From assembly GCA_963924565.1 (NCBI GenBank), contig OZ004615.1, positions 17,670,001 through 17,734,000 on the forward strand: DNA of 64,000 nt, written 5' to 3'. Positions 1 to 64,000 of the stretch are shown piece by piece; positions within the stretch are counted from its first letter, which is position 1; every line of letters starts with the position of its first letter. This DNA is from Ascidiella aspersa. Lineage: Eukaryota. The translations under genes were made by a program, and so were the position numbers. Below the pieces are notes generated by a model. The model was not told the origin of the DNA. It was given only the letters and a program-made list of their open reading frames with translations, and ran no database searches.

Positions 1-43
1 TGCATTATTTACAGAATGGGTTGGGAGTTAAACAATAGTAAAC

Positions 44-3000
44 CAAATCTACATTGTTGAATAAAGCATCTGACCCACTGGCACCTATGCATGCTGACAC
101 TGTTGAGAAAGTTGCACAGAGCTGCATGGGCTCCGGCAGCCATGTCACACATTTCCTGTTTGTGGTTGATCTGTAATGCATGGCTTGTGGCGATGTCAAA
201 CAGTTTTTGAGAAGCTGAAATGTCCCTGAACCAGTCCAATTTTGGCGGGTGCTTCCAGCACTGTGACAACACCTGGTAAAATTGAGAAGAAAATCTGGTT
301 ATAAAATAAAAAAAAATATTATGATCACTTGAACAAGTACATCAAAGAAAATCCCTGAAAAATGTCCCATAAAAGATCATCTGTAATTATTATACTACAT
401 TCGTAAAACGTATAAGATTGACATATATGCAGTTTAATTCAGCAGGGTGCATATGCAGGTGAGCCTATTGATTAAGTAGGAATTTGATACGGCAGTTTTA
501 AACAATAAACACTTGAAACAATGTGTGTTGAAAAGTCACAAAAACCATTTAAATTTTATAGGATAATAGTCAAAAAATATCCAGGGTCACATATTAATTT
601 GAATGCTACCTCTTTTGGAAAGTCTGTGTCGAAAAACATTCATCCTTTCCTTTAACATTATTATTTTACCAAAGGAATATGTTTATTACCTTACCTGTAA
701 CAAACGATCTAAGGGCAAAGATTCCAAGTTTAGAACAATGGCGTCACAAAGAGCATCCTTTTCATGTTTTTCCTCATAAGCAAGTTTGCTCTATGAACAA
801 CACTATAAACTTTTTGCTCATTTATTAAAAATTGTGAGATTGCAATAAAGTTATATGATGAAATTAAAAAAAAAAACGATCCGAGCTGGATGAGTTTGTT
901 TTGCTAGACATTTAAGTTATTCCATGTTATATATTGTGCTGTATTGTATGCAGGTTAAAATAATCGCTTTTTATGAATTTGTGTTAAGTGTTTAAAACTG
1001 AAGTTAAAACCGTGCTCCTGTATCTCGCTACTATTTTGTTGAAGGAATAAATATATTCTAATAACTAAAGCTTTAAAACAAATCATATGACTTCAGTGCC
1101 CAACTGATCGTTATATAAAAAATTATCACAGGAGATAAAGTAAAAGAGAATAAAATCACCTTTTTGGTAACATTTAATGTAGCCCATGTTAGTTCAGCTA
1201 TGATAGATATAGCTTCTTTCTTTACAAACATTGAAAGAGAAGCACTAAGCAGGAAAATTTTTGGAACAAATGATTCTGCGGAAAAGAATAAAACATTTAA
1301 CATATAGATACTATAATTGAGTTTATAGTATACTCTATCCAGTATCCACTCAAAGACACATTTATAATGCCCACAAAGCCCATAAAAGATGTAATACACT
1401 TCATGTTTTATTACTATTTGATAATATTTAAAAGGTAAGAATACTAAAATACCACTTTAAAGCAATGGCTATATGTGTTTTTTAAGGACATATATTTAAA
1501 AAAATACCATGTTTTTGAACAGCAGTACATCAAGGGTTTATTATACTTTCGCCTTTCAATTTCTAAAAACACTTTCTAAATGGTTTATTTTCAAAATAAC
1601 TAAACTCAAACAATTTTACTCCTTTTTTTCTCGTCAAACCAATTTTCAAAAAAAGTGAAATGTTGCTTGATTCTATGAACTGTTTAGGACCTGAGAAAAA
1701 CATATTTTGCCCATTGGTATTTTGTAATAGTTAGTTAGGCCTTAGAAAATGAGTGCTGTTATCTGTCGACACTAATAAATTTTTATTATGTAAACACAAA
1801 GTGATATGCTTAATTATGGATTTAAAACGATGCATTTAACTAACTACCCACAGGATTATTTTGGTCATTAATTAGTTCATGTGGTACATTACAGCAGTTA
1901 AAAAAAATATATTTTAAATTATTTAAAAGTAAAATTTCATTTTACCATACAAGTCAAAGCAAACATCCACTGTCAGTAAACATTTCATACATATATTTAC
2001 CACAATGTTTGCAATGCTGCAATATGTGATCCATCCCAATTCTGCTTGCCATAATATGGTGGACAGATTTTAACCAGGAAAACTTTAATGTAGATGGCCA
2101 TTTATTTAAGAAAGTAATGATGTTAAGCAAAGCCTGGTAAAGTAAGCAGTGATTGTTATATACCTTAAACTAGGAATGATAACATGAATACATATTTATA
2201 AATTTTGTAAAACACTTTTACAATTGTTACACTATTTCTGAAGCTAAAGCAGTTTAAAACAAAGTTTGCCGTAACTTAAATATATATAGTGAACATTGTA
2301 CTTTCTACAAAGTTTGCATGAGTTTAAAGGTGTGATTATAATTTGATAAAAACACCAAATGTTGACTAATTGTTTTTTTTCCCTAATCTTTTTTGTAAAT
2401 CTGGTGTTTACATTGTTCAATAGAGCAAATTGCACTTTAAAAAAGGGTAGGATAACTTAGAGGAGGTAATGGATGTTGCTCTGATGAGACAATCCTGTTT
2501 TACAAATTAAACGAACAACATCTTTTTACTTTTAATAAAAATATAAAGTTCAAAGTGATTTACTTTGGTACCAGCACACATTAGATATATGTCACATGTG
2601 ACATGCTATCCACAGCATAGGTCCGGTAAGTATGCTATTTCTCATCGACATTACATATAGGTTTTGGCCCCAAAAATAGTTAATTCTTTAATCATGTGTA
2701 CAAACAGAATTGCATTCTTAGCTATTTAATTTGTCAAGAATAAACTTTCACCCTACTGGTTATTATATTGTTATGACATGTGACATGACAAGGTTTGAAA
2801 TATTATTTACAAATAATTTATGGCTGGAGTTCATCATCCGAGGTCAACTTTTTGGTTTCGGAAGGTGAAGGTTGCTATTTATTTATATTATAATAAAACT
2901 AAGTTGGTTTCATGCAAATATGCAGCAGTTTTAAGAACACTTTTCTGATATTTATAAAGGTGAAAAGGCCTTAAATCGCCAAAGCTTACCACTAAACCAG

Positions 3001-3603
3001 ATTTCCAACAGGACTTTTCCTTTTCACTCAGATTGTTCAAAACATCATCGAATGAAGATAAGATTGAGAAAAGCCGCATGCCAAATCCAAGTGTAGATTG
3101 TGGATAGTTGGTTGAATTTTCGAATAACTGACTGCATGTTGAAAATAGCGTCTTGCCACTTTCCTCGTTTAAACGTTTGACTACTAAATAAACAACATTG
3201 CGTCAGTACTTAAAAATGTCACTTTTATTTATACAATTATATCCAGAATGAATATAGATTTTATAACAATTGAAATACGTTTGCTTTCGGCAGGCTTTGA
3301 AAAACAATGATATGTTTCCACCTGCCAAACGCATTCGTCAAAGCTGCAGCTAACAGCCGGCGCACAGACATACGCTTCTCTTGCTAGACGAGACGTGCAT
3401 TTTGGTCTAAATCACTACAATGTATATCTTAAAAACGAACAAGTCTACTTACCTATTGACGGATTCCAACCTACAACCTCACGAATAGAACGTAGAATCC
3501 TATCTAAGCAAGTATCGTCATCAACAGAAATAGGCTGTTTCTCGTGCTTTGCGAAAATGTCAATTAGAATATTGTAGGGCTTGGCGAAAAACGTTTCCTC
3601 CAT
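44..3603 (-). CDS. BRAT1: BRCA1-associated ATM activator 1 (BRAT1), 5' part; gene continues beyond the left edge
   Basis: Six phase-compatible GT-AG exons on the minus strand: 3603-3453, 3180-2990, 2133-2001, 1275-1160, 790-695, 272-44. The translation MEETFFAKPYNILIDIFAKHEKQPISVDDDTCLDRIL...TLGFGMRLFSIL...WPSTLKFSWLKSV...KIFLLSASLSMFVKKEA matches, in order, recalled BRAT1 N-terminal motifs (QPVADDTCLEKLL, LSFSLRL, VRSGWIQGL, IFSLQGDSSLFV). Confidence 0.82.
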
Positions 3604-4475
3604 TGCAACGGTTATCTCCGCCGGCCACCAAGTAAATGAACTTAGTAACGTTATATGAACTAAACACTTCCCTATTCGTAAAAAGATTTTGTTTACTGAG
3701 TGTATGCTTTTAACGTGCAGCTTATACATATGTCAGCTTCGAAAAAAGTACTATCCATAGCGTTATTATCTGTTGGACCAAGGCCAGAGGTAGTAGGCTG
3801 TAGGCTCTGTCAACCTTCAAAACAAAGAAAAAGCGTAGCTCCTACATGTTGGCAATTGGACTATGGAAGTAACGAAGTGTAGCAATGGCGGCGCTACAAA
3901 CCAACATCAGAGATCCATGACCGAAAATCATGTCTCTCGTTAAATGTGTAATATGTTTGCAAAGCCGCCGAGTAAAGGCAAGAACCTAAACTAAACCGAC
4001 AAGGCATGATGTGTGTCTTTCTCCGCGCAGCGCAGGATTCATCGTCGGTCGAATATAACAAAAACACATTGGCGCGGATGCTACTGGTACTTTTAAGCCA
4101 ACTGTTGTTGGTGTCACGTATGTGATAAGGATGACTGCTGCCTACAGAGAGCCGGGCGACACTTTGGTCATGTGATCTCCTCCACGGCAGCACCCATGGC
4201 TCGCGAAAAAAGAGAAAGAGAAAGAGAAAAACAGGCCGAGTGCGAATGGAAGAGGACATTGAGTACACGACAGCAAGGCAACGGCAGACCCAGAGCGCTG
4301 TACTAACGCCGCCGGCTCCCGTTTTACAGTCAATCCACTGCGAGGACGCAGTTTAAAGACAAAGAAGAGTCGTGTTTCGTTATTTGGAACAATTTTCTTC
4401 AAGTTTCAGTGCTAAATGTCCATGTGGTGGTAATCACGGATTAACCATTGGAAATAACACGTCATCACCTCGAAA
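3604..4475. promoter_or_regulatory. Putative bidirectional promoter between divergent BRAT1 and RREB1
   Basis: Start codons at 3603 (-) and 4476 (+) point away from each other about 870 bp apart. The interval is CpG-rich compared with both flanking gene bodies. It contains GGAAGT (ETS-like, ~3865) and ATGGCGGC (YY1-like core, 3885-3892). Confidence 0.6.
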
Positions 4476-7400
4476 ATGTCTCGACGCAAGCAATCGGTTC
4501 CATGTAAAGTTGGAGGTATGTCAGTGCGTTTGTTCTAATAGTATAAATATCAATGTAGAAAGCTATAGCGTTTTAATAAAGCAACCGATATTTCTGTGTA
4601 TTCCACGGTATTTTTATGTGACAATCTTCTTTGAAAGCATTGATCCTTACAGTGGATGATTTTAAACCAAACTGTTGTAAGTAGCGCTAATATAAACGGT
4701 TTTCGTCTTGGGAAATACTCACGCCAAATCTAGTTGACAACAGTTCCCGTTAAAGCGATACTAGGTTTCAAGAAGATGCGAAAGACGCGAAGTGCTTTGT
4801 CAGCTCGGGCGCGTATAAGCCTGGTGAGGCAGCAGCAGCCAGAAGCAGCCGTCGCTTTTCAGACCGTAGTCATCTCGCGGCGCGCGCGCACACACACGCG
4901 CATGAGGTGACGGGCAGGCTCCAGCGCTGTACAAAGAGCGACCGGGCGCCCGCGTTTTACTTTATCAGCACAAGGATTGTGTGCATTTTGGATGATTCCA
5001 ATGCACGCGCTCGCCTCTCTCTGTGCCGCCGCTCGTTGACTGTTGCCTGGCGTGCTGCTTCGCCAATCGCGGATCGCCTTCCACCAAAAACCACCACACC
5101 TACATCCAGCAAGCTCTGCTAGCAGGAAGCACACGGCGGTATCGTTGTTAAAGTGTCCCTTGACTCGTTTCGCCTGACGCTTGGGGCAAGCTTTGTTTTT
5201 CATGGCCACTACGCGCTCTCTCTCTCTCTCTTTCGCGCTATAGAAAATCTGCACTGAGGATTTCTCAGGATTGATGATGGTTTTCATCCCCACAAACCAT
5301 ATGCTAACATATATTTTTACTAAATATGTTGATTTGATGTGTATTGTATTAGTGGAGGGATGTGGTGAAGCAATATATGTTATAGTAACCCAGTATTTTT
5401 TGGATAATATGAGCTTGTGAATCTTCTATGGCTGGTTTATGATTCAAAATCTGCTTTCAGGAAGTGATGAAGTTCCTTTGACATACAACCAGCCTGTTGT
5501 TTCCATTGCTCCACTGAGCAAATACAAGATTTCCCCAAGTAAGAAAATGATATATTCTTGTGTTATTCTTTTGATTTGGGTGGTTAGAAATGTTTTTGAT
5601 TTCATTTTAATCAAATACAGTAATTTAATAATTCACATTGGACAGAAATTGGCTATGTGATAACTTTAATATTATTTTTATTGCTAGAGATTTGTGTAAC
5701 CTTGTCCTTTTGTATTTACTTCTAGACACAAGTATTACAGATGCAAAGGCAGACAGCCAATCCTTGACAGAATTGAATAGTCTTATGTCTCCATCGAATG
5801 ATGATAAAGAAGGGTATGTGAAAGGTTAATATTTATCCTACAAAAGGGCTTTTAAATAACCTCAACAATGTGAAACTTCTTATTTACAGAGTGTCCACAG
5901 CTGTTAACCACACAGAACAAGAAATGGATGCTGAGGGTACACTTTCTTTTTAATAACCCAAATATGTTTGTTTTTGTCAAAACTTATAAGCTTTACTTTA
6001 TTGTTGAAGATTTGAATGACTTTGATTCCAAAGATTCGTTGGACAACAGCAGCATTTCAACTGAGATGGCGACAAAAGAGGAACTCGATGCACAACTGAG
6101 GTATGGTAATTTGATACCTCACATGAATTGAAATAAACATCCACCCACTCAATTTCTTTTAACAATGTTTGCAGATTAACATGTCTTACTACTTAGCTTA
6201 GATACATGTTTTTTATTTTGTAACACTGCTAATGCTAAGTTTTAAAACACTTGATTGCATTAGAACTACTAATATTAGAAAGTAATTCTCTTATTGTACA
6301 TATTTCATCTTGTTAAGTGTTGTTTGGTCTAACAACATACTGTGTTGTGTGAAGTTCAATTATTAACTTTCAATTTAATAAACAAAACAATTTTAGAACA
6401 TTAAGCAAACGAAGATGTATCATTTTTGTTGGTTAAGTTATATAAACAAAAATTCCTAAAATACCTGCTTTAGTACACAATACTTTCTGAAACCTTAGAC
6501 ATGTAATTTACAAAGATTAATGTTTTGTTGTTGTGATTTGTGCCTTGTTATGATAAAAGCATTATATATTGTATTTCTATATAGCCCATGAGCATACAAG
6601 GCCAAATTACCAATGACTGGTCATGTTATGTCCTTTACAGCTCTGCACTGCTTAGTTATAAGCAAACAAATTCTTCGGAGCCATCTAAAAACAAACAAAG
6701 ATTCTCAGCCAGGATAAGAGCCAAAGTACAGCTAAAAGCTCTCAGTTTATCACCACCAGGAAATGGTCCCAAACCCATGCTACTTTCAAGACCGCTACAA
6801 CAAGTAAATGGGTGCTTTTTTACACTCTTTAGTATTTGGTTATTTTTTTTGTTTTATAGCTATATAAAAAACAAGCATCTGTTTAATTTAAAAAAAAAAT
6901 AACAAGGACATAATAATTTGTTTACCTACGCAGGACCTATATTTTCAAGTTATAGGTATGGAACAACCCCCTTTTTTCACTATCACTAGAAATAAGTAAC
7001 TTGTTTAAATATGTAAAATGGGGGTGTCAATTGATGAATTTTTAGAATTGAACATCATCTCCATTAAATGGCTATTTCACATATATTTAAGGTTTATTTG
7101 CCTTTACAAATCATCAATACATTGACAAGCAAGAAAATTTACTAGTGGTATCTTTAATTTCAATCAAAATTTGAATGTCTCTTAGGATTTGGATGCAGAC
7201 AAGGTTCAAGCAGCTAAATCTGAATTGAGGCAACGAAATCTTTCATATGAAGAGGAACTCACATGCCCCATATGTTACAAGACCTTTATGTCCAAATATG
7301 GCCTACTTACACATACTGAAGTACATGCAACCCCAGAGTTAAAGTGAGATTATATGGAGATACTATATTCGGTGTGTTCTTTCCATAAACTTCCTAGAAA

Positions 7401-10400
7401 TATACTTTTTCTTTCAGCAAACTCTTTGACTGCTTACAACTTGGTTTTATGTGGGATTTTTTAAACTTTTATATGTTATATTTTTCATTTTTCTATAGTG
7501 TTCAAAATTGTTCTACATATGACTCTTTAAGGACGCTGGTTGATACTAGTTATTTTTTTCTTTGTGCATGGTATCTTATTACATAACAAAATATCAAGTA
7601 AACTGCCTGGAGCCCTTATCTGTTTTAGTAAAACACTTAAAACGCCATGGAATAAAATACTCCATGGAGCATATTCCTATCCCTTATCTAACTGTAAATA
7701 TCCCTTATCTAAGTCTGAATAAGCTTGTTGAATTATTATGCATTCTAAAAAAACTTCTTAAATGATTATTATGGTGATGTTTAAAATTAGCAGTTATTTC
7801 TGAAAAAGTTTTTTTGTTTGGTCACTGTTATAAAGTATTTTTTCATTGGCCTGAAATCAATATGAACTGTTTTTACCCTGTGTTGAGTTAGGCACTTTAT
7901 TTTTGGTTATGATAAAACAGCTTTTATGCTACCAACAAAGTAATAGAAGCATGAAGCAACATCTTTTGTTTAGTCCTAAGTTTCACTGCCTCACTCTTTT
8001 CATTAGGTGTGAATCTTAAGTTCACCTCATTATAACCAATCTCATATCTTATTTTTAGATGCACGATGTGCAATCTTGCATTCAGTCGCCGATCTGCCTT
8101 CGTGGCACATCAGATTCATTGTCATGCCGATGACTATGGCGATGATGAACTTTACCAGACCCACAACTTCACTCCTCCCAACCCCAAACAACGATCCAAT
8201 GGAGCAACTGGTTTTGGGGATTTGTCAATTATTGATTTCACCTGCTCCAAGTTTCCAGATATTGCAGGGGTAGAAGGAGATTTTTTTTTTAACTTATTCA
8301 TAGAAAAGTTGCTTGCTTATTAAAGTTTAAAAAAATTTAAATTTCTGACAACAGTGTGTAATCTTGTATTATATTCTATGAAGCTTAAACCAATTTAAAT
8401 GCAAAATTATTAAAAACAACAACAGATGTTTAGCTATAAACTCCAGTGTTTTATTTTGTGCAGTTTGCCCAAACCAATTTATTTAAAAATATATTTTATC
8501 ATTTCTTATCCTGTTTTTGCTCATGCGTATTTTTGTTGGGCTCAAATCCCTTTAATAAAACGCCCCATCATACTCCCCTCTTTGCCAAAAACGCATACAC
8601 ACACACAACACACACGCACACACTTGCCTATCGCCGAGCGTTACGATTTCCGCCCCCCCTCTAACATATCGGGCTTGCTTCGCAGAACCTGTGCGTGAAA
8701 AGCAAGCACCGCCTCTCGGACCGCGATCGCCGGCACTTCTTCATGTGCAAGAAGTGCAACGCCCTCTTTCCCACCCTGCTGGTGCTCGAGCGCCACGTCG
8801 CCAAGCACCATGCGCGAAACAGCAGCAACAGCAGTGGTATCACGCCGAAGCTCACCATTCTCGGCAAGACCTACATCATCAACAGCGATATGGCGGCCGC
8901 CGCGACTGCTGCAGTGGTCGTCGACAGCGCCGTCGATGGCGACAAGGCCTCGTCAAATAGCGCCGTTGCCGTCATCCCATCGACCGCCTTGCCGTCCCCC
9001 GCCGATACGCGCGGCTTCATGGACGCCTTGAATCTGAAGAGCTCCGCCGCTGCCGCGGTGCTCGTCGCCGCCAAAGGTACGAGAGTGGCGATGAGCCCCC
9101 TTTTTTTCAATTTCTCTCTTTCGGCTGGAACTCTATGTTCGCAGGGTTCTTGTTTATCCCTTTGAGGTACTGCTGACTTCCTTGTTGATTTTTTATTTTG
9201 TTGCAACCGTTTAATCTAAAAAGACTACGTTTTGACTCTAGTTAGGGGATTGCTATCCTAGGTCTTGTAATATACCGTGTACCGTTGCAAACTTTTTTTT
9301 TACTATAGTTTGTTATTATTAGGTCATTGTAAACTGGTAGTTGTTTAGCTCGTTACCATTAATTAAATTTTATCCTGTAGCATACATCGCTAGGATGTTG
9401 CCGACAGATTGGTCCTAATATATGGAAGAAAATGGTTGTACAAAAAATTGTATAACCATAAAAATGTTTGTTGCCAACACATGTGGCTTTTATATTGTCA
9501 ATTTTTTACATTAACTTGCTGGTAAATCTACAAACGTTTATAGTAACCTAATGGTCACGGGTTTGATGTGCTACCAATGAAAGATGGTGAACTTACATCA
9601 CTTCTCTAAGTTCTAACTTATTAAGGTTTGCGTGAGGCATTTATGATTCAGCTCTCTGTGTGTCAATTAAATTAATCGTTCTGTAATATACCTAGACTAA
9701 TGATGATCACTGTTAACTGTTTAAACGTTTAAAATAGGGGAACAGCTCTTCGGGTTTACCAATCCGGTCATTACGGATATCTACAGGCCGCTAGAGCCCT
9801 CTATAATTATACCGTATACTTAACCACTCGGGCATACAATGCGAGACTTGGTGCTATAGGTCCTTTCTGATCGAGTGACGTGTAACACATGGGTATGGAT
9901 CACGGCACTTTTCAGATAACTTTGGTTCTGGATCAGCACGTCTGCACCCTTCAGAACCGCCATATGTTATCCTAGCCTAAGCATTACAATGGAACCCCAG
10001 TTTTAACGATCCAGTAATGCTGTAAGCTAGCCTGCGAACAAGGAAACGTTTTTGGCCGCTTGTAGTTCCCTGTTTCATTTCCAAATCAATGTGATAATTC
10101 AAAGTACAGTTTTGAAATAACTGCCGTGGCGATATAATAGTTTTAGATTGTGTTTATACTTTGAGGTACGTAATAATAACAAACCAGATACCCAATACCG
10201 TAATTTCGTACTCGTCCGATATCAGTGTGCAGTATCGCTGTATATCTAAAACAACAAAGTTATTGGTATTTCACCAATGGTTAGTGATTTGATGCGGCGT
10301 TTTCCAAATTACGGGTAATTTCCGCTTATTAAAGAAAAAAAATCGAATGGGAGACGGACATTTTCCCCGAAATATCCCTCATCAAAGTATATATATCGGA

Positions 10401-13400
10401 CATCCCTGTAGTCCCTAAGAATCGCGTGTTGCGCTTTCAGGGATCAGCGGCGACAAACCTGAACAGTGCAGCTACGGAACGGACAACGACCTGATTCGCA
10501 CTTCGCCTCTCATCGCCTTCCTCAACGTGCCACAGTGGCTGAGAAGCAGCAACGATCAGCAGAACTGGACCGCCGCGGGTGTGGTGCCAGGTAAACAGCA
10601 TTCATTACTGGCGAATGTTGACTCTCGCGACCGCGCTCTCGTGCTAGCCACTCGCGATAGTTGCTTTGCTGAGGGGTAGGTCGCCAAGGCCTTACTTTTC
10701 GTTCCCAATTTTTTATCCTGTTTACAAATGCTACTCAAAACTCGACGAACTCTAAATTAGTACTTAATCCAGTTGATCTCGTCCAGGATGCCGTGGCACC
10801 CTAATGTGCTACTTTTAATGCTCAAGGGTGCCGATAGGTATTTTGAGAATTAGAATCTGATTTTTGCTCAATCGGTAAGCTTCTCTACGTTTAGAGCTTA
10901 GAGCCCATTATATCAAATTTATTTTTCCTACATTCTTTAGGTTGATTGTCTTGTTCCAGTTCCATTTATATGACATTTCAGTAAATACTCAACGAAAGTT
11001 ACAGTCGTGATGCCGAAAATCTATTTAATATTTTTGAGGGGTGCCGTAAGCAATTAAAGGTTAAGATTCAGTGACCTAATTGTTATTTTCTGATATCTCC
11101 ACCCTTTGGACCAGGGGTAGCCAACCTATGGCGCTTTCGCATTGTAGGAATATAAGTGAGGTGGGATACTAGATCCCAGCAATAATACTATCAAGATAAT
11201 GCCTGGTCACAAAAAATAATAATGCCTGATTTCTAGAAAAGTCCAACAGACATTTAAGTAACGTTAACATAGAAAATTTTTTTTTTTTTATGTTTGTTTG
11301 CATGTATTAGTTAACGTTTCTCAAAGAAAGCTTAGTACCTACTTGCAAGTAAACCATTGTCCTGAATGCAGTCCACTTTCTACACTAGCGTATCTCTAAC
11401 TTTCTATTTCGCTGCTAATCCAATCCAAAAGACGTGCATACATTTAACTGTTAACCAATCTAAAAGACCACGCATACACTATATTAGCACCTTATAAATT
11501 GTAATTGACTTTGCTGAATGATATTTCAACAAAAAGTGTACCTAAGTATAGCAACGGATATAAAGCTGATATTCAATAGGAAAGGTATTTGGCTTAAGCC
11601 CTGAGCTTACGCAAGCGTTACAAACACCGACGACAAACATTTCACTCAGTGACGTTCGGTTACATAAATACGAAATTTCTCCTTTGCACAATCAAAGTTC
11701 CCTCTGGTGGGAAATTCCTCTCGATTGACACCCCCTGCTCTATTGACTTCAGGCGTTGTGCTTGACAACGCGAAATTGCCCAGTACAGGGATAAGAAAAG
11801 ATTTTACGCTTACGACTTCTTTAATGGCTTCGTATACCATATACCAGGGGTGGGCAAATGTATTCAATGGAAGAGCCATTTGTAGAAAATAAAAGCACCA
11901 AAGAGCCTCAAAATTATTTCAATACGAAAATGGTTACTAACGCAAGGCAAGTCGCAATAACAACAGAATTGTAATATAACAAAACGGTAATAATCAACAC
12001 AATAATAACGGTAATAGCAAAATAATACGCACAATATTTATTAATACCAGTCTTTTGTTAACTAACTCTTCGGCCTCTATGTCTAGTGTGACGTCATACA
12101 CGAAATGCTGGCCTAAAATAAAGAAAAACAGAGAAACGTTTATGAACGGTATTCTTGGTAACCTTTAGACTTTTTTGAAATATTACGATTCAACTTGAAG
12201 AGCCACAAAAAACATGCCGGAGAGCCGCATGCGGCTCGGGAGCCGCAGTTTGCCCACCCCTGCCATATACGGACGTGTACCGTTACCACGAAGTTCTCGG
12301 ATCTTTACATATCGTTGATTATCTTTGAGTTCGTTTGAAATTGAAGAGTTGTTTGATAGTCTTTAAATAGTCGGTGTATTCATTTCATGGGTCGTTTAAG
12401 TTTTATGTTTGAAAAGTAGCACAGTAAATTTATTTTTCTGTTGACCGTCATAGTCAACACACGTATAGTGATCCAATTTTATGTCTTTCAAAACCCATTA
12501 AGTTTCTTTGAAACGTATTTCGAAACGAATTTAGTTTATAAACTTGTGTGGCAACCCGGACTTACTCACTGTTAACTGATGACAGAAGCGCTGTTTTTTT
12601 TAACGAACGCAACAAACTGAATGCAATGTTATATTATTTGCTTGATAAATGCATCAAAAACTTGAACTTGTTTTTTGAGGGTTTCACACCTGCATTGTTA
12701 TATTCCAATACTGAAACGTGCAAAAAGCTCTTTCTTTCTAACGATTACTTTAAACGGCCCGGTATATTAACAAAACGATGGAGATAACACTATATAGGTC
12801 GTAGCCTTGGATAATCCTATTATGTTTCTTACACTACATACAGATACAAGCGTTCTGATAGCTAAAGTTATCAATCGTGCTTTTAACCTAATTTGAGTAG
12901 TTTTCTGCTTTTATAGTTAACTTCTTCATTGACCCGGTCAATGGTTGTTTCCGGCGTGTACTTAAATCTTTAAAAACGTACTATACTCAACGTACTATAA
13001 TTTGCAAATCCATTATTAAAAATTCTTGGAATATGTTACCCAATCCTGTTTCAAAATTTTCACGAAAATCCTCACCTCCAAACAACCACTAGTTACTCGC
13101 AACAACAAAAAAGTCGTATTTTTAAAACTTAATTCTGGAATTAAGTTTTGCTCCATCGATAACTTTGCATCTACCGTATGTCTGGTTAAGCATATGCCAT
13201 AAGAGTAAATTATTCTTTTGCCTTCCCTTTTTAGGACAATGCGTTAATATATGCAACCTGCTAATGGCAGGTTAAAATAATTTAATTCTCCAAACATTTA
13301 CGTATCAGATTAAAAGTTCAGAAATTGTTAATAAAAATATTTTTATTATTCTCATCAGTTGTAAGGATGTGTTGTCTAAACTTCCAGAAGTGTTGTTTTC

Positions 13401-16400
13401 AAAAATCAGTTGATTTGGATATCTTTAATTCCAATATGATAACGAACTCAATTGCCACGACCCAATTATTAATACACCTTAGCATTGAAACATATTTTTT
13501 GTAGCAAGGTTACGCCAGTGTTTTAATGCTTTTTTGAATCATAAAACCCTTAAATGTTAGGTCATTTTGCGGAACACATAATGCATTAAAATTAACAACA
13601 CAACAAACAAGTTCGAAATTCGTATTCGAGCTGTGTTACAATCCTATTGTTATGCAACGAGTTTTATTATTACATAACAAACTTAGGCAAATCACAAAAT
13701 AAAATGCAATCTGGTGATCATAAATTGAAAGCCACTTAAATTCACTGTGTTAAACCAGTGATTTTTGACCGATGTTACATGGAACGTTTATATAATAAAT
13801 TTCTTCTGACGATCTTTCACGGAACACCGGTTGAAAATCTCTAGACTAAGCTATTACCAAATATTGTGTTCAAACTTGTCTTCAACTTCATACACTAATG
13901 CCAACTTATTTTTGTTAACTTTTGTGCAGAGGATCAAGATCGACCACCTCTGCGACTGAAACTGCTGCGATGTAGATCCACAGGTTCGGAGGAAAGTTCA
14001 GGAGAACTTAAGTTGCTGAGATCTGTGGACAGCTATCTCGTCAACTCGTCCTCTGCCGGTAAGAATCGACAAGTTCTGGTAAAAGTGATCCCCCCTTTCG
14101 TTTTAAAATCCTAGTCTTTTGGCTTCTTAATTAACTTGAAATTCAGTTGATGATAACTTGGTATTCAGTTGACATAAAATTCAATATTTTTACGTTTCCC
14201 CCCAAAAAAATCTGTGTTAATTTTGCTACTGTGCTCTGCCTGTTAGAATCGACACTTTTCTGGTAAAAGTATTTCCCCCCTTCGTTATATGATCCTCGGG
14301 TAAAGTATTGGCCCCCTTTTGTTATACGATTCTCGTCTTTAGAATGATAACTTGGTTTTCAGTTGACGCAAAATTCATTATTATGTTTCGAAAAAAATCG
14401 GGTGTTAATGCTGCTACCCTGGCCATCATCAGATAAAGGATCAATTATAAGTCACAGACCCTAAATCGTGTCCATTTTCGATTTAAAATAATTGAAAAGT
14501 GGTTGTGTTTTCAGGTAAGAGTAAAAGTGGTAGAGTCGTTCTTCTCGTTCAGTGAAGTTTAGCAAACCGTTTGACTAATTCGATTGGCCGGTTTCCGGCC
14601 GATCGTGCGTAGCAAAGCAACGCGATTGAACCAGGCCACCGCACCATTTGTCACCCAGCCACTCGATTTTCGAAACAACAACTCACAACTGTGCCTCGAT
14701 CAAGCCAACACGTGGTGGCCAGCCACTGTGGCAGAGCGTTGTTACGGCAAATGAACTCGATCGGCAAGGTGGCGGCCCCTTCAGCCGTTCTTCATCGCTG
14801 GAAACTTTACACCGACCGATCGATAGAAGTTTAATGCGGAACGCCTTTGAATGAATGGCAACGTCGGGCTCTGGGCGCCCTTTCGCGCTAACGCTTTCGA
14901 TCGTTTTTTTGCATCTTTGCGAGACCGAAAGTCTTTCCTTAGCTGAATATGATTTTTACACGCGCACTTTAGAGTGTGTAGAAACGTGCCCCTTGGCTTT
15001 TTGTAATAACTGTTATTTCATTTCTATAGTGTTTGTGTTTTAGTTAAAGCCGCATTTGTCATACTTTTAAACAAGCCTTGCACAACCGTTATTTTGCCTA
15101 AAGCACTGTTAGCTTTTCGTTCGAAGTTACGGATATTGTTGAGCTAACGATCACCGATGATTGCACCACGATTGCTAATTGAAGGGGTTTGTCTTGGGTG
15201 ATATGAAAAGTATTTTGCGTTGTCAATGTAGATATTGGACCAAAAATTTACGAGTGGTTAGTATTTCATCCAGAAAGTGATGCTGTTCATTCTCTGATTT
15301 TAGAAGATCCGTGACAAAGACTACATTGGATGTTATATAAGTTTCCTAGTTTAATTTATAGTTGTACTTGTTCGGCAATATTTTACATGAGTATGTTCGA
15401 GAATCAATCTAGAGTTACCAAGTTGAAATCGAACCTTCCCTTAAGTTTTTATCCAAACTGCGCCCGATCAAATCACGAGGAAATTTGCAAACTGTTTTCT
15501 AAAAGATGAGCGCAGTCCCACCGCGTTTGACCAAAATAAAGAACCCGGCACCACAACAACATTAGTTCGCTCATCAATATTTGATGCGTTTTGCTGTCCG
15601 CACATTCCGCCGAAACAACCTCAACCAGCGCCTTATCACCACCTACACCGGTGATTCTCGATCTTTTATGGCCCACGGGACCCCTCCAAAATATTAAATA
15701 GATTTTGTCGCACCCCGACTGGAATTTTCGTTGGGGATTTTACTGAAATGTCACTATAAATGTAACTGGAAGAACACAATAAACTTAAAACAAGTAGAAA
15801 ATATCATTATATGTAATGTTTTCTAATCGTACACAAATAGTTGTATCAAGAAGCTTTCAAATGGAATCAGATTCTTAGAAGTTCTCATATACCATCGGCA
15901 CCATTAAGCATTACAAAACGCCGCAGCACCCGATTGAGAACCACTGACCTACACACATTTCGATTTACCGCAGTGGCTGCCGTTTCGAAGACGCTGGTGA
16001 CGCACTCGTGCAGCGTTTGCGGCGAAGGTTTCGCGAGTCAGAGGGCCGTAGAAAGTCACAGGGCCGGCAGCGCTTGCGGCATCGGAGTACGGAGCTCCAC
16101 CAACGGACGCAAGATGTTCTGGTGCCGCCTCTGCAACTACGCCTCGTTCGAGAAGAGCACCATCATGAGGTAAAGGCTTTGAGTGGTATAGACGCGTTGG
16201 CCCGGTATAAAGGATGTAAGGCAGTCCTTAACTTGGTATTTGCCTTTTGTTAACAACATCCTATATTTTAGAAAAGTGTTTCTCAAATCATTTACTAAAC
16301 ATAAAGTATACCAAAGAAGCTTTGGCGACCCAATTCTGAATGATTTTTAGTGGAGTGAACAAATCATAGGAAAAATAGCTTAAATAAATTCAAATTTAAC

Positions 16401-19400
16401 TATTGTGAGCCATACATTCGAGTTTCACCTAAAGTTTTCTCAAATTTTCGAGCAAATCTCAACATATTTAATCATGTTAAAATCTCGAATTGGCGACCCC
16501 ACCAAATCAAACGGCGACCCAACTTTAGGTCTTGAATTATAGGTTGAGAAACACTGTTTTATGCCAGGGACTGTTTGACCCAATGCCACTTATTTATTAT
16601 TATTATTAGTGTGGTAATTAAATATTGTATCGGGATGTTTAAAACCTAGTATTGGTTGAATACAATTCTCTGAATCCAAAACCGAACAATTCTTAGCAAT
16701 ACATATATCAGACAACACTCTAGGTCTTCATATTAGATTTAGATGGTCGGTTTAAGGAACACCTTCCAGGTAAAATGTGCACCTAAGCCAATTGGTTGGG
16801 GTATTTACTCGCACAAAGTTCAGCTAAATACTCGACGGCTTATATGACCGGGACTGTTTATTAGTGACCTAATGTGCTAGTATGGTATGGTTCAGCCAGA
16901 CAAGGTCTTCCTAACCCGTTTTCGGCTACAGAACGCCATGCCTATTAAGGTAACCCGTGGGCCGTGATCTCCATCTTATAGCAGTTATCCATCTAAAACC
17001 GTAAATAAACTGACCATAATTCTACTAAAAAAAAATGTCCTTGACTCCTAAATACTCCATTGACCTGCAGCTAAATGGATGGTAACTGGTAGTTTACACT
17101 GCAAGAAATTTGTCGCCGCTAAACCCAACAACAAAAGTAACGTACTCAGTTAAAAAACCCTTCTTTGTATAAAGCAAGTCCGCAGCCGTATCCCCAGTAT
17201 ATACCTCAGTCATGTGTGACACTAAGCAGGTATGAGGGCACACGATTTTCTTTATTCAAACTCCCAAGCTACCTGGGCAGAGTTTCACTTCGTTGTGATT
17301 CATTGTGTCCTTTAGTGGTAGAGTGTTAGACAACTTGACATCGCGTTTCGTCGAGCTACTGGGAGTGTAATGAATAATAGATTCAAGTTCCCCCCTGCAC
17401 GGCTTGAAGCCTCTTCCGAGTCACAGAAGCTCTTTAGACCCACCTAAAGTTACCAATACCTTTACTAAACTATTCCATTTGTGTACTCATAGATGCTGCC
17501 AAAAGTTTGTCATTAACGGACGCTTCCGTCATAGTGAATGTATATTGTTGTAAAAAGTTGTTTGGTTGCAAATATTGCTGCCGTGCCTTGAAAATGTAAA
17601 GTTTGACAAATTTGCGTTCAACCTTCACTACAGCCCAATCGTATAATAGAAAAATGATTAGCTTTGAAACCTCAATCGTCAGTATAAAGTCACGAAAATG
17701 GTTTAGCTGTGTAAAACGTTACCTCTGTCATAGATTTTCTCTATGTCTCTTCCAAACAAGGATTCAATGCCCTTAAACCAGTACTGTTAGGCTTCATGAC
17801 AGTGAATGAGCCCGTTTTATACCACTCGTTAAGACTGCCAGGTTCCAGTTATTTAAAAAAAACTAGTCGGCATATTTTACCCTCGCCTTTTTCACATTGT
17901 CGCAAAACAGCTGTTTAGGCAAAAATAAGCCAACCGTTTTGTTTCGCGTCGGTTCAAACTTCTCATCTGATCCTGTCGGGCACGACCGCTAACGCCCACG
18001 TTCGTATCCGCGCAGGCACCAGCGCACTCACACCGGAATCCGACCTTACTCGTGCAAGTTCTGTCACCTTGCCTTCACCACAAAGGCCAACTGCGAACGT
18101 CACGTACGCAAACGACACATCGCACAAGTCCCCAATGAAGCCGACGTCAAGGAGGCGGTAACTGTATATATCATTCATATACCTTCAGTTCCCTCACTTG
18201 TTCATTTCGTTCACTATTTACCCTAACTACGTTGTTTTCTCCAAAACTAGAAGTGTACCTGCACAAACTTAAATACAATATGCAACAATAGTATGCCGTG
18301 TGCTTCACATACCATCAACATCCGTTTACTTTTTCATTACATATCACACTATCAACATTTTATTTTTTCATCTATCTGCCTTATACAGACTCGTAATATT
18401 ATAAAAAAAGCGCATATATTTTTCAAAGCAAAGAATGATTGGTTTAATTTTTAAATCTATTTCACTTACATCATTTCATCTATTATTGTTTTGATGCCGT
18501 TGCACTTACATTATCATAATTATAAAAAAATCATGTAGTAGCTAATGTACATTTATAAAAAATTGGCAGTTTCCAAATATTTGGACTCAAAATTTTGAAT
18601 AATTATACCATTTTTATGTTTATTTTATCAAGTTTTATGGTTCGATTAGGTTTTCTTTAAATTTAGTCGATTTTTTCACTTATTGACGTTGTATAGCTAG
18701 CTTGGTTAGTTTGCAGCCTTTACCAAGTTCAAAAAGCTAAAGTTTTTGTTTAAATTATAAGGTTGAATGCGACGAGGAACTGCTAAAGAAGGCAAGATCC
18801 GGAGGTTCGGAGTTCAAGCCCTATCAAGCGAAGGGCGGTCTCGTCACTTCTCCAGAACAGCACTTGTATATACAGTTTGTTGATACAGTTATATCCTTGA
18901 ATTTTAAAATTGCCAACAGTTTAACGTCTGCAATGTGTTAGGTCAATTTACAATCATATGGGTTGAAGAACTAATCAACACCTCTTGTTATCACCTGCTT
19001 TGAGTACTTAATGTAGTTTATGTTCGAAACTTCATATTTATGATTAACAGCCTTTTATCCATTAAAATATGCATACATGCAATCTAGAATTTTTGCAAGT
19101 TGATGTAATCTTTCGAAGTCGCATATAACAACACCCATACCAATAGCACATGGGTTGCCGTAGCGAAATTAGTCGGCCTGTCCAACAAGGCAAAGGCGAG
19201 AAAACAGCGTGCGGTGAGATTCGAACTCACGACCTCGTAAAAATACCGGGGTCGATTCGCGTCGTGCTTTTTCCAGTATGACGGATTGCTTTCGAACGCT
19301 CCCAAAGCAACCGCAACCGACGATCGATTTTTCTTTCACAAGGTTCAAGTGTCGCCTGTGCAAGTCGGTGTTCACGACGCGCAGCAACGGGGCGCGTCAC

Positions 19401-22400
19401 GTGATGGACAAGCACCATATCTACAGCAGGAAGGGCGCCAACGAGATGGTCACCTACCTTCAACAGAACCGCGTCGAACCCCGGCACCGGCCAATAGCGC
19501 CCGCGCCAGGCAAGTGTATAAACAATGTTTTAGCTCATTTATGAAGAGGGCTATCCGAGTAAATGTAAAATGCCTTTTGTTGTTTGACTGGCGTTTTTTT
19601 AACTAACTTGTTCACGGGGTTTCTGCCGGTAAACGTTTCTCCTGTACAAAGTATTTCAATCTTTTGCTCTTTGCTTGGAACAAGTAAGAAAATCAAGGAT
19701 TTTTTTCTATTAAGTTGTAAAACTCACTGGCCACTTAATTACCGGCCAATTCCCGTAATATTATGTACATTTTCTAGTCCCCTTTCTTGCCAAATCATGT
19801 AATTCGTTTTATGAACAGCGTACAAATTTGGCGGAGCCTTTGTAAGCAAGCCAGTTTAGGCGACGTAACTGGTGAGCAATATAATGGTGTTTTAAGCTGC
19901 ACGAGTAATGATTCTATAATTCAGTTCCGTTATACCATATACGAGAGGTTTATGCTAAGATGAGGCTTGGTCGATAGGATTTTCCCAACCTAACCCATTT
20001 TTTTAGGCTGCTTCCGCTACAATTTACAGTTCTGGCTTGCACGGCTACCCTTATTGAGTTGATGAATAATATTAAAATTGCTAAAAAGCCAAAATTTCGG
20101 GTAAAGTTGATATATATTCCAAATGTATATTTTAGTGAAAGCTTACTAAGTTAATATGTTAAAACAGCTGCGAATTTCCAGCTTCAATAACTTGACAAGT
20201 CGAACCACGACATTACCAAACAATTAATTGTGCTGGTTTTGTCCTGCAACTCACACTGATTCATTCGTACAGGCATTTCATCGGATGATGGCACGGTTCA
20301 TTTCGTTTCGAAGCGAACTTTAGATGGAATCCATCATCAACATCAACAGAGTCCGGTAAATACATTATGAAATCAAATTCTACACAGACACTGTATTGTT
20401 CTATACTAGCAAACAATTTTCAGTGGTTTACAAATGAAAGTGTAACATTCAAAATTTATTAAAATAGTTTTTTAAACACCAATTGAAAAAATTAGATTTC
20501 TTTGCCTACGTTCTGTTTGTTGTAATTTTGTGTCACCAAATCGCAAATTTGAACAACAATGTTGCGCATGATACTGGAGATGTATTCCTCGCCCGCAAAC
20601 AATTTCACCAATGGTTTAAACTGCATAGAACACTGTAATAGCAATATAATTTTAACGTTTGCGCAAAGAACAACGACGCTATCAGTTGTTCTTTAAGCAG
20701 ATCTTTAAAATTTTTAGACTCAAATGTATTTGTTTAAACTAACATGCAAAGATGCGTAAGCCACGTAACACAACTTGCAGCTAAATGTATCAATTGCATT
20801 TGTTAGTTTCATTCATTTTGTAAACGGACACGCGGATATTGGAAATTTTGCACTTCATTCCAATAAGATGTTACTTGCTTCCAAATGTATTCGTACGTGG
20901 AAAAAAACATAACATATACAATATTTTAACAATGTTGGAAAATATTGATTGCCAGCTTTGTGATGTTTTCTTGAAATGTTTTGTACAATTTCCTTCAAGG
21001 CTTGCCAATAATGCAACTATTTATGCTTATTTTCATCATAGCAAACGCAAGTATATTACGCTCTTTTCTCGTTTGTTAAAACAGGCGACTTTGTTTCGCG
21101 GCAAGAAGCGTCGGCCCGAAGTGCCGAACGGGCCCCAGCCCCCGGTGAAAATACCCCGCTTGATACCCCTGAGCAAGATCGAAGCCTACCACGTCTCATC
21201 ACAGAAGCTGGCGCAACATTTCCGCAGCAACTACGCAGAGGTTCTGGATAATCTTGGGGTCGCTGGTGAGTTGCACGTCGGTGTTTGCCAACGCGTGTTT
21301 CTGTTGATTTTCTAAATTAATATTTTGGGAATATGTGTTATCTCTATATTTAAGGGCTGCAGCTTAAGTTTAAATTGTGTTGGTTTAAATCAGTGTTTCT
21401 CAGCCAATTATGGATAGCGGCACCGCTCAGAAATAAAAAAATAGATTGCGTCACCCCTACAAGATTTTTCCAAAGCTAAAATAATATACCATAAACGGAA
21501 CTGGAAGAACACACATCAACTCTACACAACGTATAAAGTTATAATTGGATTTATTCCACTTGAATTTTACACAAAAAGGTATAAGAGTTGGGCAAAAATC
21601 AGATTCTTATTCTCAAATATCTCTCGGCACCCTTGAGCATTCGAAATGGCACCCGGGTTACGAACCACTGGATTAAATCAAAAAGCACCCGACTGAGTAT
21701 TTTAAAACTTAGATTGTGCTGAAATTTCTGAATGCAGATGCTGTATTTACTTTAAGTGCTCAACCTTTGGGTCGCGGTCTACTTTTACCGGCGATTTATA
21801 CTGAGAACTTGTACTTTTTAGGGTCCGCGATATGGTGTTGTGACAAAACAATTAAAAGAACAATTGGAAAGTGAGACATCTTTGATGTTCGTACTTTTTA
21901 AGGTCCGCAATATGGTTTGGTTGTAATACAATAGAAAAAAAAACAATTCGAAATTGACCCATCTAATATGTTTTATGGATGTAGAAGTTGAGTTGATGTT
22001 TAAATACTTATATGACTCAACACTTTCCAACGCTTGCGTGTCGGTAAAGAATGTTGACAAAACCGACTCAAGTTTAAAAAAAATATTCTGTGTTACAAGC
22101 GACCTCGTTGTGCTGCGCAGTACTATCTAACGCGTCCGCTCCAATAGGACGAGATGGTAATTGTTGTAAGTGCTATATGACCCATTCAACGCTGAACGCT
22201 TGTACTTGTTGAGTACGTCACTCCTGCTAAACCGCCGAGTGTGTCTCTTCCATAGCACCTTGTCAGGGAATTGCACAGCTCATCATAAGCGCTTAATACA
22301 TTGCTGGCTGTTTCTCACCAGGGTTTGATATGTTTTTCATCGCAGTCAGTCCTGGTAGGTATCCAAGATTGCATTTACATATCCAATTGGGCACTCCATT

Positions 22401-25400
22401 TTTTGTGTGAAGTATTTGCTCAAAAGAAATTGCAAAGCCAAAAAGGTCGAGCAAATCGACAGCATCTTGATTAAGACGTTTCGATACGAGCTTGTATCAT
22501 CTTCAGTTAATGCTTGTATCATCTGTGATGATACAAGCTCGTATCGTCTATTTACTCGACCTTTTTGGCTTTGCAATTTATTATCAAGCTACATCACAGA
22601 TCCGTGCATAGTGTACCCAAGTATATTTGCTCATGTTTCTTGAGCTAAGGCATCGATCTTCAACAGTAAACGTGTTTTAACGTATATGACATCAAATCAA
22701 ATCGTAGAATTAATATGAAAGCGTATACAGAAGTACGTATCATATTTACTAGTTGAGAATAATTTGTAATTCAAAATTCATTTTAAACATATCAAGAAAG
22801 TATTATAAAAGTAACAAAAAAGTTTTTCCTACAACCATTAGTTTTAATTTTTATAACACGGGATCATTACGTCAGGCTTTGCGTTAAACGGATCCCTAGA
22901 TGAAGACTTAAACCACCAACAACTTTGTTACTTGCGGTTCCTATTTGATCGGAAACACACCGTTCTGTGCATTTCAGAGGCGCCCGTTATTTGTGTTGAC
23001 TCTCTCGCACCTTTTCCATTATAAACACACCGCTTTCTGTGCTCGAATAGGCGTTCACCCATTTTGCGTATACAGTAAACCGTCAACGAAGCTCTCTGTT
23101 TTCGCAGAAGGCGGCAAACGTGCCAACGACATCCGTCGCATGTCTTCCACCCTCGTCAGCCTGCTCGCCTCCACCAGCGCCCTCTTGCTGGAGAACAACG
23201 CGCCCACAGCCACCGATGGCGGCGCCAGAGCCCACCACCGCGTCCGCTACAGAAGCGGTGACGTGTCGAACCGTTACGCCAGCCTGCATCCCAACTCAAG
23301 TGGAGCGTCTCACGTCAGGGGCGCGCGAAGTGCTGCGTCGGTCGCCGCGTCGCTACAGTCCTACGTCAAGAGTGCGAACGCAAACCCGCCGCCGATGAAA
23401 CGTACGCAGTGGGGGTCGTCCAATCGTATCGGATCGCAGAAAAAAGGTTATTTTTTTTATTTGGAAAGATGTTTTTGTTCTGTCAAACAATATAATATGT
23501 TTTGTGAAAATGTACTTGAATAACTAGAATGTTATGCCTTTTCACGCTTTACCTGTCCTAGAGTTACCATAATACTTCAAACGTGATAAATCCGTGTGGC
23601 ATTACTCTGTCGGTTTGGTAAGTTATTTATTTTGTTTAATGACCAAAGTATTAGCCCTACTTCTTTTCAACGCTGTACCTATCTCAAAGTTTCGATAAAA
23701 CTTTGCTAAATTTGGCGTGTATTTAAGATATCTTGGGCTAAGGTTTATGTGCACTGTTAATAGCCTGAAAATTTGTTATTAGCGGGCATAAATTGATTTA
23801 AAACAAAGCGTAGTAAATGATACTAGTAACTTGAAGAATCGTCAAAACACACCAACGCAACGCAAAGTAACGTTAAAAACCTGTGATACCATTCACTTAA
23901 AAGCAACACGTATGAGACATATCAAAGTGTAAAGCACGACAGTGTCGTCTTGATTTTGTTTCCGGTTGTCACGATCACTTTATAAGGTCATATATATTGT
24001 TTCAGTAGTATGCACTCCTGAGATAAGACCGAAACTAGAACAACATTAGTGTCGAAATGAAACATTTTTTTCTCAGTCCTTCCTGTCCTACAGCAACCGG
24101 ACACATTGTAAAAAAAATTGCAATTTGTAGCAACTGCAATCTCCCGACCGCTTGCAAACAGCACTTCGTACCACGAGCTGGTTCAGCTGTACGCCGATGG
24201 AAAGTGGGACGGGGACGAGCAGGACAAGGCGCTCGACAGCGGGGGCTTTTCCTCGTCGACCGACGTTCTGCAACTGACCTCGGGCGCAGCTCGTAAAGAG
24301 ACAGGCGGTGGCCAGACGGCCGAACGCCACTCTTCATCTTCTTCGCACGGTATACAGCGCGGAATTTTTTTTCTTTTAATTTTAGGCAAAGTTGGAAAAA
24401 TATAACTTTGAAATAAGTATCTATCAACTATCTTCTTAACAAGACCGGAAGAGACAAAACTATCCCTCGATAGGTTTTAACTCTGGTCGCTGTATATACC
24501 GCGATTTATTATTTTTTAATGTTTTTTTATCGTGTCTTTTATTGCAAATATAATAATATTCTTTTGTATTTTGTATTCGCAAAGCGCAAATAATGCCTTT
24601 ATATGCCAAATCGATAACAGGCCAGTTCACGAACGCCATATCTACACCAGCGACATAAAACGTATATTTTATTTGCCACTTTTATCATTTTTTTATCGAA
24701 CAGCGAATTTCGCAAAGTTTTCCCCCATGCGGTCCCACTTCTTTGTTTTTAACAAGAACTTTCACTGCGAAATTTAACATAAGTAAAACTATTTCTAAAC
24801 AAAATTTAGCAGGGTTTTAAATACTGTGCCTATCTTTGCTCTCTTGTTGAAAACTGCTTTGCTTACTTTATTTAGATTCGAACCCGATTCCCATCCGCAA
24901 ACAAATCAAACTCGAGCTCCTGGCCAACAACCCGGCCTCCCAGGCCCTACAGCTGCGCCAGGTGCATCGGGACGGACAACAAGCCGGCGCCAAAGGAACC
25001 ACTTCGCCCGATTTGGCTAGCATCAAACGCCTCGTTGATTTTGTTCATCAGCCCGGTCCGCTAGTGCAAAACGGTAATGTAAAATTATGCTTGTTAATGT
25101 AAAATTATGCTTGTTAATGTAAAATTATAGACTCTTTGTGTCGTTTTTGTCGTAATTTTCTGTACTTAAATTTTTTTTTTTTCGATATTGCATTTTTAAT
25201 TTTTCCTCGTATTTCCACAAACCCCAAAAGGTGTCAGAGGCTCACCACAGCAAGATGGCGTCAACGTTCGCGATGACGACACTTCGCCACTGGGCGGCGA
25301 CACAAGGGGGAAGTACCGCATGGTGGCGTTAAAACCAAAAACAAACGAGGTATCTATTCGTTGTTTTCAATTATGAGAAGGGCTGATATCGTAGAAAAAA

Positions 25401-28400
25401 TACTAGTTAAGGTTTTTTTTTAACCTTTACATGATTTCTATTGAAAATTAAGGTTTAGTCTTTAGTGTTACCTGAAATGTACTTGAAATATAATATAGTG
25501 TTGCTGCCAGGCATTGTATCAATTGTAAAATTGTTCTTCTGGCAATATGCTAGAATATCCTATACAGAAAATCTTCATCAGGGCAATGATATCAATACGT
25601 TGGCACATTGAAAAAATATTGCCGAAAGAATTGTTACAATTATTTGCACATTAATTGTATACGATATGGGATTCGGGATGTCGATAGGTTAGGTTAGCTC
25701 TTTCGTTTTTACACCTTTTTAAACTTAAAAAAACATGTGCAGTAACTTAACATTAAAAGACAAGGTATTACAAGTTCATCTATCCGACAATTTTCACACT
25801 TTTATTTGCCGTTCCCGAGCGCTTCCTGAGGAAAATATTATTTTATGGTCCATACGCTGTTTGTGTCTAAATAATTTTATATGTTAACTTTAAAGATTAG
25901 ATATTTTCGTATTATATTTTCCAATTGTAATATATGCCTAGACCAGTGGTTTTCAACCTGGGGATCGCGAAGACGACGATTAAATACCAATCACTATTAC
26001 GAGAATGTCAATTAATTGCCATAAAAAATATTTGTGGATATTAGTGAATGTTGTTGACAGTGAATGTTTAAACATCAGCAGCCAGGAAGAAAGTTTCGAG
26101 ACAATTATTTTAACAATGTGGACTTACTATTGAGTTCCCGGTATCAATCATAGGTAGCCTACGGCAGGCAGTGCTTTTCGACCTTTTCTGGAACAGTACA
26201 CACTTTTACGTTTACTGAAGAACTTGTGGAACACACGCCAGCCCTTGCAATTGGTCCAACAACTAAGTGAAAACTCTAACCTGTAATCCAAGTTGCTATT
26301 ACTTATATTGTGCTATGGTTATTCTCAAATTCAATAAAGACAGAAATCAGAAGCTAAACAAGTGTTTACTGTACTGCAAAAAACTGCTATCCATTATCGC
26401 ATCAACGGCGTTGAGACAATCACTAATTATTACATCGCAATAACCATTTTATCACGAATAATATTTGGCTATGATGTAGAGCAGGGGTGGGCAACTTACG
26501 GCCCGCGGGCCAGATCCGGCCCGCCAACGCAAATCATCCGGCCCGCAACCTATTTTACAAACTGGGCATGGAGCGATATCTCATATTTTTCTTGCTATTT
26601 CAACTACGAAAAAGTAAATATTTGTTTGCGCTTTGCGTTAATCTTGTTCCTCGATCGTGTGTCAATTGCAAAACACCCTAGTTTTATCCATGATCAACTG
26701 ACGTTGCGGTGACAATAAGATGCGTAAAGTATACACAGCTAACATATAATGGCCCGCGGAGACCTTTTTTAGTTTGGTTTTGGCCCGCGACTGGAAAAAG
26801 TTGCCCACCCCTGATGTAGAGCCAGATCTTGGGTGTGCTCTGGCAACAACAGCGCCACGCGAGCACGCATAGTCAAGCTTGTCGCCAAGATGCAACACTA
26901 GCCATCTCACTAATGCTGCCTTGTGCATGAATTTAATAAATGAGTATTTTTTTTAACAGAGTGGTACCATAATTTTTGTTATTTTTAATAATATTTTTTG
27001 TGCTATTGCGCATACACAAATGTATTACATATGCAGGAATCTTTTTTTGGAGGGAGTCATTTGTTACATTGGGTTGTTAAAATGGGTCGCGGTATGAAAA
27101 AGGTTGAAAACCACTGGGCTAGACGATATCATATTTTGGCCAATGCTATAGTTTTATTAAATCAAAAAAATGTTGCATACAATGTGGACAAGTAAACCAT
27201 CTAAACTGTTTTTTGTTTTGCAGCCCTCGAAGGCCAATTCAGGCTTGACGTGGAAGTTTATTCCGTATCCTCCCGAGACCAGAGACGAAAAGGGAAGGTA
27301 AGGAAATAACGAAACGTTAAGAGTCCTTCGATCGGGCGACAAAAAATCTTCAACCTTAACCTTACTTTTATTTAATCCCCCAAGATAGTTACCTTAACCT
27401 AAGGCCCCCTGGGGTAAATTTCCTTGTTTTAAGGGGTAATGAGTTATCAATTAAATTATCCACGACGGGACAGAAAAATTGTGCCAGCTATTGCGATTAG
27501 ATCAGATCGACTGCTAGCTCGAAGCTAGCCTAGCAGACTAATAGTTCTTTATCGTCTAGTGGCAGTAACGTTATGCTTTGCTAAATTTTACTTTGTTTAG
27601 TTTATTGGCAACATCCTTATATCCTAGTTACTTAATTTGTCTTTGCCAAAAAGCAAGGGCACCCGTCGCATTAAATATAACAGATATCTTTTGTTACTTT
27701 CGTTTTTACATAAATAAACACCCTTTTATATATTAGGGGTAAATCTGATATTAATTTTTTTTAAGTGCTAAAACATTCAAAAGAGCTTAAGAACCCCTGC
27801 GTTACATTAATATATATAACCCCCGTTTTGTTGTTTCAGATACATGAAGGATCCCGAAAAGAAGCGCTCGTCTCTTGGTTCCAACGACGGGTTTTCCCCG
27901 TTCCTGGCGGACGTTTCCAGACCGACCATGGTTGCAATGTCCAGGGGACCGAACCGAACGCCAAGTAGGTCAACTCAAGGTCATTCGTTATGGCCAGGAC
28001 AATATTAAGTGTTGCAAAATAATTATTTTTTAGGTGAGGATAAAGTTAAAATTAAACAATTAGGATAAAGATAAGGATTTTAGTTGGAAATAAATTGGGT
28101 AAACGTTATCTTTCTACACCGCGAGCCTTTATCATGGATTTTTATGCAAGCAAAGCCTAGCTTTTTGTAGCCTGTGGCGAGGTTAGAGCCTACGATCTCG
28201 TTATACCAGCTATGTAGGTTCAGGACAGGAAACAACCATAGCACCGCTGCTTCCTGTTAAACGCACAACTTTATTTTAAAGTAAACCAGTTTTCGTTGTG
28301 TGGACCTGTGTGTACAGTAACAGTCATTTGCAAGTGAAATATACCCATGCACCTGAAATATACCCCTGCTATGTAGTTCTAGTTTTTTCGTTATTTTTTG

Positions 28401-31400
28401 TGTTTATATATATTAGGGCGGATCGCGAAACCACTTTTTTGCCTCATTTTGATTTTGATAGACAGACACCTAAAACCGTTGTATACAAAATTTAGGCTCA
28501 TTTGAACATGTATAGGTGTGAGGAAATAGAGTAGAAATTTTGGCGAAAATCGGAAAATCGTGTAAAAATGCGAAATTCTAGGTTATGTTTAATCGCCAAT
28601 TTGATGGAAAATTCATTTGCTGTGACCTTATACTTATGTTTTAGTTAGACATTAATGGAATTACTGAACTAAGTTCGAGTAAGTTTTATATTATATATAT
28701 TTAACGTTTATTTCTCTTCCAGGCGGATTCGCCACCCGAGCACACTACGGCGAGAAGAACCTGTGCTTGCGAAGCAGGAAGTGCCCCAAATGCAACAAAA
28801 CGTTCCCGTGGGCATCTTCGCTCCGACGTCACATAATGACGCACACAGGATTGAAGGTCGGTCCTAGTTAAGGCATTTTGTGATAGTTGCAGTTTTATTT
28901 GGTTCGACCATTAGCAATTCTTGACTTCAAAATGGAAATGGTTGTTCCTTGTCGCTTTACAGTTGTGTTAGCTTTAAAACACAGAACTTTTTTAACTTCT
29001 CTGCGATGACTTAAGCTCCACTTTATTATTTGTCTATAAAGGACTGACAATCATAAGTAATTAAAGTCCACTAGGACACAAACTTGTTACGGTGTATCCT
29101 TATCAAGTAATATAGTAATATTAGAACTGCAATTGCACTAATAGGAGTGCAAAGCTAGATTGTTAAACAAAATGATTTAGCCAGCATGAAAAGTTTTTGC
29201 CATGTCTCCTTAAGATCCCACTTTAATGTCCCTTGTGTCTTTACAATTGTGTTAGGTATCTGCAATGCACTTACTTAAGCTCCACTTTAATATTTGTCTA
29301 TAAAAAATTGACCATCATAAATGAATTAAAGTCCAGGAGTGCACGAAACTACGTATGGTGTTTCCTGATTAAGTAATATTAAAATTGCCATTGGCCTAAT
29401 AGGAGCGCAAAGTTGGATTGTTAAAAACATTGATTTACCCAGCATAAAAAAAAATTGCCACGTCTCCTTAAAATCCCCCGTTTCAATTTTATTCTTACAT
29501 TTTAAAGCCCGTAACTTTTCACACATTTCTATCCTGCGTTCCTTGCGTCAGACACGGGGATGCTAGCATTTTTTTAACAATGTGCGGGAAAAAGTGCACG
29601 CAAAAATGTGCAAAATATGTGCGCACATTTTAAGATGCCTTCCAAAATGTGCACACTTTTTTCAAGAATGTGCGCACATTTAAAAATACTTTTAGAAAAG
29701 TGCGCACATTTTGAGATAGTTAATGCCGGCACAACTCGTAACTCTAACTCAGCTTCAAATGTGCACACATTCTAAAAAAAAGTTTAAAAGCCGTTTTAAA
29801 AAGTGCAGACATGTTGAAGGCCTTCTAACATGTTTGTGCGGACATTTTTTGCACGTTTTCGCGTGGACATTTTTGCGCACTTTGTGCAAAACAACGCCAC
29901 GTCCCCTGTTGTTGCGTCGCGTTCGATAAAAAATGACAATATCTCGAATCAATTGTCACGCGCATTTCTCATACTTTCCCTTTTTTTCTCCTCCTCCTCC
30001 CGCCAGCCCTACATGTGCGCGCGCTGCTCGATGCGCTTCACCACGCGCTCCAACCTGCTACGTCACGCCTATCGACGTCACGCGGTCGCTCGCGGCTCCG
30101 AGGAGCAGCGCAAGGTGCTCATCACTCTGACGCGCAAGGAGCAGGAAGAGCGCGCCAGCATTGAGGCGGAGGAGCACGGAGCGATCCAGGGAGGAGCAGT
30201 TGAAGAGGAAGAAGAGGAGGCGCCGCTCGTGATTGACGTGAGTTGAATGTTGACTGACCAGTCGGAAACAATGTTCTGCAGCGCCCAGTTCCCGCCAAAT
30301 GTAACCATGGGGAAGTTTTTCATATAACATGATCCTAATAGATTTGGCCCTAATATCAGTGCGAAGCCTAGTTTGCCAAAGCTGGATTCGTGTTACTAAG
30401 GTGTCCTGCTCCAGTGGATCAATTACAACAAGGAAACTTTTACGCAAATCCAATCTGCTGCGCAAGGGTCTTTGTACGAATAGGGAAGTGCCTTTTATCA
30501 CTTATGTAAGGTGCGAGCAAATTAACGCTGGGTAAAACTCATTTACGGAATTTAGTGAATCATAAGTTGCGTAAAATCTTTGGAATCCATTATGATTGTT
30601 CTAGAACAGTATGGCACTTCAAAAACCACCCGGTGTGCACATATATATATATATATAAATCTGAAGCCACAAACCCAACTGGTTCGCATTTTTGCTGGTT
30701 TTGTGTCACAACTTTATGATGTCATAAGTCAAGAAGTCTTGTAAATTTATTCCTTTCGCTGTTTGACATAATTTAAACATTGACGGAGTAAAGAATAACT
30801 GGAATTCAAACGTACACAGTGGAAGTGCTATAATTAATAATTCATATCATCACAGGCGAATCGTTTCTTTTAGTGGGGAATGTTTAACCATTCATCAATT
30901 TATATTCCATCGTTAGAATCGTTAAACTATTTTTGTAACATCGAAACAACTTTGGCAACCAAATCTATTTCATTCAAAGCCCGATATCGAGGTTTTGACA
31001 ACCTCTTTCAATAAACAACAACCATTTATAAACAAAGGCTGGTATTGCTGAGTCGGACTTGCTGGTTAATTGATTCTCATTATATTACCAGTAAAGCGTC
31101 ACATATTTCTTCATACATGTTTGTGTTCACTGTTGTTATATTCGTTATGTTCACTTAAAACGAAACAAAACTAATGTTTTTATTTAGGTTAAATAACAAT
31201 ATCATGACCATCAAATGCAACCTCGATTTTGTTTGTCAGGCCGAAGAGTACGCAAGTGACAACGACCACGAAGAAGGGATCCCTCTGGTGGAAACGCAAC
31301 CAAAAGTGGAAACAAGCAAAGTTACGGATATGATTGACATCTCCAACAAGGTATAGGGCAGGCCACCTACTCGGAAAGTTACGATTTGCAGCGCGGAACG

Positions 31401-34400
31401 CCAACTTTGGTCGAATTAAAACAAACACACTGCTCTCTGTGAAAAAACACATTGCCCTTTGTATTTATCTGAAACATGTTTCCGATATATAGACTCCATA
31501 CTTATTAATGATTGACATCTCCTGTACTATTGCATTACATAGATCAGTCATTGATGAAACAACGGATCTTCAACGCTGTTCAATGTTCATTGTGCAATTT
31601 GTATAGCCAATTTAAAAAACAGCCAGTGGCACATTTTTACCGTTTTGTCATTTTTAAGTGCCCCGCTTAATGGTAAAAATGCTTTGCGCTTTAAAGTAAA
31701 CGTCTGATTTCAGTTAACCTAACGAGGTAAAACAGTATCATCATTTCCAACACATGTCTATATATAGGGACGATCGTTCGAAGGCAGCTAATACCTTAAA
31801 TTTTTGTTACAGCGCTTCATGTGCGGCCTGTGCAACGTGCCGTTTGCAAACCGCTCAAACGTCGTGAGGCATCTCCATCGGTTGCACAGCATCACAAAGG
31901 ACGACCACAATTTTAGAGTAAGACACTTATAATGAACCCGAAAGAAATTTTTTTAAGACATTTATTTTAACCTTCTCTTGATTTGCGTTGTTTAGTCTTT
32001 GGCCTCTAATTGTGTATTTGGTAAATGGGTTTCTTGTTAAAGGAGTGTTACAAAATGTGCACTTTAAGGTAAGTAAAGCGCCACTAAACCTTTGTTCATT
32101 TCAAACATGTTGAATATGTTGTCGTAGAGCTTAAAAAAATCAAAACAGATGTTTAGAAGAATTCTTCGGTCTCCTTTAAACTTTAAATACAATACAAATA
32201 TTGAAAAATGTACCATTCAACAAAACAATTATTGTTATTCTAAAGAAAAGCATCACTGTATGTATGTTTAGAAGAAATTCGCCGATTGCGATCAAATAAG
32301 TTATTTGTTAAAGACTTTATTATTTAAGATAATATAAGTTTTAACCATAAAAAAACTCGTTCGCTTTCGCCCTACAGCAACTTCTAGTCAAAATCGACCA
32401 TTCGAACCCTCCCCGTTTGGCCGAATCGACGCGATTCACAACCCCAAGGGTGACCCTACACAAGACTCTACCCGTGTCTCCCGTTCCCCTTGTGGTCGAG
32501 ACCCCCAAGGAGGTGGAAACCATCGAGGTAAAGTCTCAGCCGGTGCCCAAGGCGAACATAGAAGAGGCCCCCGCGACCCCGGAACCGGTCCCGGTCCTGA
32601 CCACCCCAACAAAGACAAAGGTGTGGTGATTTTTTGCTTGTTGTGTGTAGTGTTGCTGCTTCCATGTAGGGGCGTATTGTTGTTACTTTTCAGCTTTTGT
32701 AAACTTAGCATTGTTTGTTCGCCTTAGAAATCCAGCTTTGCAAAAATGCAAGTGTTGCAAATTATTAAAGCGTGTAAAAGGCATAGTCAATAATTGCTAT
32801 TGCAATCGATGCACTTGGTTATATTAATTTAAATGAAATCATTTCGTGCTTTCCCCGGCAGCCATTTAAGTGCACCATCTGCTCGATCGGCTTCACAAAG
32901 CGCAACAACGCAGCCCGCCACGTTCACCAGCAGCACCACATATCAAAGCACCGCGCAAACTTCGCCAACCTCATAGAAAAGGTCGACTCGTCGCCGGAGC
33001 GCGCCGACGCCCCCGACTCGCCGACCACGCCCCTTCACCAGCAGAAGCAAAGTGAAAAGCCGACGCCCGGTGCCGCTGCTGAGGTACTTTAGGGTTTTCA
33101 TAATTATATTTGTTGAGCGCTGTTATGAAATTATCAAAAGTTACTGGTTTGGCATCGACTTTGCCATCGCTTACTTGAATCAACAAATGAATGAACAAAT
33201 GACATTCAGAAGTACTTTTTGGAAATTACTGGAACTTTGTTGTTAACAGCTTAAAAAAGTTTGGTGGAAATATAATGGCATTGGCTGGTACGATGTATTG
33301 ATCTACAATGTTTTTGGAAATTGCTGTACTTTTGTTTAAATAATCGCAAAGAAGCCGCAAAAAACTAATCACAAAAGAAGCCGCAAAAAGTTGAACGCAT
33401 CTTTTTACGTAAAGCTGGCCTTTATGGTACCTGGTTCATTTGCACTAAATGAAAAAAGGGTATACACCGCTCCATTCCCCAATAAATATTTTTCAAAAAA
33501 AATTATTTTTGGTTCATTTACGTTATTTGTACAACGAATTGCTGCATGTTTTCTGTTACAGCAGATTTAACACCAATTAAAAATGTTGCCCTGAAACCCA
33601 ACCAACCGCGGTACTTTATCAACAAAGATTTTTTCGATTTCGATTTTATAAATCTTCAGGAATAATACCTGTAATGTTCTTGTTTAGTCTCACCCCCAAG
33701 ACACGGAGCAAGACGAAGCGGCTGAGGAAGAAAAACCAGATTCCAAGGAGCTCGCTAAAGCTATCGAGGTGGTGGTAGGCGTGTCCTCCCTTCCTCCTTC
33801 CCCATTGGCTGAGACGACTCCTCCTGCTCCCGCCCCTCCTCCGGCTGCTCCGGCTCCCATACAACCTCCGACTGGTCACGTGTGGAGAAGCAGACGCATG
33901 TCGGCCAAGAGAAGGGTGAGCTATTCGATATTGTGAAAATTATTGTTGTTCGATGTTTTGTCGCAAATTAAAACGACAGTTTACAAAAGTCAACCGACAT
34001 TTACAAGTTTAACCAAGCTTTGCATGGGTGAGTTATTCGATATTGCGATAATTGTTTTTATTTTTTACTTGAGGTAATGGGATGATATTGTTACAACAAA
34101 TACAACCTAGAATCTAGAAGCAAAAATTTTAAGATATGTTTCAAAAAACTAACTAAAAAGTGATGTCATCAATTTTCATCATCTCACAATGCAAAGCTAC
34201 AAATGTGCGTCACATTTTGAGCTAAACGATCGACAAACTTAACTCCAACAAAACAAAAAAAATATTGTTGTTTGATGTTTTGTCGCAAATCAAGGACACT
34301 TTACAAAACGACAAATACGAAGTGGTCGTTTGCAAGTTTAATGGAGTTTTCATACTTCTACATTTTTTGTTTTATACATCCCGGTTAGACGTCTAATTTT

Positions 34401-36324
34401 ACGTTTACTTGCAGCTGGAAGCAGGTGAACCCCCTGAACCGATTCCACCACCTCCGAAAGTCGAACCCAAGCAATCTAGCAAGGTGGGTGACGTCATGTC
34501 AAAATTTAAAGATTTTTCGTACCACCGTTAACGTCTTAAAAAAAATCTGTTTCCTAAACACATAATGCATTTTTTGCTCGCTATATGTGTCGAACTGCTT
34601 TCGAAGTTTCTAGAAATAACATCAAAATATAACGCGAAATGTGACAACGGTGCGTATCTGGACTTACAGCCTAACACAGGGAATCTGCGGCCGCTGGTCA
34701 TAAGCGGCCCGCCAAGCATCAGAAATGTCCCGCTAAACTTGTTGCATTTGTACTTATTGTGTGCTAGGTAGGACAGCAACAATTTATTTTCCTGCCTTAT
34801 TAAAAAATGGTCGAACAACAGATGTTTAGATTTTGATATGTTTGTTGTTCTGATCAAACCATATGATGCGAGTGTTTAAACAATCTTTTAGTAATTTTCG
34901 CGACGCTGCTAGGAACACGACGTTGATATATATAAAAAATCAAACGTTACGCAAATATAAAATAGAAACTTTTACAACAGCACAGCTATCTTCTAAAAAA
35001 AGACATACAACCTGCGCTTTGTTCGAGGCAATGACAGCAACTAGAAGCAGTCTTTAACATAAAACAAAACACTGAAAAGGGGAAGATTACCACGACGCCT
35101 AGACGTTCAAGAATTGCGAAATCTCTCCGAATCCCTCCTAACAGTTGCTCACGATTTTGTTTGCTTTTGTTGTTGTAGTCGACTCAGTTCGTGTGCGGAG
35201 TTTGCAAGAGGATCTTCAAGCTGGTGGAGGAGCTCAAGGAACATCTCGAGGAGCACAACATCCCGCATCCCTGGCACTGTCCCCTGTGTGGCGTGCCTTT
35301 TACCAATAAGTAAGTGCGAGACTCTCTGTACTGCCTGAAAAGAAATCGGCTAAAAATATATACGTTGTTCTTATACTTTAATACAGTGTTTCTCGTTATT
35401 TTTTATGGATAGCGGCACCCCTCAGAAATATTAAATAGATTTCGGCACCCCTATAAAAATTTTCCGTAAGTAATTCACTAGAATATAGCAATAAATGGCA
35501 CTGGAACAACACACATCAACTCCACAACGTAGAAAGTTATAATTGGATTTATTCCACTCCTAATATTACACAAAAAGTTGTATGAGTTGATCCAAAATAA
35601 AATTGTTAAAGATTACCAAATATGTCGCGCAACCCTCGAGGTTTAGAAATGGCACCCCAGGATGCCGCGGCACCCCGGTTGAGAACCACTGCTTTAATAT
35701 AATACCGATTTTACACTATTGCCTTGGTTTCATTATCAACTGGCGACCTACTAACGGAAGTGTGTTTTGCCATTTTGAAGAAAAAAACATGGTAATACGC
35801 ATTTTTTTTAACTTCGCTTGTTAAAAGTTCAAATTGTCCAAAGCTGGATTTGCAGAACGTTTCCACAAATTGTCGAAAAACTTACCATAAAGGTTAACGC
35901 AATGTTATTTTTCATATTAGAATGGTAAAACCTTTGTAAATGTGTACGTACACTATGCAATTATTAGCTTGATATTTTGTAATTTATTAGCTTGATAATA
36001 AATTACAAAGCCAAAACAGTCGAGTACATTGACATAATTAAGACTAGTCAAGATGATGTCCATCTACTCGACTTTTTTGTCTTTGCAATTTATTATCAAG
36101 CTGTGTAAATGTGTCTGCTAAAAAAACGCCTCTATTCGATGGATGTTTATGAATGAGATGTTTTGCCAGTTTTCTTTTCTAAACGTGACGTCACACTTAC
36201 CAGGTACAATTGCCAACGTCACCTAACGCGACGTCACGGCGAAACCTCCATGGAGCCAAAGTACGTTGAAGATGTACGTCACGGACCTCGTCATCCCCGG
36301 AAGCGATCGAGGAGAACCATGTGA
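4476..36324 (+). CDS. RREB1: Ras-responsive element-binding protein 1 (RREB1/hindsight family) zinc-finger transcription factor, about 1695 aa, 33 coding exons
   Basis: Phase-consistent exons: 4476-4515, 5461-5538, 5726-5813, 5890-5936, 6010-6100, 6641-6803, 7186-7343, 8059-8269, 8686-9076, 10441-10590, 13930-14058, 15974-16169, 18016-18157, 18762-18865, 19343-19509, 20273-20355, 21085-21265, 23108-23446, 24131-24349, 24876-25073, 25231-25349, 27224-27297, 27840-27964, 28723-28856, 30007-30237, 31240-31350, 31813-31917, 32378-32620, 32862-33083, 33688-33915, 34415-34483, 35179-35309, 36204-36324 (5088 nt, no internal stop). RREB1-diagnostic segments: [95 protein letters not shown]. 13 fingers counted. 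Confidence 0.9.
11845..12262. mobile_element. Non-autonomous hAT-type MITE (418 bp)
   Basis: Terminal inverted repeat CAGGGGTGGGCAAA / TTTGCCCACCCCTG. Perfect 8-bp target-site duplication CCATATAC at 11837-11844 and 12263-12270. Confidence 0.9.
14051..14418 (+). repeat. Degenerate direct duplication (~185-bp unit) starting at the end of RREB1 exon 11
   Basis: CTCTGCCGGTAAGAATCGAC...TCTGGTAAAAGT...ATGATAACTTGGT.TTCAGTTGAC...GTGTTAAT recurs from ~14234 as CTCTGCCTGTTAGAATCGAC... Confidence 0.75.
16274..16556. mobile_element. Degenerate hAT-type MITE
   Basis: Ends AGTGTTTCTCAA / TTGAGAAACACTG, with internal GGCGACCC subterminal repeats. The TSD has decayed. Confidence 0.65.
19216..19236 (-). 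mobile_element. tRNA-derived SINE fragment (B-box region)
   Basis: The minus strand reads GAGGTCGTGAGTTCGAATCTC, 20/21 identical to 57875-57895. It contains the GTTCGAA B-box but no complete cloverleaf. Confidence 0.5.
21391..21670. mobile_element. hAT-type MITE, same family as 35384-35691
   Basis: CAGTGTTTCTC ... GAACCACTG termini; near-perfect TSD GTTTAAAT/GATTAAAT. Long internal identity with the 35384 copy (TATGGATAGCGGCACC, ACACACATCAACT, AAAGTTATAATTGGATTTATTCCACT). Confidence 0.85.
22428..22590. mobile_element. Inverted-repeat (foldback) remnant, probably derived from a Penelope-like element terminus
   Basis: Arms AATTGCAAAGCCAAAAAGGTCGAG / CTCGACCTTTTTGGCTTTGCAATT, plus an inner perfect 20-bp inverted repeat CGATACGAGCTTGTATCATC / GATGATACAAGCTCGTATCG. 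It encloses the hammerhead. A related copy lies at ~35989-36102. Confidence 0.65.
22470..22511 (-). ncRNA. Minimal type I hammerhead ribozyme (Penelope-like element type)
   Basis: Minus strand: ATTAA CTGAAGA T GATAC AAGCTC GTATC GAAA CG TC TTAAT. This gives helix I (ATTAA/TTAAT), the CUGANGA core, helix II (GATAC/GTATC), GAAA, the palindromic ACGT minimal helix III and a UC cleavage site. Confidence 0.75.
25075..25129 (+). repeat. 20-bp tandem repeat (~2.7 copies) directly at an RREB1 splice donor
   Basis: TAATGTAAAATTATGCTTGT repeated immediately after exon 20. Confidence 0.85.
25944..27116. mobile_element. hAT-type non-autonomous element (outer element of a nested pair)
   Basis: 16-bp TIR CAGTGGTTTTCAACCT / AGGTTGAAAACCACTG. 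TSD GCCTAGAC / GGCTAGAC (one mismatch). Confidence 0.85.
26482..26813. mobile_element. hAT-type MITE (332 bp) nested inside the 25944-27116 element
   Basis: 16-bp TIR CAGGGGTGGGCAACTT / AAGTTGCCCACCCCTG. Perfect TSD ATGTAGAG at 26474-26481 and 26814-26821. GGCCCGC subterminal repeats. Confidence 0.92.
28950..29480 (+). repeat. Degenerate tandem duplication, ~265-bp unit, in RREB1 intron 24
   Basis: ACTTAAGCTCCACTTTA.TATTTGTCTATAAA, ATTAAAGTCCA, CTAATAGGAG.GCAAAG and GTCTCCTTAA each occur twice about 265 bp apart. Confidence 0.8.
29578..29884. mobile_element. Foldback/MITE-like element built of GTGC(G/A)CACATTT subrepeats
   Basis: Imperfect ~50-bp inverted termini (CAATGTGCGGGAAAAAGTGCACGCAAAAATGTGCAAAA versus the reverse complement of the right end) and at least five internal GTGCGCACATTT-like units. 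Confidence 0.65.
35384..35691. mobile_element. hAT-type MITE (308 bp)
   Basis: CAGTGTTTCTC / GAGAACCACTG termini; perfect TSD CTTTAATA on both sides; GGCACCC subterminal repeats. Confidence 0.9.
35989..36102. repeat. Palindromic element related to the 22428-22590 foldback, lacking the ribozyme core
   Basis: AGCTTGATAATAAATTACAAAGCCAAAACAGTCGAGTA ... TACTCGACTTTTTTGTCTTTGCAATTTATTATCAAGCT. The arm sequence is shared with 22553-22590. Confidence 0.75.
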
Positions 36325-36404
36325 TGTGACGTCATCAAAAGGATTTCGTGAAAAATGCTACATCGAAGCGTATTCGTGGTACACTTACGTTACGCAGTTG
36401 AGTG

Positions 36405-36768
36405 TTTGCGGCTTCTCTGTGATTATTCTGTAATACGTTCGTTTTAATTATGTGATATATGAAAGCTGATGAATATCATGAATTAGGTTATTAAGTTATT
36501 ATGATGTTAAACCCTAATCAACTGCTATGAAAACACAACAGTGTGATGTTTGCGGCTTCTCTCTGATTATTCTGTGACCTTCGTTTTAATCATGTGGTAT
36601 ATGAAAGATGTTGAATATCATGAACTAGTTTATTATGATGTCAACCCTTATCATGAAATCACAACTTATGTGTGTTAGTCTGCTACAAACCTGAAAAATA
36701 CGTAAGTGTTTGTGATGTTATCCTTATAGTGGTGACGTAAGTGTTTGTGATGTTATCCTTATAGTGGT
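36405..36768 (+). repeat. Duplications in the RREB1 3' UTR (~140-bp unit x2, then a 35-bp-period repeat x2)
   Basis: GTTTGCGGCTTCTCT.TGATTATTCTGT...GAATATCATGAA occurs twice; CGTAAGTGTTTGTGATGTTATCCTTATAGTGGT occurs twice. Candidate AATAAA at ~37023. Confidence 0.8.
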
Positions 36769-38470
36769 ACAAAAGCAATCGTTTGACTACTAGAAATGCT
36801 TACTTAGTGGCAGAGAGCACGTCCAACGTACTTTCTACTCTAGTCGTTTGTGGAATCCGTAGCAGTTGAGCTCAAATTTACTTTGGATCACGTTTTTACC
36901 GAGTTTTAACTCGCAGGCAGCAAGCCCGTTTATTCCTGCTGTTTTTATCGTGTATAAAATTCCACCCTTTTTGATGTTACCATTTACTTTTTCGTTTTGT
37001 TTTGTTTTGTTTCGTTTAAGCAAATAAACGTGAGTGAGTGATGTTGCCAGTTGGAAACCGCCTTCACATAGGTTTGTATCTATTTTGGTTGCTAGTCACA
37101 AATATTACCGACTTTCTGTAGTGCACAAAAGGAATGAATTTAATAATACCGGAGTTTTACTTGTTAAGGTCTTTTCTTGTTCCAAATATGTTCTGTTTTT
37201 GATTTGGTGATCTGTATTAATTCACCAATGGAAATAAATACCAACGGTAGATCTTTTGAGCTCACTATAACAACTAAGATCAGTTTAGCAAGAAGGGTAT
37301 CTTTTGTTGTGTCTAAACTACTCACGTGGTTGTTTTTTCACTCGGTGTTTAACAGTAGCCTATAGGTAGATGGTGAAAACAATTTGTCAAATCGCTTTAG
37401 AAAAGCTTCTGGCTAGCCTGTAGCTTTGTCGTAGCTACACAGGCACTTTTTCCTGTGGCGCTTAAATGTCTAGGAGCACCTTTCTTTGGCCAGGAAGTTA
37501 ACCGAAACAGCAGTGCGCCTTTCTCTCGCTCTTTCTCACTCTCTCGGACTATTTTTTAAGCCTGAACGTTCGGACAGGGCGGATCCAGGCTGCTTGACTA
37601 TCATCACGTCCACTACTTTTGCGCTGTTCGTCGCACGTAGGCTGGCAAATGGACTGACAACCTGTCAAGCATGAAGCTTCAGTTTGTTACGCGAGCCAAT
37701 CTGCCAGCTGTTGTATCTTCTGTAATAATAAATCTTACGACTTGTTTAAAAATGCGAACGTAAAGCCATGATAATGTTGTTTTATTTGCTTGTATTTATA
37801 ATATTAAAATGTACGTAGAAATGTAACGACGACAGCTCTAAAGCAAATAACTCGTAGCAGGCAACGCAAAGCAATAAAACCAATAATACATATAAAAAAC
37901 GCGATACTTCTAAATGCTCTACAGTCGGTTAATTTTCTTAAGAGTGCATTTCGCTGTGAACATTTTATTAAACCATTTTTAGTAAAAAAAAATTAAATAA
38001 ACGCAAAGAAAACAATAAAGATGCAAGTTGTCAGTACAACGAAAGTTGGATGTAGTGCAGTTCAAATATAATGTTAAGAAGAACTTACGAGCACGGCAAA
38101 ATATTAAAAACGCAAGTCAACCTCTACTTCTACTAATTTGAAGAATTGTTCGCCTCGCGCGAATGTGTACGTGCATTGCTTTCAAAACAAAAGGCGGAGA
38201 CATGGGGCATACTGTCGTAACAGGAAATCGGTTGGAAAAAGCACAGAGGGATGGAACCTATTTATAAAGCATCACGACGAATGGGTTGAAACCTTGGTCC
38301 ATTACCGGCGCCAGTAGCCGCAAACCATTGGAAGTTGTTGTAATGCTCCAAATATGCAGGATATATAATGTGGATTTTTTCAACTTCAAACAGAAAATAT
38401 TTCTAAAACTCAACGACACGTTCCATGTAATACCCTTATGCGACCAACTCCCATTGTCTCCTCTTGCCAC

Positions 38471-41400
38471 TCAAACGTAGTCGGTCTGCTTCTCTCTTTG
38501 CATCGGACGCACAGCTCTGTAGCTCTCCCGGAACGACTCTCGCATTCTCTTCAGTCCTTGTCCGACTCTCCCTCTGTTCCAGTACTCCTCATCTTCCTTT
38601 TCGACGTAGGCGCTTCCGCAGAGTATCAGCGCTCCTCCGAGGATCCCGACTCCCATGGCAGCCCATCCTAAGAAGAGCGAAGTCCCGAAAACGTACCTTC
38701 TTCCCACGTCCATGGAGGGTAGCAGAGCTAAAGCGTTGTATTCTTGTACCACCTGATCAGAGAATTTGGTTTAAACAACTAGTTTATAGGCCTACTGTAA
38801 ACTGTACTTTGAATATTTAGGTTTATAGTCAAATCTACAATAAAACTATACAGTAAACTAGAGTTTATACTTAGAATGCTGAGACGTTGATTGGGGTCGA
38901 AATTATTTTAATGATAACCGTTGTTTAGTTACTATATAACATGATACAACACCCGTAACACGACACAGTTGGTGACTCAAGTAAATTACTTGACTTGGCT
39001 TAGTTTTCAAATTCTTTTTATTGATTAATCCGTTTACTCACATAAAACGATTCTCTTGTTGAGTGTTTCATTTTAAATGTATCTTGGAAGTATTGCTTAT
39101 GACTTGGATGAGTGATTTTTATAATATCTCAGGCTAATATTTAACATTTCGAAAAAGTTTTGGCATGAATCAGAAAAAGTCTCAAAAAACTATTTTTTAC
39201 GAAGGTGGAAACACCTATAACTTGCACAACAAATACCTGATGGCCGTAATAGGACACGGCGACTCCAATGGAAAAGGACGAAAATATCCAAAACACGGCG
39301 GCCACCTTTGCAACTCTGTTCTTCATTTTACCGTCGTCCATGCACTTTGTGCACTCCATGCCGAAAATGGACAGCAGAAGGGCAAAGCCACCGAACACAC
39401 ACGCAATCATGGCCAGACCTCTTGCGACCTGCGTAAAGTAATTAGCGTTAAATTAAAGCTTTTAGCAGCTTTAAATTAGGTTAATATATGTAATATGTAA
39501 TGCGTTGATGGTGTTTAAATATAAGCCAGTATAGTTATGTAGGTAAAACTAAGGAAAGGGGTTTGGCGGTTGTGGAATATCTATGAACATCTACTCTGCT
39601 ACAATGAACGGCTAATGTTTGCGGTAAAAACGTTTATAGTTCGTGAGCTTTTTTGACAAATATATTATAAAGCACACTCAAGACACAACCGCGGTGTTTT
39701 TGTTTGAAGTTGAAGGATTACATGTCAAATTTTGTTTTTTGTTTGTTGTGTTTTTATTTTAGGGGCACAGTTTTAGCCACACTGTTTGCGCAATTGTAGT
39801 TAAAGATACCCGTAAGTTAGAATTACAAGCCTAGAAACTTGCAGTATACTTGAGACGTGAGTAAAAGCGCGTACCGGTACCATGCGGTTTATCTTCACCC
39901 AATGGACGCTTCAATGATTTTGTACTATGGTGTCGAAACAAAAATAACCTACCAAGAAACGTTCGTTATGTCATGGCCCGTTTTGCTGATTTAGATTATT
40001 TAAACCATATTATAGGCTACTATAAGGTAATTTCCTTCACGTTTCGATACGGGTTTAATGCACGTTCCAATCAATGGACGTTGACACAGTTTGTATGCAC
40101 GTTTAAAATAATGCATGCCTAAATTTATTGAGGGCACACATTACTTTATGAAAAAACAACTCAGGAAAACAAGCAAAAAACATAGTTTCAACAGGCTTTC
40201 TTGAGTTGCGACAAACATATTTGATGCAAGTGTTTTACGAATACAAATTACTACAACAAATTTACCTGGACTTGGACTGAGAGACCAAGAAAGAACCCGT
40301 CAAAATCGTCGCATTGCCATTGGCCGGTCGAATAAGTGATGCAACGCAACCAGATTCCTGAAAATACAAAACATTTTTTTTTAAAGCTGTTTTTTTTAAC
40401 ATAAAATTTTTGAATAATTGAAGTTGTTTAATTCTGTCGTAATACGGATTTTTACTTGGTTAGTCAGTCACCTCTGGTACTTTCAATTTCAAAATGGTAA
40501 AAAGTTCTAAGATTTGTCATGTTCTTGATGGATGACTTATAATTTATCTAAACATCATTATTTAGCGTTAAATACAAAAGCGATATGGAAAACCTTGATA
40601 TAGCTAAAAGTTGAACACTAGCTTGTCATACGAGGTCTGGCCAAAGTCAACTACATGTTACATTTTTGGTAATCGAAGTGTAACGTTAAACGAATAGGGT
40701 AGTATAACTTGAGTTTTCCGTCGTTAAACATGCCGGTAACCTATCTTTTCCTGTCACAATTGCTTGGTCTTAAAAAGCGTACTGAAATTGTTATAATTAG
40801 GGCAATTATTTTTTGGCTTGGATAAAAAGTCAAAATTTGGTAAAAATTAACTCATTAGGTCAAAATTTATCAAAATTATTCCAAGTCTAATTAGTTTACG
40901 AAATGCGCAGAAATCCTTTAGTTTTGAATTACATCCAGCAACATTTTAACTGTGTTTTGCTTTCATTAGACTTACAGGAATATACGGTATATGCCAGAAT
41001 TAATCGCGCAGACCAAGTTTATCGCAAGTTGTTCTTTGTTTTGGCTTCTGAATTAGACAAATGCATTAAACAGTATTTGCTGTGCCTTGTTTCCTATTTA
41101 GATAATATGCTAGATATTTGTTAATTTTTTCGAATTATTTTTACCTTTTATTTCAAATTATAAACTGTTTGGTCAACAATTTTCTAAAATAACCAACATC
41201 CTGTTTTTTTTTGCATTTTTATAGTTGTTTGTCTTTCTGATATTCCAAAAATATCGACTAAGCAATTTCAAGAGTTTTGTACAAAACCGAACACATAACT
41301 AATTTGTGTTCCAACGGTAGTCAATAAAACATTAAAAAGAAATGTCTGACGAAGCCAAGACACTAATGCAATACTTTATTCAACAATGCGTTGTTCAAAT

Positions 41401-41937
41401 CAACGTATTGGTCAAAATTTTGTCAAAAAAACGATTTTTTAGGTCAAAATTTGTTCAAATTTGAATTTTGTAGGTCAATTTTTTTATTTTTTGCTAGAAA
41501 ATAATCGCCCTAGTTATAATTCATTAAAATTTGACGCTAGATTATTATGTATGCCTATGGTTTACTGAATAAAAATACTCAAGGTTAAACTTTGAATTTG
41601 TGTTAATCTACTTGGAACGTCGACCATTATAGACAAGGGGTACGATAAAGTTACATGAAAGCTCAAAGGGTACGAGCGCTAAAAAGGTTAAGAAGCACTG
41701 ATCTAGATCGATTCGTGTTTAACCTCTCTATACGAATTTAACTCCAGTGGTACGCTATAGGCAAAATTTTTTTGGGGCGTGGTCGGTGGTCTTACCTTGA
41801 TGCGTTATTGTTGCTTCGATAACGTCCAAAGATGGGTCGTTTTTCCGCCAATCCGGCAAAATTACAGCTAACATAGTACAGAGCCCAGCCACAAGACTGA
41901 TTACGAGTCCAATGATTTGTAAAGCGTTATTTGCCAT
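38471..41937 (-). CDS. Claudin (paralog A), 235 aa, 4 coding exons
   Basis: Exons 41937-41796, 40357-40266, 39428-39237, 38752-38471, all GT-AG and in phase. Claudin signature W...GIWLRC-x8-C, GMECTKC, FGTSLFLGW, four hydrophobic segments and a C-terminal YV PDZ-binding motif. Confidence 0.93.
40798..41512. mobile_element. hAT-type non-autonomous element with TAGGG termini (715 bp) in claudin A intron 1
   Basis: TIR TAGGGCAATTATTTT / AAAATAATCGCCCTA; perfect 8-bp TSD GTTATAAT (40790-40797 and 41513-41520); GGTCAAAATTT subterminal repeats. Confidence 0.85.
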
Positions 41938-42330
41938 TTCTCTGGTAATATACCTATACAACTTTAAACATATAACAGTGTAACTGAAAAAGAATAGTAA
42001 TTTAAGTTCTTAAATTATACTCAGTTCCTAAATTCTTTAAGTTCTTAAATTATACTATTCGACTCCGTTACTGACTAACTTGTGCGTTTTGTAAAGTTTA
42101 TTTTGCCCAATCAGAAATTGTTCCTTATGGTGAACCTTAATATAAAATTCACCAGGTAACTAATGTGTTTTACTCTTTTATTCAATTTAAAAGCACTCGA
42201 CAATTAAATAAGTCAAACAAACATGTGTAATTTAATATGGAGTCACTGCTGGCACCTAAACACTCGTCCAGATCTAATTCATAACTTATCCTTTCACGTT
42301 ACTGAATCTTCCGTGAATAACACAGCCGCA

Positions 42331-42352
42331 CGATTCGCGAATCGGTTTTATA
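42331..42352 (-). promoter_or_regulatory. Candidate TATA box of claudin A with adjacent palindrome
   Basis: TATAAAA on the minus strand (42352-42346) in GC-rich flanks, about 410 bp upstream of the ATG, followed by the perfect palindrome CGATTCGCGAATCG (42331-42344). Confidence 0.45.
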
Positions 42353-44585
42353 AGACCGTGCCTCAGTAGGCGGCTCCGAATTTGAAACCCGCATTCAGGA
42401 GAATGCCCTGTGTTACCTCACAGGCCCCAACAAAAGGAAACGCCGTCGAAGCCCTTCTTTTCGCTTGGCTGATCTGAGAAATCCTCTTTCTATACCAAGG
42501 CGACTCGGCTTCTAAACTTTTCTCAAAACTTGTCTCGTGATGTTGCGTTATGACGTAACGACATCACCCCTTATTTGGCAATATATTTGCGGTAATGTCA
42601 TTTCCCCTCTTTTTACCCAACCCGCGTGCGCAGCTTTTGAAGTTTGGGTGGATATACAATACATCCCATGTGTTTTTTAAATGTGCTGGGCATGTTTTTT
42701 GTAGTGCCCCGGGGCAGTAGTTTGGGTGTAAGTGGAGCGAAAACCACTTGTTGGGACTTTTAAGGACGCTCGAACGTTCGATTATATACAGACCGTTGCC
42801 GGCAAAACTCATTTGTAAATAGAAAAAAATCGCATTCTACAAAGCGCATTCGTGCCGTGCTAATTTAATTTAGTTTACTTTCACATATTTTCTTAAAACC
42901 TTTTGTGCCTTTTTGCAGTCTTGTTTGTGCCAAACTTGCAAATAAAAAGAAATGCCGAAAAGACGTATATATAACTGTTTAACTATTTCCAAAAAATAAG
43001 TTTAATGCCAGAAAAGTTCAATGACTCATCTTCTTTTAAATCTTTTTTTAAATCCAAGAAAAATACAATAATTGTAAGAAGTATAGCGTTCCCGTACTCC
43101 GTCAAAAATGTTGCAATATTTCCGTAGCGTATTCCACCATTCCTAATGTCTATTGTACATTATTATTTCTCCTTCGCATACTGTGTCGACCTCTCGCACC
43201 TTATTCGGCCATACAAGGTAGCCAGGGTTTCCATTCAATTTCAGACGAGCGTCACCGGAGTCGCAACGCTGATTCGGCAACCCTATACACCTCGTTGTGA
43301 CGTTTCAATGGACGACAATGCGATTGTGTTGTTACAGCGAATGGAAAGAAACTGCCTGTTTAGACTGATGTTGCTGAGAACTCAATGGACTCGTCCATAT
43401 GTGTAAGTGAAAATGGCAAGAAGGGCATTTTTGTGTACATAAAAAAACAGAAGGCATTTTGTGTAATTCTTTTGCTTTGTTGATTTGTATTAAACTAGCG
43501 AACACTTTAGCCTGTCCTGCTATTAATAACCAATAAAAAACACGATATGCTTGCAGCTTGATCATACGAGTTAAACACAAACTTTACTCTGAAATCTGCT
43601 ACTGGTAAGTTAAACATGGCTTGATATTTAAAAAAAATGTTTTTACGATAATTTGGTTTGAGAAAAATAAAAATAAACACTAATTTCTCTATTCACAGTT
43701 TAAACAATAAAACAAAAAAAATATAGTTATGTAAAATATTGTTTTTTATTTAACATTCCTTGGGGAAGGGTCTTGAAATAAGTACATTGGGAGAGTTAAA
43801 AATGACAGTGACAAAAGATCGACTTTGGACTAAGTTCCGATTTAGATATCAGATTTTGGCAGCGGTATAATAAAGAGACCGACGTAAACTACGTAGAGCT
43901 TGATATGCCTTTAGGAAGGCTAAAACGTTTCACTAAAGATTTATTTGTGCCATTATTCAAAGACCAGTCACTTACACATTACAACTGTGACAATAAAACG
44001 ATATATATAGTTCGTTATTTTATTACATAAAAGTATTTCGGATCAACACTTTATAAAGATGAAAATGAAGAATAAAACACAAACTTCGTCTCTACGTTCC
44101 CTCTAGGGATGGAATTAAAAAGTAGTTTGCGTCATTGCGTGTATAAATTCGTTCATCTTTAGATTTAGATTTAGCATTTTTATATTGGGTGTCAGAAAAT
44201 TGCTATACGATATTAAACACTGATTGCTATTTACGAAAATCACTGTTAAACTTTGCGAAAACAAACAGTAGCTTTAAAATCAAAAACAAAAAAATAAAGC
44301 ATGCTGATTTCCTACTTGTTTTAAGAAGGCAATATCAACAATCTCACAGTAACGAAAAATATAAAAATACTAAATAAATTGGTCCAAAACGTCGACTAAC
44401 TTGGTCACATAAAAAAATTCCAGTAAGACTATTTTGCCGAATCAATTTCCACTTTATCAAAAACCAATACAAGGGGTTCTAGCTGTTTTCCAACTAAAAT
44501 ACAAAAGTGCATGCGACCCACAGTCCAAATCCAACCAAATTGAGACAAGTTTAATATGTAAAAAAGAGTTCAACCTGATTGAATT

Positions 44586-47500
44586 TTAAACGTACTCCGA
44601 ACTGAAGTCAGGTAAATTTGATTTCTGTATGCTTAGATTTCCTTGATGTGAAGTCCTGTAGTTGTTAGTAATGTAGGGGATCTCCCTATCCCGATGGTCG
44701 TGGTTAATGCTTGCCGCCACCATCATTGCGCCACCTACCGGCAATATGACCATGGTAGCCCAACCGATGTATAGACACGACCCGTATATGAACTTGCTAT
44801 TCGCTTCGAGTCGCACGTTTAGAGGTTTGCGGAAATCTCGCATAACCTGAAATAGAATTTTTAATATTTTAGCAAAATCTATCAGCATGATTTTAACATA
44901 ATGTTACCATATGAGCAGTATTTTACAGCTATACACACTGAACATCCTATACCTAGAAATATATTTTACCAGAGAAAAAATACATTTTACATTCTGAGAG
45001 ACAAATCCTAAGAACTATAATATAAAAAGGCAAGTTGCAAAATACTTTTAGAAGTGCTTGACGAATCATAGTTACAAACTTACAAATTATTTTTTTCGTT
45101 AATTTGTAAAAAAAGGCTGAATTTATGCGTTTATATGCAGGATAAACCCATTTCTAGATACATGACTTTTTTAATCTGCCATAAGATTCGCTTTGGGAAT
45201 AATTATTCTCAAGGGAAAGACAAGCCATGAGCGAAGAAAGACAATTACGGACAAGTCGTTTTGCCACGAGATTTAACTTAAATTAAACACGTTTAGTAAA
45301 CTAGAGTGCTTTTGTGTTTGTTATCATCATTTCTAATTGTTTTTAAATAGAGCTTTTTAGTGTGATTCTGTTTACGAAAACAGTAGGATTGTTTTTCGTT
45401 AAACTTTAACTTATGTATATCGCGAAAATATTTTCTAAAAAAACCTAACCACATAACTCGCCTATTTTTGTAGTATCGACTCGAAATAAGGGTTAACTGG
45501 TTGTTTTAAGCGATTGGTATCAACCTATTTAATTTGCAAATGACTTTACGTGATTAATTTTACAACAACTGGTCCACACCGTTGCATACAGCTATTTTCG
45601 ACCCAGTTAGGAAACACTTTTTAAACACAATTTTAATACGAATCAAACGCCAGTGCTGTAACTCCCAGGGGTGAATGGTACGCGCGATATTAGCGTTACG
45701 CGATGTTGTTTAAAGTGCTAAAAACGCTTTCGGCTGCAAAAAAGTAATGGCTTTGTACAGAAATCGATGGAAAGCGAAATTAATGTGTTCGCGTGCAGTG
45801 ACTCCCACGAGTTAGTAGTGCAAAGCGTGTTTGTTGGCCGAACGCAAGTCATCGATCCCCACTGCCGCGTCGCGGGAATTGCGATGTCATTGTCGCGTCA
45901 CAAACGACCATTTCGCGGGTGCGAGGAACAGGACTCTCTACCGAAAGGCAGTGAAGCGGAAGAGTATTGCCTCTGACAAGTTGCTCATTGCTACAAGGCC
46001 AGTCACTAGTGTCAATAGAAACATTCACCAGCAACGGCGCTATGCAAAAATACACCAAAAAACAAGTCCTAAACACTTATTTCGGTTTACTTTAAAGTTT
46101 AAAGCATCGTTTATACCAGTGGTTGTCAAGTTTTTTTTAGCATGCGGCACACTAAAAAAAATCTTAAATATTTCGCGGCACACTTTAAACAGAGCAACAA
46201 TAGAATAGTTTTACAATCGCCCTTAACACACGACGAACTATATGTAAATGTCTCAATATTATTAATTTGTAATGAGTAGTGCGTATATAAGTCTAAAATT
46301 CTTGCGTGTATGTCTATTGCTAATACAGATACCTTATTTTCCAAAACTACAAAAAGTTTCGGGCACACTTGGCAATCTCTCGAGGCACACTAGTATGCCG
46401 CGGCACACAGTTCGAGAATCACTGGTTTATACAGAAAAATATTTTATCATACTCTTTTGTTAGTCACCTTTTTAATTTTAGTTAATTAGTTAGACAAATG
46501 GCTCTTTTTTAATTTGTTTAGTAGCCGCACAAGAAAGTATCTATAGGGATTTAGTAGATTTTGAACTGCAGCAATCAAGGGCACACACTCACAGTTGGAA
46601 CCAAATGAACAGAACATATCAAATTGGTGCCGAATATCGATTGAACGCTACGCTACGTCCCCGTCGTTTTGTCGACGACGTGAATTGTGCAGTCGGCTCA
46701 CACGTCATTATGTTTGTTTCGACCCATTCGTTGGCCCTAGCAGTACTGGATCATCTTAGGTTGTGTTAATTGGTGACTAACCTTTTTAGGTGTAAATTGC
46801 GGTATTGGACAATTTCACTAGATTTTTAACGGGGTATATACGTCTTGTTGTCGGTGTAAAACAAACTTCAAAGCTAGATAAAATATATGAAAAAGTCATA
46901 AATATAAGATCAGTTGGATAATTTTTTTTATACAAGCCAGCTAAGCGTACCGTATAAATAACCCTTTTAAAATCATCTAATAAAGCGGAAAGGTTATATG
47001 TCATTTTATTTTAGTATTTTTTCAGGATTTTGGTTTCATATTAATTTTACTATTCTATTTATTTCATGTAATTTTAGCCATACACCATTTCAGAACAGCC
47101 TTTGGTGCAGTAAAATATTTGATTATTCGCGATCGGCAAATTCGACCAGGCTGTTTAATTCAAGTTCCTCTGATACTTCCATGCACATTTATGGTAGTTA
47201 AAAACCTTGTGTTATGTCTCGAAGATTTTTGGAAATTCCCAATTTTATTATGAGGAAATCCATGCTAAAAGGTAATAAATACAAAACATAACAAACAAGA
47301 AACCGACGTTTCTCGCAAGATAAATTACATTAGATTAGTTAACTATCTCAATTTAACCAATCTCTATTATAAAGAAAAGGTTATTGGTTTCAATGGCGTA
47401 TTGCAACGTCCTAGGGTGAAATAAAAATATTGTTTTTTTTCACAAACACAAATACGCTCGAAAAGTTTTTATAAACTTGTAAAACATCAATTCAAAATGG

Positions 47501-50500
47501 CTGCAATGGTTTTCAATACAACTACTACAGTATGTTTTAATTGTCGACATGGATATACCTTTTGCGCGTAGAAAGAAACCGCGATGCCGGTTAGGATACC
47601 AGCAATAATCCAAAGTATCCCGGAGCTGACGGCCATGCGTTGTTTGTAACTTCTGCTGGAGCCCATGCAAGACGTGCACTCCATCCCAAGCATAGAGAAT
47701 AACACGGCCAATATACCGCAGGATATCGCTGTGCACATCAGACCTCGGCCGACCTGAATTCGCAACCAAAAAAGTTTAACACCTATAGCTTTTTATCGTT
47801 CTCGTTTAGAAGAAGTATCCTTTGTTTAAACATGGGTAATGATGCAAGGGGAAGTCTTTGTGTTCAAGTCAAGCGCCATTTTTGACAGCATTTATGTAAC
47901 CGGGCTAAAAATAAATGGCGCGTCTAAATCTTGAAACATTGTTGATTGCATGAATCGAGTTAATGGCTTTCCAACCAGAGTTGTCGACTAAAAAGCGAAT
48001 CAACCTAATTTATCCCTTGACGCGTGGTTTCCGCTGCTTGGCCTAAAACTCGCAATTAAATATGTTAGAAATGGCTCTCAGAAGCTTTGTACCATTATGC
48101 GCCAATGAGTAAAATGGCGAAATTCTGACCGATGGCCAGGACAAAACTTTTCACTTGAACATTTGTTTAGGCCTAGGGTATGGTTTTGGTGACAGCAAAG
48201 AAATTTTAAAATAACGCAATTGTTTAATCTCAGTTTGTAAAAATCTCTATTTGTAAAAACGATGTTTTGAGAGACCGTTAGAGAAATTTGTGTGATCGTT
48301 TTGGTCGCTCAAAACACCCTTTAAAACTGCACCTGTAATAATTCTCAATATCTAAACACCAGCATCAAGAAACATTAGCAATTTCTTGTGAATAATCAAC
48401 AGGCCGGGTACACCACGAATATGATTAAATGATAGGTCTCGAATAGAAGAAACTCGGGCGAACACGTTTACGAGCGAACTTCGCTCCGAAACGCATTACA
48501 AGCTCGCACAAATTAAACAACGAGTCAAATGTTTCATTACAAACTGCAGGAAGTTCGATTGGCCTCGCAAAGCGCGCCTCTGGTCGTTACATTGATTGAC
48601 CTAAAATGTCGCAACGAGTCACGAGGGTGCAAATTTAACGTGTCAGTACAACTGCTGTTAAACGGTAACGGCTCTTAGTCCCGTGTATAAAAACGTTCTC
48701 GTCGGAAATGCAGCCGTTTATATAACGCAATCGAACTGTATTTTATAATACTGTACAATGGTGACAGCTATGACTGTCGCAGGCGCTACACTCACTTTAT
48801 TATAGGCAAAAGGAGAATTGAATAGCGAATGGAAAGTTCTTATTTATCGATGCCACGCACATTAATCACCTCGCTCAATTTTTTACAAAGTCGTCATTAA
48901 AGAAAGTATATCGGGAGATGTAAAGCTGCTTTTTGTTGCAGTAAAGATTTGTTCCGGTGTGTTACATTTCGATTATTACTTTTTAGTAATCCTCCTTGCC
49001 CTTAAACCGTGATGAAGTGTACAGCAGCGAATAAACGTTAAGCACAGAGCCCGTGAATATTAAAATATTTCTCAAGGCTGGTGCTTTGAAAACTTGGATG
49101 TAATCAAATGTTAATCTGCTCCTACATTGATCGTCCCCCGAAAAATGTCGATAGGAATTATAATAAAAGTGACAGGAATATGCACAAGGTGCATGTACAT
49201 CTGTAAGACCACGTCAGAATACCATATTGATTTGGCGGTTATTCAACAAAGCTAGCAACGTCCAATGGAAGAATGTTGTAACGAACAAAAGGATTAATAA
49301 AATCAAAAACAGCTCATCTGGTAATTATAATGTTACCGAATGAAGGTTTCGGCAAGCAATTCAATTTTTTTTCCTTTTTCAGGAGTAAATCGCACTGAGC
49401 GCTGTTTTTGATTATTATTATTATTATTATTATGGTTATTATGCCTGGTAGGAACAGTTTATGTATTGAACAAGGATTGTTTAGGAATCATTTATTCAAC
49501 CCACTGGGGCAAAGTAAGATGGATTTCAAACTGTTTTGAAAACTTGAAACTTTCTTTGTTAACAAATAAATTAAAATGCTCTCCACTAAACAGTTTTACA
49601 ATAAAACAAAACGAACGGCGTCCTAAAATTAGTCAATTGTGGAACAACGCGCTCTACTATAATACCTATGTTCAGCTTTTAGACAAAAAATTAGTTATTG
49701 TTTTTACCTGGACCGTTGTTGGCAATTTGACGAAAAACTCCGTAAATCCTTGGCACTGCCATGTTCCCACAGGAAACGACACGCATTGAATCCATATTCC
49801 TGTAAACACAAACTAAATGTTTAGCGCTTTTGTCGAAGCAAACCAAATATATTTATAATAATCAATGACAACAAGCAACAGAAATGCTTCCAAACAGGGA
49901 CGAAAATAACTAGTTCTTTAACGATGGTTGAAGGTATTGTCACTCAAAAGGTCCCTATCGTAATGTTTTGGTTTAAAAAAATTAATTAAAACACAAGGTT
50001 CCAAGTAAAATGTAAGAACTTCTCATTTTTCCCTGGCTTTAGTTCAAATATTAAAGTATTTTTTACAGTTTGTATTACATTTTGCAGTGTAATACATGCA
50101 CTTCTATAAACTTTTCCTGTAGGTCTATTTTAAAGGAAGTTGCAAATTTATCTTATGGCGAATCGCCTGTAAAGGATTGTTTTTTACATATTGTTTTTTA
50201 CAATTTTGTTTTTCAAATACAAATCACATAGTATATAAAGTACAATGAACGTTTGATCAGGCTGTTTACAAAAGGAAGCAATCCCATTTGAGAATTTGTC
50301 TTTATTTTCCTTTTATGTGTTTTGTGGCTCTTAATTAGTTAATGTTAATGTCTCAGTACATGCTTAAAAATTTTTTTATTCATTTCGTATTTTTACACAT
50401 TTTGTATGTAGTCTATTCTATAAGTAATTTTAAACTATATAAATTTAAAGCATATATGGCAGCGTTTTCGCCCCAGATTACTTAGGTCTTACAATTACAC

Positions 50501-50950
50501 TGATAAAATCCTCCTACGAACAAACTGGTTCGAATTGATAAAAGAGAAACATATGATCTTTCTTAACGTCCCACAAATACCTTTCTGTACATTGACATTT
50601 AATATTGGATTATCACATATCCTGATCCAGAATAAAACAACGTTGTTTTTTTATGTATTGTATTCTCTCGGAAAAGGTGGACAAGAATTGAGCTATCGCT
50701 CTTCGAACATTTCAACATTGAAAAATGCTCAAAATAATTCATATTCGTCCTATAAAAAAGCGACCTTGTTGGGGCAATAATTGCAACATGCACTTGTAAT
50801 ATACGCACCTTCGTAATGCACAAGAGTTGCCATCGGATCCTTCGGTGTGTCACCTCGTTTCCACTGCGGCATAAAGGCAGTCGTCAGCATACATATTCCT
50901 CCGATCAGCGCGATGATAAATCCAATCAACTGAACCACTGCGCTGGTCAT
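44586..50950 (-). CDS. Claudin (paralog B), 229 aa, 4 coding exons
   Basis: Exons 50950-50809, 49799-49708, 47753-47559, 44846-44586, in phase. Motifs PQW...GIWIQC-x8-C, GMECTSC, YGSCLYIGW and a C-terminal EYV. Confidence 0.93.
46117..46424. mobile_element. hAT-type MITE (308 bp) in claudin B intron 3
   Basis: CAGTGGTTGTC / GAGAATCACTG termini; perfect TSD GTTTATAC; CGGCACAC subterminal repeats. Confidence 0.88.
49411..49433. repeat. (ATT)n microsatellite
   Basis: About 7-8 consecutive ATT units. Confidence 0.8.
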
Positions 50951-53900
50951 AATTGCTCGCCTGCTACAAATCAAATACGAACGCAAATCTCGACCACGTC
51001 AGTCGTGCCGCTCTATTTTGTAACAACCTGCATTTCGTCCTACCAACAAAAAAAAGACTTAGCATACAGCAAACGCTTTTGACAAATCTTTTCGACAACG
51101 AAACAATATAATCCGTCTTAACGCCTTTGAGCTGAATGGGCGCTGTGGGCACGCACCGGTTGCACATGCCGGCATGTCAGCCCGCCCTACTTATCATAAT
51201 GTAAATCCGGCTCGGCAAGATTATCAACAGGCTCGAATATTGATTTTCTTTTTACCCATTTTGCAGCACAGTGACGGCGGTGTCGGCATCGTTGGAGGCG
51301 TTGTCGAGGCAAACGGCCTTGTCGTGTTTTGTACAAGGCCTGGGGTCTGCATGCATAGTACATACTCGTGTCTAGGCTGCGAACAAGTTTTGCTTTTCGA
51401 TGTCCCCATGCTTCGTTCGTCTTGGTTCGAATTAACTTGCTCGCGGCTCGCACTTCGTTTACAGCATTCATTCCGAGTCGGGGCATGCATAATTTATGCG
51501 GCCTTTGATTTTCCGCCGCAGTTTCGGGCGCGCCGCCCGTGTTGATGGAAATCTTCGCCCCATCAAGGATCCTTAATGTAGCTACTCGCGTTTTTTGATT
51601 AACGATTCTCGGGAAATCAAGAAGCGGTCGAAAAACGGTGCGGCCACAGCGCTTCAGGGCTCCCGATGTTCAGCTTGCATAATAATAGACACGCCGGGAA
51701 CATTTCACACCAGGCAACAAATCGATAACGGAAAAATGGATGTGTACGACATGCGGACGAGAAAATGTCGATTTTATTTGTCGTTTAGGCACAAAAAGTA
51801 CGGCTCAGATCCTCGAATGCATTGCGACGGAGCTGCTTAAATTCGTTGTGAATAAAATGAATTAAATTACGTGTACACGAATAAGTGTCATAATAAAGAC
51901 ATTCAGTACCAAATTTCATACTTTGGGTGGTGGTTCATGCAAGCACAGAGATTTCTCCACAATTTATCATTTTTTATGTGCGTCTGTTACATCTACTAAC
52001 GACCTTCCAATGTAAAATCGAAAATTCGAAATATTGTTTTTTACGCATTTGTTAAAACTCGCGGGCAATTTTTTAGTCGCAAATTTGCAGTTGGAGGGCA
52101 TCAAAAACAACAAGTTCTTAAAAATGGCTGTAGAATTGACAGCTCCAGGAATTATACCGATGTTAAGATAAATCCTTTAGGCCTAAAGTCTATCTTATTT
52201 AGCTTTGGGATCTGCAAATGTCACCCTCGTATCAGATCACTTGGTATTAGGTAACGACTTTAATCCGGCATTATTGGACATCCTATTATTAAAACAAAGT
52301 TCATATTCTAATACATGGTATTTCGCAAATAAATACTTAATCTATTGTTAATACAATATGTTCAATATATATTAATGAAGTATACAACAAAAAGTAGGCT
52401 CTTAATCTAAACGACAAGCAAATGAACCATAGCCTAACGCAACGTGACACAATACTTAATAAAAGTTAAACCCTAAAAGCCGATTATAACGACAAATACC
52501 TTTAAAAAGCATAAATCTTTATAGCTGGGAAGTATTGCTTAGTTTTTTATACAGAGTTATTTAACTCGCTAAACATACTGAAATATAGACTAAACGGGTA
52601 GGACAAAAGCAGTCCCTAAGTAATGTTACTCAAAAATCAATTACATCACTTTGCTTTTCTTAGCTGAACGCTAAATACCTTATTATAACTTGTTTAACTT
52701 TCCTACAAAGGACAGCATTGTATTGATCAAATATCCCAAACTGACTTGTTGTTTAAATTTCTACGTAAATCGATGTATTTTGCTAGATTTCACACTAACT
52801 ATCACGGGGTCGTGCACGAATACTTATAAAAGGATGACCCCATGAAACGCTTGCGGCGAAATGACGATTGAATACAGTTTGGCTATACAAAGGACTGATT
52901 TAAAAGTACAAATCATGAAACCCTGCGCTAAATGAGTTCTAAATTCTCGCGTAATAGGTCTTTAAGTATAATAGTACAATTTAAGGGCCTTACAATGTTA
53001 GAGATGTCAAAATGTTTCCTCTACATTTTAGAAATGTTTCCTCTACATTTCCAATACGACCTTTAAACAACTGACACCTAATAGTAAAGCTTGTGAGACG
53101 GTGCGATTCGCCGCTAAAGTGTTTGGTTGCATGCAAGCCCAAATGGTGGGTGAAATCGTGAAAGTGTTTCGAGCGACAACAAGCCCGCAGTACAAGGGCC
53201 GCCGTTGAAAGCTTGGCTTGTAATGTATGGACGCTCGGGCTCCAAGGAGGCGTACCAGTCCCTGTCTAAACTCACAACACATTCGGCATAATTTTACGGT
53301 TCAACAAACCCGAACGTCATAACAGAGCCCTCTGTTAACATTGTGAACTGCCAATCGCGCAAGGTCTTGTGGGACGGGCGCTATAAATCATGAGGATTAT
53401 GACAGCAATCATACCGCACTCCGTAAGGCGTTTTGTTTGTTTGCATACGGCCCTTTGGAGTGCTTTTCTGACCTTAATCTTTGTCGAATATCCCGGGATT
53501 ATTGGCCGCTATGCTTTCTCCATTACGTGGTAAAATCGATATATAGGCTAATTAGCGAAAATTTGACATTGATATTTCGTGGTGCTGGCATTTATGTCGC
53601 TTGAAGTCAAATCAATGCGCATGCCAGCAGCTTAAAATGCTATTAATAGGTCTGAAATTAATTATTTTAAGTCAATACATTTCCAAACTAACCTATCTTT
53701 GAACCTTTTGTAACTGTATACTTAGTGCGTGTCAAAATATTACCAAAATTAGGACCCGCTCAGCAAAATCATATTTGCCAAAACACAACACAACAGCACT
53801 TCAACTATAGTTAAAAAGTATTTTATTTCATACAACAAATCATTCTAAGACGGAGAATTAAGTTATTAAGACACTGCCTTCTTGCAATTCTGGTTCTAAG

Positions 53901-55538
53901 AAAGATCTCTAATACTTAATTGCGAAAGTAATACGGAGACCTGTCTCTTGTTACTTAAACTTACTGTGTTAACCGCAAATAGCCACACCGACACACTATA
54001 CATTTGGACAGAAACATGTATTACCTTATTTCTTCATTGCGTATGCCTACACATAAAAGTTTCCAACAACAAGACTGTGATATTCGCAATGGTGAATTTA
54101 AAATATTTTTTCTGATCAGCTTTTAAAGCTCATAATAAAGTTCAAATAAACAATGACTGAATTTTACTGACAGCATATGATCTGATTCGTGCAAAATCGG
54201 TGACTTCAAATAAACTATAAGCCGAAAGCTCAAAAAATGTTTATCTAAAAAGACACACGCAAACATTATGAACACGGAGTCGCATTAGGCTACTGTGGTA
54301 GCGCATGCAGCTGTTGTACAAATTAAAAATAAAATATGACAATCGCCCATATACCTACATCGTGGCCTGTACAATATAGTGAAATAGACTTATCTTCGTA
54401 TGCCAAACTGAAAATTCGTTGATTTTTAACACTTGGTCTTGCTAACAATTTTATTGGGTTTCGCAAACCTTAACTTCATTTATATCTATTAGTCTGGTCT
54501 TGCCCTTTTTAGTCAGTGAATTAGCAATACAGATTTTGCGCAGATTCGTGTGGATTTTGGTGCATTTATGTGTGCTTAAAATAAAAAAAATCGATGAATA
54601 CCTTTACAAAAGTAAGCTAATGTGTGTAGCTGCGCTGTCTCGAAATTCAAGTAAAAATCTTAGTTGCTTAATTTAAAAACTCTTTCCTACCGTATACAGA
54701 CAATGTGGGCAAATTGGCGGGGCAGCTGAAAAACAAATTTGATTGCGTTTTTAGATTGGTGCAATCAATATTTAATGTGATAGGGTACTGGTGAGATACA
54801 ATACGACGTTTGGGAGCGCTTAAAAAATAAGGTATTGCTAATTGTTTAATTTTCAAAACTTTTGATAACGATGACCGTTTTTTATTTGATATTTATATAC
54901 AAATGATGTACCACATTTGTTTTCGGGCACAAAACTCACAATCACTTATTTTTCTAATGTATATAAAAAACAAATGGGGAAAAATGCATGCATTGCTACA
55001 AACAAATGAAACGAACAAAAGTATAGGAAGCACAATATGCCATTTTTGGTTTAGGAAAAAAATCCTTGTTTTAGATCATTTTAATATTAGGCGCGCTAGA
55101 TATGTCGCAATTAGTTAACATCCTGTATACTTTTGCGACTTGAAAACGTAAATCATTTATCTTATACATTTTAGTTCATACTTTTTATTTTTGATTAGTG
55201 CTAACCTTCTAAAAGTCTAAAATGTATTAAATTACTTTATATATTTTAGGCGTTTATAATCTTATTTTCCTAAATATTTTTCATATAAAGTTACGGCTTG
55301 CCTATTTATAGTTATCTTTTATTTATTTATGTAACTTACGGTAAAAAATCCGCAAACAACGGAAATTGTTTTTACTGTAAACACCCAGCAATTCGTAATT
55401 CGTTTAATTTTCTCCCGCGTAACAATGCGTTTGTTTTGTCACAAAAACTTTTGATAAACAAAAACACAGCAATAATAATAATTTGCGTTGCATTTCACTG
55501 ACAAGAAATCGAATGCAAGCGTATGGCAAGCTGTATTA

Positions 55539-56868
55539 ATGCAAAAACTGAATCCTTCTGTTGGACCACAAACCAGTGCGATGCAGCCTCAACAACAAGT
55601 TGCTAAACCGACAGTGAAACCACATGTATCAGACCAAACCAGTGGCCTGGGTCTGTGCGGGTACATTTTGATTTTCCTCTCCTGTCTCATGTTGGTGCCA
55701 TTCGGGCCGTTCGCTTTTTGCATGTGCATCAAAGTCATTCAAGAATACGAAAGGGCGGTCATCTTTCGTCTGGGAAGATTGCAGGGCGGCGCAAAAGGCC
55801 CCGGGATATTTTTCATGATTCCCTGCACGGACAACTACACGCAAGTAGACCTCAGGACCAAGACCTTTGACGTTCCGCCTCAAGAAATTCTCACCAAGGA
55901 TAGTGTTACAGTTGCAGTGGACGCAGTTATCTACTACAGAATCCACAACGCAATCATGGCGGTCGCCAATGTCGAAAACGCCGATGGTGCCACAAGGCTT
56001 TTGGCGCAAACTACATTGCGCAATATACTGGGAACGAGGAGCCTTGCGGAGATTTTGACCGAGCGCGATCAAATCGCCTATTCGATGCTCGCGAGTCTGG
56101 ACGAGGCAACTGATGCTTGGGGAATCACAGTGGAGCGGATTGAGATCAAGGATGTTCGCTTGCCGATACAGCTTCAGCGGTAAGTGGATGTTTCGTGTGC
56201 CAGGCAGCCTCAGGTTGAACTGCAGCGGCGACTCTGACACATAGAATTACCAAATTATTTAGTTAAAATCACATTGCTATTATAATTCAGACGAATATAG
56301 TCAAGAGCACTGTTCAGATATCCTTGTATTTAGGGTGTTCAGATGGGGCGCCCCGTTCAAAAAATTGCGAATAAAAAGACAAAAACACCCAGTAACATAT
56401 AGCATTTTTACTGTTAGGCCCACGACCTTGCTTACACGAAAATCCCTAAATTGACTATGATATGCGTGCAGTTATCGTAGTTCAATGTACGACTTCTGAA
56501 GGGCTAATAGCAGTTGTACACACTTGTGTATGAATTTTTCAGTAATATGATATTATACTTAATCTACTGTGCTGTAGATACTGTTGAATTTATAGGTGTT
56601 ACAGTGTGTGCCTGTTTTGTAATACAGCGCCATGGCGGCCGAGGCTGAAGCATCGCGCGAAGCCAAGGCCAAGGTTATCGCGGCCGACGGCGAAATGCGC
56701 GCCTCGCAAAAGCTGAAGGAAGCTGCCGAGGTGATGTCGGGAGCTCCGAACACCCTTCAACTCCGTTACTTGCAAACCCTCACCTCTATCAGCGCTGAGA
56801 AGAACTCTACTATCATCTTTCCGCTGCCCATCGAGCTCATGAACGCCATTACTAGCAGTAAAAAGTAG
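55539..56868 (+). CDS. STOM: Stomatin / band 7 (SPFH) family protein, about 293 aa, 2 coding exons
   Basis: Exons 55539-56179 and 56628-56868 (phase-2 GT-AG intron). Hydrophobic hairpin with Pro, then CIKVIQEYERAVIFRLGRL, VDLRT.TFDVPPQEILTKDSVTV.VDAV, LLAQTTLRNILGT, QRAMAAEAEASREAKAKVIAA, LQLRYLQTLTSISAEKNSTIIFPLP. The start codon is uncertain because an upstream exon is possible. Confidence 0.93.
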
Positions 56869-57869
56869 AAGTCACGCCTGCAAAGGAACTTTTGTTTTTA
56901 TACCTAAACACAGCTCCGTAACTACTTAAAATAAATTTTGGACTGAAACAAGGTCTTCTCATTCTTTGGAGTTCTGATTTGCACCAATGTTCGTTCACGC
57001 GACTATATAACAATATTACATTTACCTTAATCATTTTACCTTAAAATACAATTTATTTTACCCAGATAAATTTTAGGTGAAATGGTATAATATACAAACC
57101 AGACGAGGTGTGAACTGACGTACACATGGGTTAACTTTTGCGGTTAGTATGCTCATTATCTGATTTATATTGGGACGCCCATAAGTCCGCGTTCAACATT
57201 TTTGGCTCACGGCAATTGTTTACCATAACAGGAAAATTCACGTTTTATTAATAGAAGTTTTGCTGAATTTACATGTGAATCATCTATATCAGTGTTGGGG
57301 TCGCCTGATAATTCTACTCGGTCACTCGAATGATGAAATAAAAAGAACCCTTCAATTATAATAGTAAAATTGGCGTCACGCTTTAGGTATACTAACATAT
57401 TTTCCTTATATACTGTAGTTGCATTTTAAAATAACTTTAGTAAATGAGCTTAAACATGTGTATAGATTGCAAAAAGTCATATGCCTACACTAATACGATA
57501 GACTATAAGCCGTGTCTTGAAAAAATGTTTGTAGGTCAACTTATAACATAGCCATTTTACGTCAAACTTGGGTCACTGCGTACCTCATTACGCGATTTTG
57601 CTATTCATAAAGCCTAAACCCTAGACCTTCAAGCTATACGAGTCCTTAAAAAACGAGTTAAACCTAATTTTTGTAGCAACGTTGTAATTAACTTGCACTG
57701 CACTGGTTTTGTGCGCTGTATGTTTTTTTAAAATTCTACATTTGTTTTGCATTTGGTTTATAATAGTGATTCTCACTCTCAGGTTTAACCCGTTCCGTAG
57801 TGTGGCGTCACAAAATATGTAATGACATTAAGTGACACAAACTTTTGACTTAAAGCAATTTTTCGGCTT

Positions 57870-58090
57870 GACCGGAGGTCGTGAGTTCGAACCTCATTGC
57901 AGGCTAGTTCTTTTTCTAGCCTGCCCTGCTTGCATCATAGGTAAATAGATTCGGTGATTCTGCAATGGCTTTCGGTGTACCAATTACACGTAAGCCGTAA
58001 TCGTTGGTCAAAAAGCAGCTTCAGAAGGGCTAGATCTCAGTTGTTAACACACTCTGTGTGCATGTTTCATCGAATTACATAAAGTGATTT
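57870..58090 (+). mobile_element. tRNA-derived SINE-like remnant
   Basis: GGAGGTCGTGAGTTCGAACCTC B-box segment shared with 19216-19236. The 3' boundary is approximate. Confidence 0.45.
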
Positions 58091-58860
58091 TGCAAAACAT
58101 AACAGCTTGTACTACATTATTCCAAAAGCAGGGGCGCACGGGGCCATATGCCCCCATTCGCAAAAAATGTGTTTATTTTAACTACACAAATAAATCCAAA
58201 TATATTTTTTCAAGTTTGGTGGCTTGCGTAGGTTTTTGAAAACCGGAGAACTGGTGCATCAATAAAATAGTTGGAACCCACTGGTTTAAAATAAATTACT
58301 CGAATTTGGTTCGACTTCCTGGTATTAACCATAATGGATTTTTTTTGGCGTAAACATCTAAAATTGTTTCTCCAGAATAGTTATGCGTAAGTTCAGTATT
58401 GTCCACATTTCTTAAAAGAAAATAATTTATTTTAGAACGTGTAGTAAATTTATAGCATAATCTTGTGCATCCATTGTAAAAACACGAAAACATCTTTAGA
58501 TAGGCTGCTGTTCTGCCCCGTGTATCGCGGGAAATTTTAATTTATATAATTTTTCGATTAGCGCATCGGGGTAACCCCCTTTCACTTAACTTAGCGCGAA
58601 AATAAATCAATACAATACAAAAAGTAATGTAGCCCAGGGTTGCCAGATTGGCATTTTTTGACGCCAAATTCTACAAATTTAGCTCTTTTTGAACATGGTT
58701 GGCGTTAGAAAATTCACTTAGCTTTTTTGAAAAGCTTGCTAAAACTAGTCAAATTGCAATGGCCTACTTTTATAGTTCCTAAACTTTCGTTTAAAGATCT
58801 ATTGGCCTTACCTTGCGTGACTTTTAAAATAATAAATCGTTACCGCAGGTCTCGAGGCCG

Positions 58861-59132
58861 CAGTGTTTCTCAAACTATGGGTCACCAACCCGTTTGATTT
58901 GTTTGGTTCTTGTTTAGATTTATCAAGATTGGCGTTGGTTCTATAAGCAAGATATTTTACACAATTGGGAAATTTGCAAGCAAGACAAAGAAAATGGCTT
59001 GTACTTAACTTTCAATTTTTATGTAAAGTATTGGTCGCTTAAACAGTTCAGTGAAGTGGATGAAGTTAGCAAAGCCCTGTAGTCCCCACTTGTTACTTTT
59101 GGCAGGCAGTCCAAAAAGGTTGAGAAACACCG
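58861..59132. mobile_element. hAT-type MITE upstream of MUS81
   Basis: CAGTGTTTCTCAAACT / AGGTTGAGAAACACCG termini; no clean TSD. Confidence 0.65.
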
Positions 59133-59297
59133 CGCTTGAGAGTGAACTCATCAAACCTAAGTAAACTCGTCAGATTATAAGCAACAATTTGACTTAAAAA
59201 TAAAACAAACGCAATATACAGCTTTATAAGCGTTAAATGTGCAAATCTTAAGATAACTTTTAATGAAAAACACTTAATTTAATCGTTATTTAAAAAA

Positions 59298-59432
59298 ATG
59301 ACTCAAGTCCACGTCAAGTCATTTGTCCAAAGAACCTTAAGTCAAGTAATTTTGGTCAAAGGACTTCAGTCAAGTCAAGTCATTTAAAAACAGTGACTTA
59401 AGTCAAGTCAATAACTGAAGTCTTTACAACAA
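59298..59432. repeat. Cluster of GACT(T/C)AAGTCAAGTC subrepeats, probably a transposon end
   Basis: Five to six (AA)GTCAAGTC units; similar motifs at ~38972-39000. Confidence 0.5.
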
Positions 59433-59614
59433 TGATGGTTTGTGACCTGTGTTTATATTACTAATTACTGTAAAACACACAATTTTTTTTGTTTACCGTC
59501 AAGGACTCTTACCACACAATGTCAATTTTACCAAAGCAGCTTTGTTAATATTTTTTATTGTAGAATATAAAATAACAAGCTCTGTAGTTTGATGCACTTA
59601 AGTTGTAATGAACC

Positions 59615-61453
59615 ATGTCTGGTGTTCCGAGAAAGAAGCGCAAAGTTGACAATTGCCCAAACCGACTATTTCTTTCGTACCTTAAAACATGGCGAGATGA
59701 AGCAAGTGCATCTGAGAGCAAAGCCTACCATGTTTACAACAAAGCGCATAGGTCAATGTCAAAATACCCGCTGCCCTTGCAAAATGGAAAAGAGGCAAGC
59801 ATCATTGAAAATATTGGTGACAAAATCTGCTCTATGCTTGACAAAAAGTTAAACAAAGATGCAGAGGCCGAGGGAATGGCAGCAAGAGAGTTTCTAGAAA
59901 AGTCTCGCAAAGTTCATTCTAGTTGGTGGGAAAAACTAGAAAAGGACAATGCGAAGCCAGCTAAAAAAACATCTAATGCTACAAAGTCAGGTACTGCTGG
60001 CGTTACCAAAAGAAAACGTGACTATGTGCCTGTAAAGAATTCTGGCCCATATGCCCTGCTGATTGCCCTTTATGAAGACAGCACATCTCCAGCAAGTTTT
60101 GGTTTCATGAAGAAGGCAGATTTGCAGCGTGCAGCTCAACCCTACTGCACAAAATCGTTCACTGTCCCTGAACCAGGAAGCCAATACACTGCCTGGAGTT
60201 CGATGGCATCTTTGCTGAACAAAGAACTTGTTAAAAAGAGCGGAAATCCGGCAAAGTTTGAAATCATGCCATCTGGTGTGGAGTTGGCACAAAAGTTGCT
60301 CAACGCAGATAATCAGTGTGAGAACAAAAACAACAATTGCCAAAAAGAACCATCCACCATATCAACTACAACTTTAGGCTATTATTTTAGTAGTGAAAAG
60401 ATGTCAGGGGTTTCTGCCACCAAAACACATTCACCCTCCAAAACTGATAATGTAGTTGATTTAACATTAAGTGACAATAGTGACACAGAAACGGAAATGG
60501 CGGCTGTCAATTCAATACAGGGACAAACAAATACTGCTATTTCTTCTTCAGTTTCACCAAGTTCTCAGTCTTCTATTACTAGTAGTATTTTAAGTACAAT
60601 ATCTCGCTTTAGTTTTCAACCTGGGTGTTTTAAAATTAGTCTTTGTGTGGACACTCGTGAAGTCAGAGGTGAGAGTAGAAAAAAGGAAATGAGAAGGGAA
60701 CTTGAAAAGCTGGGGGTAAAATATGTTGAAAGAGTTTTGCAGGTAGGCGACTTTGTTTGGGTTGCGCAAGAAAAGGCCCTGGCTGTTGGACCTGTAAAGG
60801 AACTAGTCTTGGACTATGTTGTTGAGAGAAAATGTATGTCTGACCTGGCACAATCAATAAGGGATGGACGTTTTCATGAGCAGAAGATTCGACTAAAACA
60901 GTGCGGGTTAAAAAATATCATTTATCTAGTTGAGGATTTGAAGCAATTTCAACATCAGAGTTTGCCTGAAAATACTTTAAGACAAGCTCTACATAACACT
61001 CGGATAACAGATGGGATATTTGTAAAGTATTCTGATAACATTAAAAATACAGCTGAATACCTTTCTACAATGACAAAGCATCTTCAAAAGTTATATGAAA
61101 ATAAGCAGTTAAATGCAGTTGACTGTCCTGATAAGGAAAGGCAGAGTGGACCGCAATTAAACTTACTAACAATTGATGATTTTAATGACGGAAGTATGAA
61201 GAACAAAGGTCTTACTGTCAAAGAAATGTTTTACAAGTTTTTAATGCAAATTCATGGCATGTCTTTCGACAAAGCACAGGCTATTGCAAATGTCTATTCT
61301 ACTCCACAAACACTATTTAATGCTTATAATTCCTGTTCAAATACCAAAGAGAGGGAACAGCTTCTATCTAAGATAAAATGTGGGATATTGCAAAGAAACC
61401 TAGGAATAAACCTAAGTCAAGTTGTGTTTCATGTAATCTATGACAATAGCTAA
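59615..61453 (+). CDS. MUS81: Crossover junction endonuclease MUS81, 612 aa, single coding exon
   Basis: Uninterrupted ORF with an N-terminal HhH (NRLFLSYL..W.DEA...SMSKYPLPL.NGKEA.IIENIGDKI), a winged helix (YVP..NSGPYALLIAL...YTAWSSM..L..KELV), the ERCC4 nuclease domain (VDTRE, GDFVWV, ERKCMSDLAQSIRDGRFHEQK) and a C-terminal HhH pair. Confidence 0.97.
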   Translation: MSGVPRKKRKVDNCPNRLFLSYLKTWRDEASASESKAYHVYNKAHRSMSKYPLPLQNGKEASIIENIGDKICSMLDKKLNKDAEAEGMAAREFLEKSRKVHSSWWEKLEKDNAKPAKKTSNATKSGTAGVTKRKRDYVPVKNSGPYALLIALYEDSTSPASFGFMKKADLQRAAQPYCTKSFTVPEPGSQYTAWSSMASLLNKELVKKSGNPAKFEIMPSGVELAQKLLNADNQCENKNNNCQKEPSTISTTTLGYYFSSEKMSGVSATKTHSPSKTDNVVDLTLSDNSDTETEMAAVNSIQGQTNTAISSSVSPSSQSSITSSILSTISRFSFQPGCFKISLCVDTREVRGESRKKEMRRELEKLGVKYVERVLQVGDFVWVAQEKALAVGPVKELVLDYVVERKCMSDLAQSIRDGRFHEQKIRLKQCGLKNIIYLVEDLKQFQHQSLPENTLRQALHNTRITDGIFVKYSDNIKNTAEYLSTMTKHLQKLYENKQLNAVDCPDKERQSGPQLNLLTIDDFNDGSMKNKGLTVKEMFYKFLMQIHGMSFDKAQAIANVYSTPQTLFNAYNSCSNTKEREQLLSKIKCGILQRNLGINLSQVVFHVIYDNS

Positions 61454-64000
61454 CCACAGAATTTCTCAAAACCTTAAGAGTCTTACATACTGGTGTTAAT
61501 TTAGGAAACCCAGTCGGTTAAACACACTGTAAGATAATTTGCAAGTGGAACTTTTACATATATAATTTGTTAACATATTTTTGCAAGTATTTGCTTTGAT
61601 GTTTACTCTATGTGTAAGTTTTTAATATTTCATAAATGTTTTATGTGTTTCTATTTTTTCTGTATAACTCCCCTTTAATAACAAAATCTTGGGTGGTTTT
61701 CATTTTTAGAAGTGATGCTTCAGGCTGGAAACGAAATTATGAAAAGTTTCTTAAATTATAATACCGGTGAATGCCATAAGTGTATTAAACTGTTTACAGT
61801 TTACGTCAGCTATACGCCGCATACACTTTTTTTTAAATATGAATAAAATATTAATTTTTATTACCGGTAACTGGAATCTCATATTCAGCCATATTAACCT
61901 CCAAATGCTAAATTTTCATGATTTAAACTAAGACATATTCTTCAAAATCGTTGCTCGAAGTTGTTTTTAATCAGACGATATTTAATATCCGTTCAAACAT
62001 TCATGATAAGTTAATGCCATTCCCAATCAGAGTTTCAAACAGTAACTTGATTAGCGATAATTTTGAACCTGTAAAGCAGTTTGATTTTTTTCAAATGCTA
62101 CACAGCCTTGATATTACTAAATACAACCGAAAATATATAATGGTATGTTTTTCCTATTCTAAAAAGAGTGTACCAATACGGATTTCTGTAGTCACATGTT
62201 TTACGGCCATGAGCAATTCCCCTATAAAATGGACTGTTTTTACGCCACAGTAGACTTCAAAAGAGAAAGTGAAGGCAACTTTGAGAAAATAAGCCTTTTT
62301 TAACGTAACGTTGTAAATTTTAACTAAGCGTCTCCTATGTTTACTAGAACGGATTCTTGTACAAAAAACAGGGTTGAGCTAACCAAATGCAGCGTTAATG
62401 TCATAGATTTACGTGGCCCCAAGGCAGAGACCGTATTCGCGAGACAGACGTCAGAAGAACCTATAGCTTATCAGGACCAAAATAAGGGAGTATCCTTATC
62501 TTTCCTAACTAGTGTAGAATCTTTAAAAGAGCCTAGCCCATTGAATAATATATTATAAACGCGAGTAAGAGGCTTTTGCAGTATTACAATAACGAATGTA
62601 ACAATACTTTTGTCGCTGGCGTGTAACGTCTAACTCTGGTTCAGGTATAGGCCTACGAAATAAAACTAGGCGCGGATGTAGGTCACGTGCCCCCCGCTTG
62701 ATGGATTCGCCCCCGGCCCAAACCACAAATTTTATTGCCTAAACTTGTAGCCTTTACGTTTGACATTTTGCAGACGCATTACCATCAGATAAACACGAGG
62801 CTAATCGGTTAAAAGTTCCAACAATAACGGAATGGCGTATGGAGCTCCTAACTGAGGTGTAATAGTTTTGTTCGTCAAATTCGGAGCCAAGTCCCTTCTA
62901 GCAAATTGTCAAGACCAGCTAAGTAGCATAGAAGATGCCCTCACCCCCCAAAGAATAGGGCTCGCTTTGTTTGTCAGCTGCGCCGCCACAATTTTAGAGG
63001 TTTAGGCTTCATGCGCTGCCTGAGCTAACTAAGGTTAATAAACATAGTCCATATAAACCACAGAGTTGGCCTATTTTGTTAAAGTTATAGTTGGAGACGT
63101 GTTACCTTCCATATAAAAGCTACATTACAATGTTTTATTTATTTCGCGCAAAGCGAAAATTGCAGCTCTATACCATTTAGGTTACCATTTTAAGTGGCAT
63201 GGACACTTGGCCCACCACTGGATCATATCCTGGTTATAATCGCCAGGAAAAGCAAAACGATTTTTTTCCGACGTTGTTAGTGTTATAAAACATGAAGATT
63301 TCATTTAACAAATATAAAATCCTATACTCAATGGAATTTAAGCGGGACTTGGGTTGCGTTAGACGAGTTATTTGGACTAAAAGTTGTTTTATGACGTCAC
63401 CTTCTGACGTAATTTCAAGGTGTTATCGCTAAAAAATTTAATGACTTTCATCAAACCAAATTTCTAGATAGACCCTTTCATAAATGCTGCAAAAAAGAAA
63501 AATTAGGACGAAGCGCTACATTAAAAATACGCTTTAGTTAAATGTGATATAGATTAAGTTACTTAACAATCAATGGAATATAGTTGTATGATATTTGGAA
63601 AAAAATTATTGAAAATAGTTCCTGTGGTATTTTCTTTTAAAAATTGTGATTTTTTTATTTTAAAAGACAGGTCAAATAACGTTTGCGATTCTTATAGTCT
63701 ATTCCTCATCTAGAAATTTTAAACACATTTTAGTTTTGAAAAAGAAAGGCAAGGCGTCGTTATATGAATGTATTCCTTTGCAATGCACATAAAACACAAC
63801 CGGAAGTACAGAGCGTGAAAATAAATGTACATTTTGAGACAAACTTAATCGATATTTCTTTGAGGCAATCTGTATTATTAGTTAAAGCGCACTTTAAAAA
63901 TCGACGAGGTTGCTATGTTGAGCGTTTCTTTCTAGCCAATACGAATTCTAAATTTGACTGCACTTGCACTTGGCGGTAATACAAACATCGACAAGGTAAT

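Follow-up and report, generated by a model that had tools for sequence, protein, structure and literature searches.

A candidate NuRD-recruiting N-terminus on the short first coding exon of an ascidian RREB1 gene

The obtained results point with considerable confidence to a genuine RREB1 first exon in the ascidian Ascidiella aspersa, that is, a short phase-1 exon which would encode an ancestral bilaterian N-terminus, MSRRKQxxP, and whose peptide most likely docks RBBP4/7. The exon occupies positions 4476–4515 of the window, by which we mean the whole stretch of 64,000 nucleotides that was analysed (contig OZ004615.1, positions 17,670,001 to 17,734,000, forward strand). The sequence of the window does not contain any N.

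An N-terminal NuRD-interaction motif, RRKQxxP, has been published for FOG-1 first, and then for SALL1, SALL4, BCL11A, ZNF296 and ZNF827. The motif binds RBBP4 directly; the second arginine, the lysine and the proline are essential for this, while the first arginine and the glutamine matter less. An extended form, RKxxxPxK/R, has also been described. For ZNF423, MSRRKQ was reported as a conserved start in vertebrates and invertebrates that is located on short first coding exons. The ascidian protein presents the same M-S-R-R-K-Q-x-x-P at residues 1–9 as FOG-1/ZFPM1, SALL1/SALL4, BCL11A, ZNF296, ZNF827 and ZNF423, and like these it is a multi-zinc-finger factor, with at least 10 C2H2 fingers in the downstream exons.

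Structure and splicing of the first coding exon

RNA-seq reads from the same species were placed on positions 3700–9400 (5,701 letters) of the window. The placed reads were at least 99% alike to the window in 72 of 80 cases, and their orientation was that expected of RNA from the plus strand in a stranded library. The features of the locus are listed below together with the evidence for each of them.

4273..4475, plus strand: 5′ untranslated part of exon 1, with an approximate start (sense RNA depth begins in bin 4273–4463)
4416..4433, plus strand: upstream open reading frame MSMWW plus stop, 5 codons (leader sequence)
4476..4515, plus strand: first coding exon, 40 nt, 13 residues plus 1 base, phase 1 (sequence, RNA and frame check)
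4516..5460, plus strand: intron 1, GT..AG (joint 4515/5461 in 4 reads)
5461..5538, plus strand: exon 2, 78 nt (RNA joints 4515/5461 and 5538/5726, splice sites)
5726..6803, plus strand: exons 3–6 at 5726–5813, 5890–5936, 6010–6100 and 6641–6803 (RNA joints, GT/AG ends, open frame)
7186..9076, plus strand: exons 7–9 at 7186–7343, 8059–8269 and 8686–9076, with the first three C2H2 fingers (RNA joints, Pfam zf-C2H2)
10467..36312, plus strand: remaining RREB1 exons, predicted from homology only (colinear tblastn with Phallusia P0001 and Clavelina P0015)

The start codon of the first coding exon is located at 4476–4478, with an A at −3, and the donor GTATGT at 4516 directly follows the 40 nt of the exon. 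The acceptor AG of intron 1 is found at 5459–5460 behind a polypyrimidine tract, and exon 2 begins at 5461. The RNA-seq joint recorded as 4513 to 5459 (cut +2) corresponds to 4515/5461 with GT..AG ends. It was observed in 4 reads with 4 different start places and a shorter side of 60 nt, drawn from about 6% of one run. The exon at 4476–4515, its expression and its splicing are confirmed. The initial annotation had described these letters as a 40-nt phase-1 exon with a GTATGT donor that encodes the extreme N-terminus and is joined in frame to position 5461; the sequence agrees with this description in every part, ATG 4476 opens the frame, and the RNA bears out the in-frame junction.

Seven further GT..AG joints were identified downstream (5538/5726, 5813/5890, 5936/6010, 6100/6641, 6803/7186, 7343/8059 and 8269/8686), and exons 1–9 measure 40, 78, 88, 47, 91, 163, 158, 211 and 391 nt, respectively. 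The frame remains open, without a stop, from ATG 4476 into the zinc-finger exons 7–9, as judged by the exon-length phases and the translation of each exon. A loose RNA read end at 9077 runs on into an exon near 10440.

Translation probably starts at 4476, where the long open reading frame has its first ATG; a stop, TAA, lies in frame before it at 4455. Two ATGs of the leader, at 4416 and 4422, share the frame of 4476, and both lie in the upstream frame of 5 codons that ends at 4433; the leader contains no ATG from which an open frame runs through to 4476. Within this upstream frame, a T>A difference at 4419 was present in all 8 of the RNA reads covering that position.

Transcription within intron 1

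The 3′ part of intron 1 (4846–5460) was also covered by sense RNA, which raises the alternative that the motif-bearing transcript is a minor one, with an internal promoter of intron 1 giving rise to the main product, which would lack the motif. NuRD recruitment would then be optional and isoform-specific. We observed a sense RNA depth of 1.2–2.8 over 4846–5418, while the bin 4655–4845 and the other introns were at zero. The region around 4750–5250 is G+C-rich, an in-frame ATG is located at 5439, just before exon 2, the annotated Clavelina isoform X5 begins at residue 51, and many vertebrate isoforms begin at a downstream methionine. Taken together, the intron 1 RNA, the base composition, ATG 5439 and the Clavelina and vertebrate isoforms make it plausible that transcription also starts within intron 1 and that this second transcript yields a protein without the motif. 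However, the depth over exon 1 (3.9–5.2) was greater than that over 4846–5418, the putative leader contains many upstream ATGs, and the placement of the RNA reads presented no cluster of starts. We therefore consider it rather unlikely that the motif-less form is the main product.

A motif-less isoform has a precedent in the SALL2 gene, where the E1A form lacks the motif and is produced from an alternative promoter. A published report on SALL2 describes the E1 isoform as the carrier of the MSRRKQ repression motif. Given the intron 1 RNA and the Clavelina isoform X5, a parallel to SALL2 E1/E1A may exist, with a putative alternative start in the ascidian gene.

Assignment of the gene to the RREB1 family

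Homology searches were performed with single exons or with database proteins. When exon 8 (8036–8320) was compared with 1.8 billion representative proteins, the sole strong match was P0001 (E 4e-17), which is zf(C2H2)-69 of Phallusia mammillata and has 1435 residues. At least 17 exons of the window were colinear with P0001 and with P0015 of Clavelina lepadiformis, at an identity of 37–86% per exon (tblastn). The next-best matches of P0001 were proteins named RREB1 from fishes and echinoderms, with E values of 1e-73 to 1e-79.

The C2H2 fingers are distributed over separate exons of the plus strand, in a gene that extends from 4476 to about 36312. Exons 3–6 form a poorly conserved linker in which zinc fingers are absent, exons 7–9 are colinear with Phallusia residues 166–374, and a C-terminal finger pair was placed at 35185–36312 by tblastn. 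A Pfam search of ten exons gave generic C2H2 families only. The characteristic RREB1/Hindsight fingers are colinear in the gene, namely a finger pair with a D-F-(S/T)-C-x-K-F-P box behind it, one further finger, then the PWASSL finger and finally the pair of fingers at the C-terminus, and we take these fingers to resemble those of human RREB1. The zinc-finger architecture is orthologous to that of mammalian RREB1 and of the Drosophila-type Hindsight/Pebbled proteins. On these sequence comparisons, the gene is identified as the ascidian RREB1 orthologue, called zf(C2H2)-69 in the nomenclature of Ciona and Phallusia, as the initial annotation had proposed; it is colinear with the Phallusia and Clavelina proteins, whose best matches outside the tunicates are named RREB1.

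Two elements of the family were not detected. The N-terminal three-finger cluster, the third finger of which contains NGNMHRH, is absent from the RNA-supported exons 2–6 and from the Phallusia and Clavelina proteins, and NGNM was not found in any plus-strand frame of the whole window. The missing cluster is a tunicate-wide loss and is compatible with RREB1 orthology. Likewise, the CtBP motif P[ILVM][DN]L[STRK] was found neither in the gene range of the window nor in the Phallusia or Clavelina proteins. A PxDLS CtBP motif was found in dog RREB1 and in the RREB1 proteins of sturgeon, sea urchin and Aplysia. The last three also have the three-finger cluster, whereas the tunicate proteins have neither element.

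Conservation of the N-terminal peptide among tunicates

The N-terminal sequences of the two tunicate homologues are MSRRKQSAPCKVGG for Phallusia P0001 and MSRRKQLVPCKVKD for Clavelina. The residues encoded by exon 1 were identical to Phallusia at 12 of 13 positions and to Clavelina at 11 of 12, whereas exons 2–5 gave only 3–7 identities to the same tunicates, which is the chance level. Exon 6 was the only one of exons 3–6 that aligned to Phallusia (19 identities), and a tblastn search with the first 165 residues of P0001 gave no match in the window. By these exon identities, together with the empty tblastn search, the N-terminal peptide stands out as a short segment under purifying selection in front of a linker that evolves rapidly. 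Judged from the sequences compared, nothing but the motif is conserved among the tunicates within the first ∼100 residues.

The degenerate M-S-R-R-K-Q-x-x-P pattern occurred 6 times in the 308.6-Mb genome and once for the reversed control. A chance origin of the motif is excluded by this pattern count and by the 12/13 identity to the N-terminus of Phallusia.

Match to the NuRD motif and predicted docking on RBBP4/7

Residues 3–9 of the predicted protein read RRKQSVP and agree with the published consensus, including the essential arginine, lysine and proline. With the two residues that follow, RRKQSVPCK satisfies both RRKQxxP and the extended form. A search of the PDB with the 20 residues from 4476–4535 gave no match in a library that omits chains shorter than 20 residues, and hence the solved FOG-1, SALL4 and BCL11A peptides.

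The partners that such a peptide would need were identified in the genome. An RBBP4/7 orthologue was recognised by its CAF1C_H4-bd domain (116 bits); it is split over several exons, and its first exon, of 344 codons, is located at G000:C2:10791802-10792836 on the minus strand. Genes for MTA (MTA_R1) and p66/GATAD2 (P66_CC) were also found.

By analogy with the known carriers, the peptide likely binds RBBP4. In the proposed mechanism, the free N-terminal peptide would dock on the RBBP4/7 orthologue at the face that binds histone H3, likely through R4, K5 and P9. Through the docked RBBP4/7, the NuRD deacetylase/remodeller would be recruited to the sites that RREB1 occupies, where the protein would then act as a repressor. 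Repression through NuRD is, in the same way, suggested by what is known of the other carriers. As a PxDLS CtBP motif is absent, the ascidian protein offers no recognisable point of attachment for a co-repressor other than the peptide at 4476.

The peptide may instead function in another way, either through RBBP4/7 in the PRC2, SIN3 or CAF-1 complexes, through mimicry of the H3 tail, or as a basic nuclear-localisation element. RBBP4/7 is common to several complexes and does not belong to NuRD only, and SRRKQ, the sequence left after removal of the methionine, resembles the H3 tail ARTKQ. Mimicry of the H3 N-terminus is the subject of a published paper. Nevertheless, FOG-1, SALL1/4, BCL11A, ZNF296 and ZNF827 all recruit NuRD through RBBP4, and we regard a different function of the peptide as improbable.

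Distribution of the motif among RREB1 proteins

The occurrence of the motif was followed through the RREB1 family. Dozens of ray-finned fish RREB1 proteins begin MSRRKQPNPNKV, as seen in a protein search that was seeded partly with N-terminal words. A second protein search was seeded from the finger region only (residues 160–600), and it is therefore unbiased for the N-terminus. In this finger-seeded search, proteins starting with MSRRKQxxP were found in sea urchins (P0099, P0101), a starfish (P0096), the hagfish Myxine (P0187), the scorpion Centruroides (P0111) and the molluscs Dreissena, Aplysia and Gigantopelta, while in the RREB1 of the mollusc Babylonia the motif is located a few residues in from the start. 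When sturgeon RREB1 was used for the search, sharks and rays, a sea turtle and many birds were found to begin MSRRKQPSPSKV. The ascidian protein therefore shares both the family and the N-terminal motif with non-mammalian RREB1 proteins such as those of sturgeon, sharks, birds, sea urchin, Aplysia and Centruroides.

The motif is missing from other gene models. All 13 of the mammalian clusters listed start with a peptide of the MTS..SP type (one of them with MASPP) and lack the motif, squamate RREB1 models start MMAAVMS..., and amphibian models start with other peptides. In the finger-seeded search, the motif was also absent from the dipteran 'pebbled' and the hymenopteran models. The ascidian protein thus differs from mammalian RREB1 and the dipteran pebbled models in that it carries the motif. 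All of the Ciona intestinalis models begin further downstream, within the finger region, so that not every tunicate annotation includes the motif.

The exon structure outside the tunicates was compared at three loci. The first coding exon measures 40 nt in the sturgeon Acipenser, the same length as in the ascidian, 43 nt in the gastropod Gigantopelta and 46 nt in the scorpion Centruroides. It is of phase 1 in all three, and at each of the three loci the annotated gene begins with the motif exon. In chordates specifically, the motif is extended to PxKV, which reads PCKV in tunicates and PNKV or PSKV in vertebrates. The spread of the motif, the shared phase-1 intron and the PxKV extension indicate that the exon is orthologous and ancient.

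It had initially been suggested that this lineage gained the motif by exon capture or convergence. A captured first exon could have come from a gene of the SALL, FOG or BCL11 type, and donor exons do exist, as other genes starting with MSRRKQxxP occur in the genome (one being a SALL orthologue and one having a 43-nt phase-1 first exon); nevertheless, RREB1 starts with the motif in at least four phyla, the phase-1 intron lies at the same place in each locus compared, and the residues from the motif proline are PCKV in ascidian RREB1, within a PxKV common to tunicates and vertebrates, but PQH in the SALL sequences compared, so that capture or convergence is rejected as having a negligible probability.

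On the gene models compared, the motif is an old feature of RREB1 that is missing mainly from mammals and insects, and not as a lineage-specific one. This alters several of the initial expectations. Vertebrate RREB1 had been thought to lack the motif, which is in fact present in hagfish, sharks, rays, ray-finned fishes, turtle and birds. The MTSSSP start that had been attributed to vertebrates holds for the mammalian clusters listed, as the MTS..SP type; the squamate and amphibian models have other starts and are likewise without the motif. The idea of an ancestral motif lost in vertebrates was right as regards its ancestry, but the loss concerns only some lineages, namely the mammalian, squamate and amphibian models. 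The supposed novelty of the ascidian motif is withdrawn, since the motif is already contained in annotated RREB1 proteins of invertebrates (sea urchins, starfish, scorpion and molluscs).

Implications for RREB1-mediated repression

Mammalian RREB1 has been described as a repressor within CtBP, LSD1 and HDAC complexes, and interactome work placed it with KDM1A and HDAC3. In the literature searched, no paper with both 'RREB1' and 'MSRRKQ' was found. RREB1 is missing from the carriers given in papers that list them, papers containing both 'RREB1' and 'NuRD' make no link through a motif, and an RREB1 review discusses CtBP and never NuRD. The link between RREB1 and the motif is likely missing from the literature because the human, mouse and fly proteins are without the peptide. 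What is new is modest and stands at the family level: RREB1 would be an unlisted carrier of the NuRD motif, which is already in the public protein records as unremarked letters.

A broader reading can be put forward tentatively, and we rate its chances as slightly below even. RREB1 would ancestrally be a NuRD-recruiting protein with a bilaterian motif, and its co-repressors would have been partitioned. Mammals, and insects such as Drosophila, would have lost the NuRD motif and depend on CtBP/LSD1, tunicates would have lost the CtBP motif together with the N-terminal fingers and depend on the NuRD motif, and both would be retained by fishes, birds, echinoderms and molluscs. The use of alternative first exons may turn the motif on or off. 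If this partition is true, the mouse/human and fly proteins are both derived, which would explain the missing link in the literature.

For the window itself, the outcome is mostly deflationary: an ordinary conserved first exon was correctly read. The interest lies in the family-wide pattern and not in the window. RREB1 is an effector of Ras/MAPK and TGF-beta signalling that has been studied almost only in mammals and flies, while a canonical NuRD peptide would be carried by the protein in most other animals. The data on mammalian co-repressors (CtBP/LSD1) should therefore not be carried over to the embryos of zebrafish, chick, sea urchin and ascidian, and for these embryos the motif provides a direct hypothesis of how RREB1-mediated repression may be achieved.

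Genome-wide occurrence of MSRRKQxxP starts

The MSRRKQxxP start was also observed at other loci of the same genome (G000). A SALL (spalt-like) orthologue begins MSRRKQLNP (G000:C2:18893352, forward strand; loci L005, L011 and L016), and SALL-type fingers and a Q-rich region are located 7-10 kb downstream of this start. Three further positions carry an ATG-SRRKQxxP start:

G000:C1:7673527, reverse strand, ATG-SRRKQxxP start (locus L003)
G000:C9:19631200, reverse strand, ATG-SRRKQxxP start (locus L008)
G000:C3:2851070, forward strand, ATG-SRRKQxxP start (locus L006)

Among these three, MSRRKQSNPQHV stands at the head of a 200-codon open frame and MSRRKQEKPQQFRIG lies within a 43-nt phase-1 exon; the third reads MSRRKQYFP and may be a chance occurrence.

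The first coding exon of the RBBP4/7 orthologue (G000:C2:10791802-10792836, reverse strand; locus L017, 730-1764) is unusually long: its 344 codons span most of the WD40 propeller. At locus L018 (508-1833), a single exon encodes a 441-residue WD40 protein with an acidic N-terminal region, which we take to resemble GRWD1.

Domain architecture of ascidian RREB1

Neither the N-terminal three-finger cluster nor a PxDLS-type CtBP motif was found in the ascidian RREB1 orthologues (window 4476-36312, Phallusia mammillata zf(C2H2)-69 P0001, and the further ascidian protein P0318). In this they differ from the RREB1 of sturgeon, sea urchin and Aplysia, in which both features are present, and from dog RREB1, in which the PxDLS motif is present. 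Every annotated isoform of Ciona intestinalis zf(c2h2)-69 (P0117 and P0311-P0317) starts MLAHQD..., a point that in the other tunicate proteins lies immediately N-terminal to the third finger. Either Ciona has lost the N-terminal exons or its models leave them out.

Transcription and surroundings of the RREB1 locus

The neighbours downstream of RREB1 were judged by translation alone:

38471-47765, reverse strand, exons that look claudin/PMP22-like
55488-56183, forward strand, exon that looks stomatin-like
59615-61453, forward strand, 612-codon single-exon ORF that appears to resemble MUS81

Within RREB1, RNA joints defined two very short introns:

5814-5889, forward strand, 76 nt
5937-6009, forward strand, 73 nt

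A few read pairs in reverse orientation (depth 1.2-2.2) were observed over exons 2-4 (5419-5991), which could represent weak antisense transcription or library leakage. At position 4419, within the short uORF of the leader, the assembly has T and the RNA has A (8/8 reads), probably a polymorphism between individuals.

Sense-strand RNA-seq depth reached 1.2-2.8 in the G+C-rich 3' part of intron 1 (4846-5460), as against zero in the preceding bin and in every other intron, and an in-frame ATG is located at 5439. This RNA could reflect an alternative promoter giving rise to a motif-less isoform, or else partial intron retention.
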